Shown here piece by piece: positions 1 through 64,000 of a DNA stretch of 64,000 nt (position 1 is the first letter of the stretch; every line of letters begins with the position of its first letter). The position numbers and the translations under genes were made by a program. The notes beneath the pieces were generated by a model. The model made no database searches, was not told the origin of the DNA, and was given only the letters and a program-made list of their open reading frames with translations. Source of the stretch: Cyanophora paradoxa CCMP329 (lineage: Eukaryota; Plantae; Glaucophyta); contig QPMI01000053.1 of assembly GCA_004431415.1 (NCBI GenBank), positions 30,863-94,862 on the forward strand, written 5' to 3'.

Positions 1-324
1 GTGCGGCATCCACCAGCTCCAGAGCCGGGGCGCCGGTGGGGGGCGGGCAGGATGAGGAGCAGGCTATAGCTAGGAGGAGGAGCTGCGTACCAGAGGCGCG
101 GACGCTGTCCAGGCCCGGCATCCGGCGGCCACGTGCCTGCCCCCACAGCGGCGCCCACAGCGCCGGATGCACGCCCTCCGCGACACGCCCGCCCCACTGG
201 ACCGTCAACAGGCGACGGGCGGACGTCAGGCGGGCTGCGGGGCGCGGCCCCGCCCGGATTCGAACCCCAGGTCTCTGACGGCCCCCGACTGCGAACGCAG
301 GGAGCTGTACCTGGTCCCTTGCAA

Positions 325-911
325 ATGGCGACCGCCCGCGAGTTCACCGTTGAAGGTTCGAGCTGCAGCGCTTGTAGCTCGAGATGCGCGCATATCGCGA
401 AGCGCGTCTAACCGTCGGCACTCTCGCGCGCTCCGCCGCCAGAGCTGAAGAAGCACCGGACGAAGAACGACTGCTGGCTCGCCATCAACGGGAAGGTCCG
501 CGCGCAGCCCCCATGCCGCCTTCTTCGACCCGTGCGAGGTTGTCTGTGCGGCTAGGTCTACGATGTGACGCCGTTCATGGATGAGCATCCCGGCGGCCCC
601 GAGGTGATGCTGGATTCGACCGGTTCGGCCTTGGTGGCAACTGCAGTTTGCAGGACCTCGCTGACGCGACCGCAGGGCGTGACGCGACGCAGGACTTCGA
701 CGACGTGGGGCACTCCGACGAGGCTCGCAAGATGCTCGAGAAGTATCTCATCGGAGTTTACAATGGCCCCAGTGGGGCGAGCTCGAAAAAGGACGACGTC
801 AAGCGGTCAAAGCCAGAGGGGACCGAGTCCTCTGGGCTTTCCAAGATCGCCCTTCCCCTGTTGGTCGTCGCGGCTGCAGTTGTCGCGAAGTACGTTTTCA
901 AGCTCTGGTAG
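325..911 (+). CDS. CYB5: Cytochrome b5 (tail-anchored), 4 exons
   Basis: Spliced at GT-AG introns: MATAREFTVEELKKHRTKNDCWLAINGKVYDVTPFMDEHPGGPEVMLDSTGRDATQDFDDVGHS... Contains the HPGG heme motif and a C-terminal TM segment. Confidence 0.95.
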
Positions 912-1151
912 CTGGATCCCCAATTTCAATCTCTATCATCTGTCTACCACCTACGAGAGTTAGCAGTTTCAATTGTGAAAGCATCTGGACACGAACTACG
1001 CACTGTAGCAACCTGCTCTATTCTTAAGGTTCGGGTGCACGGGACTCCGCCGAGCAGTACTCCGCACTCGAACGAAACGATCCATGCCTTTGAGGGAGAA
1101 GAGCATAACCCGCAAAGCTGGAGGGGGCGGCGCTGGGCCATAGACCTTCTA

Positions 1152-1330
1152 GCATTTGGAAAGGCATTAAACTTTAAAACGCAAGTCCGGGCTACAAGTG
1201 TGGGTACACTGCGGCCGCCAGGTCCGGACTGCGGGCCCAGCCCCCCAGCGAGCTGGCCCGCGGCCGGGCCCTTCGTGGCCCCCTAAGGGGAGTAATGCGC
1301 CTCCCCACGGACACTCTGGCTGGCTGGCAT
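1152..1330 (+). mobile_element. Repeat family B copy (starts GCATTTGG)
   Basis: Matches copies at 11696, 30745, 43497 and 47340 (…ggctacaagtgtggg…cactgcggcc…ggagtaatgcgcctcccc…). Confidence 0.85.
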
Positions 1331-1621
1331 GACGCGCCCCCCCCCGGCGCCGACCGCAGGCTGACTCCATGTCGGGCCCCCAGGGCCCGTAGGGGCTCCC
1401 GCCACCGCCCCAAGACAACCCCCGCCGCCACAAGCACCCGGCGTGCGGGCACCTGTAGCTCTAGCTAGCCAGAGTGTCTGCGGGAGGGCGCATTACTCTC
1501 CTTACGGGGCCACGCAGGGCCCGCCCGGCCAGCTCCCTGGTGGGCTGGGCCCACGGCCGCGGCGGCCGCAGTGCATCCCACACTTGTAGCCCGGACTTGC
1601 GTTTTGAGGACGTGTCCAAAT
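1331..1621 (-). mobile_element. Repeat family B copy, inverted relative to the 1152 copy
   Basis: Reverse complement of the family B consensus. Terminus …cgtgtccaaat at ~1621. Confidence 0.85.
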
Positions 1622-1648
1622 AATCGCAATCGACTAAACCTAAATCCT

Positions 1649-3037
1649 TCAGCCTTCAGGGGCAGAATCATTCAAAGCAACACAGACAACAGCCTTGTGA
1701 TGGCCAGTGTAGTGTCGAATTGTCTGTGGAGAGTGCCAGTTGAGTGGAGACTGGAGCACAGAGTCGGGGCACTTTTACCTCTCCTTGTGACAAATCCCAG
1801 AGCTTGGCGGAGTTGTCCGAAGATGCTGTCACAAGGTATGCAGAGTCTGCAGAGAAGACACAGTCCCAAACCTAGATTCCTGTCAGCTGCAGTTTTGCCT
1901 CATCAGGCCGAAAAGAAAACAAACCCATTGCTTGTGACCCAGCAGCTGTCTTTCCAAACTCTGATCTTCGACATTCCAGAGTTTGACACTATGATCTGCT
2001 GATGTGGTCGCCATCAACCTGTCAAAGGGGTGAGAATGACCGCATTCAAGGAACTATAACGTTGAGGAGACGCACTTCGCATCTGGAGAAAGAAGGCATT
2101 TCAATATATATGTATCATGGGCCTGGAGTGCTGTCAGTTGACTTGAGAGATTGGAATGATCTGTTCACAGGCCTGTAGCCTGACGCATGGGGCGTCCGGA
2201 GTGAGCTTCTCCGCCCGCGGGAAGGTCCACAGGAACACTGTGCCTTTGTTGTTTGCTGCTGTCATGCATGTACCATCTAGCGCAGTGGAGACTGAGCGAA
2301 TTGCCACCTCCCCCGCTGGAGCCTGTGTAAACAGTATTACAGGCCACCACAAATTCGGAGAGTGCAGACCATTTCCACACTACATGCGTCGGCTGTCAAG
2401 TCCCACACACGCAAGTTGCCATTTTGGTCACCCGAGATGAGCTCGGTCTGAATAGGAGATTGTGAAAACGCTTGAAACCGCAGGGATTATTGGCTGAACC
2501 TGGTTGGCGTGGAGAGCCACACTTGTAACAGGAGCTCTACACTCATACTCGCGCTGAAATGTTGGTGTTCTGCGCACCGTCAATGCATGCATGTGGCATC
2601 GAGGTAACGACGTAAAGCTTGCCTCAAGTCCCAGAGCTTGACTGTGCCGTCTTCGCTGCCAGTAAACATCCACTTGCCATCATTCTGAAATCCAAGCGCC
2701 GTGATATTGTTCGTGTGCCCCTCAAAGCTGTTGACCTGCCTTTCCGGTCAGACCGCAAACGAAACCGCGCCAAGGCTCGCGCACTGGATTCGGGTTGTTC
2801 GTGTTGATTTCGAAGAGGCGAACGTGCGGATTTCCTGCCGCCGCGATATACTGCTTGTCGGGCGTAATCTCTAGCCTGTTCACTTGCTGCACGCTCGTCT
2901 CGGCGAAAGACGACTGAGAGATAGCATGGGGCACACACCGAGTCTGCGTACTGAAGGATACGGTGGCAGATCCCGCTCGGCGCCTGCCAGAAGCGGATTG
3001 TGTGGTCGTAGCCCGCGGTTGCGAGGATCACTGACAT
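1649..3037 (-). CDS. LST8: TOR complex subunit LST8 (WD40), multi-exon
   Basis: [24 protein letters not shown]…, [26 protein letters not shown]-terminus …[15 protein letters not shown]. Confidence 0.95.
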
Positions 3038-3762
3038 CTGTAGCGCTAGAGCCGCGCAGTCGGGACACGTCCCAGCAACAGCGCGTATCCCGTTGCCGCA
3101 GCCGCCCGACGCACGCAGCTAAGGGGTGCAGCGCTCTCAAGCGCTGCGCTCACAAGCGCCTCGATCGACTAATCCTATACCCCCAGACTGAGCTGCTGAG
3201 CTGCTGCTCAGCTGCTGCTGAGCTGCTGCTCGGCTGCTGCTGCCGCTGCAGGGCCCTGCCGCGTCAGCTGCGGCGGTTGCGTTTCAGCGCGCGGCGGTTG
3301 CGTTTCAGCGCGTTTAAAAGCGTGCGCAAGGAGTGCGAGCTCGGCATTCTGCGTTGGGCGAGAGCAGCTGCGCATGCAGCTCGGCGGCGCCGGTGCGTGG
3401 CGCCGGCGCTGCGTCCTCGGGCGCTGTCATCCTCGAGCTCGCGAGGTGCGATGGCCTTCAGATCTGGGCTCTCCCAGGATCGCTAACGCTCCGTACGCGT
3501 GGCTCTCGCGCGCAGATTACGATTACGATTTTTACGATCGCAGGATGAATTAGCTGCGCTAGCTAGCTCTCCCTCCGGTTGGTTGACCACCAACCGCTTC
3601 CGCCCACAGTCTTGTGCGGCGCCGGTTAGCGCGTGGACCGGATAGAGGGGCTCCGTTCCCCAGGACACTCCCTTTGTTCACAGCGTCGAAGTCGTGCCGT
3701 ATGCACGTAGTGTGTGCTGTACCCGTAGACGCGTGTGTCACAGGCCGAGTTTGTTCAATTGC

Positions 3763-4752
3763 ATGCTTGCGAGGCGAATCGGAGCCTGCACCCGCGCCGC
3801 CGCTGCGGCGCGCGCCCCGAAGAGTCGTGGCCTGCTGGCCGCACGCCACGGATCATGCTCTCTGCACGTAACCAGCTACGTCCATCGGAACGCAGCCGCC
3901 GACGAGCGCTCGCGGGAACAACACGCTGACGCCAGGGAGGCGGGCGATGCGTCTGGCGCCGGTCAGGATCCGAAAGAACGCATTCTTGAGCGCGCTCTTG
4001 GCCTCGTCCAGCGCATGGGTTGGACCACAGAGGCGCTCGCGGCGGCGGCGTCCGAGCTCGGGTATTCCCATATGGCACACGGCCTGTTCCCGCGCGGCGG
4101 AGGGGACCTCATCTTGTTTTTTGTGCGCAAGTGCAACAGGGAACTCTCACGCCAGCTACAACACCGTGACCTGCAGTCGTGCGTGCACGCGCCTCGAGCC
4201 TGCCCGTACTGCAGTGGCTCAGTCTGTGCGCAGCTTGAAAGTGCGAGATCGCATTAAGACCGCTGTCCGCATCCGCCTCGAGATGATGTCACCTCTGATC
4301 AGCTCTTGGCCCCAGGTGCTTTCCTCGTCTTCGATGCTCACATTCTCTCTTGGCAACCGCACGGCAGGCAATGGCGACACTTGCGCTTCCCCAGAACGCC
4401 CCCGATGCAGCCCAGGAACTTGCATTCCTTGTGGATGACATGTGGCATTACGCTGGCGATTCAGCTGTCGATGTGAGCTCTTTCTTGACCCTTCCTGCTT
4501 GATTTCGAAATTCTCACGACTTCACAGATCAACTGGTATACAAAGCGTGGACTCCTCGCTGGCGTTTACACGGCAACAGAGTTGTACATGTTGACGGACT
4601 ACTCATTGAATTTCGAGGATACGTGGCGGTTTCTGGATCGCCGTGTAGATGACGTCATTCTCGTTGGACGAACCCTCAACCAAGCCTCGGCAGGCTCCGC
4701 GGATTTTCTGGGCTCAGCGCTAAGAAGTCTCGGTTCTCTCTTTGCTCGTTAA
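3763..4752 (+). CDS. COQ9: Ubiquinone biosynthesis protein COQ9
   Basis: ILERALGLVQRMGWT…LGYS…GLFPRGGGDLI; LVDDMWHYAGD; NWYTKRGLLAGVYTATELYMLTDYS…FEDTWRFLDRR. N-terminal Arg/Ala-rich presequence. Start codon inferred. Confidence 0.92.
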
Positions 4753-4982
4753 TGGAGATGTGCACGTCTTAGCTAGCTTTAGGCATACGTGCGTATTAAG
4801 TACGTGTCCAAATGCTAATCAGCTGGAGCTATCTGGGGGTTGCGATTACGGTTGAGGTCTATAGGCTCCGTACTTCGTACTTAGTGGAATAGAGTCTAGG
4901 TCTATACTGCTCTTTCTAAGCGACGGGCGCGCCGGACCTCCTACCTACAGCGCTTTAACTGTACCCGTGCTGTTTGGGTGAG

Positions 4983-5390
4983 TAGGGCTATGCCTTGCAA
5001 GGGTAGCCCTTGCGGTCAAGGCCACTTTTTGGGCGGTCAAGGGTGCCTTGACAAGGGTGGACTTCGCATCAAGGGCCCCTTAAGGGTTCGCCATACAAAA
5101 AATTTGTATGGGAGAGCATGTGCACCGGTACCCCATGACCCCCCTACGCAGACCAGATTGGTGGAAAACAGCTTAGTTTTGACCAATAAACGTTGTCTAG
5201 ATTGAGTGCAAGGTAGTAGATCATGTATCTGATCGAGTTTATAGCTCTGAGTTGAGTTGCTCTCGAGCTCGCTTCACGTTTTGTATGGCGCATTTTTTGT
5301 ATGGGGAACCCTTAAGGGCCCTTATTCAAGGGCGACCTCCGGTCAAGGGTACCTTGTCAAGGACGACCAAACCCTCAAGGCGTACCCCTA
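4983..5390. mobile_element. hAT-like MITE
   Basis: 8-bp TSD TGGGTGAG (4975-4982 and 5391-5398), single-copy in uninterrupted sister elements. Imperfect TIR: TAGGGCTATGCCTTG vs TAGGGGTACGCCTTG. Confidence 0.85.
5084..5311. mobile_element. TTAA-flanked MITE (Kolobok-like GG…CC termini) nested in the hAT MITE
   Basis: TTAA at 5080-5083 and 5312-5315. TIR GGGTTCGCCATACAAAAAAT / ATTTTTTGTATGGGGAACCC. Confidence 0.65.
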
Positions 5391-5764
5391 TGGGTGAGAG
5401 CGTAACCCGCAGGGACTGGTGCCCTGATGGAGAAAAGGGGATGGGAGCCTAGCTAGCTACGAGCTGAGCAGGCGCTTCGCGTCCACACCCGTGCCGTAGC
5501 GGATCAGGATGCCCCTGCGAGAGTACGATTACGATCGCTCAGTGCAATGTGACCGTTAGCGGCGACTTTGAAAAGCCACACCTGCCTGCGCTGCCCGATA
5601 GCCGTCAGCTCATAGGTTGACCGCCTGCGCTCAATAGTGTCCTGCAGGCAGGGAGATGCCGCTGCTGCTCGCTGGGCGCCCGCGCTACGAGGCTTGCGCG
5701 ACGCGGCCGCGGGGGCGGTGCGGGTCGGTAGGCGGGGAGTGTCTCGCGGCATTCCAGAACGCTC

Positions 5765-6199
5765 TTGGATGCTATACTATCACTTCTGGTCCCCGTGCGT
5801 CAGTTTGAGTTTGGCGAAACGCGGGCAAGGGTTGTTGTTCCTGTGATGGCGGCACTGGGCGCGCGTCCCTTTGGCTGTACAACTCGTCAAATTAGCTTTA
5901 TCAGCGATTGCGGCCAGAAGCGCGCATCTTTGTCGGAGTTTGATCTCCTACAAAATGGCAGCCAGGCCGTCGTCGAGAAGCTCGGCCTCTCGGGGCCCGT
6001 TGCGCTGTTCCGCGAGTTCGATCATCAAGGCAAAGACCTTTCCTCGTTCTTCTACGCGGCCGATCTCGACTCGAAGGCGCCGGCGGATTTGAAAAAAGCG
6101 CGCGACTTTTTCAGATCCTCGCAGATCGGCTACGTGTACCGGGCCATCATGCGCAGTGAGCATTTTGCGCATACTTTATTGAGTTCTTTCGGCGCGTGA
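5765..6199 (+). CDS. Hypothetical protein or gene fragment
   Basis: 144-aa ORF with globular-looking composition (…VVEKLGLSGPVALFREFDHQGKDLSSFFYAADL…). No family recognised and start uncertain. Confidence 0.35.
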   Translation: MDAILSLLVPVRQFEFGETRARVVVPVMAALGARPFGCTTRQISFISDCGQKRASLSEFDLLQNGSQAVVEKLGLSGPVALFREFDHQGKDLSSFFYAADLDSKAPADLKKARDFFRSSQIGYVYRAIMRSEHFAHTLLSSFGA

Positions 6200-6582
6200 C
6201 CGGAGCTCGTGGCGCAGGCGCTCCCTCGGCGGATCCGGAGTCGCCCAGCCGTCAGCCTGCTGGGGATCCACTGCTGGACGAGTCGCCCACCTGGACGAGT
6301 CGCCCACCAGAGGCCTTATTTATGCATGAAATTGCATAAGGATCCAGCTAGGATCAAGGTCCTGAGATTGCGATTAGATCTAGAGGTGCTGAGGGGCAGC
6401 TGCCCACAGATTATGGGGTACAAGTACGATTACGATTACGATTACGTCCAATCCGTCACACTCAGTTGCCAATCCCGTCTAACCCGGTCTGACAAAATGA
6501 CCAGTCTGCTGTAAGCGTGCCGGGAAACTCATGAAGACCGAAGGGCCTTCAAGGTGAGCAGGCGCTTTGCCGGATGATGACT

Positions 6583-8967
6583 CTATAATTGACCTTCCGC
6601 TTTGAGGGTCTCCAGCTTCTCACGCTCCTTCTCCAAGAGTTTCTCCTGTGCATCCTTCTGTTGGAGAAAGCGGCTCTGCAAGGACCAATTTGGCAACAAA
6701 ATCCGTATAGCAGTGACAGGGGAATAACCTTCAGGATGGGATTTGGTGCCGATGCTGCATGGGAAGCAAGCTGCTCGATTTTGCTTTCGATTGAAGATAT
6801 GCCCTCCTCGCACGCAGAGACTCGTCGTTTCAGATCTTCACTCCTGATATAGCTTCATGCCAAATGATTGAAAAAGAAGACCAAAAAAAATCGCACATTT
6901 CACGAGTTCTTGGACTCATCTCGCACTGAGCTGTGTTGCTGTTGTCGGCCCCATCACCTTCCAAGGCCTCACCAATAGCATCGCCATGGCCCTCTATGCC
7001 GATCATCAGAACTTGCTCATCGTCATGACCTATGCGCTTGTGTTGGAATTGTCTGCGGTTTTTCAAGAGGGGGTAGTGAAACCTGATGCAGGCTCTTCCC
7101 CAATGGCGGGCTTCTCCGTCAGAAAAGCATCGTCCTGAGGTGCATGAGATCCTGCTTCTTAACGTGAAACTTACGACAACTCGCACAATCAAATTCTCAA
7201 GAAGCAGGTCTCCTCCATCGTCATAGACAGCACCAAGTTCTTGATGCTCGGTTTGCACCTCAGTCGGAAGCCCTTGTGCAACAGCATCTTCATTACACTC
7301 GTTAGACTTCGCTGTGAAATTCGCTGGTTTTGGCACCTTCCAGAGAGACCTCGCTTTGAATCTGCATATCAGGGTCGAGAGGGGCGAGCTCTGGTGCTGC
7401 AGGTTGTTCCGCTGAAGAATCAGTGACTACTGCTCCACTTGCCGAAACTGCAGCTGCTGCAAGATCCTTTTTCAAGCGCCGCTCATTCTTTCGCCTGCGA
7501 TTCAGACACAGAGGGGGTTACAATAAAAGAAAGGGAGGAGTACATTTGGAGTACTTACTTCCGCTTCTCTTCTTTGCGTTTTTTCCTGATTGCACGGATT
7601 CGCCGCCTCTGCTCTTCTTCGGGAAGATTCTGCAGTTCCGCTTCAAGCTCTGCGCGCTGCAACATGTTCAGCCTGGCAACAATGAACTCAGACATTAACC
7701 AAGAACCTGCTCTGAGCTGAGGCGAAGGCTTGCAATCAGTGCTTCCACGGAAACGAGCTGTTTACTTTGTGCCGCGGGTGTTGAAACTGACTCTGCTCCT
7801 GAGGCAGCCGATCCCGTCAATAAGTCTTCATGTGTAGGCAATGCAGCAGCAGCGTTATCTGGCAGCCATCAGGGTATACGGAGAAATGCATGATGCCTTC
7901 CGTACCCAAGTCACTCTTTACGCTCTTCTTCCGTTTTAATAATATCGACGCCTGAGCAGCGGGTGTCTCTCCTGCACCGGCCATAATTCCAGAAGCTGTG
8001 CTGGCAGTGTCTGGAAGCATGAGCTCATATTGACCCTGTATTGCAGCGGCAACTTGGTCCATGCCATCTTCCTGTTAAAGAATTCACGACACAAAATCCG
8101 GGAGAGTTGTTTCCGAAACTTACAGGAGGAAGAGCGGGCGATGGTGCCACCGGTGGCTGATTACTCTCATCGACCAATGCGTCTGCACATCAGTTCAGCA
8201 AAGCATTCTGTCAGCAAGAGGGATAAGGCTTGTTCACTTTATATACTCACCAAGTGACATAGCGTCGACTGGGCACTTTTTCTTCTTCTTCTTCTTTCTT
8301 GCGGAAGCATTGGCACTGATGTCTTCCTCGACAAGTTCGTACTCTGGAGCACCGGATCACGGCAAAAGAACAATCGATCTCAAAGACTCCGCACCTATTC
8401 CGTCGTTTGCTTGCTTGTTCATGATCCGCAGAAGGTGTTTTTGAGTTTGGGCGAGGAGAGATTGCTGGGAGCTTCATCAGACACGAACTGCAGACAAATA
8501 TGAAAAGATACCCACATCAATCTTCTGCCTTGGACGCCACCGTCTCCTGCGGATGTCCCGACTGGCAGACGTCAGGCCGTCCTTCCACTCCCCATCCCAT
8601 GCACCCGGGCCGTCCTCATGTACGACTATCATCTGGCCGATATCCGAGCTCTTCAGAAGCGTGCCCTTGTCGTACACTTTGTGCGTTTCGACAACACATG
8701 GCAGGTCCACAAGATGGCACTGCAAAGTAGTTTCGTTGAAGCGGAACTGTCCAACTCGACCACCTGTTCACGGCTCGAGGTGCGCGACGATGCTCGCTCG
8801 TGGGCGCGCACCCTCGCTGAAGGTGAAGTCCGCGTTCATGTCGCCGCCTCTGCGCATCGCCTCCCGCAGCCGCTCCGCCAGCGCCGGCGGAACCCGCAGT
8901 ACGAGCTGCTCTTCCGCCTGAACGCGTGTGAGCATCCGATTGCGTTGTTGCAGCGACGACGCACCAT
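6583..8967 (-). CDS. TAF7: TFIID subunit TAF7 (TAFII55 N-domain) with a long low-complexity middle
   Basis: M|AEEQLVLRVP…; LVDLPCVVETHKVYDKGTLLKSSDIGQMIVV…DGLT…DIRRRRW; C-terminal NPILK|SRF coiled coil. Internal exons and the 3' end are approximate. Confidence 0.85.
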
Positions 8968-9040
8968 AGATCGCTAGCGGTCTGATCCGTCTGACCGGCC
9001 TTCGACGCGTACCCAAATAAACGCTCGACGCTGGGCGAAG

Positions 9041-9664
9041 ATGGCGAGCCGTCTTCTGACCCCTGAATGGCGGAACTACTTCAGTGCGTCGGTTTCGATA
9101 CTAATGGGGGCCAGCAGAGCGCCGGGCACGCGCGCTTGATGGCGTCGCAGTTCGGGGGCGCGCTCTTGTCGCCGCGGCTGATGCGTTGGCCGTGCATCGC
9201 AGTGAGCACGCACTTCTGGGGCCCTCTCGCGAACTGGGGGTTCGTCGTCGCTGGCCTCGTTGACATGCAGAAGCCCGAAGATCAGATCTCGGGCCCCATG
9301 ACCTCCGGTGCGCGTTCTGTTTAGAGCGGAACCTGTATAGCGACGCTCGCACCTTGCCCGTGACACCGCAGGACCCATCTAGTGAGCGCGCATTCTGCCC
9401 GTGCCCCGTGCCGCTGACCACCTTCCACCATGGTCCGTCCGCAGCACTGTGCGTGTACAGCCTTCTGTTCATGCGCTTCGCTTGGAAGGTCCAGCCGCGC
9501 AACATGCTCCTCTTTGCGTGCCATGGATCAAACGAGGCGGTTCAGCTCTATCAGCTCAGTCGAAAGATCAAGTATGAGTGCGTCGAATGAGTGATCATGA
9601 GGGGCCGCGCATGATGATGAGTGATGGGCCGCGCAGGATGAGTGATAAGAGTCAGAAGGCGTAA
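9041..9664 (+). CDS. MPC1: Mitochondrial pyruvate carrier 1
   Basis: Spliced …[36 protein letters not shown]…[30 protein letters not shown]. Confidence 0.95.
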
Positions 9665-10021
9665 TTTTTTTGCAGCAATTTATTTTTATTTGTAGCATCA
9701 GGGCCCCTGTGGCCAACATTCCACGCCAACACTAGCTGTGTCAGAGTCTCAGGGTGGTGGCTGTCGTCTTGGGGTGGCGGCCGAAATTCCTACGGGCTAG
9801 CTAGCCGCTGAGCCTAGTAGCCCTTGAGACCTGCCGGGTGGGCAGCCTGCACCAGAGGCACCTGCCGACCCCGGGGTCCCTATCCGACTGCTCAGCGACC
9901 ACGCACTCCTGACTGCGATTCGGAGGACAGCCCTCAGGGCCTACACCCGCTGCCCCTTCAACAAGAAGGCTAGCGCTGCCTCCCTCTTGGGAGGAGGCCC
10001 TCGCAAACGGGCTTGTGACAC

Positions 10022-10335
10022 TGCTCTTTCTAAGCGACGGGCGCGGCCGGACCTCCTACCTCAGCGCTTTAACTGTACCCGTGCTGTTTGGGTGAGAGCG
10101 TAACCCGCAGGGACTGGTGCCCTGATGGAAAAAAGGGGATCGGATCCGGAGCCTAGCTAGCTACGAGCTGAGCAGGCGCTTCGCGTCCACGCCCGTGCCG
10201 TAGCGGATCAGGATGCGTCGAAAGTTGGACGTCGTAATCGCAACGTTAACTTAGTAACTCTGATTCCGATCGTAATCGCAACTCTGATTCCGATCGTAAT
10301 CGCAACTCTGATTCCGATCGTAATCGCAACTCTGA
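10022..10335 (-). mobile_element. Fanzor 3'-end/omegaRNA copy 2 plus 24-mer satellite
   Basis: TGCTCTTTC terminus. Flanking direct repeat TGACACTGCTCT at 10016-10027 and 10333-10344. A related empty site lies at ~56385-56510 (minus). Confidence 0.9.
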
Positions 10336-10675
10336 CACTGCTCTATTGTTTCCCCCTAAGGGCCCGGTGCATTCCGGGTTCCAGCACGTAGCGTGGCTTT
10401 TGCTGCCGTGGGAAGAGCACCCCTGCCCTTTCTAATTTGAAGTCAGCTTCGAGCATTGGGCGCGAACTGAATTGCAAAAGCGCATCCATAGTTTTTTGGC
10501 AACTCATTCTCGAGCGGGCCGCGCTCAATGATGCATTTCAGACGCGATCGACAACATCTCGACTAGCTGTTCTGACGAGCTGTGCTTCCCGATCCTGCGA
10601 AACATTGTACACAGTGAATCGATTTACGACCCAGTAAATCGATTTACGACGAATCAAATATGTGCGTACGCTTCT

Positions 10676-10894
10676 TCATTCTCGAGCGGGCCGCGGCGCG
10701 GCGGGCGGGCCGCGCTCGATGATATCGGCGAGCACTCGTGTGGACTGCCAGATATCTACGCCGCGCACGTTAATCCGTCGCCGCCGAGCGCGGTCTATGT
10801 CCGCACCTTGATGCAGCTTGAAGTAAGCCGCAGCTCCGCCGACAGCGCACCCCGCGAAGAACGACGCGAGCTGCGACCTGATTCCTTGGAGCAT
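10676..10894 (-). CDS. Small single-TM protein (~55 aa, 2 exons), possibly mitochondrial
   Basis: Spliced MLQGIRSQLASFFAGCAVGGAAAYFKLHQ/DIWQSTRVLADII… with a clean GT-AG intron. Confidence 0.65.
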   Translation of the reverse strand: MLQGIRSQLASFFAGCAVGGAAAYFKLHQGADIDRARRRRINVRGVDIWQSTRVLADIIERGPPAAPRPARE

Positions 10895-11695
10895 TTCGCT
10901 CTCTGACGCGACCTGATTCTGGCTTTCTGACGTCGGCGAGCAATCGCGTGGACTGCCAGATACCTACGCCGCGCACGTTGATCGACCCCGCGGACACGTG
11001 AGAGAGAGAGCAAGTAAAAGACACTCCCAGGACTCGAAACCGAGTCTGGGTGGTGATAAACATATTGCTCTCAAAAAAAGAAAATAACAACCCGTATGAA
11101 GACCCTACCCGAGACGTAGGATCTCATACAGGAAACAAACCTGACCTTCCCATACTGACCTGCTCCCTATCAGGACACGTACGCGCGAGGGCGACACGTC
11201 GGGGGGTACACCGCCGTCTCTGCTCTGCCTGTCTGGGCCAGCGCCTCGACGGCCACGCGTCTTTGACTCTAGCGATCGTAATTTGACTCTAGCGATCGTC
11301 ATTCTTCCGATCGTAGCAAACAGTCCAGACGATCGTAATTCTAGACCTTCAAGGGCTTCTCGGTCGTAATTCGGTGCGGTCGTAATCGTGCGCGTGTACG
11401 CGTGGGCTTGTCTGGGTCTATGTGCGCACCTTTATGCAGCTTGAAGTAAGCCGCTGCTCCGCCGACAGTGCACCCCGCGAGTAATCCAACGCTCTCTCAG
11501 TGACTCTCCGACTCAGCCGCTCAGACCCGCTTAGGGCCGCTCTCGGGCTGGGGGTACGCGGCGATTGACTGCATTCGTCAAGAATTAGTATATAGGAAGG
11601 TCAAGAATTAGAAATGCGTGTGCTGTGCACGTGGGTACGTGGTGTGGATGCCCTCCTCGGAATGCCAAGGCCGCCGGGCTGTGCTTATATGTATA

Positions 11696-11960
11696 GCATT
11701 TGGACGTCGACACGTACTAAAGACGTGGGCTGCAAGTGTGCACGTGGGATGTGCACTGCGGCCCCGTACGCGTGGCCGTGCACGTGGGCCCACGTGCACT
11801 AGTACTGGGCCAGCCCATCAGCGAGCTGGCCGGCCGGGCCCTGCGTGGAGCTGGCCTGAGTGTAATGCGCCTCCCCGCCGACACTCTGGCTAGCCAGATC
11901 TAGAGCTACAGCTGCAGGTGCCCGCACGTGCACGGCGGTTGTGCCACGGTGGCATCGCGT
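11696..11960 (+). mobile_element. Repeat family B copy
   Basis: GCATTTGGACG… start and diverged match to the consensus. Confidence 0.8.
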
Positions 11961-12031
11961 TTTTTTTTGCTTTGGTTTGAACCACTGCCTCCCTCAAAAT
12001 TCATGCATGGCGCATATTCAAAGAACCTATT

Positions 12032-12750
12032 TGCTCTTTCTAAGCTACGGGCGCGCCGGACCTCCTACCTCAGCGCTTTAACTGTACCCGTGCTGTTTGG
12101 GTGAGAGCGTAACCCGCAGGGACTGGTGCCCTGATGGGGAAAAGGGGATGGGAGCCTAGCTAGCTACGAGCCGAGCAGGCGCTTCGCGTCCACGCCCGTG
12201 CCGTAGCGGATGAAGATGCTCCTGCGAGAGGTCTGTGCGATCAGTACGATTACGATCGCGATCGGGCGGCGCTGGGAGGGCGAGCCGGCCCTAGGCCTAG
12301 ACGGAAAATTACGCCGAAAGTTGACGAGTTGGACGAAAGTTGGACGAAAGTTGGACGAAAGTTGAACGTCGTAATCGCAACGTTAACTTAGCAACTCTGA
12401 TTCCGATCGTAATCGCAACTGGACGAAAGTTGGACGAAAGTGGACGAGTTGGACGAAAGTTGGACGAAAGTTGGACGAAAGTTGAACGTCGTAATCGCAA
12501 CGTTAACTTAGCAACTCTGATTCCGATCGTAATCGCAACTCTGATTCCGATCGTAATCGCAACTGGACGAAAGTTGGACGAAAGTGGGACGAAAGTTGGA
12601 CGAAAGTTGGACGAAAGTTGGACGAAAGTTGAACGTCGTAATCGCAACGTTAACTTAGCAACTCTGATTCCGATCGTAATCGCAACGTTAACTTAGCAAC
12701 TCTGATTCCGGTCGTAATCGCAACTCTGATTCCGGGCCGTATTCCTGTCC
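12032..12750 (-). mobile_element. Fanzor 3'-end/omegaRNA copy 3 plus compound satellite
   Basis: TGCTCTTTC terminus. Direct repeat AACCTATTTGC at 12024-12034 and 12751-12761. Confidence 0.92.
12316..12735. repeat. Compound minisatellite (GGACGAAAGTT)n + (CGTAATCGCAACTCTGATTCCGAT)n in higher-order units
   Basis: Directly visible tandem units. The same units recur at 10218-10335, 32090-32150, 38141-38170 and 43965-44137. Confidence 0.95.
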
Positions 12751-12776
12751 AACCTATTTGCAAGGAAGACTTTTTT

Positions 12777-13987
12777 CTATTTAAACATTTTCCCAAACAT
12801 TTCTGCCGTCTTTTTTTTGTATGCCTGCTCTCTGCTTTGAACTGCTGCAAGCTCACGGTTGATATCACCGTTTTGAGGGTCAATTTTGGCAGCAGCCAGA
12901 AGATCTGCTTTGGCCGCGTGAAAATCTCCATTATTGCTCCGGGCTTGTGCCCTCCGGAAGAGCGCTTTCACACTGTTTCCGTCCATCGAAAGGGCCTTCG
13001 AGCAAGCAGTTTCGGCCTCGCGGAACTCGCTCAACTAATAAGAGGGTAACGTAAGTTCATTCAGAAACGATCCACGAGATGGTTTGCACCTTCAGCCTTG
13101 CTTGGGCAAGGTTCAAGAGAGCGGAACATTTGAGGGCTGCCGCCTTCGACTTCTGCTCGTCCGAGAAATCGTAGTCCGTCTCAAGCACTTGGACAGCGGC
13201 GTCGTATCGCTTTGCAGCTTCCGCGAAAGCGCTTTCCTTGTAGAACTTGTTTCCAAGGTCCTTCCTATGAGTCAAGGGGTAAGGGTTAAGGAGGCTATAT
13301 AGCTAGTGGCGGGGCGAGCGGGCACACCGCTTTTCAGCTGCATCAATCTTCTCATCAGGGCTCATTTCCCAGGTTTCTTTTTCATACCCGGGCTCCGGCT
13401 TCACGATCTCGAAAAGTTCGATGTCGAACTGAAGAGCAGCATCCGGCGGGCTGTCGCAGTTGTCAGAGCGAAAATCAAAGCCTCGGCTTTTCGGCCTCGA
13501 ATCCGAATGAAGACCCGGCCTCATCAAAAATGCTTCAACACACACATTTTTGGGGGGCTGCCGGTCTTTCCATAAGCATACTCAGGGGAAAGGATGAAAG
13601 TGGCCCGCTCTCCCACCTGGCGAAACATGAGCCCAATGCGCCGACAACATGAGCCCAATGCGCCGAGAGTACACTGCCCGCTTGTTTCTAAATTGGTTTT
13701 AGGCTGGCTTCGAATTTGACTTCGCCAGTCCTTCTTGAATTCGGGGTCAAGTGGAGCTCCCGTACCTGCATCGTCGCGACGCCCTCATCCCATCCGCGAA
13801 TCACCCGGCCTTTTCCCAGCTGGAATTCGAAAAGCTCGGCGCGGTCGCGCGAGGAGTCGAATTTTGTCCCATCGAGGAGCGTTCCCGTGTAGTGAACGCG
13901 CACTTTGCAGCCCGCAACTGGCTTCTCGCCTTCGCCCGCGGACAGCAGCTTCTTCTTCATCTGCTCGAGCTGAGTACCGGGCTCCAT
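12777..13987 (-). CDS. FKBP-type PPIase with TPR domain (FKBP4/5/ROF-like)
   Basis: [22 protein letters not shown]…[17 protein letters not shown]; TPR motifs [10 protein letters not shown]…, [11 protein letters not shown]; ends AEMFGKMFK. Confidence 0.93.
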
Positions 13988-14691
13988 GCGCGCGCCAGCA
14001 CAGAGTTACGAGTTACCGCGCCGTCCGCGTACGTAATCCAGTCTCCGTCCATCGTTGGATGTAGCGCCGGCGGCTGCGCACGCCCGGTCGTCAGCACGGC
14101 GGCGACGTTGTCACAGTGTCGATTTCAGTAGCCCCGAAGCGTACGCGTCGCGCTAGCTATATATATAGACGTCTAAACGGCGCCACCTGGGCAACTGCCG
14201 CCGGACTTTCTCGAACCTTCACGAGGGCTGTACCCGGTGAGGAGTTCTACCCCCTCAGCAGGTACCTGGGGTACCACCACGTATGCGTAGCAAGGTTCGT
14301 CTTTGATCGATATCTGCGATTACGATTAGGCTGTCCTTGGTGCACGTGAGCACATCCCACACCTGTAGCCGGAACTCGGGAGTACGTGTCCAAATGCGCG
14401 TCCTGGCCTGGGACAGGCCTAAGCAGTTCCCCAGCCCGTCTGCAACCCCGGCCCCAGATAGCTCCAGCACGCGTACGTTCTTAAAGCTTTAATTTCCCAG
14501 ATCTAGACCTCATGATAAGTATATATTAGATCTATAGCTAGATCTGAGGACTCCGGGATCCGGGAAGAGAACAAGTACTAGTTGGACGGCGGAAGCTTAT
14601 GGCCAGACCTCTTAATTATCTATATAAGCTTTGATTACGATTACGATTCGGCGATTAATATTGGGGGTTGCATTCGATTCGATTGCGGACA

Positions 14692-14829
14692 TGCTCTTTC
14701 TAAGCTACGGGCGCGGCCGGACCTCCTACCTCAGCGCTTTAACTGTACATGTACCCGTGCTGTTTGGGTGAGAGCGTAACCCGCAGGACTGGTGCCCTGA
14801 TGGAAAAAAGGGAATCGGAGCCTAGCTAG
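14692..14829 (-). ncRNA. Putative Fanzor omegaRNA scaffold (representative of 9 copies)
   Basis: Lies between the Fanzor stop codon and the invariant element end. Predicted stems CAGGG/CCCUG, GGGU/ACCC and ACGGG/CCCGU. Loop GCUCU is complementary to terminal AGAGC (pseudoknot). Confidence 0.75.
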
Positions 14830-15266
14830 CTACGAGCTGAGCAGGCGCTTCGCGTCCACGCCCGTGCCGTAGCGGATCAGGATGCCCCTGCGAGAGGTCT
14901 GTGCGATCAGTACGATTACGATTGCGATCGGGCGGCGCTGGGAGGGCGAGCCGGCCCTAGACGGAAAATTACGCCGTGGATAGGCCGTGTCGGGACTAGG
15001 CGGGGGGAGCAGCGATTGTGTATAGGCGTGTATAGACACAACACGCACCGCGCGGCGCCGCCGTCGCGGTCCGCCCGGAAGCCGCACCCGGGGCGGCACT
15101 CGAAGACCCTCTTCGAGCCGAGCGTGTAGTTGATCTTGCCGCACATCCCGCACGTCTTCGAGGTCCAGGCCTCGAGCTCGCAGACGAGCTGGAGCGTGCA
15201 TGGCGGGTCCTCGTCCTTGGGGTGCCGCCGAACGGCGTGCTGCAGGAGCTGCCGGAACCTGCGCCA
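14692..15266 (-). pseudogene. 5'-truncated Fanzor (TnpB-like RuvC-II/Zn-ribbon/RuvC-III C-terminus) plus omegaRNA, copy 4
   Basis: EAWTSKTCGMCGKINYTLGSKRVFECRPGCGFRADRDGGAAR. Removing a GT-AG intron (15048-14888) restores …DRDGGAARGILIRYGTGVDAKRLLSS*, which fits the TnpB/Fanzor DRDxNxARNIL motif. Confidence 0.9.
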
Positions 15267-15500
15267 AATAAGCATCATCGATTACGATTGGGGCGTCTGC
15301 ATAATTAGGACGTCTTAGCTTTCGTGATATATCATATCATAGTACGTGAAACCCAAAATCGACGACGGGGGCGAGGACCTTCATTCAGGGTATATTTGGA
15401 TCTTGAATTGAAATAAAAGTAATCTACAATCCCAACCTGAGACGTCTACATGGGAAGATATAACTCGATCCAGCCGCCGCAGGAGCTGATGCTAACTCTA

Positions 15501-15868
15501 AATTCTTGTCTAGCTGATGCTTGGAGCTAGCTGATCGTAATCGTAATTCTTGTCTAGCTGATGCTTGGAGCTGATCGTAATCGTAATTCTTGTCTAGCTG
15601 ATGCTTGGAGCTGATCGTAATCGTAATTCTTGTCTAGCTGACTCAGTGATGCTTGGAGCTGATATATTGCTCTTTTCTTGAACAAGGGACCGGCCAAACG
15701 TTTAACAGTGAAATGTATAAAGAGCGATATTATCACTGGTGGGCCCCAACAGTCCAATTGTGCATGCGCATGGCCACCCGCCATGCGGGCCAGGCTGATC
15801 GTAATCGTAATTCTTGTCTAGCTGATGCTTGGAGCTGATCGTAATCGTAATTCTTGTCTAGCTGATGC
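15501..15868. repeat. ~40-bp tandem repeat (GATCGTAATCGTAATTCTTGTCTAGCTGATGCTTGGAGCT) interrupted by a ~130-bp insert
   Basis: About 6 units visible, with unique sequence at ~15664-15793. Confidence 0.9.
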
Positions 15869-16131
15869 TATAGCTAGGGCCCTTGGAGTGCACCCCCTAC
15901 TCCGGCACTAATACTCCAATCTACCCCTATACCTAGATTGCAGTTGTTCAACTCCAGGTAGAATAGTTTGTGTAGCAAATTCCAGGCGTCGTGGGGCGCG
16001 TCCTGTGAGCAAACAACTCATAAAAGGGGGTCTGCCAATCGGCTGAGCTGGTCGGGCACGGCCATTTTGGACTTTTGTGCTGCTGCGGAAGTCGCGTCGC
16101 GAAACCATTTCTTTTTCGCCACTCGGGCAAC

Positions 16132-16650
16132 TGCTCTTTCTAAGCTACGGGCGCGCCGGACCTCCTACCTACAGCGCTTTAACTGTACCCGTGCTGTTTG
16201 GGTGAGAGCGTAACCCGCAGGGACTGGTGCCCTGATGGGGAAAAGGGGATGGGAGCCTAGCTAGCTACGAGCCGAGCAGGCGCTTCGCGTCCACGCCCGT
16301 GCCGTAGCGGATGAAGATGCTCCTGCGAGAGGTCTGTGCGATCAGTACGATTACGATCGCGATCGGGCGGCGCTGGGAGGGCGAGCCGGCCCTAGGCCTA
16401 GACGGAAAATTACGCCGTGGCTGGGCCGTGTCGGGACTAGGCTCCATGCGCGCGCCAGCACAGAGTTACGAGTTACCGCGCCGTCCGCGTACGTAATCCA
16501 GTCTCCGTCCATCGTTGGATGTAGCGCCGGCGGCTGCGCACGCCCGGTCGTCAGCACGGCGGCGACGTTGTCACAGTGTCGATTTCAGTAGCCCCGAAGC
16601 GTACGCGTCGCGCTAGCTATATATATAAACGGCGCCACCTGGGCAACTGC
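16132..16650 (-). mobile_element. Fanzor 3'-end/omegaRNA copy 5 fused to a copy of the FKBP 5' region
   Basis: Element sequence to 16440, then 16441-~16705 is nearly identical to 13981-~14253. GGGCAACTGC occurs at 16125-16134 and 16641-16650. Confidence 0.88.
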
Positions 16651-17028
16651 CGCCGGACTTTCTCGAACCTTCACGAGGGCTGTACCCGGTGAGGAGTTTC
16701 ACCCCACTAAGTGCGAGTCCTAGCCATCTTAATCTTTGATTTCTATATATATATATAGAAGCGTCTGTCAGATCATGCACGAGCCCCTAATCTCCCCAGG
16801 GGTCCCCGTACCGAGGATCACTCGGCACATTCCCGCCACCATCATCGACCAACGCCAATGGCCGCCGCCGATTGCTCGAATCCGCTAGCGCTAGCAGGCT
16901 GCGGGCGCTCGAATTTGAGAGCGGAAGAGGAACTTCGGACTCCGAGAGGAAGCTTGAACTTGGAGGGCAGCGCCGGGGCGGCGAAGCTGGGGCGGCGCCG
17001 GGTCGCTGTAAGATAATTGATACACGAG

Positions 17029-18162
17029 TTATATCATACTGCCCGAGTGGAGGACATCAATCATGTTGAAGACACGTTGACCAGTCCTCTCAGCAATCTT
17101 GCTGGCAAGAAACAGGACGGCATCGACAGAACCCTCGCAGTACACATTTCGGCCGCACACATTGTGCTTGAACTCGAAGCTGACGGTCCCATCCGGAGAG
17201 ATAAGCGAGTAGGTGTGGAAGGCATGTCCCAGCAAGAACTCTTCTGGAACCTGCATTTGAGAGACCTGGCTGACGGGATCACGGACCTGCAATCAATGTG
17301 AGCTCGCGGCATCTAAAGGATAAGAATAGAAAATCTTACCATCTCAATGTCATCAACGTCAAACTTCTCGACACCCAGCTTCTTGAATGAAGCAACCACT
17401 GCCTTTGCTGTTCCGGATGTGTCTGCCTTGCTGGACTGTCGAAACAAGTTACAAGTTCGCCACATGGAGGCGCAGATTGACGCAGAGGATGAGCACCTGG
17501 TGCGACTCGACAACTTTGAGCTTGTACCCCGAAAACGCCCCCGGAAACTCGTTCGCCATGTACTCCATCATGGCCTGAAAAGCGACGATCTGCTTGCCCA
17601 TGTTCGGAGCAATCACGCAGTAAATTTTGCTATCGTTGACGATTTTCATCAGAGCATCCCGATCTCCTCCAGTCGTTCCCATGACAAAAGGAACGTTGTG
17701 CTGGCCCGCCGCCCTTGAAATCAGATCCCGCTCGACCTCAACACGCGCATATCTAGAGCCTCAGCCTCAGACCTTCACGTAGAATTCCGCGTTCGGGATG
17801 ACGGCGGTGGGATGAGTGTAGTCGACAGCTATCAGTGAAGGGAAGTCCTGTTTGATGGCATCGATAGCTCCTTCGCGCTGCGCGGGGTCGGGACAGAGAA
17901 ATGTACGACGAGGTTCCCCAAGGCACCACAGAGGGACGCAAGAGCTTGACGTCGACGCCGCCAATGTCGCAGGAGGCGGTCTGAACATCCTCCCCAGTGA
18001 GCGAATACGGAACGAGCGTCAGGCCGCGCCGAAGGACAGCTTTCGAAACGTCGATGCTACGGACGCCTCAGCCAGCCGGCAAGCGACACGGAACGCCGGC
18101 CACGCGCACCCCATCTTGCCCGGAGCGCCGTTCACCATGACGGGCGGCTTGCTAGTCGCCAT
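17029..18162 (-). CDS. dapB: 4-hydroxy-tetrahydrodipicolinate reductase (plant-type DapB)
   Basis: VMVNGAPGKMG; IAVDYTHP; FVMGTTGGDR; VIAPNMGKQIVAFQ; VVESHQ…KADTSGTAK; FEFKHNVCGRNVYCEG. Confidence 0.93.
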
Positions 18163-18534
18163 AGCCTCGAAAACAACGCGCGCCTCGACTATTAACGGAG
18201 GCCCTCAGCGGCGCGTCATGCAGGGACCGCGTCGGGCGCTCGCCTACCGCGAGGGGACGAGCGGGGACGGTTGCTGGCGCGAAGGGCCAGGCCTGCGAAC
18301 CCAGAGCAGGCCGATCCGAGAGAGGATGAGCTCCTCTGTCCGGGGTGGAGCGCGGCGCTGCAGAAGGCCATTCGGTCTCGTCTGGTTTGTTGGATTGCGG
18401 CGTCGAACACGCTGGATCGTCGACCTGGCGCGCTTCCGCGACGACGACGGACCGCCGAGGGACCGAGGGTACCACGGGGGGTACGCGCTCTTCCCGGTTC
18501 TCCCGGCGTCCCGGTTCTCGCCGCGCAGCCGCGA

Positions 18535-19642
18535 ATGTTCCGCGCAGCCGCCTCGCTTCTGAAGAAGGTTTGCAACCAGGAGAGCGCGCCTGTGGGAGCG
18601 ACAGCAAAACGTCGTTGACCTTGCGCGCCGCAGGAGCTGCCCGCGGCCGCCGCCGCGGGAGTGGCCCTCGCCGCGTTCGGAGGTGCCACGGCATTTGCTT
18701 CGGATGACTCCCTGCAGCCGCCTTTCTACCCGTGGTCGCACTCGGGGCCCCTCAGCGCGTTCGATGCCGCCAGGTCAGCTGGATCCCCGCCCTCGCTGTG
18801 CGGCCTCTTGCCGATGCACTTGTACTCTGCAGCATTCGTCGCGGGTTCCAGGTGTACAAGGGCGTGTGGTGCGGCTAACGACTATCGCTAGCGTGTGCCG
18901 CGCCACTTACGCCGGGCGCCTTCGCAGTTCCGCCTGCCACAGTATGGACCGCATCGCCTACCGCAACCTGATCAACGTTTGCTACACGGAGGACGAGGTG
19001 AAGGCGCTTGCCGCCGAGATTGAAGTGAAGGATGGCCCGAACGACGCTGGCGAGATGTTCATGCGCCCCGGCAAGCCGTCCGACAAATTCCCGCGGCCAT
19101 ACGCGAACGAGCAGGCAGCGCGCGCTGCGAATGGCGGCGCCTACCCTCCGGACCTGTCGCTGATCATCAAGGCCCGGGCCCGCCGCGAGGACTACGTCTT
19201 CGCGCTCCTTACCGGCTACAAGGAGCCTCCCGCGGGTGTCACCATCCGCGAGGGCCTCCACTACAAGTGCGCGGTAGGCCCACCGCTCTGCTTCGCAACT
19301 CACAACATATTTCGCAGCCCGTACTTCGCTGGTGGCGCCATCTCGATGGCGCAGCCGATCTACGATGGCAGCGTCGAGTATGATGATGGCACCCCGAACA
19401 CTGCGTCCCAGATTGCAAAGGATGTCGTCACTTTCCTGGCCTGGGCGTCTGAACCGGAGGCCGATGAGCGCAAGAAGGCGGGGCTCAAGTGGATCGGCAC
19501 CCTCTCCATCGCTCTTCTCGCGACTGCGTACTACAAGCGCTTCCGCTGGAACGTCATCAAGTGTGTCCTTGTGTCTTGCTCGATCTCTCGTCATAGCTAC
19601 TAATGCTTTCTCAGGAATCGCCGCCTCGAGTTCAAGCTTTGA
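18535..19642 (+). CDS. CYC1: Cytochrome c1, mitochondrial
   Basis: YPWSH…[16 protein letters not shown] (CxxCH split by an intron); [11 protein letters not shown]; [15 protein letters not shown]. Confidence 0.97.
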
Positions 19643-19888
19643 AAAAAATGTATCTCAATCCAGCCACACTTGGTACAGTGTTGTGTTCTATCTCAATTCA
19701 TTCGCACGATCAAAGACACCAGATTATGAAAGCTTAAATCGTGATCAAGAAGTCTAGTTCAGGTCTGATCACAAGTGCACTGCGGCTTTCACTGAGTCAG
19801 GCCACGGAGACGTCTGCACCAATGGTCCAACCCCTTGATCGCTAGATAGATATAGCTAAAGCTCGAGTCGGGCAGGAATCCGTCTAAA

Positions 19889-20455
19889 TGCTCTTTCTAC
19901 GCTACGGGCGCGCCGCACCTCCTACCTACAGTGCTTTAACTGTACCCGTGCTGTTTGGGTGAGAGCGTAACCCGCAGGGACTGGTGCCCTGATGGAAAAA
20001 AGGGAATCGGAGCCTAGCTAGCTACGAGCTGAGCAGGCGCTTCGCGTCCACGCCCGTGCCGTAGCGGATCAGGATGCCCCTGCGAGAGGTCTGTGCGATC
20101 AGTACGATTACGATTGCGATCGGGCGGCGCTGGGAGGGCGAGCCGGCCCTAGACGGAAAATTACGCCGTGGATAGGCCGTGTCGGGACTAGGCGGGGGGA
20201 GCAGCGATTGTGTATAGGCGTGTATAGACACAACACGCACCGCGCGGCGCCGCCGTCGTGGTCCGCCCGGAAGCCGCACCCGGGGCGCCGGCGGCACTCG
20301 AAGACCCTCTTCGAGCCCAGCGTGTATACGTAGTTGATCTTGCCGCACATCCCGCACGTCTTCGAGGTCCAGGCCTCGCAGACGAGCTGGAGCGTGCACG
20401 GCGGGTCCTCATCCTTGGGGTGCCGCCGAACGGCGTGCTGCAGGAGCTGCCGGAA
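19889..20455 (-). pseudogene. 5'-truncated Fanzor C-terminus plus omegaRNA, copy 6
   Basis: Near-identical to 14692-15266 (VCEAWTSKTCGMCG…DHDGGAAR), with the same intron and terminus. Confidence 0.9.
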
Positions 20456-21710
20456 AGCGGAAAGCAGAAGCCCTGATCGCCGTCGGTTCAACGGTTACCG
20501 TAGTACCGTACGCGTAGTACTTACTAGTTAACTTAGTAAGCTTATAATTACAGCCAGCGCTAGCGCTAGTACTCACTCGAGCTCAAGCTTAGTACCGGAT
20601 CGCAACTTGCAACATTGCAATTGAACAAACTCGGCCTGTGACACGCGTCTACGGGTACAGCACACACTACGTGCATACGGCACGACTTCGACGCTGTGAA
20701 CATACGGCATGCGGCCAGGGATCATCGGATCGGACGGGGTCCGCACCGCAGCCACCGGCGGCGCCGAGGCGCTCGAACCATCGACGGCATGCTCGATTTC
20801 GACATCGTCGTCGACGTCGATCACGATCTCGATGTCGCCGAGCTCCATCGGTGCAGGCGAGGGCGCGCCGCCAGCCCCCCCACCCGCAGCCCGGCCGCCG
20901 CGCCAGCAGCAGCCGCCGAGCCCGCGCCCAAGCTTGGCGCCCTGCGCAGCGAAGGGAACGAGGAAGTGAGGGAGCGACTGCCAGAGTCCCAGAACGGGGC
21001 GCAACCGGGAAACCAGTTCAGGCCGGCACTGCGGCACGCGCGGCGCACGCGCACACGTGGCACGCAACCGCGCTCGGCGCGCGCCGATGCAGCGCGACAG
21101 ATCGCGATCGAACCGGTTCGCGAAACAAGTTGCGCCGATGCGCTCGATACATCACGACAGATCGAACCGGTTCGCGAAACGGGCCGCGACAACTTGCAAG
21201 CTGCGCCACCGCGCTGGCCCGATCCAGCATGACCATAGCTACGCGCATGACCGCGGTCGCCGATCGGGTAACCGCCGCTGTTGACGGTTGACCAGCACAG
21301 GGGGTACAGTCAACCTCAGATATACTATGATCCATAGCTATAGTGCACGTGCTCGTTCGGTCCATGCACATCATGGCATGCGCTCTAGCGTCGAACACGC
21401 TGGATCGTCGACCTGGCGCGCTTCCGCGACGACGACGGACCGTCGAGGGACCGACGAGGACCCGTCGAGGGTACCACGGGGGGTACGCGCTCTTCCCGGT
21501 TGAGCCGGTCCCACAGCGCGCCCGTGCGCTCCAGCAGCCCCCGCATCGGCTGCTGCCGCAGGATTGCAATATTGACGCATGCGCGCGCGGCAGCGGGGCT
21601 TTCGAGTCTGCGACTCGGCGGTCGCTGCCGGGTTGCAGATTTGAGGGGTACAGCACACGACAGGAGACCGCTCGAGCGCAGGTTAGATCCCAGCGTGGGG
21701 AGGCTGCAGA

Positions 21711-24700
21711 ATGGAGATAAGCAGCGTAAACTCAGAGATAGGGCGAGCGGCGTTTTCATTTTTCGGCCCTGGCGAGATCGAGCGCATCAGCGTGAAGCAG
21801 CTGCGGAATCCAGTTCTATTTGATTCACTAGGGCGACCGTCGCCGGGGGGTCTCTACGATCCCGCGCTGGGGCCGATCGACAAGCACGCGAGGTCCGCGC
21901 GCCCGAGCACCAGCGCCCCAGTGCTATGAGCGCTTCCTCGGGGCAATGAGTACCGCGTACGCGCGCTGATCGAGCTTATGCGCAGTTGCTTGACGTGCGG
22001 TTTGAGCGCCACACAGTGCCCCGGGCACCTGGGCCATGTCCGCCTATCCGCCCCTGTATTCAACCCGCTCCTCATCACGATGCTCTTCAAGCTTCTGCGT
22101 TTGAAGTGCTTCTCTTGTCATCGCTTGCGCATGCATCGAGTTCGGGTCCGTTCCTGCTCGCGATTGGACGTCAGTCCCGGATCAAATCTGAGTTGCGCAA
22201 TGCAGGTTGAGCGTTACTGGGCGCGCCTGCTTCTTCTGGACATGGGTCGAGTTCTAGAAGCGCACGAAGTTGCTATGCCGCGCACCCACAGCCTCGATGA
22301 GAAGCCGCGGCAGAGGTCTAGCAAGAAGGACGAGGAGGCGCCGGCTGCTGAGGTCGCCGAGCCAGCAATCGAGGATCTGGAAGCCGCATCGCGCGAATTG
22401 CACGACCTTGTAGGTCTGCGTGCGGTGGGGTTGGCTGACGCGGCGATAGCTGAAACACACCCATGCAGACCGAATCCTGTCCGGAGGATACGATCGAAGT
22501 GGGCGCAAGCTTGCGCATGTCGCGGAAGCCTGGCGGGCTACGATGGCGGATTTCATGCAGCACGTACCTGCACGCAAGTGTGAAAATTGCGGGGCGTGCG
22601 TCCCTCCCCTTGCATGCATCCTTTGCACCTGTTGATCTCTCGTTCAGCATATCTCCAAGCCTTCGGAAGGAGGGAGTAAAATTCTTCCAGAATGCTTTGA
22701 CAGAGAAAGACCGAAGAGCGAATTCCTTGATCGGGCGTGATGCACCGTCAGTCTGGGGGTCTAGCAGCCTTTCAATGACTGCCCAGGAAATCACAGCAAT
22801 GGTAGGGATCACTCGCTTTCCCGAGAGCCTTCCTTCTTCGAATCTGAATGAACAAATGCAGCGCGTGTGTGCTACTGGAAGAGTGGATGCCGTTGTAGAA
22901 GAGGTCGGCAAGAATGTGACCGAAAAGAACACTAAGAAGAACAGCTCGGTTTCCTCTCGCTTCCTCAGCCCCTTCGAAGTCCATCGGCACATACAGCTCC
23001 TTTGGAACGAGGTGAGCGGATTGATTATACGTGCCACCGGAGTGTTCCTTTTCATATTCGGCCCAGGAACGGCTTGTTCTGGATGAGATGTTCGGGTCGC
23101 TGTCAGAGTCAGGTTCGGTCGATTGGCGAATCGCTATGTTTGTCGGCGTCTGTTCACGGTGCCAGTTCTTTGGCAGGACGGAGCTCTTCACCGGATATGT
23201 TTTTCATCCAGGTCATGGCGGTTCCTCCATCACGGTTTCGTCCACCAGCACGCATAGGCGATCTCACCTTCGAGCATCCGCAAAATGTGTCCTTCTCTAA
23301 GATCCTTCAGGTACTTTTTCTCTCCCTTGAAAGACTCTCATTTACTGACTCTCAGTACTCCTTTAGGCAGACTCGCATCTCTTGCAGACACTGGGGGTCC
23401 CTTCCTCGAAAGCAGCAGCCGCTTCAGAGCCCCCTTCCGTAGATATTGGATTCGTTCACGAGGCGTAAGCTTCTATCCCATTCCAAAATGAAAGCCTTTC
23501 CAACCCGACATCACAGATACGTCCAACTTCAGCTTGCGGTGAACAGTGTGATCGACTCGACCAAGGGGTCAGCCGCAGACAGCGGGGGCTTGAAGAAGAC
23601 CGACGATGCAAACGGTATAAGGCAGATTCTGGAAAAGAAGGAGGGGCTCTTCCGCAAGAACATGATGGTGGGCCATCACTGGGGGGTCAAATCTGTTCCT
23701 TGTTTCTGATTTTTGCGACAGGGCAAGCGTGTCAATTATGCAGCGAGATCAGTCATCTCTCCCGATCCCTACATTGCCACAAATGAGATTGGCCTGCCGC
23801 ACTATTTCGTGACACGATTGACATATCCGGAGGGAGTGACTCAGCACAATGTGGTCAGAGAGCACATATTTCTGCCCCGTGCTTATCGTTTCTGTTCAAT
23901 GACGCCGTTTATCCAGGAGCATTTGCGGCGATGTGTCATCAATGGCCCCCACAAGCACCCAGGGGCGAACTTCATAGAGTTCGAGGATGGGTACATATTG
24001 CATGCATTCCGGTTTTTTCTTCTGATGTAGCTGATGCTGCTCCAGACATCGAATCGATTTGAGCACACGGAACGAGACACAGAGGATGGGATTGGCGAAG
24101 CAGCTCCTAACCAAGAATCAAATGGATGGAACAGAGGTTAGAAGTCGCAACAAGAGGGTGTTTCGTCACGCGGACGATGGCGATATTCTCTTAGGTAACA
24201 CTTTTTAATTACTGCACAATGGCCTTTCGATTCTTAAAGCCTCTGCAGTCAACCGCCAGCCTACGTTGCACAAACCATCGATGATGGCACACCGACTTCG
24301 CGTGGTGCGGGGCTCAGGGCGCCATGATAAGACAATCCGCATGCATTACGCCAACTGCAACACCTATAACGCGGACTTCGATGGTGCCCACCCTGCCCCC
24401 TATCTTGGCAGAGCTGTTGCTAATGTTATTCTGCACAGGTGATGAGATCAACGTGCACTTGCCACAGTCAGAGCTTGCGAGGGCTGAGGCATACAACATT
24501 GCTGACACCGACCACCAGTACACCGTCCCCACTTCTGGCCGCCCAATCAGAGGGCTCATTCAAGACAATGTTGGCACGGGCGTCCTCCTCACATTGAAGG
24601 ACACGTTCCTCACAAAAGAATTGTTTATGCAGGTGCCACCTTTTGTAAAACCTTTCGGCATTCTCTTTTGGTCAATCTTTTTTGCAGTTGGTGTATGTCG

Positions 24701-27700
24701 CCGTTGGGGATGTTGAACAAGGTCGCATTGTGTTCCCCGAACCTGCTATCTTGAGGCCAAAGATGCTCTGGACGGGCAAGCAAGTTGTGTCGACGGTTCT
24801 GTGTCATCTGGCTGCAAGAATGAAACTTCCCCCCTTGAACCTCGAAGCTGGGACAAAAATCTCGGCTTCAGCCTGGAAGGGGTTTCCCGAAGAAGCAAGA
24901 GTTGTTATCCGGCAAGGCGAGCTGTGCACAGGTGTGCTGGACAAGAACGCGTTTGGAGCTTCAGAGCACGGTTTGGTGGGTCCTGCAGCCCCCAGTTTTG
25001 AAGGTCTCTCCATCCATGTGTCTTATCATTGCACAGGTGCACGCATGGTTCGAGGTGTACGGTTCTGCTGCAGCAGGGAAGCTCCTCACAATTCTCTGCA
25101 GACTCTTCATGCACTACCTCCAGGTCAGCTTCTATCCTCACTACTGCCTTTTTAATGTCTGAACGCGATGTTCCTCTTCAGTATGCGGGTTTCACATGTG
25201 GGATTGACGATCTCGTGATCAACTCTGCTGCTGGTGAGTGGGCTCCTCGATTCTTTAATTCAACTCTGCGAACTGTTTTCATTGCCGTAGATCGATCCCG
25301 TGTCAAGGCTCTTCGAGGCACAGCACGTGCAGGAATTCTGGCCGCAAACAGGCTCATGCAAACGCTAGAGGGTCCGAACCAGAGGTCGACTGCAGATGCA
25401 GAGATTTCAGTGGTGACTGAAGGGATGATTTCTGAAGTGCAGTCAAACCTTAAGCAGGTACAGAACCATCCCGCTTGCTTCCCTTCAGAATTTCTTACCT
25501 TTGGTTCTTCTTGGGCAGGCAATGAAACGAGTTGGGCTTGAGCAGTCTGCACCGCTTCTGGATTCCCTCATGAAGCAACAGATATCATCTATCACTTCGC
25601 AGGTGCTTGAAATAATCACCTCCAAGAAGCAGATTCAGATATCCATAACTTAGCTTGCCAGGTGATGCGGTCTTGCTTGGAGGCCGATGATGGTCCTCTG
25701 AAACGCTTCCCAAACAACAACATGACCCTGATGACCACGTCTGGAGCAAAGGGCTCCGTTGTCAACGCATCACAGATCTCATGTCTTCTTGGACAGCAAG
25801 AACTGGAAGGCCGGCGTGTGCCAATTATGCCTTCTGGCAAGACTCTTCCATGTTTCGATCCTTTCAGCCCGGAGCCAAGAGCTGGTGGGTTTATCGGAGA
25901 TCGTTTCTTGACTGGAATCCATCCTCAGGTGCTGCTTTCTTGCACTTTTTCGAAGTCTATCAAGATAACACCCTCCACATCATTTACAGGAGTACTACTT
26001 TCATTGCATGGCTGGACGGGAGGGGCTTGTCGATACTGCCGTCAAGACATCACGCTCAGGGTGCGTTGTACCAACAATGCTGCAGGCATTGGTTAACATG
26101 TTCCTTGCAGGTATCTCCAGAGGTGTGTCATTAAAAGCCTGGAGTCCCTTCAAGTGCAGTACGATGGAACTGTAAGCATATCTCGAGTGGCTGTTACGTG
26201 GAGCTCATTTGTGAGCAGGTTCGTGACGGAGATGGAACTGTCGTCCAGTTCGTATACGGGGAAGATGCCTTGGATGTCACCAAGGCGTCATTCGTGAACA
26301 AATTTTCATTTCTGCTTAACAACACCTCCGCAAAGGCAAGCACGTACATTGCAATTCAAAAGCACAGTCGTGTGGTAATCATAGCTGTGCAGCAACTCAA
26401 GCCATCGCCAAAGTCGAAAGGAGGTGCCCGAATTACCACAGAAAGTGATCTCGCATGGACAGAGGAGCAGGTGTGCTTCGAGATTTATCTCGGACATTTA
26501 TTCGTGTTGACGGTTCTCAGGTTGCACAAGACGATTTTGTTGAGAGCTGGGCGTCACAGCTCGGGCAGGATCTCTCAGCCTGCTCACCGAAATTCCACCA
26601 ACTGCTCTCCGATTATCTGGACAGCGATCCGGAAAGGTTGCTGGTGCGAGCCATGTTTTCTCCACACTGTCTTGGTTGCTCAGCTTTTTCTGGTAGCGGA
26701 AGAACGGTGGACGATTCAGCAGGAATTCTGCTCTCAGAGCAGTCTTGAGGCGTTATCAGCGAGCTCTAGCTGAACCGGGCGAAGTTGTTGGAGTCTTGGC
26801 TGCACAATCGATTGGTGAACCATCAACCCAGGCATGACCCCTCCCTCTCTTGGAAGACAGCACTGCGCACTGGATTTTGCAGATGAGAACGTTTATCGGC
26901 GCAGATGACTTTGAACACGTTCCATCAAGCTGGTGTGGGAGCAGCAAATGTGACCCTTGGTACTCGATTGCCTGCATCTTCCAAGCTTCAATCGCTTAAG
27001 CGCAAATGTGCAGGTATACCTCGCCTCCGAGAAATCATGATGACTGCAAGCGAAAACATTGGCACTCCTGCAATGACTTTACACCTCGTTCGGGGAGCTA
27101 AGGGGGCGGATGCTGAAGCACTCGCACGGTAACGACATCTCAGAACCAATTGTTGGCCTTTGACACCATACAATAACAGGAAACTGGGGCGTGTGCACCT
27201 GTCGGACGTCGTCGAGCAGGTCATCATCACTGAACAGGTTCACATATTTTTCGTGTTCATCTGCCGGCTTGCCTGATGCAGGTTGTAAGGTGGAGAGCGC
27301 AAAATCCGGGGAGAGGTCACGTTTGTATCGGATCAAGCTGCAGCTGGGGAATCCGGAAGCTAATGGGCTCTGGCTAGGTGTGTCATACAAACAGATTGTG
27401 ACATCTGTGAAGGTAAGCCCTCAATCTGGTGTATTTTGAGCGTCAACTTATTGTCATCATTGCAGGAAGCCTTCTTCCCGCGGCTCTGTGGCATGATAAA
27501 GCGGGAGTTGAAGGTTCAGGGGCGTGACGGGGGTGATTTTGGTGTTTCTGTGTCGTCCTCGCGATCGCGCCATCATGCTGCATCGAATCACGATGAGGTA
27601 CTCGGAGGCCAACACCGTCCAATTGCATTGAAGAATGGGCAGTTGACTGTGCTGTGCAGGCAGGAGAGTCTGCTGCGAATTCTGTTAAAAAGTACCAGGA

Positions 27701-29058
27701 TGATGACCGGGAAGAAGAAGACGATGATAACGGGATGTGGGCATCAAAAAACCGAGGTCCGAGGCTGCAATGATCGCAGCAGAAGCTCCTCTAATGCATG
27801 AACAGGACGTCGCAATGTCAGCTACGATGACCCAGATGAAAAGGAGCAGCGTATCCAAAAGTCAGCAATGCGGAAGGATGCATTGGATGGTTCCGATGAC
27901 GAGAATGACGAGCGCCCATTGGATCATGCAGTGAACGAAGTTGTTGAGGACACGGAAGAAGAACCTATCGCAGGAGATGCTGTTTCCGAGGGGGCACAGG
28001 TTGATTCCGATGAGGAAGTGCCCATGCGCAAGCAGAAGCCGTCGAGGAATAGCAAGGCTTCATCGGTCCGAGATGGTTCTTCCATGTTATTCGCTGCTTC
28101 ATTGACTCGCTTGTTGCAGGCTGATCGGGCATCCTCTTTGGAGACAGCGGCAACGAAGGGGCTCAAGAACCTGGCAGCCACCATGTGCTCTTCAGAGGAT
28201 GTCCCCCTTGTCCTCGATCCCAAATCTCACTGGATTGAAATTCGGTCGATCAAGGTGTGTGTGGCTCTTTCATCATAGATGGACTCCGTCATGCATCGTT
28301 TACCTGAGCCACTGTCGTTTCCAGGTTCCAGTTAAAGCGAAGCGATTGGCCATGGTGTCTCTCGCCGAGCATGCCTGCGGATTGACGCTGGTGCAAGAGA
28401 CAGAAGGCATCAAGAAGTGCCATGTGATTGCAAACCCTTCCAACAAGGACGAGGTTGCTGTTCAAACAGAGGGTGTCAACTTCGAAGTGCTTTGGGAGTA
28501 TGCCAAATTTGTCGATTGCGCTCGAGTGGACAGCAATGATATTGCCGCCATCTTGCATTTCTATGGTAAGAGTTTGGGATATCGGTCACCATTTTGCCCT
28601 CATTGAACCGATTCAGGTGTCGAAGCAGCACGAGCAGCTATCGTGAAGGAGATTCGTGGTGTCTTCCAGGTGTACGGAATTGTGGTGGACATGCGCCACT
28701 TGTCGCTCATTGCCGACTATATGGTCTGCTTTTTTTCCCTTCCCTGAATCGGTCACTCTTATCTATATGCAGACACTTGGTGGCGCCTTCACGCCTTTCA
28801 GTCGGATGGGGATGGCGCGGAATCCTTCACCGCTACTGAAGATGTCCTTCGAGACCACCACTCAATTCCTGATGGATGCCGCACTGTGAGTTTTTTGCAT
28901 AAAATCTGCCATTTCCAGACTGAGAATGGAGCTTTTGTTCCGCCAGAACTGGAGACTATGATGACTTGTCCACTCCTGCTTCCAGGATAGTCATCGGACG
29001 AGTTCCGCCAGGGGGCACTGGCAGCTTTGACCTGCTTTCCGCGAAGGTCAAGAATTAG
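21711..29058 (+). CDS. RPA1: RNA polymerase I largest subunit, many short introns
   Basis: [31 protein letters not shown]|[38 protein letters not shown]…[22 protein letters not shown]. Confidence 0.97.
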
Positions 29059-29104
29059 GACTGCGTGTGCTGTGGGTGGTGTGAATGCCATGGCTGTGCT
29101 TATC

Positions 29105-29195
29105 GCGTTTGGACACGTACTAAAAATGCAGGTCCGGGCTACAAGTGTGGGATGTACACTGCGGCCACTGTAGCCGCGGGCCCAGCCCACCGGGG
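29105..29195 (+). mobile_element. Repeat family B copy (partner inverted copy at 29730-29799)
   Basis: GCGTTTGGACACGTACTAAAA…ggctacaagtgtgggatgtacactgcggcc. Confidence 0.8.
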
Positions 29196-29799
29196 GGAAA
29201 CCATTGAACAGCTGGGCCGGCAACAGCGAGGGTCGCACCTCAGTCTGATTTGCATTAGCACATCCGTACAACAATGAAGTCGTAATGTCGACCATACCCT
29301 CATGATCACGTGCACTGAAAACCGCGAGGGCCGCACCTTCCGGATCCTATCTGTCGGTCCATATGTCCAGCCCAGATTGTCGTCGGTCGCGTCTGAAATG
29401 CGAATAGCCCAAGCATACTATGATACGTATACATGTACCAGATGGTATATATACGTAGCACGGATCTGCATACGTAGCCGCGGCGCATATTCATGTAGGC
29501 GATCGTTGTACCCCGAAGCGGCCAAAAGAAACTTGGAAGTGCCTGGGAGTGTATGTAAGCTGTGCAGCTACATTACGAGAACGATCCCACAGCCGAGAAG
29601 AGCGGTGAGTGCCGAGCCGAATAGTCCGAATAGTTCTTTAGCGTGTGCATTTTTGCGCGACACGGGATGTTTGCACGGCACGCCCTTATTTAGCTACGCG
29701 CTAGAGCTCAAGAGCCGAACCCTAAGCTCGCTGGTGGGCTGGGCCCGCGGCCGCGGCGGCGCAGTGCACATCCCACACTTTAAGTACGTGTCCAAATGC

Positions 29800-30077
29800 G
29801 AACCGCGCAAGCATACGCGGGAGCAGCTGCCAGTGGCACACAGCTTAGCAAAGCTGTTTGATGAGCTCCTAACGCGCAAGAAGGGCGCAAGCTTAAATGC
29901 ACGGGCGTGCAGGTTCAGCTCAAGAGCCGAAGATAGTCGAGTAAGAGCCTTCACGACTAAGAGCCCTCCGCGGTTATAGATCGCGCCCTTTTTATTTGCA
30001 GTCATCAAGCAGCTTTGCTAAGCTGTATGCCACTGCCAGCTGCTGCTTAACTAGCCGCGCGTATGCTTGCGCGGTTC
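29800..30077. mobile_element. MITE-like element with ~65-bp imperfect inverted repeats
   Basis: GAACCGCGCAAGCATACGCG…CAGCTTAGCAAAGCTG…TGATGA is the reverse complement of 30002-30077. Confidence 0.65.
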
Positions 30078-30147
30078 TAGCTAAGCTGCGTGCCGCAGGC
30101 AGCTGCGAAACGGGCAGCGCCACCGGGCAGTTCATTTGATTCAAGCT

Positions 30148-30698
30148 ATGGAATCAGCAGCGACGTGGGAAAGGCCAAGGGCACAGCGACGGGTCGTCGG
30201 TAACGAGGGAACGTCGATTTTGAGGAGGCCACAGAACCAAAGGAAGGACCCGAAAGCGAGCGCGGGGGGTTTCTGGATGAATGAACGTCTTTACGGGAAG
30301 CCTGATCCGAACCCGTTGTCCGGCACAACCGAATACAAAGATTCGATCAGGGGGTCGGTTCTTATTGAAGTACAAATCGAAATCGTACCCGGTTTGTCTG
30401 ACTTCCCTGGTTTCTCGTAGGGGAGCCCTTCCTGATCGCCGTGACCCTGCAAATTTGGGGCTCTGTGTGCATCCAGTTTTGGAGCCCTTGCCCCCGGAGA
30501 TTCCAGCAAATGCCCCGAGTGGCGCCAATGCGTTCTTCACAACAAGCTACAGGGTCAGCACACGATATAGCTTTCATTTGTGCTAATTTTAATTTGATTT
30601 CATAGATGGACTTCGGCCGTGGTGGTTCTTATCTGACGAAGGAAGAGAATGACGTTTTTGGAAGGAGCGTAAAAAATGCGTACTCAACGCCAAAATAG
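30148..30698 (+). CDS. Small hypothetical protein (3 exons), possibly a ciliary microtubule-inner protein
   Basis: Open across two GT-AG introns. TTEYKDS and TTSYRMDF resemble the T-T-x-Y-x-x-D/F repeats of MAP6/SAXO-type proteins (inference). Confidence 0.55.
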
Positions 30699-30744
30699 GT
30701 CACCTATATGCCGAGCTGTATTCACGGTTGAAGGCAACTAGCTC

Positions 30745-32338
30745 GCATTTGGACACGTACTAAAACGCAGGTCCGGGCTACAAGTGTGGGAATGTACACT
30801 GCGGCCGCCGCGGCCGCGGGCCCAGCCCACCAGGGAGCTGGCCGGCCAGGCCCTGCATGGCCTTCGAAGGGAGTAATGCCATGATGCGCCTCCCCACGGA
30901 CACTGTGGCTAGCTAGAGCTACAGGTGCCCGCATGCACGGCGTGGTGCTGCATCGCGTCTTGAGGCGGCGGGGGTCGTTCTCGGGGCGGTGGCGGGAGCC
31001 CCTACGGGCCCCGGGGGGGGCCCGACATGGAGTCAGCCTGCGGTCGGCGCCGGGGGGGGGGCGCGTCATGAGCCCTGATGAGAAGATTGATGCAGCTGAA
31101 AAGCGGTGTGCCTGCACGCCCCGCCACTAGCTATATAGCCTCCTTACAGTGCAGCTAGAAGCTTTACTGGCCCAGCCTGACTCAAAAGTTCGGACCTCCC
31201 GAGTCCAAGGCTTGGGCGTGTCTTATACATACTCTTCTTCTTCCCGAGTCCAAGGCCTTGGGGTCCTTCAAGGCTTCGCCTTTGTGCCTTGGGCCTTCGG
31301 GTCCTTCGCCTTTCGTCAAAACCGCACGGCCCGCTTGGGTGTCACACACACGGTGTGTCTTATACATACTCTTCTTCTTCTTCTTCCGAGTCCAAGGCTG
31401 GACTGAGGAGATCCGAGGTAGTGAGAGGAGCAGGCACTCACAGGCTAGGCCTAGGCTCTGGATCTCTGACCTAGGCTAGGCTCCGAGGCTCGCGGCCCTG
31501 AATCGAAATTGTAATCCGATCGATGATCCAATATTAATGATCATCAGATCGACTTTGCGAATCATTGAATGGCCCGGCCCAGCCGCAGGGCCCGGGCCCG
31601 GTACTGGTGGCACTGCGGCAGTGGAATCTGGAGCGCCAGGCCCTGGGGGTCACATGGGTCAACGCATATAATCCAACCGTTGAATTTCGGAACCTCAGAC
31701 CGTCGGACGTGCAATTGCACTTAATAATTTACTACTAAGTTAAGCTCAATTCCGCCAAACCTCGTCCAACCCTCTGTCCAACGAAGTCCGACTACACTAC
31801 TAGGCTAGTACTTTGAACTAACCCTGATCGCAACGAGGGCAACGAGGGGATGCAGGTGCGGGATCCGGAGCCCCACTTGACCCTGAATTCAAGAAGGACT
31901 GGCGAAGTCAAATTCGAAGCCAGCCTGAAGCCGAGACAACCCCCACCGCCACAAGACGCGATGCAGCACCACGCCGTGCGGGCACATGTAGCTATAGCTA
32001 GCTATATAGCTAGAGTGTTCATGTCCGACGGTCCGCAGGGAGGCGCGCGCATTACTTGATCTCCTTAGGGGGCCACGCAGGGCCCGGCCCGGAATCAGAC
32101 TCTGAGAGTTACTAAGTTAACGTTGCGATTACGACGTCCAACTTTCGACGCATCCTGATCCGCTACGGCACGGGCGTGGACGCGAAGCGCCTGCTCAGCT
32201 CGTAGCTAGCTAGGCTCCGATTCCCTTTTTTCCATCAGGGCACCAGTCCCTGCGGGTTACGCTCTCACCCAAACAGCACGGGTACAGTTAAAGCGCTGAG
32301 GTAGGAGGTCCGGCCGCGCCCGTAGCTTAGAAAGAGCA
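30745..32338 (+). mobile_element. Composite element: family B end … mosaic cargo … Fanzor omegaRNA end (copy 7, ~32083-32338)
   Basis: Starts GCA|TTTGGACACG and ends AGAAAGA|GCA. Contains FKBP fragments at ~31068-31147 and ~31850-31927. Confidence 0.7.
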
Positions 32339-32454
32339 TACTGAGCACATAATAAGAACACGCAAGACCGACGCCTGCTTCTGATTTCTGTACACTGAGA
32401 GCAACTGCAGGCCGCAGCACAGCCTGGCGATTTGATTGGATCTAGACTGCCCGC

Positions 32455-35400
32455 CTACGCAGCAGCGATGGCGTTGTCCTCCAGCGCCTGGGCCTTGTCG
32501 AAAGCCTCGATCTCTGCTGCGTCCGCCTCCTCCTCTGCTCGCAGCCGGATCTCCCGCTTCTTCACCTCTGCGAGGCCGTGAGGCGGGGCCGGGGGTTTGG
32601 GTGGGTGGGCGGGTGGGTGGGTGGGGGGGGGGGGGGGGGGGGGGGAGGGGGGGGGGGGGGGGCGGCGGTGGAGGGGAGGGGAGGGCGTGGGCATGATCCA
32701 GCCCGCACCGATCTCGCGGTCGATCTTGGCGAGGGCATCCGGGTCGAAGCTCGGGCGGCGCCCCGCCTTGTCCACGCCGGCGAGCTTCTTGGCCATTTCG
32801 TAGCGGCTCAGCGCGCACTCGGCCCGCAGGCGGTGCATAGCCAGCTTCTCGGCCTGCAGGGCCTGCTCCGTCAGGATCCGCCGCCGCCGCTCCCGCGCCA
32901 TGATCTCTGCCACCCGCCGCATCTCATCTCCCACCGTCGACACCTGCGCCGCATCAGAACCGAACACGGTCGAGCGAGCGACGGGAGAGAGGGCGGACCT
33001 TGGCGTCGAGGCGACCGGAGAGGCGCCGCTCGCCCGCCAGCTCGACGGCCATCGCTCGCTTCTCCTCCGCCTCCTCCGCCGCCCGCTTCTCCAGCGCCCC
33101 GCAGTGCAGCCGCAGCGCCGCCAGCTCCGCCCGCAGCCGGGCCGCCTCCTTGTCCCCCGCCGCGGCCGCTGCCCGCAACTGCGCCTCCGCGTGCTTCGCC
33201 TCGTCGATCGTGCGCCGCGTCGCGCCGTGCGCGTCCCTCTCGACCCGCAGCGCCTCCTCCGCCCGCAGCCGCGCCGCCTCCTCGCCGCCCGCGTGCCGCT
33301 CCGCCGCCGCGCGCGCCGCGTCTGCCGCCTTGGCCGCCCCCTCCGCCGCCTCCCGCCGCTCCCGCTCGGCGTGCAGGGCGGCCTTGGCCGCCCGCAGCTC
33401 GTCCGCGAGCGCGTTCTTACCGCCCTGCGCCTGCAGCCGCGCCTCCTCCTCTCGCCGCCGCTTCTCCTCCGCCCGCACCGCGTCCTCGGAGCGGGCGCGA
33501 AGGGCCTCGGCGAGGGCGGCCTTCTCGGCGCGCTCGGCCTGCAGCGCGTAGGAGAGGCGGTAGGCCTCGAGACGGGCCTTGCCGAGGGCCTCCTCGGCCG
33601 CGTCCCGCTGCAGGTCGAGGCGCTCCCGCTGCGCCCGCTTCTTCTCCGCCTCACGCCGATCCGCCACCGCCGGCCGCGAGTAGTGCGACTCCAGCCGCAG
33701 CTCGATCCGGTCCATCACCGCACTCGACCGCGCGCTGCTCCCCAGTGACCTGCGGGGGCGTCAGGGGGAGCCGGAGAGCTCCTTCCGGAGGGAGGGCGCG
33801 CCAGGTCGAGGAGACGACCGAGGGGGCGCTCTGGCGGCGCTTCGGGATCGGACCGTCGATCGAGTGGCGCGCCGCTGCGGGCCCGTCGACTCCTGCCCCC
33901 TACAGGAAAACCAGGGACGCGCACGCGCGTCGAAGCGGAGGGCCTTGCGCCCCAGCTTGGGCGAGGAGGCGCGGGCGTGCTTGGGCGAGCCCGCCGGCTC
34001 GCTCGCCGCGTCCCCGCGCCGCTCCCCCGTCGCGAGCGCGTTCTCGGCTGCCCCCCGCCAGTCAGCCCCCGGCCGAAGAGCGCCGCAGAATGGGCGGCGC
34101 ACGGTCGTCGAAGCCGAAGCGGAGGGCCTTGCGGGCGGCCTTGGGCGACGAGGGGGCGGCGGCAACCTCCCCGCCGGTCCCGTGGCCGCCCAAGAGGACG
34201 GCGAGGGTCGGCAGGGGGGCCGAGGCGCCCTCCTGCGACTCGTCCGCCTTGGGCTCCCCGCGGGGGACGGCCGCCGAGGGCTCGGAGGCCTCGGCCGCCC
34301 CCACGAGGAGGGGCTCCTCTGCCTCGACGGCCAGCGTCGCCGCGGAGCCCTCCACGGTCAAAGTTGGGGAGGCCTCGGCCTCAACCCGCTCCGAGACCTG
34401 AGGGAAGACTCAGAGGCCGTCCGGGCTGCACAAGGAACAGCGGGGCACCTTGATGAAGAGGGCGGAGGGTGAGCAGAGGGGCGCGGCGGCCTCGGTCTCC
34501 TCCGAAACCTGAGGGAAAGAGTTACAAAGCGAGAAGCCTCCATACAGAGCCGATGAGCACCTTGGAGAAGAGGACAGAGGGGGAGCAGAGGGGCACGGCG
34601 GCCTTGGCCTCCTCCGAAACCTTCCGAAACGAATCAGAGGCTTGGCTGCATCCAAGGCAGAACCGAGGGTACCTTGGAGAAGAGGACGGAGGGGGGGCAG
34701 AGCTCGAGGGGTCCCTCGCGAGCGACTCCGGCCTTAGCCTCGGCTCCGGCCTGCAGAAAAGCGTCAGATACCGCCGGACGCGCGGAAAGAACAGAGGCGT
34801 ACCTTGGAGAAGAGGACGGAGGGGGAGCAGAGGAGACCCCTGGAGTCCTGGTCTTGCCCGTCCTCGGGCTCGGGCTCGTCTTCTGCAGAGGGCTCGGTGC
34901 CGCCCGCAGAGAAAGCGTAATGAAGGCCGGAGCGGACCCTCGAGGTCATCGGCGCCGGCGTCGAGGACGAAGCTGACGGTGCGAACCGAGGCTAGAGTCC
35001 CCGCCCGCAGCAGCTGCGCGCAGGCCTCCTTGCGCATCCCCTCCCCCTCCTCCTCGTCGTCGAGGCTGGCAAAGGAGACGGCGGGTGCCAGCGCGGGGCC
35101 CGCAGATTCCGGGGCCGCGAGGAGCTCCGAGGCCGACAGGGGCGACGGCTCGGGCAGCTCGAAGGTTCCGAAGAGGTGGTCGAGGCCCGGTTCGATCGTG
35201 GGCTCCCCGAGCGACTCGGCTGCCTCGCTCGGCTCGGCCTCGGGCCGCTCGGCGGCGGGGGCCTTCACGTCGTTCGCTGGACTGGAAGTCTCCGAGGCCG
35301 CTGCGATCCCTTGGGCGATCTTCGGCTCCCGACCGAGATCCTCCTCATTGTTCGAATTATCCAACTCCCCGAGGGCGCCGAAGAAGGTCTCGCCGAGCTC

Positions 35401-35666
35401 GACCTCGGGCCACGCCTGCTTCGGCGAGCTCTCGCTCTCCGCTGCGGGAGCGTGAGTCGACGAGCGGAGAGAAGGGGCTGGTCGAGCGGCGCACGGGGCG
35501 GGGGCGGGAAATCGGGCTTCTTAAGCTCGGCCTTGCTTGGGCGCGGCGACTCGGGCTCCGAAGCGTCGACGGAAGACGCCATCGAAGGCGACTTCACCAA
35601 AGAGCGCTCGTCGTCCGAGATGGAGGAGAAGCACTGGGACGCACACGTCAGCAAGGCAGGCACCAC
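32455..35666 (-). CDS. Large low-complexity / coiled-coil protein, multi-exon
   Basis: Long Ala/Glu/Arg heptad ORF (32954-33718), GC3-biased codons and repeated exons upstream. Start uncertain. Confidence 0.65.
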
Positions 35667-36432
35667 GCCTCGGCGGTCGGCGCACCTTGAAGTTCAGGGC
35701 GCAACCGGGTGCTCCGCGCATGAGTCAAAGGCGCGGCGTGCCTGGCGATAGAGACGGGCGACAATAGCGCTACCAGTGAGCACTCAGAGGGAGGCTTGGG
35801 CGGGTGCCGAGCAGATCTAGTGCCGCGGATCGAAGCTGCAGCTGATGGTCGAGCTGCCGAGAGCGTACAGACTGCGCGGGAGCCGCTGCAGCGGCGGGCT
35901 GGACTCTGCGAATCTGCGGGCTTAGCTGTGCAAGTGCGAGGACAGTGCGTGTGAGGGCGACGCGAGCTGCGGGCTTAGCTGTGTGAATCTGCGAGTGGGG
36001 TGGCGGCTGCTGGCAGAGGGTGGAGGGCGCCGTCGACAGCGCAGGGCATGCCACGTGCAATGAGGGGCTGAAGAGGCCAGGGTGTCACATTTCTAAAGGG
36101 ACTGAAGGACTGAAGGGGCTGAGCTGGAGCTGAGCTGGGAGGGGGGGGGGGGGGGAGGGGGGGGTGGAGAGGAGAGGGGGGGGGGCGTGCAACTTTCGGG
36201 TGCAGTGACAAGCGTAAGTCTGTGTACCCCACAGGTAAGGTCCGACGCACAAGGTCCGCAGGTTTCTTCTTTCTCGCCTCCCCCAGCCCGGGATCTGTGA
36301 GTGCTGCCTTCCCCGTGAACTCTGAACACCTTATCGTCCAATTCCGAAGCTCCAGTCCCGTTTCCAGTGTCACCCAGTCACTTGAATTTGTCGCGCCTCG
36401 AAGCTCCCGTGACTCGGAATTCCTCAGAAGCC

Positions 36433-37063
<631 letters not shown>

Positions 37064-37935
37064 AGCCTCGCCCAACAGAGCGCTTGCGTGGATGCGCGAA
37101 ACTGTGTACAGCTTAGATATTAGGAACCGCATGTCGGAACGTGTGCCGTGGAAAGAAAGTCGAATGTGCTCATGCATCCATTGCTACCTCGGGGCCTAAT
37201 CGTAATCATAATCAAAAGACGCCCAACCCCTCGTGGCCTAACTTGAAGTAATCGTAATCGTAATCAAAGACGCAATCAAAGACGTCAAAGATCGTAATCG
37301 TTATCAAAGATCTAGATGTCCAAACCCTCAGGGCCTGCTGTTAGTACTCGTAATCATCATCAAAGACACCCAACTTAGCAACCGGAGCCTCATGCCCACT
37401 AGGTAGCAAGGGGGCCACATGCCATGATGTACATGTAAACAGGTGCAGCCCGGAGCCTTCGAATTCGATGCATATGCATGCGCAGGGCTCGTCCGCAGCA
37501 GCCGGACAGCTCGCGCTCTGGTGGGCTGGGCGGCCACTGGGCCAGGCCTGCAGCTGGGCCCACTGGGCCACGGCCATAGCCCCAATTGCCCCTGTTCATG
37601 AAGGCTGAAGGATTGGCTTTAATCCATTGCTACCCCGCATTTATATATATATATACAAGTGTGGGATGTACACTGCGGCCGCCGGGCTGGCCGCGCCATG
37701 GCTATCATAGTAGTATAGCTAGCGCTGGACTACGGGACTCTGCCGCAGTGCCTTCGTCAGTGAGTTCGACAAACGAGACAGGCAGACTCTTGAGCTCAAC
37801 TTAGCAAAACGCTCGTCGACAGACGGCCTCGGCCCCTCCGTTTCAGTCCGATTTCACGGTATCGGCTTTGGAATTCATCCCCGATGGGGAAAAATGCTTG
37901 ACGCTGCTAAGAAAAAAGGATTCCAGCAGGGCCTA

Positions 37936-38440
37936 TAACTATAACGTTTGTAACTATCATAGTATAACTATAACTATAACGAGGATAGCAAGTGCGGCAA
38001 CAAGCTGCCCCAAGGGCCTCTCTCAGGCCCCACACTTCCTAGACTCATGTGGTCGGTCTCTCCATCACTTGCTGCGTGGGTAGCACTCCTGGCTCTCGCG
38101 AAAGAAGGTCCTGTTGCCCCCGCGGCCGAGGATTCTAATTTCGTCCAACTTTCGTCCAGTTGCGATTACGATCCCCCAACTAGGCCTGGGGCCGGCTCGC
38201 CCTCCCAGCGCCGCCCGATCGCGATCGTAATCGTACTCTCTCAGGAGCATCTTCATCCGCTACGGCACGGGCGTGGACGCGAAGCGCCTGCTCGGCTCGT
38301 AGCTAGCTAGGCTCCGATCCCCTTTTTCCCCATCAGGGCACCAGTCCCTGCGGGTTACGCTCTCACTCACCCAAACAGCACGGGTACAGTTAAAGCGCTG
38401 TAGGTAGGAGGTCCGGCGCGCCCGTCGCTTAGAAAGAGCA
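37936..38440 (+). mobile_element. Mosaic insertion ending in Fanzor omegaRNA (copy 8)
   Basis: Direct repeat AGCAGGGCCTA at 37925-37935 and 38437-38447. Includes a ~100-bp copy of ~46994-47094. Confidence 0.9.
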
Positions 38441-38840
38441 GGGCCTAATCGTAATCGTAATCAGACATCCAACCCCTAATCCTAATCGTAATCAAAGATC
38501 CCCAACCCCTCAGGGCCTGTTAGTAATCGTAATCGTAATCAATTGCAAAGACGTCCCGCAGCCGATCCTGGCATGGTAAACAGGAGCCCGGGTGCGGCCC
38601 TGGCAGCCAGAATTTGAAGTTTTGCTTTAGCCGCCAGCCCAGGTCGCGGACGGAAATATTAATGCTTGAAGACACAGCACGATGCATATTATATATAAAG
38701 CTAAAGCGAACGCAACTATCTACAAGTCTGAGAGAATACGGCGAATATACCATGAATTCTAGCATAACAATCCGGCCTGCTAACCTTCAGGATGCGAGAT
38801 GAGATATAGAGGATGCAAGATCGGCAGCCTGTGTTTCAAG

Positions 38841-41283
38841 TCAAAACCCTGGCCTTCGCATAGCCGTGGAACAAAAAACCCGGACCTGCTGCCGCGCCCA
38901 GTCGTGGCCAGCAGCAGATTGCCCAAGAATTTCGTTAAGAATATCCGTCTGGCAGGCAATCAGCTCTGTGATCCATGAAAACAAGCGAGCAGTTACAGAC
39001 CGATGATAGGTCATCGTTTCCGAGGCTGTATGGTTGCTCTTCAAGAGCAGTCGGAAGGGAGATCTGCATGTCCGAGATTGCATTGGCATCATTACTAGCA
39101 GACTCGCCTTCGAAGTCTTCCGCAATCTGCAGAACGCCGATCATCGCAAACGAAACTTCTCCAGCGAAACAACACGACGAACCTCCTCGAGAGATGGCGT
39201 TGATAAAGTGATGTCCGGGAGAGCAAGCTGGGGGGACGAGAAGGACGACGACAGTTTTGCGCCCGATATAAGCATATGCGGAACGTTGAAGCGGTCAATT
39301 GCCTGAGAAAGCGGTAGTTCAGCATCAACTCACAGTGTGAAGCAAGAAACTCTCATACGTCTCCCAGAATTGTGGCCATACTCGAAAGAAAGCTAACTTC
39401 ATTCTGTGTGAACATGCGCCGCTGGCTCGAATGCAACCCCAAGACACCATAAGGACGGGGTTGGCATTTCGATCCAATCACCACAGATACGCCACTGAAG
39501 ACCCCATGTCCCTGCCGGAAGGTTGGCTGACGCTTGTGACATTGACGAAGATTATAGTACATGCCTGGTGCAAGGTGGGCCAGTTGAACCTGTTTTCTGT
39601 GTGGAAGTTCTCCACAATCACGGGTGTCCCTGCATCCAATATCACCAATGTGCTTGAAATTCGGCATTCAAGGAGAGAGTACCTGTAGCTAAACAGTAGC
39701 CCGACTGTGATTGGGTCGATGTACCCACGAGAGCCGAGCCCACTAGGCCATCACGCCAGCCGACACCAGCACGAAGAAGGAGCGCCTCACCACCCTTCAA
39801 GCAACCAAAGTTAAACTCGGTCGTCACCAAAGAAAAAGAAAGCGTGCAGAACGCACCTGAAGCAGTTCCAGAATCTTAACATATTCCGTTCCCATCTGAG
39901 CAAAGTATCTCAATGCTATGCAAACCAAGATTCCAGCAGGGCCGGCACCGCTCGGTGGACGATTACACACATGTCCTCCATGATCTACGAAAGAGATGCT
40001 CGTTAGAGAAAAGGAACACGGAAAGAGGTTCGATCGGAAATATTGTGTACTCGGACCTTCATCAAGTCTGAAAGTGTGTAGGCACGTTTCGAGAAAGTTT
40101 CAAGTGCATGCTGTTCACTCTGGAATCAGAACGACGGCTCGAAGAAACCAAGTTTCGAAGCGCACCTGGAAAATCTTCAGCACGCTGGATTCTTTCGCAT
40201 CGGAGGATGGGTGCGTCTGGATCGCCATAGAGCTCGACGAGGGTGGAGGCGAGGGCGTTGAGAAGGATGTCAAAGGGTCGGGGAAAGCGCTTGACGGCTC
40301 GGGAAGCCCGGCAAGCAGTGGGCTGACATGGAAAACGGAAGGGGATGCGTCGTGATCTGCAGGCGACTCCAAAGCTGCATGAGGGGGAGAGGCTTTTGAA
40401 GATCCGGGGGCTAGCTGGGGCGTCGAGTTTGCGGCGGGGGTTTGTGCGTTGAGACTGCATTCAGGAGACGCCGATTCCGGGCTGCCTTCTTCCAGCGGAC
40501 TAAGCATCCCGGTCCCAGTGCCAAGCCCAGACCCGACTCCCTCGCCGCCTGCGTTCATCTGAAGGAGGTTGGCTGCGACGAGGTTCGCGTTCAGTGAGTT
40601 TGGAGCGAGTTGCCCAGCGGTGGTGACAAGAAGCGCTGCGCCGGGAAGTGTCAAACAGATACCAGTGAACACCAACGCCCTTAGCGCACCGCGTATGTAC
40701 TGCTTTAGCTGCGCGTTCTCATGAGCGAGACGCTTGTTTTCCTCCTCTAGTATTCGTTGCACGTCGATCAGCTTCTGGTTCTCGTTCTTTAGCTGATTAC
40801 ACCTCTCTTCTGTTTTCTTCTTCTTCACGCGAACGCGGCAGTTCTGTGGCGGCGCGGCGAATCTTAACAGGAACAGAATAGGCTTAATTTCATCGTTTCG
40901 GACGACTGCGGACCTGAAACCAAACCTCGATTTGCCGAGGCGGCATCTTCAGCTTTTGACTGCACGGCGCAGGACGGTCAGCTTCAGCACTGTACTGGAG
41001 TGCGGAGTCTCGGACCTCAGAAACTGCTTCGTGGCGGCATCCAGCCGGTCGTTCTGCGCGAAGGCCTCAGACAGAGGAGGCCCGTGGATCTGCGGCCCCG
41101 ATCCGCCCGGCACACCTGCTTGAAGTACGCCTGCAGGACTTCGAGCTGCTCTTGTGTCAACCTCGTCTTGCGAGGCTTCTTCTCCGCCCCGCGATCGCTG
41201 TCCGCATCGGATTGATCCTCCGCGTATTGCTGAGACCGCCCCGGCGCCGCGTCGGGCTCAGTCTTCAGAGTAGCTGGAGGCAT
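38841..41283 (-). CDS. Homeodomain-leucine zipper transcription factor with a C-terminal GAF domain
   Basis: Spliced KKPRKTRLTQEQLEVLQAYFKQ/NDRLDAATKQFLS/QKLKMPPRQIEVWFQ/NCRVRVKKKKTEERCNQLKNENQKL…. GAF: LLLRAGVGWRDGLVG…SQSGYCLA…PVIVENFHTENRF…HGVFSGVSVVI…PYGVLGLH…FTQNEVSFL. The 3' end is approximate. Confidence 0.85.
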
Positions 41284-41652
41284 TTGCCGTTCTGCCACGG
41301 TCGCCCCGTCAGATAACCGCACCGCGCGCGCGTAAGATTCGGTGGTTGGGGTGGGGTTGGATTACCGACGGACAGGGCCATAGAGTGGCGCGCGTCGCGC
41401 GCCGATGCTTAGGGCCTGCTCTAATCCTAACGGCGATGCAAAGAACACGAAGGCGGCGTGCGCCGCAGAGCTGGTCAAATAGGCAACAAAAAAGTGCGCG
41501 CGATTTGCCCCGGGGGGGATTGCTGCTGGCTCTCGTTGCCCCTGAGCAAGCTTCTACCGAGTCGCTTCTAAGCCGACAGCTGAGACTGAGAGGCTTCGCC
41601 AGAATCTTTGATACTACCCCTCCGCAGCTCTCCCCCCCCCCAGTTCAGCGCC

Positions 41653-43497
41653 ATGGCGAGCAAGCTGGACTACCTGAAGGTCCGTGCGCCCTTCCGGCCG
41701 TCTCGCGCAAGTGCATCGACGAGCGCGTCGCCCGAACGCAGAAGTACATCTCCGCCGCGCCTCCAGAGGAAGTCGGCCCGCAGAGGAAGAAAAAGAAGAA
41801 GGCTGTCGAGGACAAGAGAAAAGGCGGAGGCCTGCAGATCATCGACGAGGACGCCCAGGTCCGATGGCAGTCGAAGATGCGCGTTCAGCAGGAAGAGATC
41901 GAAGGCGCGCACTGCATGCAGCCTCTTGTCTTCGATCCCCGAATATCGCCCGCAGACGATGTGCCAGTCGTGGTCGAGGTGGAGGAGGACAACGACCCGC
42001 TTCGCAAATTCAAGACGAAGCAGTCTGGCAGCTGGGCTTCCGTCGATGGTAGTTGCCCTTCCCCATTCAGTAAGCTTTCTAATGCACTCTTACGACAGCA
42101 TCTGCGGCCCAGAAAGCGCCGCCATCAGGAGCAGCAGACGTGTCGCCACCGCGCCGTCGCCGGCTTGACGAAGGTGAACGCGCCACCCTCGCATCAAGTA
42201 GAGCCGGGTTCAGACGCGTAACGCTTGCGCGTCGTCCAGTGGCGGATTCCTCACCGCCTCGGCGTGGGGCCCCCGATGCAGACTCCTCCCCGCCGCGCAG
42301 GCGTCCGGCGGTGGACGATGCAGACTCCTCCCCGCCGCGCAGGCGTCCGGCGGTGGACGCCGCGGACTCCTCCCCTCCACGCAGGCGGCCAGTACGGGAC
42401 GCAGCGTCCCCCCCCCGGCGACGCCCGGTGGACGAATCGAACGCGTCTCCACCGCGAGGCCACCGCAGAGAAGACTTGTCACCTCCTCGTCGGCCTCAGC
42501 GTGACGCGGATGTCTCCCCTCCAAGGGGGGTAATGGCCGGCAGTACGTCTGGATCGGGTGTGTGCATAAACAACTGCGCAGTTACAAAATATTAATAAAT
42601 AAAACCATAGCAGACAACCGTGAGGCAATGAAGATCAAGAAGATGTCCACTGGGGAGTCTGCTGGACTCCGTTCTGCCCGTGATGTGCGATGATGCTGCT
42701 GCAGTGATGCTCTAGGCGGCTGATTGCGCACCAGGTGCGCGATGAAGCAACTAAGCGACGCGAGGACGAGTCTCAGCGTCTTGGGCGGATGGATCCGTCA
42801 GTGAGTGGGCGAGATGCAGACACTGGTCAGTATCTTTTCATCTATTTTTATATACGTATGCCCTTCTTTCTGAGAATTGTTTTCGGCAGTGTATCGAGAC
42901 AAACGAGGTTGTTCCATCATTCGCTGCTGGCTTTTTCCTCCTCCTCAACGCCCGCTCAGGTCGCCCATTGGAGATGCTGGGCGAGTTCATGCGTCAGCAG
43001 AAGGGCGAGTTCGTGCCAGAGGAGGAGAAAGGCAACGTTTGGGGACGTGGGATTGTGCAGGTACCAAAATTGACCGCCTGATTTCTTTTGGCTAATGATA
43101 TTCATCAGGAGCAAAAGAAGGAGGAGGCAAAAAGGAGGCTGGAGGAAGAGCGCTCGCGACCGTTTGCCCGGTATGCAGATGATGCAGACCTTGATGAGCA
43201 TTACCGTGGACGGGATCGTTGGGGGGATCCAATGGCCGCTCTCACCAAGGTTCTAGCCCTCCGATCTCAGGAGAGTCCTGCATTGACACCGAGAAGCAGA
43301 AGAGCAATTCGAATGCACCAATGAAGCCTCGGTACAAAGGCCCACCGGCCCCCCCGAATCGCTTTGGAATTCTCCCTGGACATCGCTGGGACGGAGTGCA
43401 TCGCTCCAACGGTTTCGAGGCGTCACTTGCCTTAGGCAAGAACGAGCGATCGGCAAAAGCTCTGGAGGCATACCTATGGTCTACAGAGGATATGTAG
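41653..43497 (+). CDS. BUD13: Pre-mRNA splicing RES complex subunit BUD13/CWC26
   Basis: D-x-SPPRR repeats; RWGDPMA; [24 protein letters not shown]; ends YLWSTEDM*. Confidence 0.95.
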
Positions 43498-43675
43498 CAT
43501 TTGGACACGCACTAGAAACGCAAGTCTGGGCTACAAGTGTGGGATGTACACTGCGGCCACCGCAACCGTGGGCCCAGCCCACCAGCGAACTGCCAGCCGG
43601 GCCCTGCTTGGCCCTTGAAGGGGAGTAATGTGCCTCCCCGTGGACACTCTAGCTAGCTGTAGCTACATGTGCCCG
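43497..43675 (+). mobile_element. Repeat family B copy abutting the BUD13 stop codon
   Basis: …ATGTAGCATTTGGACACG: the G of the TAG stop is the G of GCA. Confidence 0.88.
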
Positions 43676-43939
43676 CTTTTCAAATTCGAGCACCCGCAGC
43701 TGGTGAATTCGAGCACCCGCAGCTGTCGAATTCGAGCACCCACAGCGACCGCGGTCAGGCGTCGCCGTCGGTTTCGAGCCGCCGTTCCGCGTTCGGCTGG
43801 GCTTTTCTGACAGCCGTGACGTCGCCGCGCGCGGAGTTTTACTGGGGATAGCCCCCTGATCGTAATCGTAATTTTCCAGTTGACCAGGCCAGGGCTCCCC
43901 CCGCCTATAGCCCATCGTAATCGTAATGGGCGCGGCAGT

Positions 43940-44137
43940 CGCAATCGTAATCGTACTGATCGCACTTTCGTCCAACTTTCGTCCAACTTCGTCCAACTTT
44001 CGTCCAACTTTCGTCCAACTTTCGTACAACTTTCGTCCAACTTTCGTCCAACTTTAATTTCGTCCAACTTTCGTCCAACTTTCGTCCAACTTTCGTCCAA
44101 CTTCGTCCAACTTTCGTCCAACTTTCGTCCAACTTTC
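43940..44137. repeat. Fanzor-intron fragment joined to (AACTTTCGTCC)n satellite
   Basis: CGCAATCGTAATCGTACTGATCGCA is identical to the Fanzor intron and is followed by ~15 11-mer units. Confidence 0.88.
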
Positions 44138-44661
44138 GAATTCGACCAGCCTCCATTCTGCTGATGGGCACGTGCGCACGCCGGGGAGGATAACTGGTTC
44201 TTCCAGAGAGCCCACCGGAGAGCCCGCCACGTGCGCGTGCAGCCGCGTGCCGCGTGCCTGGGGCAGCCGCGTGCCGCGTGCCTGGGGCAGAACTGTCAAA
44301 AAACGCCTACCCCCTAATCGTTATCGCAATCAAAGACACCCGGCAGGATATATGCTATTTGTCTAGAGGTGGAGCAGTATTGCATCGCGTCCGGACAGTC
44401 AGAAGATGTGATGCTGGAACTGTGGCCATATCGCGATCGCGATCCGTTTCTTGCTGTCGTTTCCAACTTGACAAATCAGTTTTTATTTGAATCAAGGCTT
44501 GATCCGATGATCATAAAGCCCCCAGCAGTCAGCGGCTAGCCTAGTCTAGTTCTGGGCCGCAGATCTGGAGCTAGCGCTCCAGATCTAGATCTAGAGCAGG
44601 GATCGCGCCCCGCGGCGATCGGGCCCAAATCCCGTAGTCCGAATCATTGAATCCGGATTCG

Positions 44662-45101
44662 CATAGTCGAGTGGATAAGGTGTCGGCCTTACCGCTCAGA
44701 GGACCCCGGTTCGAATCCGGACCGGAACTACCGAACCCGCTTCAAATCCCGGAGAAACCCCGACCTTGGGGCCCCGCAAGGGGTACCGAGCTCCTGGTCC
44801 CAACACGGCCAAGCATAGGAGCCATCAAGCAAGCAACTAGGACCGTGCAACTGGGTACATCATGCCGAAGACTCACGACTGTGGACACACGCATCTTCAG
44901 CTGCGGCCCCATTGGAGGCTCCGGAGGATTATGTCTGAAGGGTACAATCAGCTCTGGGAGAACTGGCTCGGCAAGACCGGACACATAGTTAGTTGGACTA
45001 CGACGTACCCGCTCACAGTAGTAGAGTAGCCCTCGTGCCGGTGGATGTGACGGACGGTGGGGTAGTGTGCATGTAAGGAATGACACTACAAACTTCAAAA
45101 A
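44662..45101 (+). mobile_element. tRNA-derived SINE-like retroposon
   Basis: A box TAGTCGAGTGG, B box GGTTCGAATCC, 3' hairpin GTAGTGT…ACACTAC and a short A tail. Flanked by identical 101-bp direct repeats (44561-44661, 45102-45202). Confidence 0.82.
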
Positions 45102-45370
45102 AGATCTGGAGCTAGCGCTCCAGATCTAGATCTAGAGCAGGGATCGCGCCCCGCGGCGATCGGGCCCAAATCCCGTAGTCCGAATCATTGAATCCGGATT
45201 CGATGATCTGATGATCAAAACCTGACAGACTGATATTCGACTCGGCGAATCGAAATCAAATTAAAGCCTTTTTTATAAGCCGGGCCGCGGCCACGCTCCG
45301 CCCACTGGCCATAACTATATAAGTGCATGATGCATGGGCAATATTAATGGCCAGCCTGGGCAGGTGCCTC

Positions 45371-45403
<33 letters not shown>

Positions 45404-46012
45404 CCAAAAAAAAGCAAATCCAAATCGAAATAAATTTTCCTGTCGCATGTAGTGCCCCCAATTGCAAGGGGCAGCGCAGCCTCGGGTCGCGGGGGAGGGG
45501 GTAAAAGGTATGCGTTCTAGAAAGCTTTAAGGTTTCGCTCTCGTCGTTCTGTTGTCGTTCTTGCATGCACGATCGGCCAATAGGATTTCGAGGCCCCAAA
45601 GAATCCATCCATTTCCCTATATACCACCGCAGCTGCAGAATTAGAAGCCTTGAACATGAAGTGTGCACGCCGTGACGTACGCGTGAAAAGTAGAACCTCG
45701 GGTCGTTACCCTCTGAGGCTTGCTCCGCTCGAGTCGACCCGAGGCTGATCAAAAGTATTAACCTCGAGCTCAGAGCGCTGGCTTAAATCAAAGTGCAGCC
45801 TCTCGAGCTCAGATCTAGAGCCTGAGCCTGTGCTCGCTGGTGGGCTGGCCACGGGCCGGCGGCGGCAGCGGCCCCAGTGTCTCGTAATATATATACGTAT
45901 GGCACACAGTCCGGCCGCCGCGCGCGGACCTGTCCGGCCGGCGGACCTCAGGGGGCCTGCAATTCGTGCCACGGCTCTGTAGCCCAAATCAGCTGCATGC
46001 GCAGCTGCAGAG

Positions 46013-46209
46013 TGCTCTTTCTACGCTACGGGCGCGCCGGACCTCCTACCTACAGCGCTTTAACTGTACCCGTGCTGTTTGGGTGAGAGCGTAACCCGCA
46101 GGGACTGGTGCCCTGATGGGGAAAAAGGGGATGGAGCAGCCGGGCTTTGGCTATGCTAGTGGGAGGAGACCTGCGGTGGCTAGTGGGAGGAGACCTGCGG
46201 CTGCCCCTG
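46013..46209 (-). mobile_element. Minimal omegaRNA-only copy 9 plus a short tandem duplication
   Basis: Element homology only at 46013-~46137. Direct repeat GCTGCAGAGTGC at 46004-46015 and 46210-46221. Confidence 0.9.
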
Positions 46210-46505
46210 GCTGCAGAGTGCAGCCATGTTGATTCTGGGGTACAGATCAAGAGCCGTCGCGTCTGCGAGACTGCCGCAGTGCGACACATTAACGTTAACA
46301 GCGCGACCCGCCAAAGGAGCCTAGACGCGCGTACATTGAGCGTAATCGAGATGTTCAGGCTTTGTTTGACAGGTACAAACTTGCACGTGCACGCGCGCCC
46401 GAACGGACGCGCGCGCCGTTCTGATAACCGGCGCGCATGTAGCGGCCTTCCGCGCTCGCCCTTTCAAGCTCGCCGGTCAGGCCTCGCCGCGCGCGAGGCC
46501 GCGCC

Positions 46506-47318
46506 ATGATCGGCCCTTTTCTGCAAGCCAGTCCAGCGAGCCAGCGAACCGGCGAGCCAGCGAGTCTGTCCTTACTCGACATGAACAGAGCAGTCGCGCG
46601 CCTACCCTGGAGTCGGCAGTGCTAGGCGTAGAGCTGCGGGCCGAGCCGTTGGGTTCGAGTCTTTTGAGAGTACCTCGCCCAGCGCTTTACCTCGGTGGCG
46701 CTGGCCTTCTTCCCTTCTTCGCGACCGCCCTGGCGACGTATCCAAGTGTCGAAATACAAAACGTTGAGCTCGCCGCCGTGCGATTTTGAATTTCTGCACA
46801 TAAGTTGGTCTATTCTTCGCTTACGCTACTTTCAGACTGTTCAGATTTACTACGCTTGCTCGATTGTCTCTTTCTTGGGCGCTGTGCAGTGGGGTCTGGG
46901 CATCGCCAATTTTCACACCAAAGACGCAACACCACAAGCAGAGGCACAGGCTGGTAAAAGATCCGTTGCAATCATTCGGTTTCTTTACCTACACTCTCTC
47001 AGGCCCCACACTTCCTAGACTCATGTGGTCGGTCTCTCCATCACTTGCTGCGTGGGTAGCACTCTTGGCTCTCGCGAAAGAAGGTCCTGTTGCCGCACTT
47101 GCTATCCTCATCCCAACATTTGCTGTTGCTCTCATGTATGACGTTCGATCTGTTCGCGCTGGCCTAGTAAGTGAGATATTGCTCTCTTTGAGTTTCCTTT
47201 CTTGAGCTGATAATTGATGATCTGCGTCCAGGCCCCAGCTTGGTACAGCTCGCTGCGCCTGCCTCTTTCGTTTGGAGCCATCATGTGTATGATGGCGTCA
47301 TTGCTGAGGTTGCTGTGA
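46506..47318 (+). CDS. DUF3429 / TMEM69-like membrane protein
   Basis: QIYYACSIVSFLGAVQWGLG…WSVSPSLAAW…YD…APAWYSSLRLPLS. The 5' exon structure is uncertain. Confidence 0.8.
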
Positions 47319-47339
47319 GTTAGTCCTTGGCTGGTACCA

Positions 47340-47625
47340 ACATTTGGACGTGAATTCAACTCACAGCGTCCGGGCTACAAATGTGGGAATGTTCACTGCG
47401 GCCACCGTCGCCGGGGGCCCAGCCCACCACAAGCTGGCCGGCCGGGCCCTGCATGGCCTTCGAAGGGAGTAATGCCATGATGCGCCTCCCCGCGGACACT
47501 CTAGCTAGCTATAACTATATGCACCCGCACGTGCACGGCTGGTGTTGTGCATACATCGCATCTTGAGGCGTCGGGTGGTCGTCTCGGGGAGGTAGCGGGA
47601 GTCCCTACGTGCTCTAGATCTGGGG
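47340..47625 (+). mobile_element. Repeat family B copy
   Basis: CATTTGGACG… start and matches the 30745 copy. Confidence 0.82.
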
Positions 47626-48107
47626 GCCCGCGCCAGGGGCACCAGGCGTTAAGGGGGTCAGATCGAAATCGGAAAGCCTGCGGGCCTCCTCCCCAAGCTG
47701 CCCAAAGCGGCTGGGACCGGCATTTGGAAACGTTCTAAAAACGCAAGTTTGCCGATGATCTGGATGGGAGCTTGCGAAGTCATCGATCGGATGGGATCGA
47801 AGAGGGAGCTCGCCTGAGTCGAGTGAGGCCTATATCTATAGCTAGGCCACCCAGCTACAATTCTGATCAATATCATGATCCGGGGCCGCTGCGCGCTGCG
47901 CTAGCTAGCTAGCACGAGCACAGGCCCTGAGGCGCTTCGAATTCCGAAGTTTGCGTATACCGCCGGGCCGGCCAGATCATGCCATGATGCTCCAGATACA
48001 GATGCGCGAGTAATGCGGCTCCAGGGGTGCCTACGGGTGGACTGCGCACGAAGGTTACGTGCACCCTACCCCCTCACCTCGGGTACAACAACCGAACTCA
48101 AATAACC

Positions 48108-48569
48108 ATGGTGCGCCTCGCGTGGACAGCGCGTTTTGCGCTCACACCGGTCCCAGAGTGAAGTCGAGGAGACCCTTAAGCGCATCAGCTCGCACAAAGG
48201 CGTGGCTGGCATTCTCATAGTGAACACGGATGGCGTGGCAATCCGGACGAACCTGGACCAGGCTCTAACAGCACAGTATGCGGCACTCATGACGCAGCTC
48301 GCAGCAAAAGCCCGCAGTGCTGTGCGAGACCTCGACCCGCAGGTGCATCGTGTGCGTCCCAACTCCCTCTCGCTCACGCTTCCCGTCGGCAGAACGATCT
48401 CACCTTTTTGAGAATACGCTCCAAAAAGCACGAGATTATGGTTGCACCAGGTGCGCTGCTTGAGCTACGGTGTCTGTGTGTGTGTGTGTGTGTGCGTGTG
48501 TGTGTGTGACCTGCGCCCGCAGACAAGGATTTCATCCTCATCGTCATCCAGAATCCGAATGCGGAATAG
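48108..48569 (+). CDS. DYNLRB: Dynein light chain roadblock-type
   Basis: M|[18 protein letters not shown]…VRDLDPQ|[19 protein letters not shown]|[12 protein letters not shown]. Confidence 0.96.
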
Positions 48570-49068
48570 CTATGCGTCTCTGTCGCCGCTCAGCGCTTTG
48601 GATAGCATCAATTTGTGCCTCGTCAGCAATAGCCGCCGAGCTTAGCCCGCTCTTCGATCCTACTCTTTGCTGTTTAAACACAACCTCCTCCTTTCTTAGC
48701 CCGTGTGCTGGAACCTCGCTACATCCAACGTATACGGGCGCACGCAATGCTGGTGGCTTTCGCTCACGCCAGTGCTGGTCTTGTCACTCGCCTTTGTCTC
48801 CAAAATGTTCTGCCCATAATGCAAAGAGAAAAACAACAAAACTGCTATTGCTACGTGGCGGCTTTCACACACGGCACCATTGGTCTTGTCACGTTCCTTC
48901 GTCTGCAATATGTATGCCAAAAATGCAAAGAGAAAAACAACACTGCTAGCGCCAAGCGGTGTTGTGCTCTCGTGCGTGCTATAGCTTGTCACTTGCTTGT
49001 AACTCCACTACAAACAACCTGGTAAAACTTCTAGAACAATGGCGAAAATTGCCAGGGAAGACTCCTTG

Positions 49069-51136
49069 TTACGACTGTTCACACGTTCCTCAAGTGCAAC
49101 ATAAAAAAGGCGGTATTCAAACCTCCTTCAGTATCTTCTCTAGGTTCTCGAGATTCTCGTACTGGACCGCACTGTGACACTGTGAGGTGAAACCTGGCGT
49201 GAAAAGCAGAACATGCACACCGGATAGGCCTGTTGTAGAACTTCTCAATCTCCTGAAGGCATCTGCCAAGTAAACAGTTAGCAGAGTTCAAAGGACGAAG
49301 GCTCAAGAAATACCTTCTGGAGTTTTCATCATACACAAACGCTATGGCTGCACCCTTCCGTCCAAAGCGCCCAGTTCGACCGATTCGATGCAAGTATGTC
49401 TCAGGATCAGGCTTGCGACCATACTTGTCGAAAGGCATGTCATAGTTGATAACCAGGGAGACTTGAGAAATATCGATGCCACGGGACAACACATTGGTTG
49501 TGATGAGGACCTTTGTCTTTCCTGTGCGGAAATCGTCTATTGTTTTATCACGGTCCTCTGCAGTCATCTCTGAGGAAGTTCCGTGCAGTACCCTGCAGAT
49601 GCATTAGAGTCGAGCATCATAGCCTCCGTGGAACGCACGAGACAGTGTGCCCAGCAGCCCGCATTTTGCGGGAGACATCTTGAGCAGTTTCCCGCCTCTG
49701 AAAATGAGGTTAAGCACAGCAAAACCACAAACAGCCAATTCACTTGCTTACGTTCACAAAGATGATCGATTGGCCGATCGTCAGCAGTGCATAAATTTCC
49801 GAGAGAATTTCGAATCTCCTTGGCTCTGATCCGCAATCGATATACAGCTGCTTGATGCCCTCTATGCTAAGCTTCTCCCGCTTGACGCTGATGATGCTGG
49901 CATCCGGAATAAGCTTCACAGCGAAAGTAGCAACTCGTTCTGGATATGTTGCCGAGAAGAGGAGGCTTTGACAGTTGCGAGGAAGCATCCTGTATTGATT
50001 CGTGAGATGGATAAAAAGTTGCGTGTCAAACAGAACCAGGCACACTTCTTGATGCGGATGGAGTCATCTCCGAACCCTTGTGTGTCTAGCATTTCATCGG
50101 CCTCGTCCAGCACAAAGATTTTTATGCTTCGCGTGCTAAGCAGATTCTTCTTGATGAGGTTCATCACAGTGCCTGGAGTGCCAATGACTACTTGTTGATC
50201 CACGCGCATGCGCGGAGGTGGCCCTAAAAGGATCATTAGGGAGGACAACAGAGAAATCACTTTCCATAAAATAGACAAACCTTCGGTTCTTGACTGCGGC
50301 ACGGCGAGGAAGTACGTGATCTTGGTGAATTTCCCCATTTTCTGAGCCACCTCCATGATCTGGCGTGCGAGCTCGCGGGTGTTGACCACACAGAGGGCCT
50401 GCGTGCACGAAGATGTGTTATTTATCTACGCAGATACATCCGGTTTGCATCTCACCTGAGGCTGATTCAACGAAGTATCGACTCGACTGAGCATGCCAAG
50501 AGCGAAACACGCGGTCTTGCCGCTACCATTGTGCGCCTGACCGATAAGATTCCTTGGGCTGCTCGGGTATTTGAAACTCGAATTCGTGCGTGGGTTCAAT
50601 GCGGCGCACGGCTCTGCCAGGATGATGGGAAGAGAGGCCTCTTGGATCTTCGAGGGCTTGCTGAAGCCCATTCCATAAATACCATCGAGCAACTCCTGCT
50701 TGCTGCGCCGCGGGGGATTTGAGCTTCGCGGCCGCATGTTGTGCAGCGAGTTCTGTAGCGCACAGTCCGAGCTCCTCGAACTTCTTCACAGAGTACAATG
50801 GAGAGTTCGGATCATTCTGTTGCACGCGAAGCTCTGCGGTTTCATCCTCGGGATCGAGGCCGTGGTCCTCGGGCGGAGGCGCAGACGCGCCGGCCTCTGC
50901 ACAGCCGGTCTCGATACGCATGCGCGGTCGACACGTACCACCGGCGCGCACCTTGTGCGGAGCTGCCTTCTCCGTCGTTCTGCTCCGCCTCCAGCTCCAG
51001 GTTCTCCAGCTTCTTCTCGGGCTCCCCATCAGCCGCCGCTGCAGGCGCAGCCGGTGTTTCGACGTTGTCGCTGCTCGCACGCCATGCGTCACGCGCGCAT
51101 GCAACCCACCACGCTGCGAGCTGCGAACCTGGACAT
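49069..51136 (-). CDS. DBP5: DEAD-box mRNA export helicase DBP5/DDX19
   Basis: [51 protein letters not shown]. Confidence 0.95.
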
Positions 51137-51429
51137 CCTAACACCCCTATACGTATACCCCCTCGCCCCTGGCTGAGGTTGCTCAGAACTCGAGTCCTGG
51201 GAGTGTCTTTTACTTGCTCTCTCTCTCTCTCTCTCTCTCTCAGAACTTGCTCTGAACTTGCCCCGTCGGACTTGAGCTTCTTCTTCGATTGGACCCCGCG
51301 GCCGAGGATTCTAATTTCGATTGCGACGTCTTTGATTACGATTACGTCTTTGATTTTTAATTTTATTTCGTCTCTTCGTTTCGAACATCGCTACGCTAAG
51401 CAAGCTACTCTTCCAATTACAAAGTTTGT

Positions 51430-64000: not shown

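What the first reader, a model, noticed from the sequence alone, without database searches (positions are those of the whole stretch)
37925..38447. TSD-bounded patchwork insert: stitched host fragments terminated by an omegaRNA
Seen between the two AGCAGGGCCTA repeats, in order: a (TAACTA)n-like tract; ~100 bp (~38018-38118) copying the TMEM69-like gene 9 kb away, including intron sequence (~46994-47094); a 25-bp piece also at ~51295 (CCCGCGGCCGAGGATTCTAATTTCG); 11-mer satellite; then the Fanzor intron/exon/omegaRNA. Inference: one insertion event with several template switches, such as RT template jumping from the omegaRNA onto other nascent RNAs, or Pol-theta-like templated repair.
Basis: partly seen in the sequence, partly recalled or inferred. 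Interest (0 to 1): 0.82.

Follow-up and report, generated by a model that had tools for sequence, protein, structure and literature searches.

The report
Fanzor tail insertion with stitched filler
A broken-off tail of a high-copy Fanzor jumping gene landed near a chromosome end, and its ragged front was patched with short DNA pieces copied from a gene 9 kb away. This is a clear example of an insertion signature already described for Fanzor elements of another alga.

Summary
An 11-base direct repeat (37925-35, 38437-47) brackets a ~500-bp mosaic.

**What the mosaic holds, in order**
- A self-repeating AT-rich tract.
- 22 bases that are the reverse complement of 47088-47109.
- 15 unassigned bases.
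- 101 bases equal to 46994-47094 (100/101 identical): 9 intron bases plus 92 exon bases of a DUF3429/TMEM69-like gene.
- A 26-mer also found at 51294.
- A 35-base satellite piece.
- The last 261 bases of a Fanzor family: part of the last intron, the last exon, and a 138-base tail.

**Is it a misassembly?** No. In three DNA data sets (2012, 2019, 2024), contigs at single-copy depth bridge each junction, so the mosaic is also unique in the genome.

**How it probably arose.** The right repeat copy contains the element's own last four bases (AGCA). Five of the nine family ends in the window have such GCA-anchored repeats of 10-12 bases, against 1 of 1045 control blocks. I read this as a one-ended, 3'-end-first insertion. 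Its 5' side was healed by DNA-templated repair that switched template several times.

**The reverse-transcription idea is disfavoured.** Both strands of the donor were copied, introns are retained, and there is no tail or carried-over guide sequence.

**Novelty.** The signature (5' truncation, variable target duplication, extra 5' sequence) was published for Chlamydomonas Fanzor elements in 2013. This scan had already noted truncated Fanzor tails with target duplications elsewhere in this genome.

The parts
37925..37935 (+). Left copy of the 11-base direct repeat (target duplication): GCA-type anchor plus 7 target bases
   Evidence: Exact pair with 38437-47, the only two exact matches in the window. 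Same GCA-anchored pattern in 5 of 9 family copies.
37936..37980 (+). Tract A: AT-rich (TAACTA)-like filler with a 14-base direct repeat (37933-46 = 37968-81) that starts in the last 3 bases of the left repeat copy
   Evidence: No external donor found in the window.
37981..38002 (+). Piece B: 22/22 reverse complement of 47088-47109 (exon 3 of the DUF3429 gene)
   Evidence: zero matches expected by chance.
38003..38017 (+). Piece C: 15 bases with no donor in the window
   Evidence: The best other match is 14/17 at 47696, which is not significant.
38018..38118 (+). Piece D: copy of 46994-47094 (100/101): last 9 bases of intron 2 plus 92 bases of exon 3 of the DUF3429/TMEM69-like gene, same strand
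   Evidence: Intron boundary from the RNA contig and exon-wise Pfam hits.
38118..38143 (+). Piece E: 26-mer identical to 51294-51319. It overlaps D by 1 base and F by 5-8 bases.
   Evidence: context.
38136..38173 (+). Piece F: 11-mer satellite units plus a junction to the GATTAC-type satellite. Identical to 12405-39 and 12549-83 (reverse strand, 35/35) and to 44055-77 (23/23).
38174..38179 (+). Six unassigned bases between the satellite piece and the family homology
   Evidence: Alignment A1.
38180..38244 (+). 3' part of the last Fanzor intron, with a 14-base deletion relative to other copies
   Evidence: Alignment A1. The intron is defined in copy 19889 by continuity of the RuvC-III motif across it.
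38245..38302 (+). Last Fanzor exon (19 codons including the stop at 38300-02)
   Evidence: The TnpB/Cas12f-type zinc-ribbon domain PF07282 lies in the upstream exon of the longer copy.
38303..38440 (+). Conserved 138-base tail after the stop codon (candidate omegaRNA scaffold or transposon right end), ending ...AGAGCA at 38440
   Evidence: Nine copies share it and their flanks differ from the next base on. Summed contig depth is two orders of magnitude above unique flanks.
38437..38447 (+). Right copy of the 11-base direct repeat: last 4 bases of the element plus the first 7 bases of the satellite flank
46994..47109 (+). Donor interval in the DUF3429/TMEM69-like gene (intron 2 end and exon 3). 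Both strands were copied; the two copied tracts overlap by 7 bases (47088-94).

Best explanation
This is one insertion of a 5'-truncated copy of a high-copy Fanzor-bearing element into the edge of a subtelomeric satellite.

**Shown**
- The element's fixed 3' end (...AGAGCA) is joined precisely to the target right after a GCA.
- The target bases that follow are duplicated on the other side.
- The interior is a mosaic whose identifiable pieces come from 5.6 to 26 kb away on the same chromosome arm.

**Inferred mechanism**
1. The insertion is replicative and 3'-end-first ("one-ended").
2. The top strand of the target is opened after GCA, and the element's 3' end is joined there.
3. Copying of the element aborts 261 bases in, inside its last intron.
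4. Host repair synthesis finishes the job by hopping between DNA templates: satellite, then a 26-mer, then 101 bases of one strand of a DUF3429 gene, then 22 bases of its other strand, then locally slipped AT-rich sequence.
5. The product is sealed to the left target end, which had been filled in by 7 bases. That fill-in gives the duplication.

The enzyme that makes the precise 3' join is not identified. A rolling-circle (HUH) transposase is the best guess by analogy.
For: - **Precise shared 3' end.** All nine copies end at the same base and have unrelated flanks.
- **GCA-anchored repeats.** Repeats of 10-12 bases occur within 1 kb upstream in 5 of 9 copies, against 1 of 1045 control blocks.
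- **Variable 5' truncation.** Family homology from the 3' end is 124, about 190-240, 261, 284, 310 and more than 566 bases in different copies.
- **Real and unique junctions.** Zero-mismatch contigs at single-copy depth bridge 37655-38047, 38059-38168, 38139-38217 and 38412-38900 in runs from 2012, 2019 and 2024.
- **Recent, gene-derived filler.** The pieces are near-identical to their donors (100/101, 22/22, 26/26, 35/35).
- **A double-stranded DNA template.** Both strands of one 116-bp donor interval were used.
- **Introns retained**.
- **Junction overlaps** of 1, 1 and 5-8 bases.
- **Slippage repeats.** They occur in tract A here and in the filler of copy 46013, which has a 24-base tandem duplication.
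- **Published precedent.** Fanzor elements CRe-1, CRe-2 and CRe-3 of Chlamydomonas are 5'-truncated with intact 3' ends. They have 7-19 bp duplications anchored after a fixed target motif, and sometimes extra non-Fanzor sequence after the 5' duplication (PMC3627910).
- **Related published signatures.** Replitron-1 shows variable duplications that include its target motif (PMC10288648). Helitron filler-DNA capture shows 2-13 bp junction overlaps (PMC6544945).
Against: - No transposase, left end or full-length element was found in the window.
- The nuclease part is nearest to a mimivirus Fanzor2 (E = 3.7e-4). Published Fanzor2 carriers are IS607-like, without target duplications.
- The 3' end shows no hairpin more stable than shuffled sequence.
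- The target is a satellite in which GGGCCT recurs, so the repeat is less improbable than for random sequence.
- Another copy (14692) abuts the same satellite type in about the same register, which this model does not explain.
- Donors for tract A, piece C and the 6-base spacer are unknown. Better donors for E and F may exist outside the window.
- A single event is the parsimonious reading, not a proven one.
Confidence: 0.58

Rival explanations
1. Retroposition. A reverse transcriptase primed at the target copies an omegaRNA-containing transcript from its 3' end, then jumps onto other nascent RNAs.
For: 5' truncation, a target duplication and 3-6 bases of 3' microhomology with the target resemble LINE-type target-primed reverse transcription. 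Piece D is sense to its gene and carries 9 intron bases, as a nascent pre-mRNA would. RNA contigs over the family tail are abundant.
Against: - Piece B comes from the antisense strand of the same exon.
- The Fanzor intron is retained in all copies.
- The copy ends exactly at GCA without a tail.
- It carries no parental guide or flank, although RNA contigs read through the end into flanks.
- Non-genic satellite is included.
- Copy lengths do not match one processed RNA.
Confidence: 0.07
2. A pre-formed mosaic. The patchwork already lay upstream of a parental right end elsewhere and was copied as one block, because copying runs from the right end into whatever lies upstream.
For: Copies 10022 and 32338 share the same composite of satellite unit plus 190-base tail, each with a different 5' extension. 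So composites do get re-copied. Copies 12032 and 32338 share a 79-base piece about 1.2-1.3 kb upstream of their ends.
Against: All internal junction contigs are at single-copy depth in three data sets, so no parent with these junctions exists in the sequenced genome. The inverted, overlapping B/D arrangement cannot be a contiguous stretch of the intact donor locus.
Confidence: 0.12
3. Stepwise patchwork. Several separate break-repair events in a repair-prone subtelomere built the mosaic, and the 11-base repeat is partly a coincidence of the local GGGCCT-containing satellite.
For: The region is repeat-rich and lies about 20 kb from a (TTAGGG)n telomere. The 14 bases after the right end also occur at 37192. 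The family part differs by at least 8% from every other copy in the window, while the filler is about 99% identical to its donors.
Against: An exact 11-mer that includes the element's own AGCA, placed exactly at the right end, matches the pattern at four other copies in non-satellite targets. The gene-derived pieces have no means of inserting on their own.
Confidence: 0.13
4. Nuclease-seeded spread. A Fanzor/guide-RNA cut at a site resembling a parental right flank made the break. One-ended copying from the parent installed the tail, and GCA is the end of the target-adjacent motif.
For: - Two copies (38440 and 14692), and at least one more contig, abut the same satellite type at a similar register.
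- The duplication of copy 16132 is 18 bases long with 2 mismatches.
- Craig 2023 speculated that Fanzor cutting lies behind non-canonical duplications.
Against: The nine right flanks in the window are otherwise unrelated from the first base. The duplications are 6-9 bases beyond GCA, closer to the motif than TnpB/Fanzor cut sites lie (my own knowledge of those enzymes). No guide, motif or activity was tested.
Confidence: 0.1

Closest known systems
CRe-1, CRe-2, CRe-3: Fanzor1-bearing non-autonomous Helitron2 elements of Chlamydomonas reinhardtii, 'one-ended transposition' (Bao & Jurka 2013, PMC3627910)
   Same: Frequent 5' truncation with intact 3' ends. Variable short target duplications at truncated copies, anchored right after a fixed target motif. 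Occasional extra non-Fanzor sequence just after the 5' duplication. An intron-containing Fanzor gene.
   Different: - The anchor here is GCA, identical to the element's own last bases, not a T-rich tetranucleotide.
- The nuclease looks nearer to Fanzor2.
- No Helitron ends or hairpins were shown.
- The host is a glaucophyte, according to earlier notes of this scan.
- The filler is a multi-piece mosaic that uses both strands of a nearby gene, which that paper does not describe.
Replitron-1 insertion signature (Craig 2023, PMC10288648)
   Same: Copy-and-paste insertion that is orientation-specific after a short target motif. The motif matches the end of the element's terminal repeat, and the variable-length duplications include it.
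   Different: Replitrons carry parental downstream sequence as 'fuzzy' right ends; here the right end is exact. Replitrons were not detected in glaucophytes. No Rep gene was seen here.
Helitron gene capture by filler DNA during break repair (e.g. PMC6544945; plant filler DNA, Gorbunova & Levy 1997, as cited there)
   Same: Host fragments from several loci are stitched inside or next to a rolling-circle element, with short junction overlaps. Introns are kept.
   Different: Here the filler sits at the 5' junction of a single truncated insertion bounded by a duplication. It is not internal to an amplified element, and it is unique in the genome.
Replication-based template switching (FoSTeS/MMBIR) and polymerase-theta templated insertions (own knowledge)
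   Same: Several short templated tracts in both orientations from nearby DNA in cis. Junction microhomology of 0-8 bases. Local direct repeats next to the junction.
   Different: Those processes are not tied to a transposon end. A 101-base tract from 9 kb away is long and distant for polymerase theta. No enzyme was tested.

Membership tests
One-ended, 5'-truncated Fanzor-element insertions (CRe-1, CRe-2, CRe-3 type) | Intact, shared 3' end with variable 5' truncation | tested here: met
   Nine copies end at the same base. Family homology from that end is 124 to more than 566 bases.
One-ended, 5'-truncated Fanzor-element insertions (CRe-1, CRe-2, CRe-3 type) | Variable short target duplication anchored after a fixed target motif | tested here: met
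   GCA plus 6-9 bases in 5 of 9 copies, against 1 of 1045 control blocks. The motif differs from the published TTTT.
One-ended, 5'-truncated Fanzor-element insertions (CRe-1, CRe-2, CRe-3 type) | Element encodes a TnpB/Fanzor nuclease | tested here: met
   PF07282 zinc-ribbon domain (E = 2.4e-7) in the longer copy. RuvC-III-like motif is continuous across the last intron. Weak match to mimivirus L79 Fanzor2.
Helitron2 non-autonomous element | 3' subterminal hairpin and asymmetric terminal inverted repeats; ends shared with a RepHel-encoding Helitron | tested here: inconclusive
   The last 81 bases fold no better than shuffles (z = -0.16). The 5' end is unknown and there is no RepHel in the window. 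Helitrons exist in this genome only according to earlier notes.
IS607-like Fanzor2 element | Serine recombinase partner; no target duplications | tested here: not met
   Duplications are present and no recombinase gene is in the window. Published Fanzor2 elements lack duplications.
LINE/SINE-type retroposition | RNA intermediate: 3' tail, spliced or transcript-strand template | tested here: not met
   No tail. Introns are retained. One piece comes from the antisense strand.
Polymerase-theta templated insertion | Short patches (tens of bases) templated close to the break, with microhomology | tested here: inconclusive
   Tract A fits: a local 14-base repeat. Piece D does not: 101 bases from 9 kb away. 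Junction overlaps are 1-8 bases.
Fanzor omegaRNA | Structured RNA overlapping the gene's 3' end, ending at the element boundary and followed by a guide; bound by the nuclease | tested here: inconclusive
   The position fits, and RNA contigs cover it and read into the flanks. But there was no Rfam match, no covariation, and contigs cannot give RNA ends.

The most novel reading that the evidence does not exclude
Fanzor right ends in this alga spread on their own through a target-primed, 3'-end-first copying process. It would be seeded either by a GCA-specific strand transfer or by the Fanzor nuclease itself cutting guide-like sites, such as the satellite unit hit at the same register by copies 38440 and 14692. 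The unfinished 5' ends are closed by multi-template repair. That would make the family a generator of gene-fragment mosaics and of new guide-bearing ends, independent of a classical transposase.
Probability: 0.12. Interest if true: 0.75.

Novelty: new member of a known kind. Interest (0 to 1): 0.38.

Why it matters
How 5'-truncated, duplication-flanked Fanzor copies arise has been open since 2013. This locus is young and its pieces can be traced base by base.

- It indicates that the variable 5' junction was made by DNA-templated repair with template switching, not by reverse transcription.
- It shows that the precise 3' join happens right after a GCA that matches the element's own end.
- It shows in miniature how such insertions shuffle host gene fragments.

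It is a single locus and the class is already described, so its value is as a mechanistic example, not as a new kind of system.

Tried and rejected
- **Misassembly: rejected.** Zero-mismatch, single-copy contigs from three independent DNA runs cover every junction.
- **High-copy repeats that inserted separately: rejected for pieces B and D.** The 71-nt contig that D shares with its donor is at about twice unique depth, and the contig carrying B is at single-copy depth.
- **Empty-site allele: not found.** The only joints were to other repeat copies.
- **Copy 46013 as parent: rejected.** It lies 1 kb from the donor, but it holds only 124 family bases and differs at diagnostic positions near the end.
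- **L1-style twin priming for the B/D inversion: rejected.** The inverted piece lies downstream, not upstream, of the direct piece in the donor.
- **Donors for tract A and piece C: none found.** Only 11-12-mers at chance level and a 14/17 match turned up.
- **Rfam:** no match.
- **Structure of the tail:** no covariation, and folding is no better than shuffles.
- **Transposase in the window:** Pfam scans of the large reading frames found only host genes, an Rpb1-like gene and cytochrome c1.
- **Literature on Fanzor in Cyanophora:** none found.
- **Organism name:** I did not verify it. Cyanophora paradoxa comes from earlier notes of this scan.
- **Failed or wasted calls:** one look-up of earlier findings failed; two searches were input slips that I corrected.

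Full report
**Setting**

The window is a chromosome end. A (TTAGGG)n array runs from 58717 to the last base, and the finding lies about 20 kb inside it. Earlier notes of this scan name the organism as the glaucophyte alga Cyanophora paradoxa; I did not verify this. The stretch is intergenic and repeat-rich. It lies between satellite blocks built of GTAATC-type units (37192-37374 and 38441-38545) and about 230 bases past the 3' end of an expressed minus-strand gene (RNA contig ending at 38671).

**The family**

A repeat ending ...TAGAAAGAGCA occurs nine times in the window:
- Seven copies are on the minus strand, with ends at 4908, 10022, 12032, 14692, 16132, 19889 and 46013.
- Two copies are on the plus strand, with ends at 32338 and 38440.

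All nine share the last base and diverge from the next one on. Measured from that end, family homology is 124 bases (46013), about 190-240 (32338, 10022), 261 (38440), 284 (12032), 310 (16132) and more than 566 (14692, 19889).

The longest copy encodes a Cas12f/TnpB-type zinc-ribbon domain (PF07282, E = 2.4e-7). Its nearest solved relative is the mimivirus Fanzor2 L79 (E = 3.7e-4). A RuvC-III-like motif (ADHDGGAAR | GILIRY) is continuous only if a 160-base GT..AG intron is removed. The shared tail therefore consists of the end of the last intron, a 19-codon last exon and 138 non-coding bases. In DNA runs the summed contig depth over this tail is two orders of magnitude above the unique flanks. 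The tool warns that this figure is not a copy number.

**Anatomy of the insert**

| Coordinates | Part | What it is |
|---|---|---|
| 37925-35 | Left repeat copy | Left copy of the 11-base direct repeat |
| 37936-80 | Tract A | AT-rich; a 14-base direct repeat (37933-46 = 37968-81) starts inside the repeat copy |
| 37981-38002 | Piece B | 22/22 reverse complement of 47088-47109 |
| 38003-17 | Piece C | 15 bases without a donor |
| 38018-38118 | Piece D | 100/101 to 46994-47094, same strand |
| 38118-43 | Piece E | 26/26 to 51294-51319 |
| 38136-73 | Piece F | 11-mer satellite units and a junction to the GATTAC-type satellite; 35/35 to two places near 12.4-12.6 kb (reverse strand) and 23/23 to 44055-77 |
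| 38174-79 | Spacer | Six unassigned bases |
| 38180-38440 | Family tail | Carries a 14-base deletion in the intron part |
| 38437-47 | Right repeat copy | Right copy of the 11-base direct repeat |

Junction overlaps are 1 base (A/B), 1 base (D/E) and 5-8 bases (E/F).

**The donor gene**

The donor at 46.6-47.3 kb is a four-exon DUF3429 (TMEM69-like) gene. Its exons hit successive parts of the Pfam profile. An RNA contig of 1156 bases aligns to the insert only from 38026 to 38118, with the one donor-specific mismatch. It is therefore the spliced donor mRNA, and it places the intron 2/exon 3 boundary at 47002/47003. Piece D thus holds 9 intron bases and 92 exon bases. Piece B comes from the same exon but from the opposite strand, and its donor tract overlaps the end of D's by 7 bases.

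**Is it real?**

Logan contigs were available from three DNA runs of different years and studies. Each gives the following zero-mismatch contigs at the depth of the unique flanks:
- a 393-base contig over 37655-38047, covering the left flank, the repeat copy, A, B, C and the start of D;
- a 110-base contig over 38059-38168, covering the D/E/F junctions;
- a 71- to 80-base contig starting at 38139, covering the F/family junction;
- a contig starting at 38412 that runs from the family end into the right flank.

The 71-base contig over 38018-88 has about twice that depth, as expected for a sequence shared with the donor. So the mosaic is not a misassembly, its junctions are unique in the genome, and pieces B and D are not high-copy repeats. 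No contig joins 37935 directly to 38448. All runs may come from the same strain.

**Is the bracket a target duplication?**

The right copy is made of the element's own last four bases plus seven flank bases. I searched the 1 kb upstream of each of the nine ends for a match anchored on the end/flank junction. Five copies have one, and every one starts with at least GCA:

| Copy (end) | Repeat length | Distance upstream |
|---|---|---|
| 38440 | 11 bases | 512 |
| 46013 | 12 bases | 206 |
| 16132 | 10 bases | 516 |
| 12032 | 11 bases | 727 |
| 10022 | 12 bases | 317 |

The same search in 1045 control blocks elsewhere in the window gave one hit. The four other targets are unrelated sequences, so the pattern does not depend on the satellite context of this copy.

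Removing the insert and one repeat copy yields a site that reads like an ordinary first unit of the adjoining satellite. I accept the bracket as a target duplication, with one caveat: GGGCCT recurs in that satellite.

**Mechanism**

The fixed end is the 3' end, and the target always carries GCA just before the duplicated bases. This fits the following sequence of events:
1. The target top strand is opened after GCA.
2. The element's 3' end is joined to the downstream target DNA.
3. The upstream target 3' end is filled in over a 6-9 base stagger, which creates the duplication.

The other side has no defined end. It carries slippage repeats (tract A here; a 24-base tandem duplication in copy 46013) and foreign pieces. 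The pieces here are young (at most 1% diverged). They come from the same chromosome arm within 5.6-26 kb and are in both orientations. They use both strands of one 116-bp interval. That is what template switching on double-stranded DNA during repair or replication produces. I cannot say which polymerase or pathway did it.

**Against reverse transcription**
- One piece would need an antisense RNA.
- The Fanzor intron and the donor intron end are retained.
- There is no tail.
- No parental flank is carried along, although RNA contigs do read through the end into flanks.
- Copy lengths do not fit a single processed RNA.

**Against a pre-formed, copied mosaic**
- The junctions are single-copy.
- The B/D arrangement cannot be contiguous genomic sequence.

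Re-copying of composites does occur in this family, however. Copies 10022 and 32338 share the same breakpoint and the same satellite unit in front of a 190-base tail.

**Comparison with the literature**

- *Bao and Jurka 2013 (PMC3627910)* described exactly this class for the Fanzor1-bearing Helitron2 elements CRe-1, CRe-2 and CRe-3 of Chlamydomonas. Copies are 5'-truncated with intact 3' ends. Duplications of about 7-19 bp flank the truncated copies and lie right after the family's target motif. In some loci, short extra non-Fanzor sequence follows the 5' duplication. They called it one-ended transposition and left the mechanism open.
- *Craig 2023 (PMC10288648)* found variable duplications that include the target motif for Replitron-1, and speculated that Fanzor cutting might underlie such signatures.
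- *Helitron filler-DNA capture* with 2-13 bp junction overlaps has also been described (PMC6544945).

This case differs in four ways:
- the anchor is GCA, identical to the element's own end;
- the nuclease is apparently of Fanzor2 type, and published Fanzor2 carriers show no duplications;
- the host lineage is different;
- the filler is resolved in detail.

I found no paper that mentions Fanzor together with Cyanophora. This scan had already noted truncated Fanzor tails with target duplications elsewhere in this genome.

**Open points**

- The carrier transposon and its enzyme are unknown. The window holds no transposase, and the end shows no significant hairpin.
- The omegaRNA label is untested.
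- Copy 14692 abuts the same satellite type at about the same register as copy 38440, and a further contig does so too. This could reflect target preference, guide-directed cutting or shared ancestry.
- The duplication of copy 16132 is really 18 bases with two mismatches, and it lies inside a 258-base copy of 13980-14253. The simple model does not explain this.

**Verdict**

The reading of one event with template switches is supported in its DNA-repair form and disfavoured in its reverse-transcriptase form. It is a clear new example of a known insertion signature, of moderate interest.

Noticed in passing
window 58717-64000: About 5.3 kb of (TTAGGG)n with degenerate variants runs to the end of the window, so the window is a chromosome end. 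Telomere-like CCTAAT units also occur right after the insert (38444-38510).
   Followed up: partly
window 16132-16705 and 13980-14253: Copy 16132 has an 18-base repeat with 2 adjacent mismatches. Its left copy lies inside a 258-base duplicate (96-99%) of 13980-14253, and that homology runs on both sides of the repeat. A simple insertion with a target duplication does not explain this.
   Followed up: partly
window 10022-10338 and 32099-32338: Two copies share the same 5' breakpoint inside the last exon and the same satellite unit in front of it, but have different outer 5' ends. So composite ends are themselves re-copied.
   Followed up: partly
window 14629-14691 and 38441-38500: The right flanks of copies 14692 and 38440 are the same satellite type in about the same register. 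The other seven flanks are unrelated. This could be target preference, guide-directed cutting or common ancestry.
   Followed up: partly
window 43939-44138: A fragment resembling the Fanzor last intron is followed directly by 16.6 units of the 11-mer satellite. That satellite also precedes copies 12032 and 10022/32338 and forms piece F. The satellite and the family recur together at different breakpoints.
   Followed up: no
window 37641-37687; also 29105, 30745, 43497, 47385: A separate ~87-base repeat family containing ACAAGTGTGGGATGTACACTGCGGCC. Its summed contig depth is about 30 times that of the unique flanks.
   Followed up: no
window 12031-13365 and 31068-32338: Copies 12032 and 32338 share a 79-base piece about 1.2-1.3 kb upstream of their ends in the same relative orientation. 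This may be upstream flank carried along during copying.
   Followed up: no
window 32599-32685, 36137-36185, 45372-45402, 55576-55648: Long homopolymer G or C tracts (31-87 bases) lie in very GC-rich stretches.
   Followed up: no
window 18683-19603 and 21978-29979: Host genes beside the Fanzor copies: a cytochrome c1 reading frame (E = 5e-78) and a multi-exon RNA polymerase Rpb1-like gene.
   Followed up: partly
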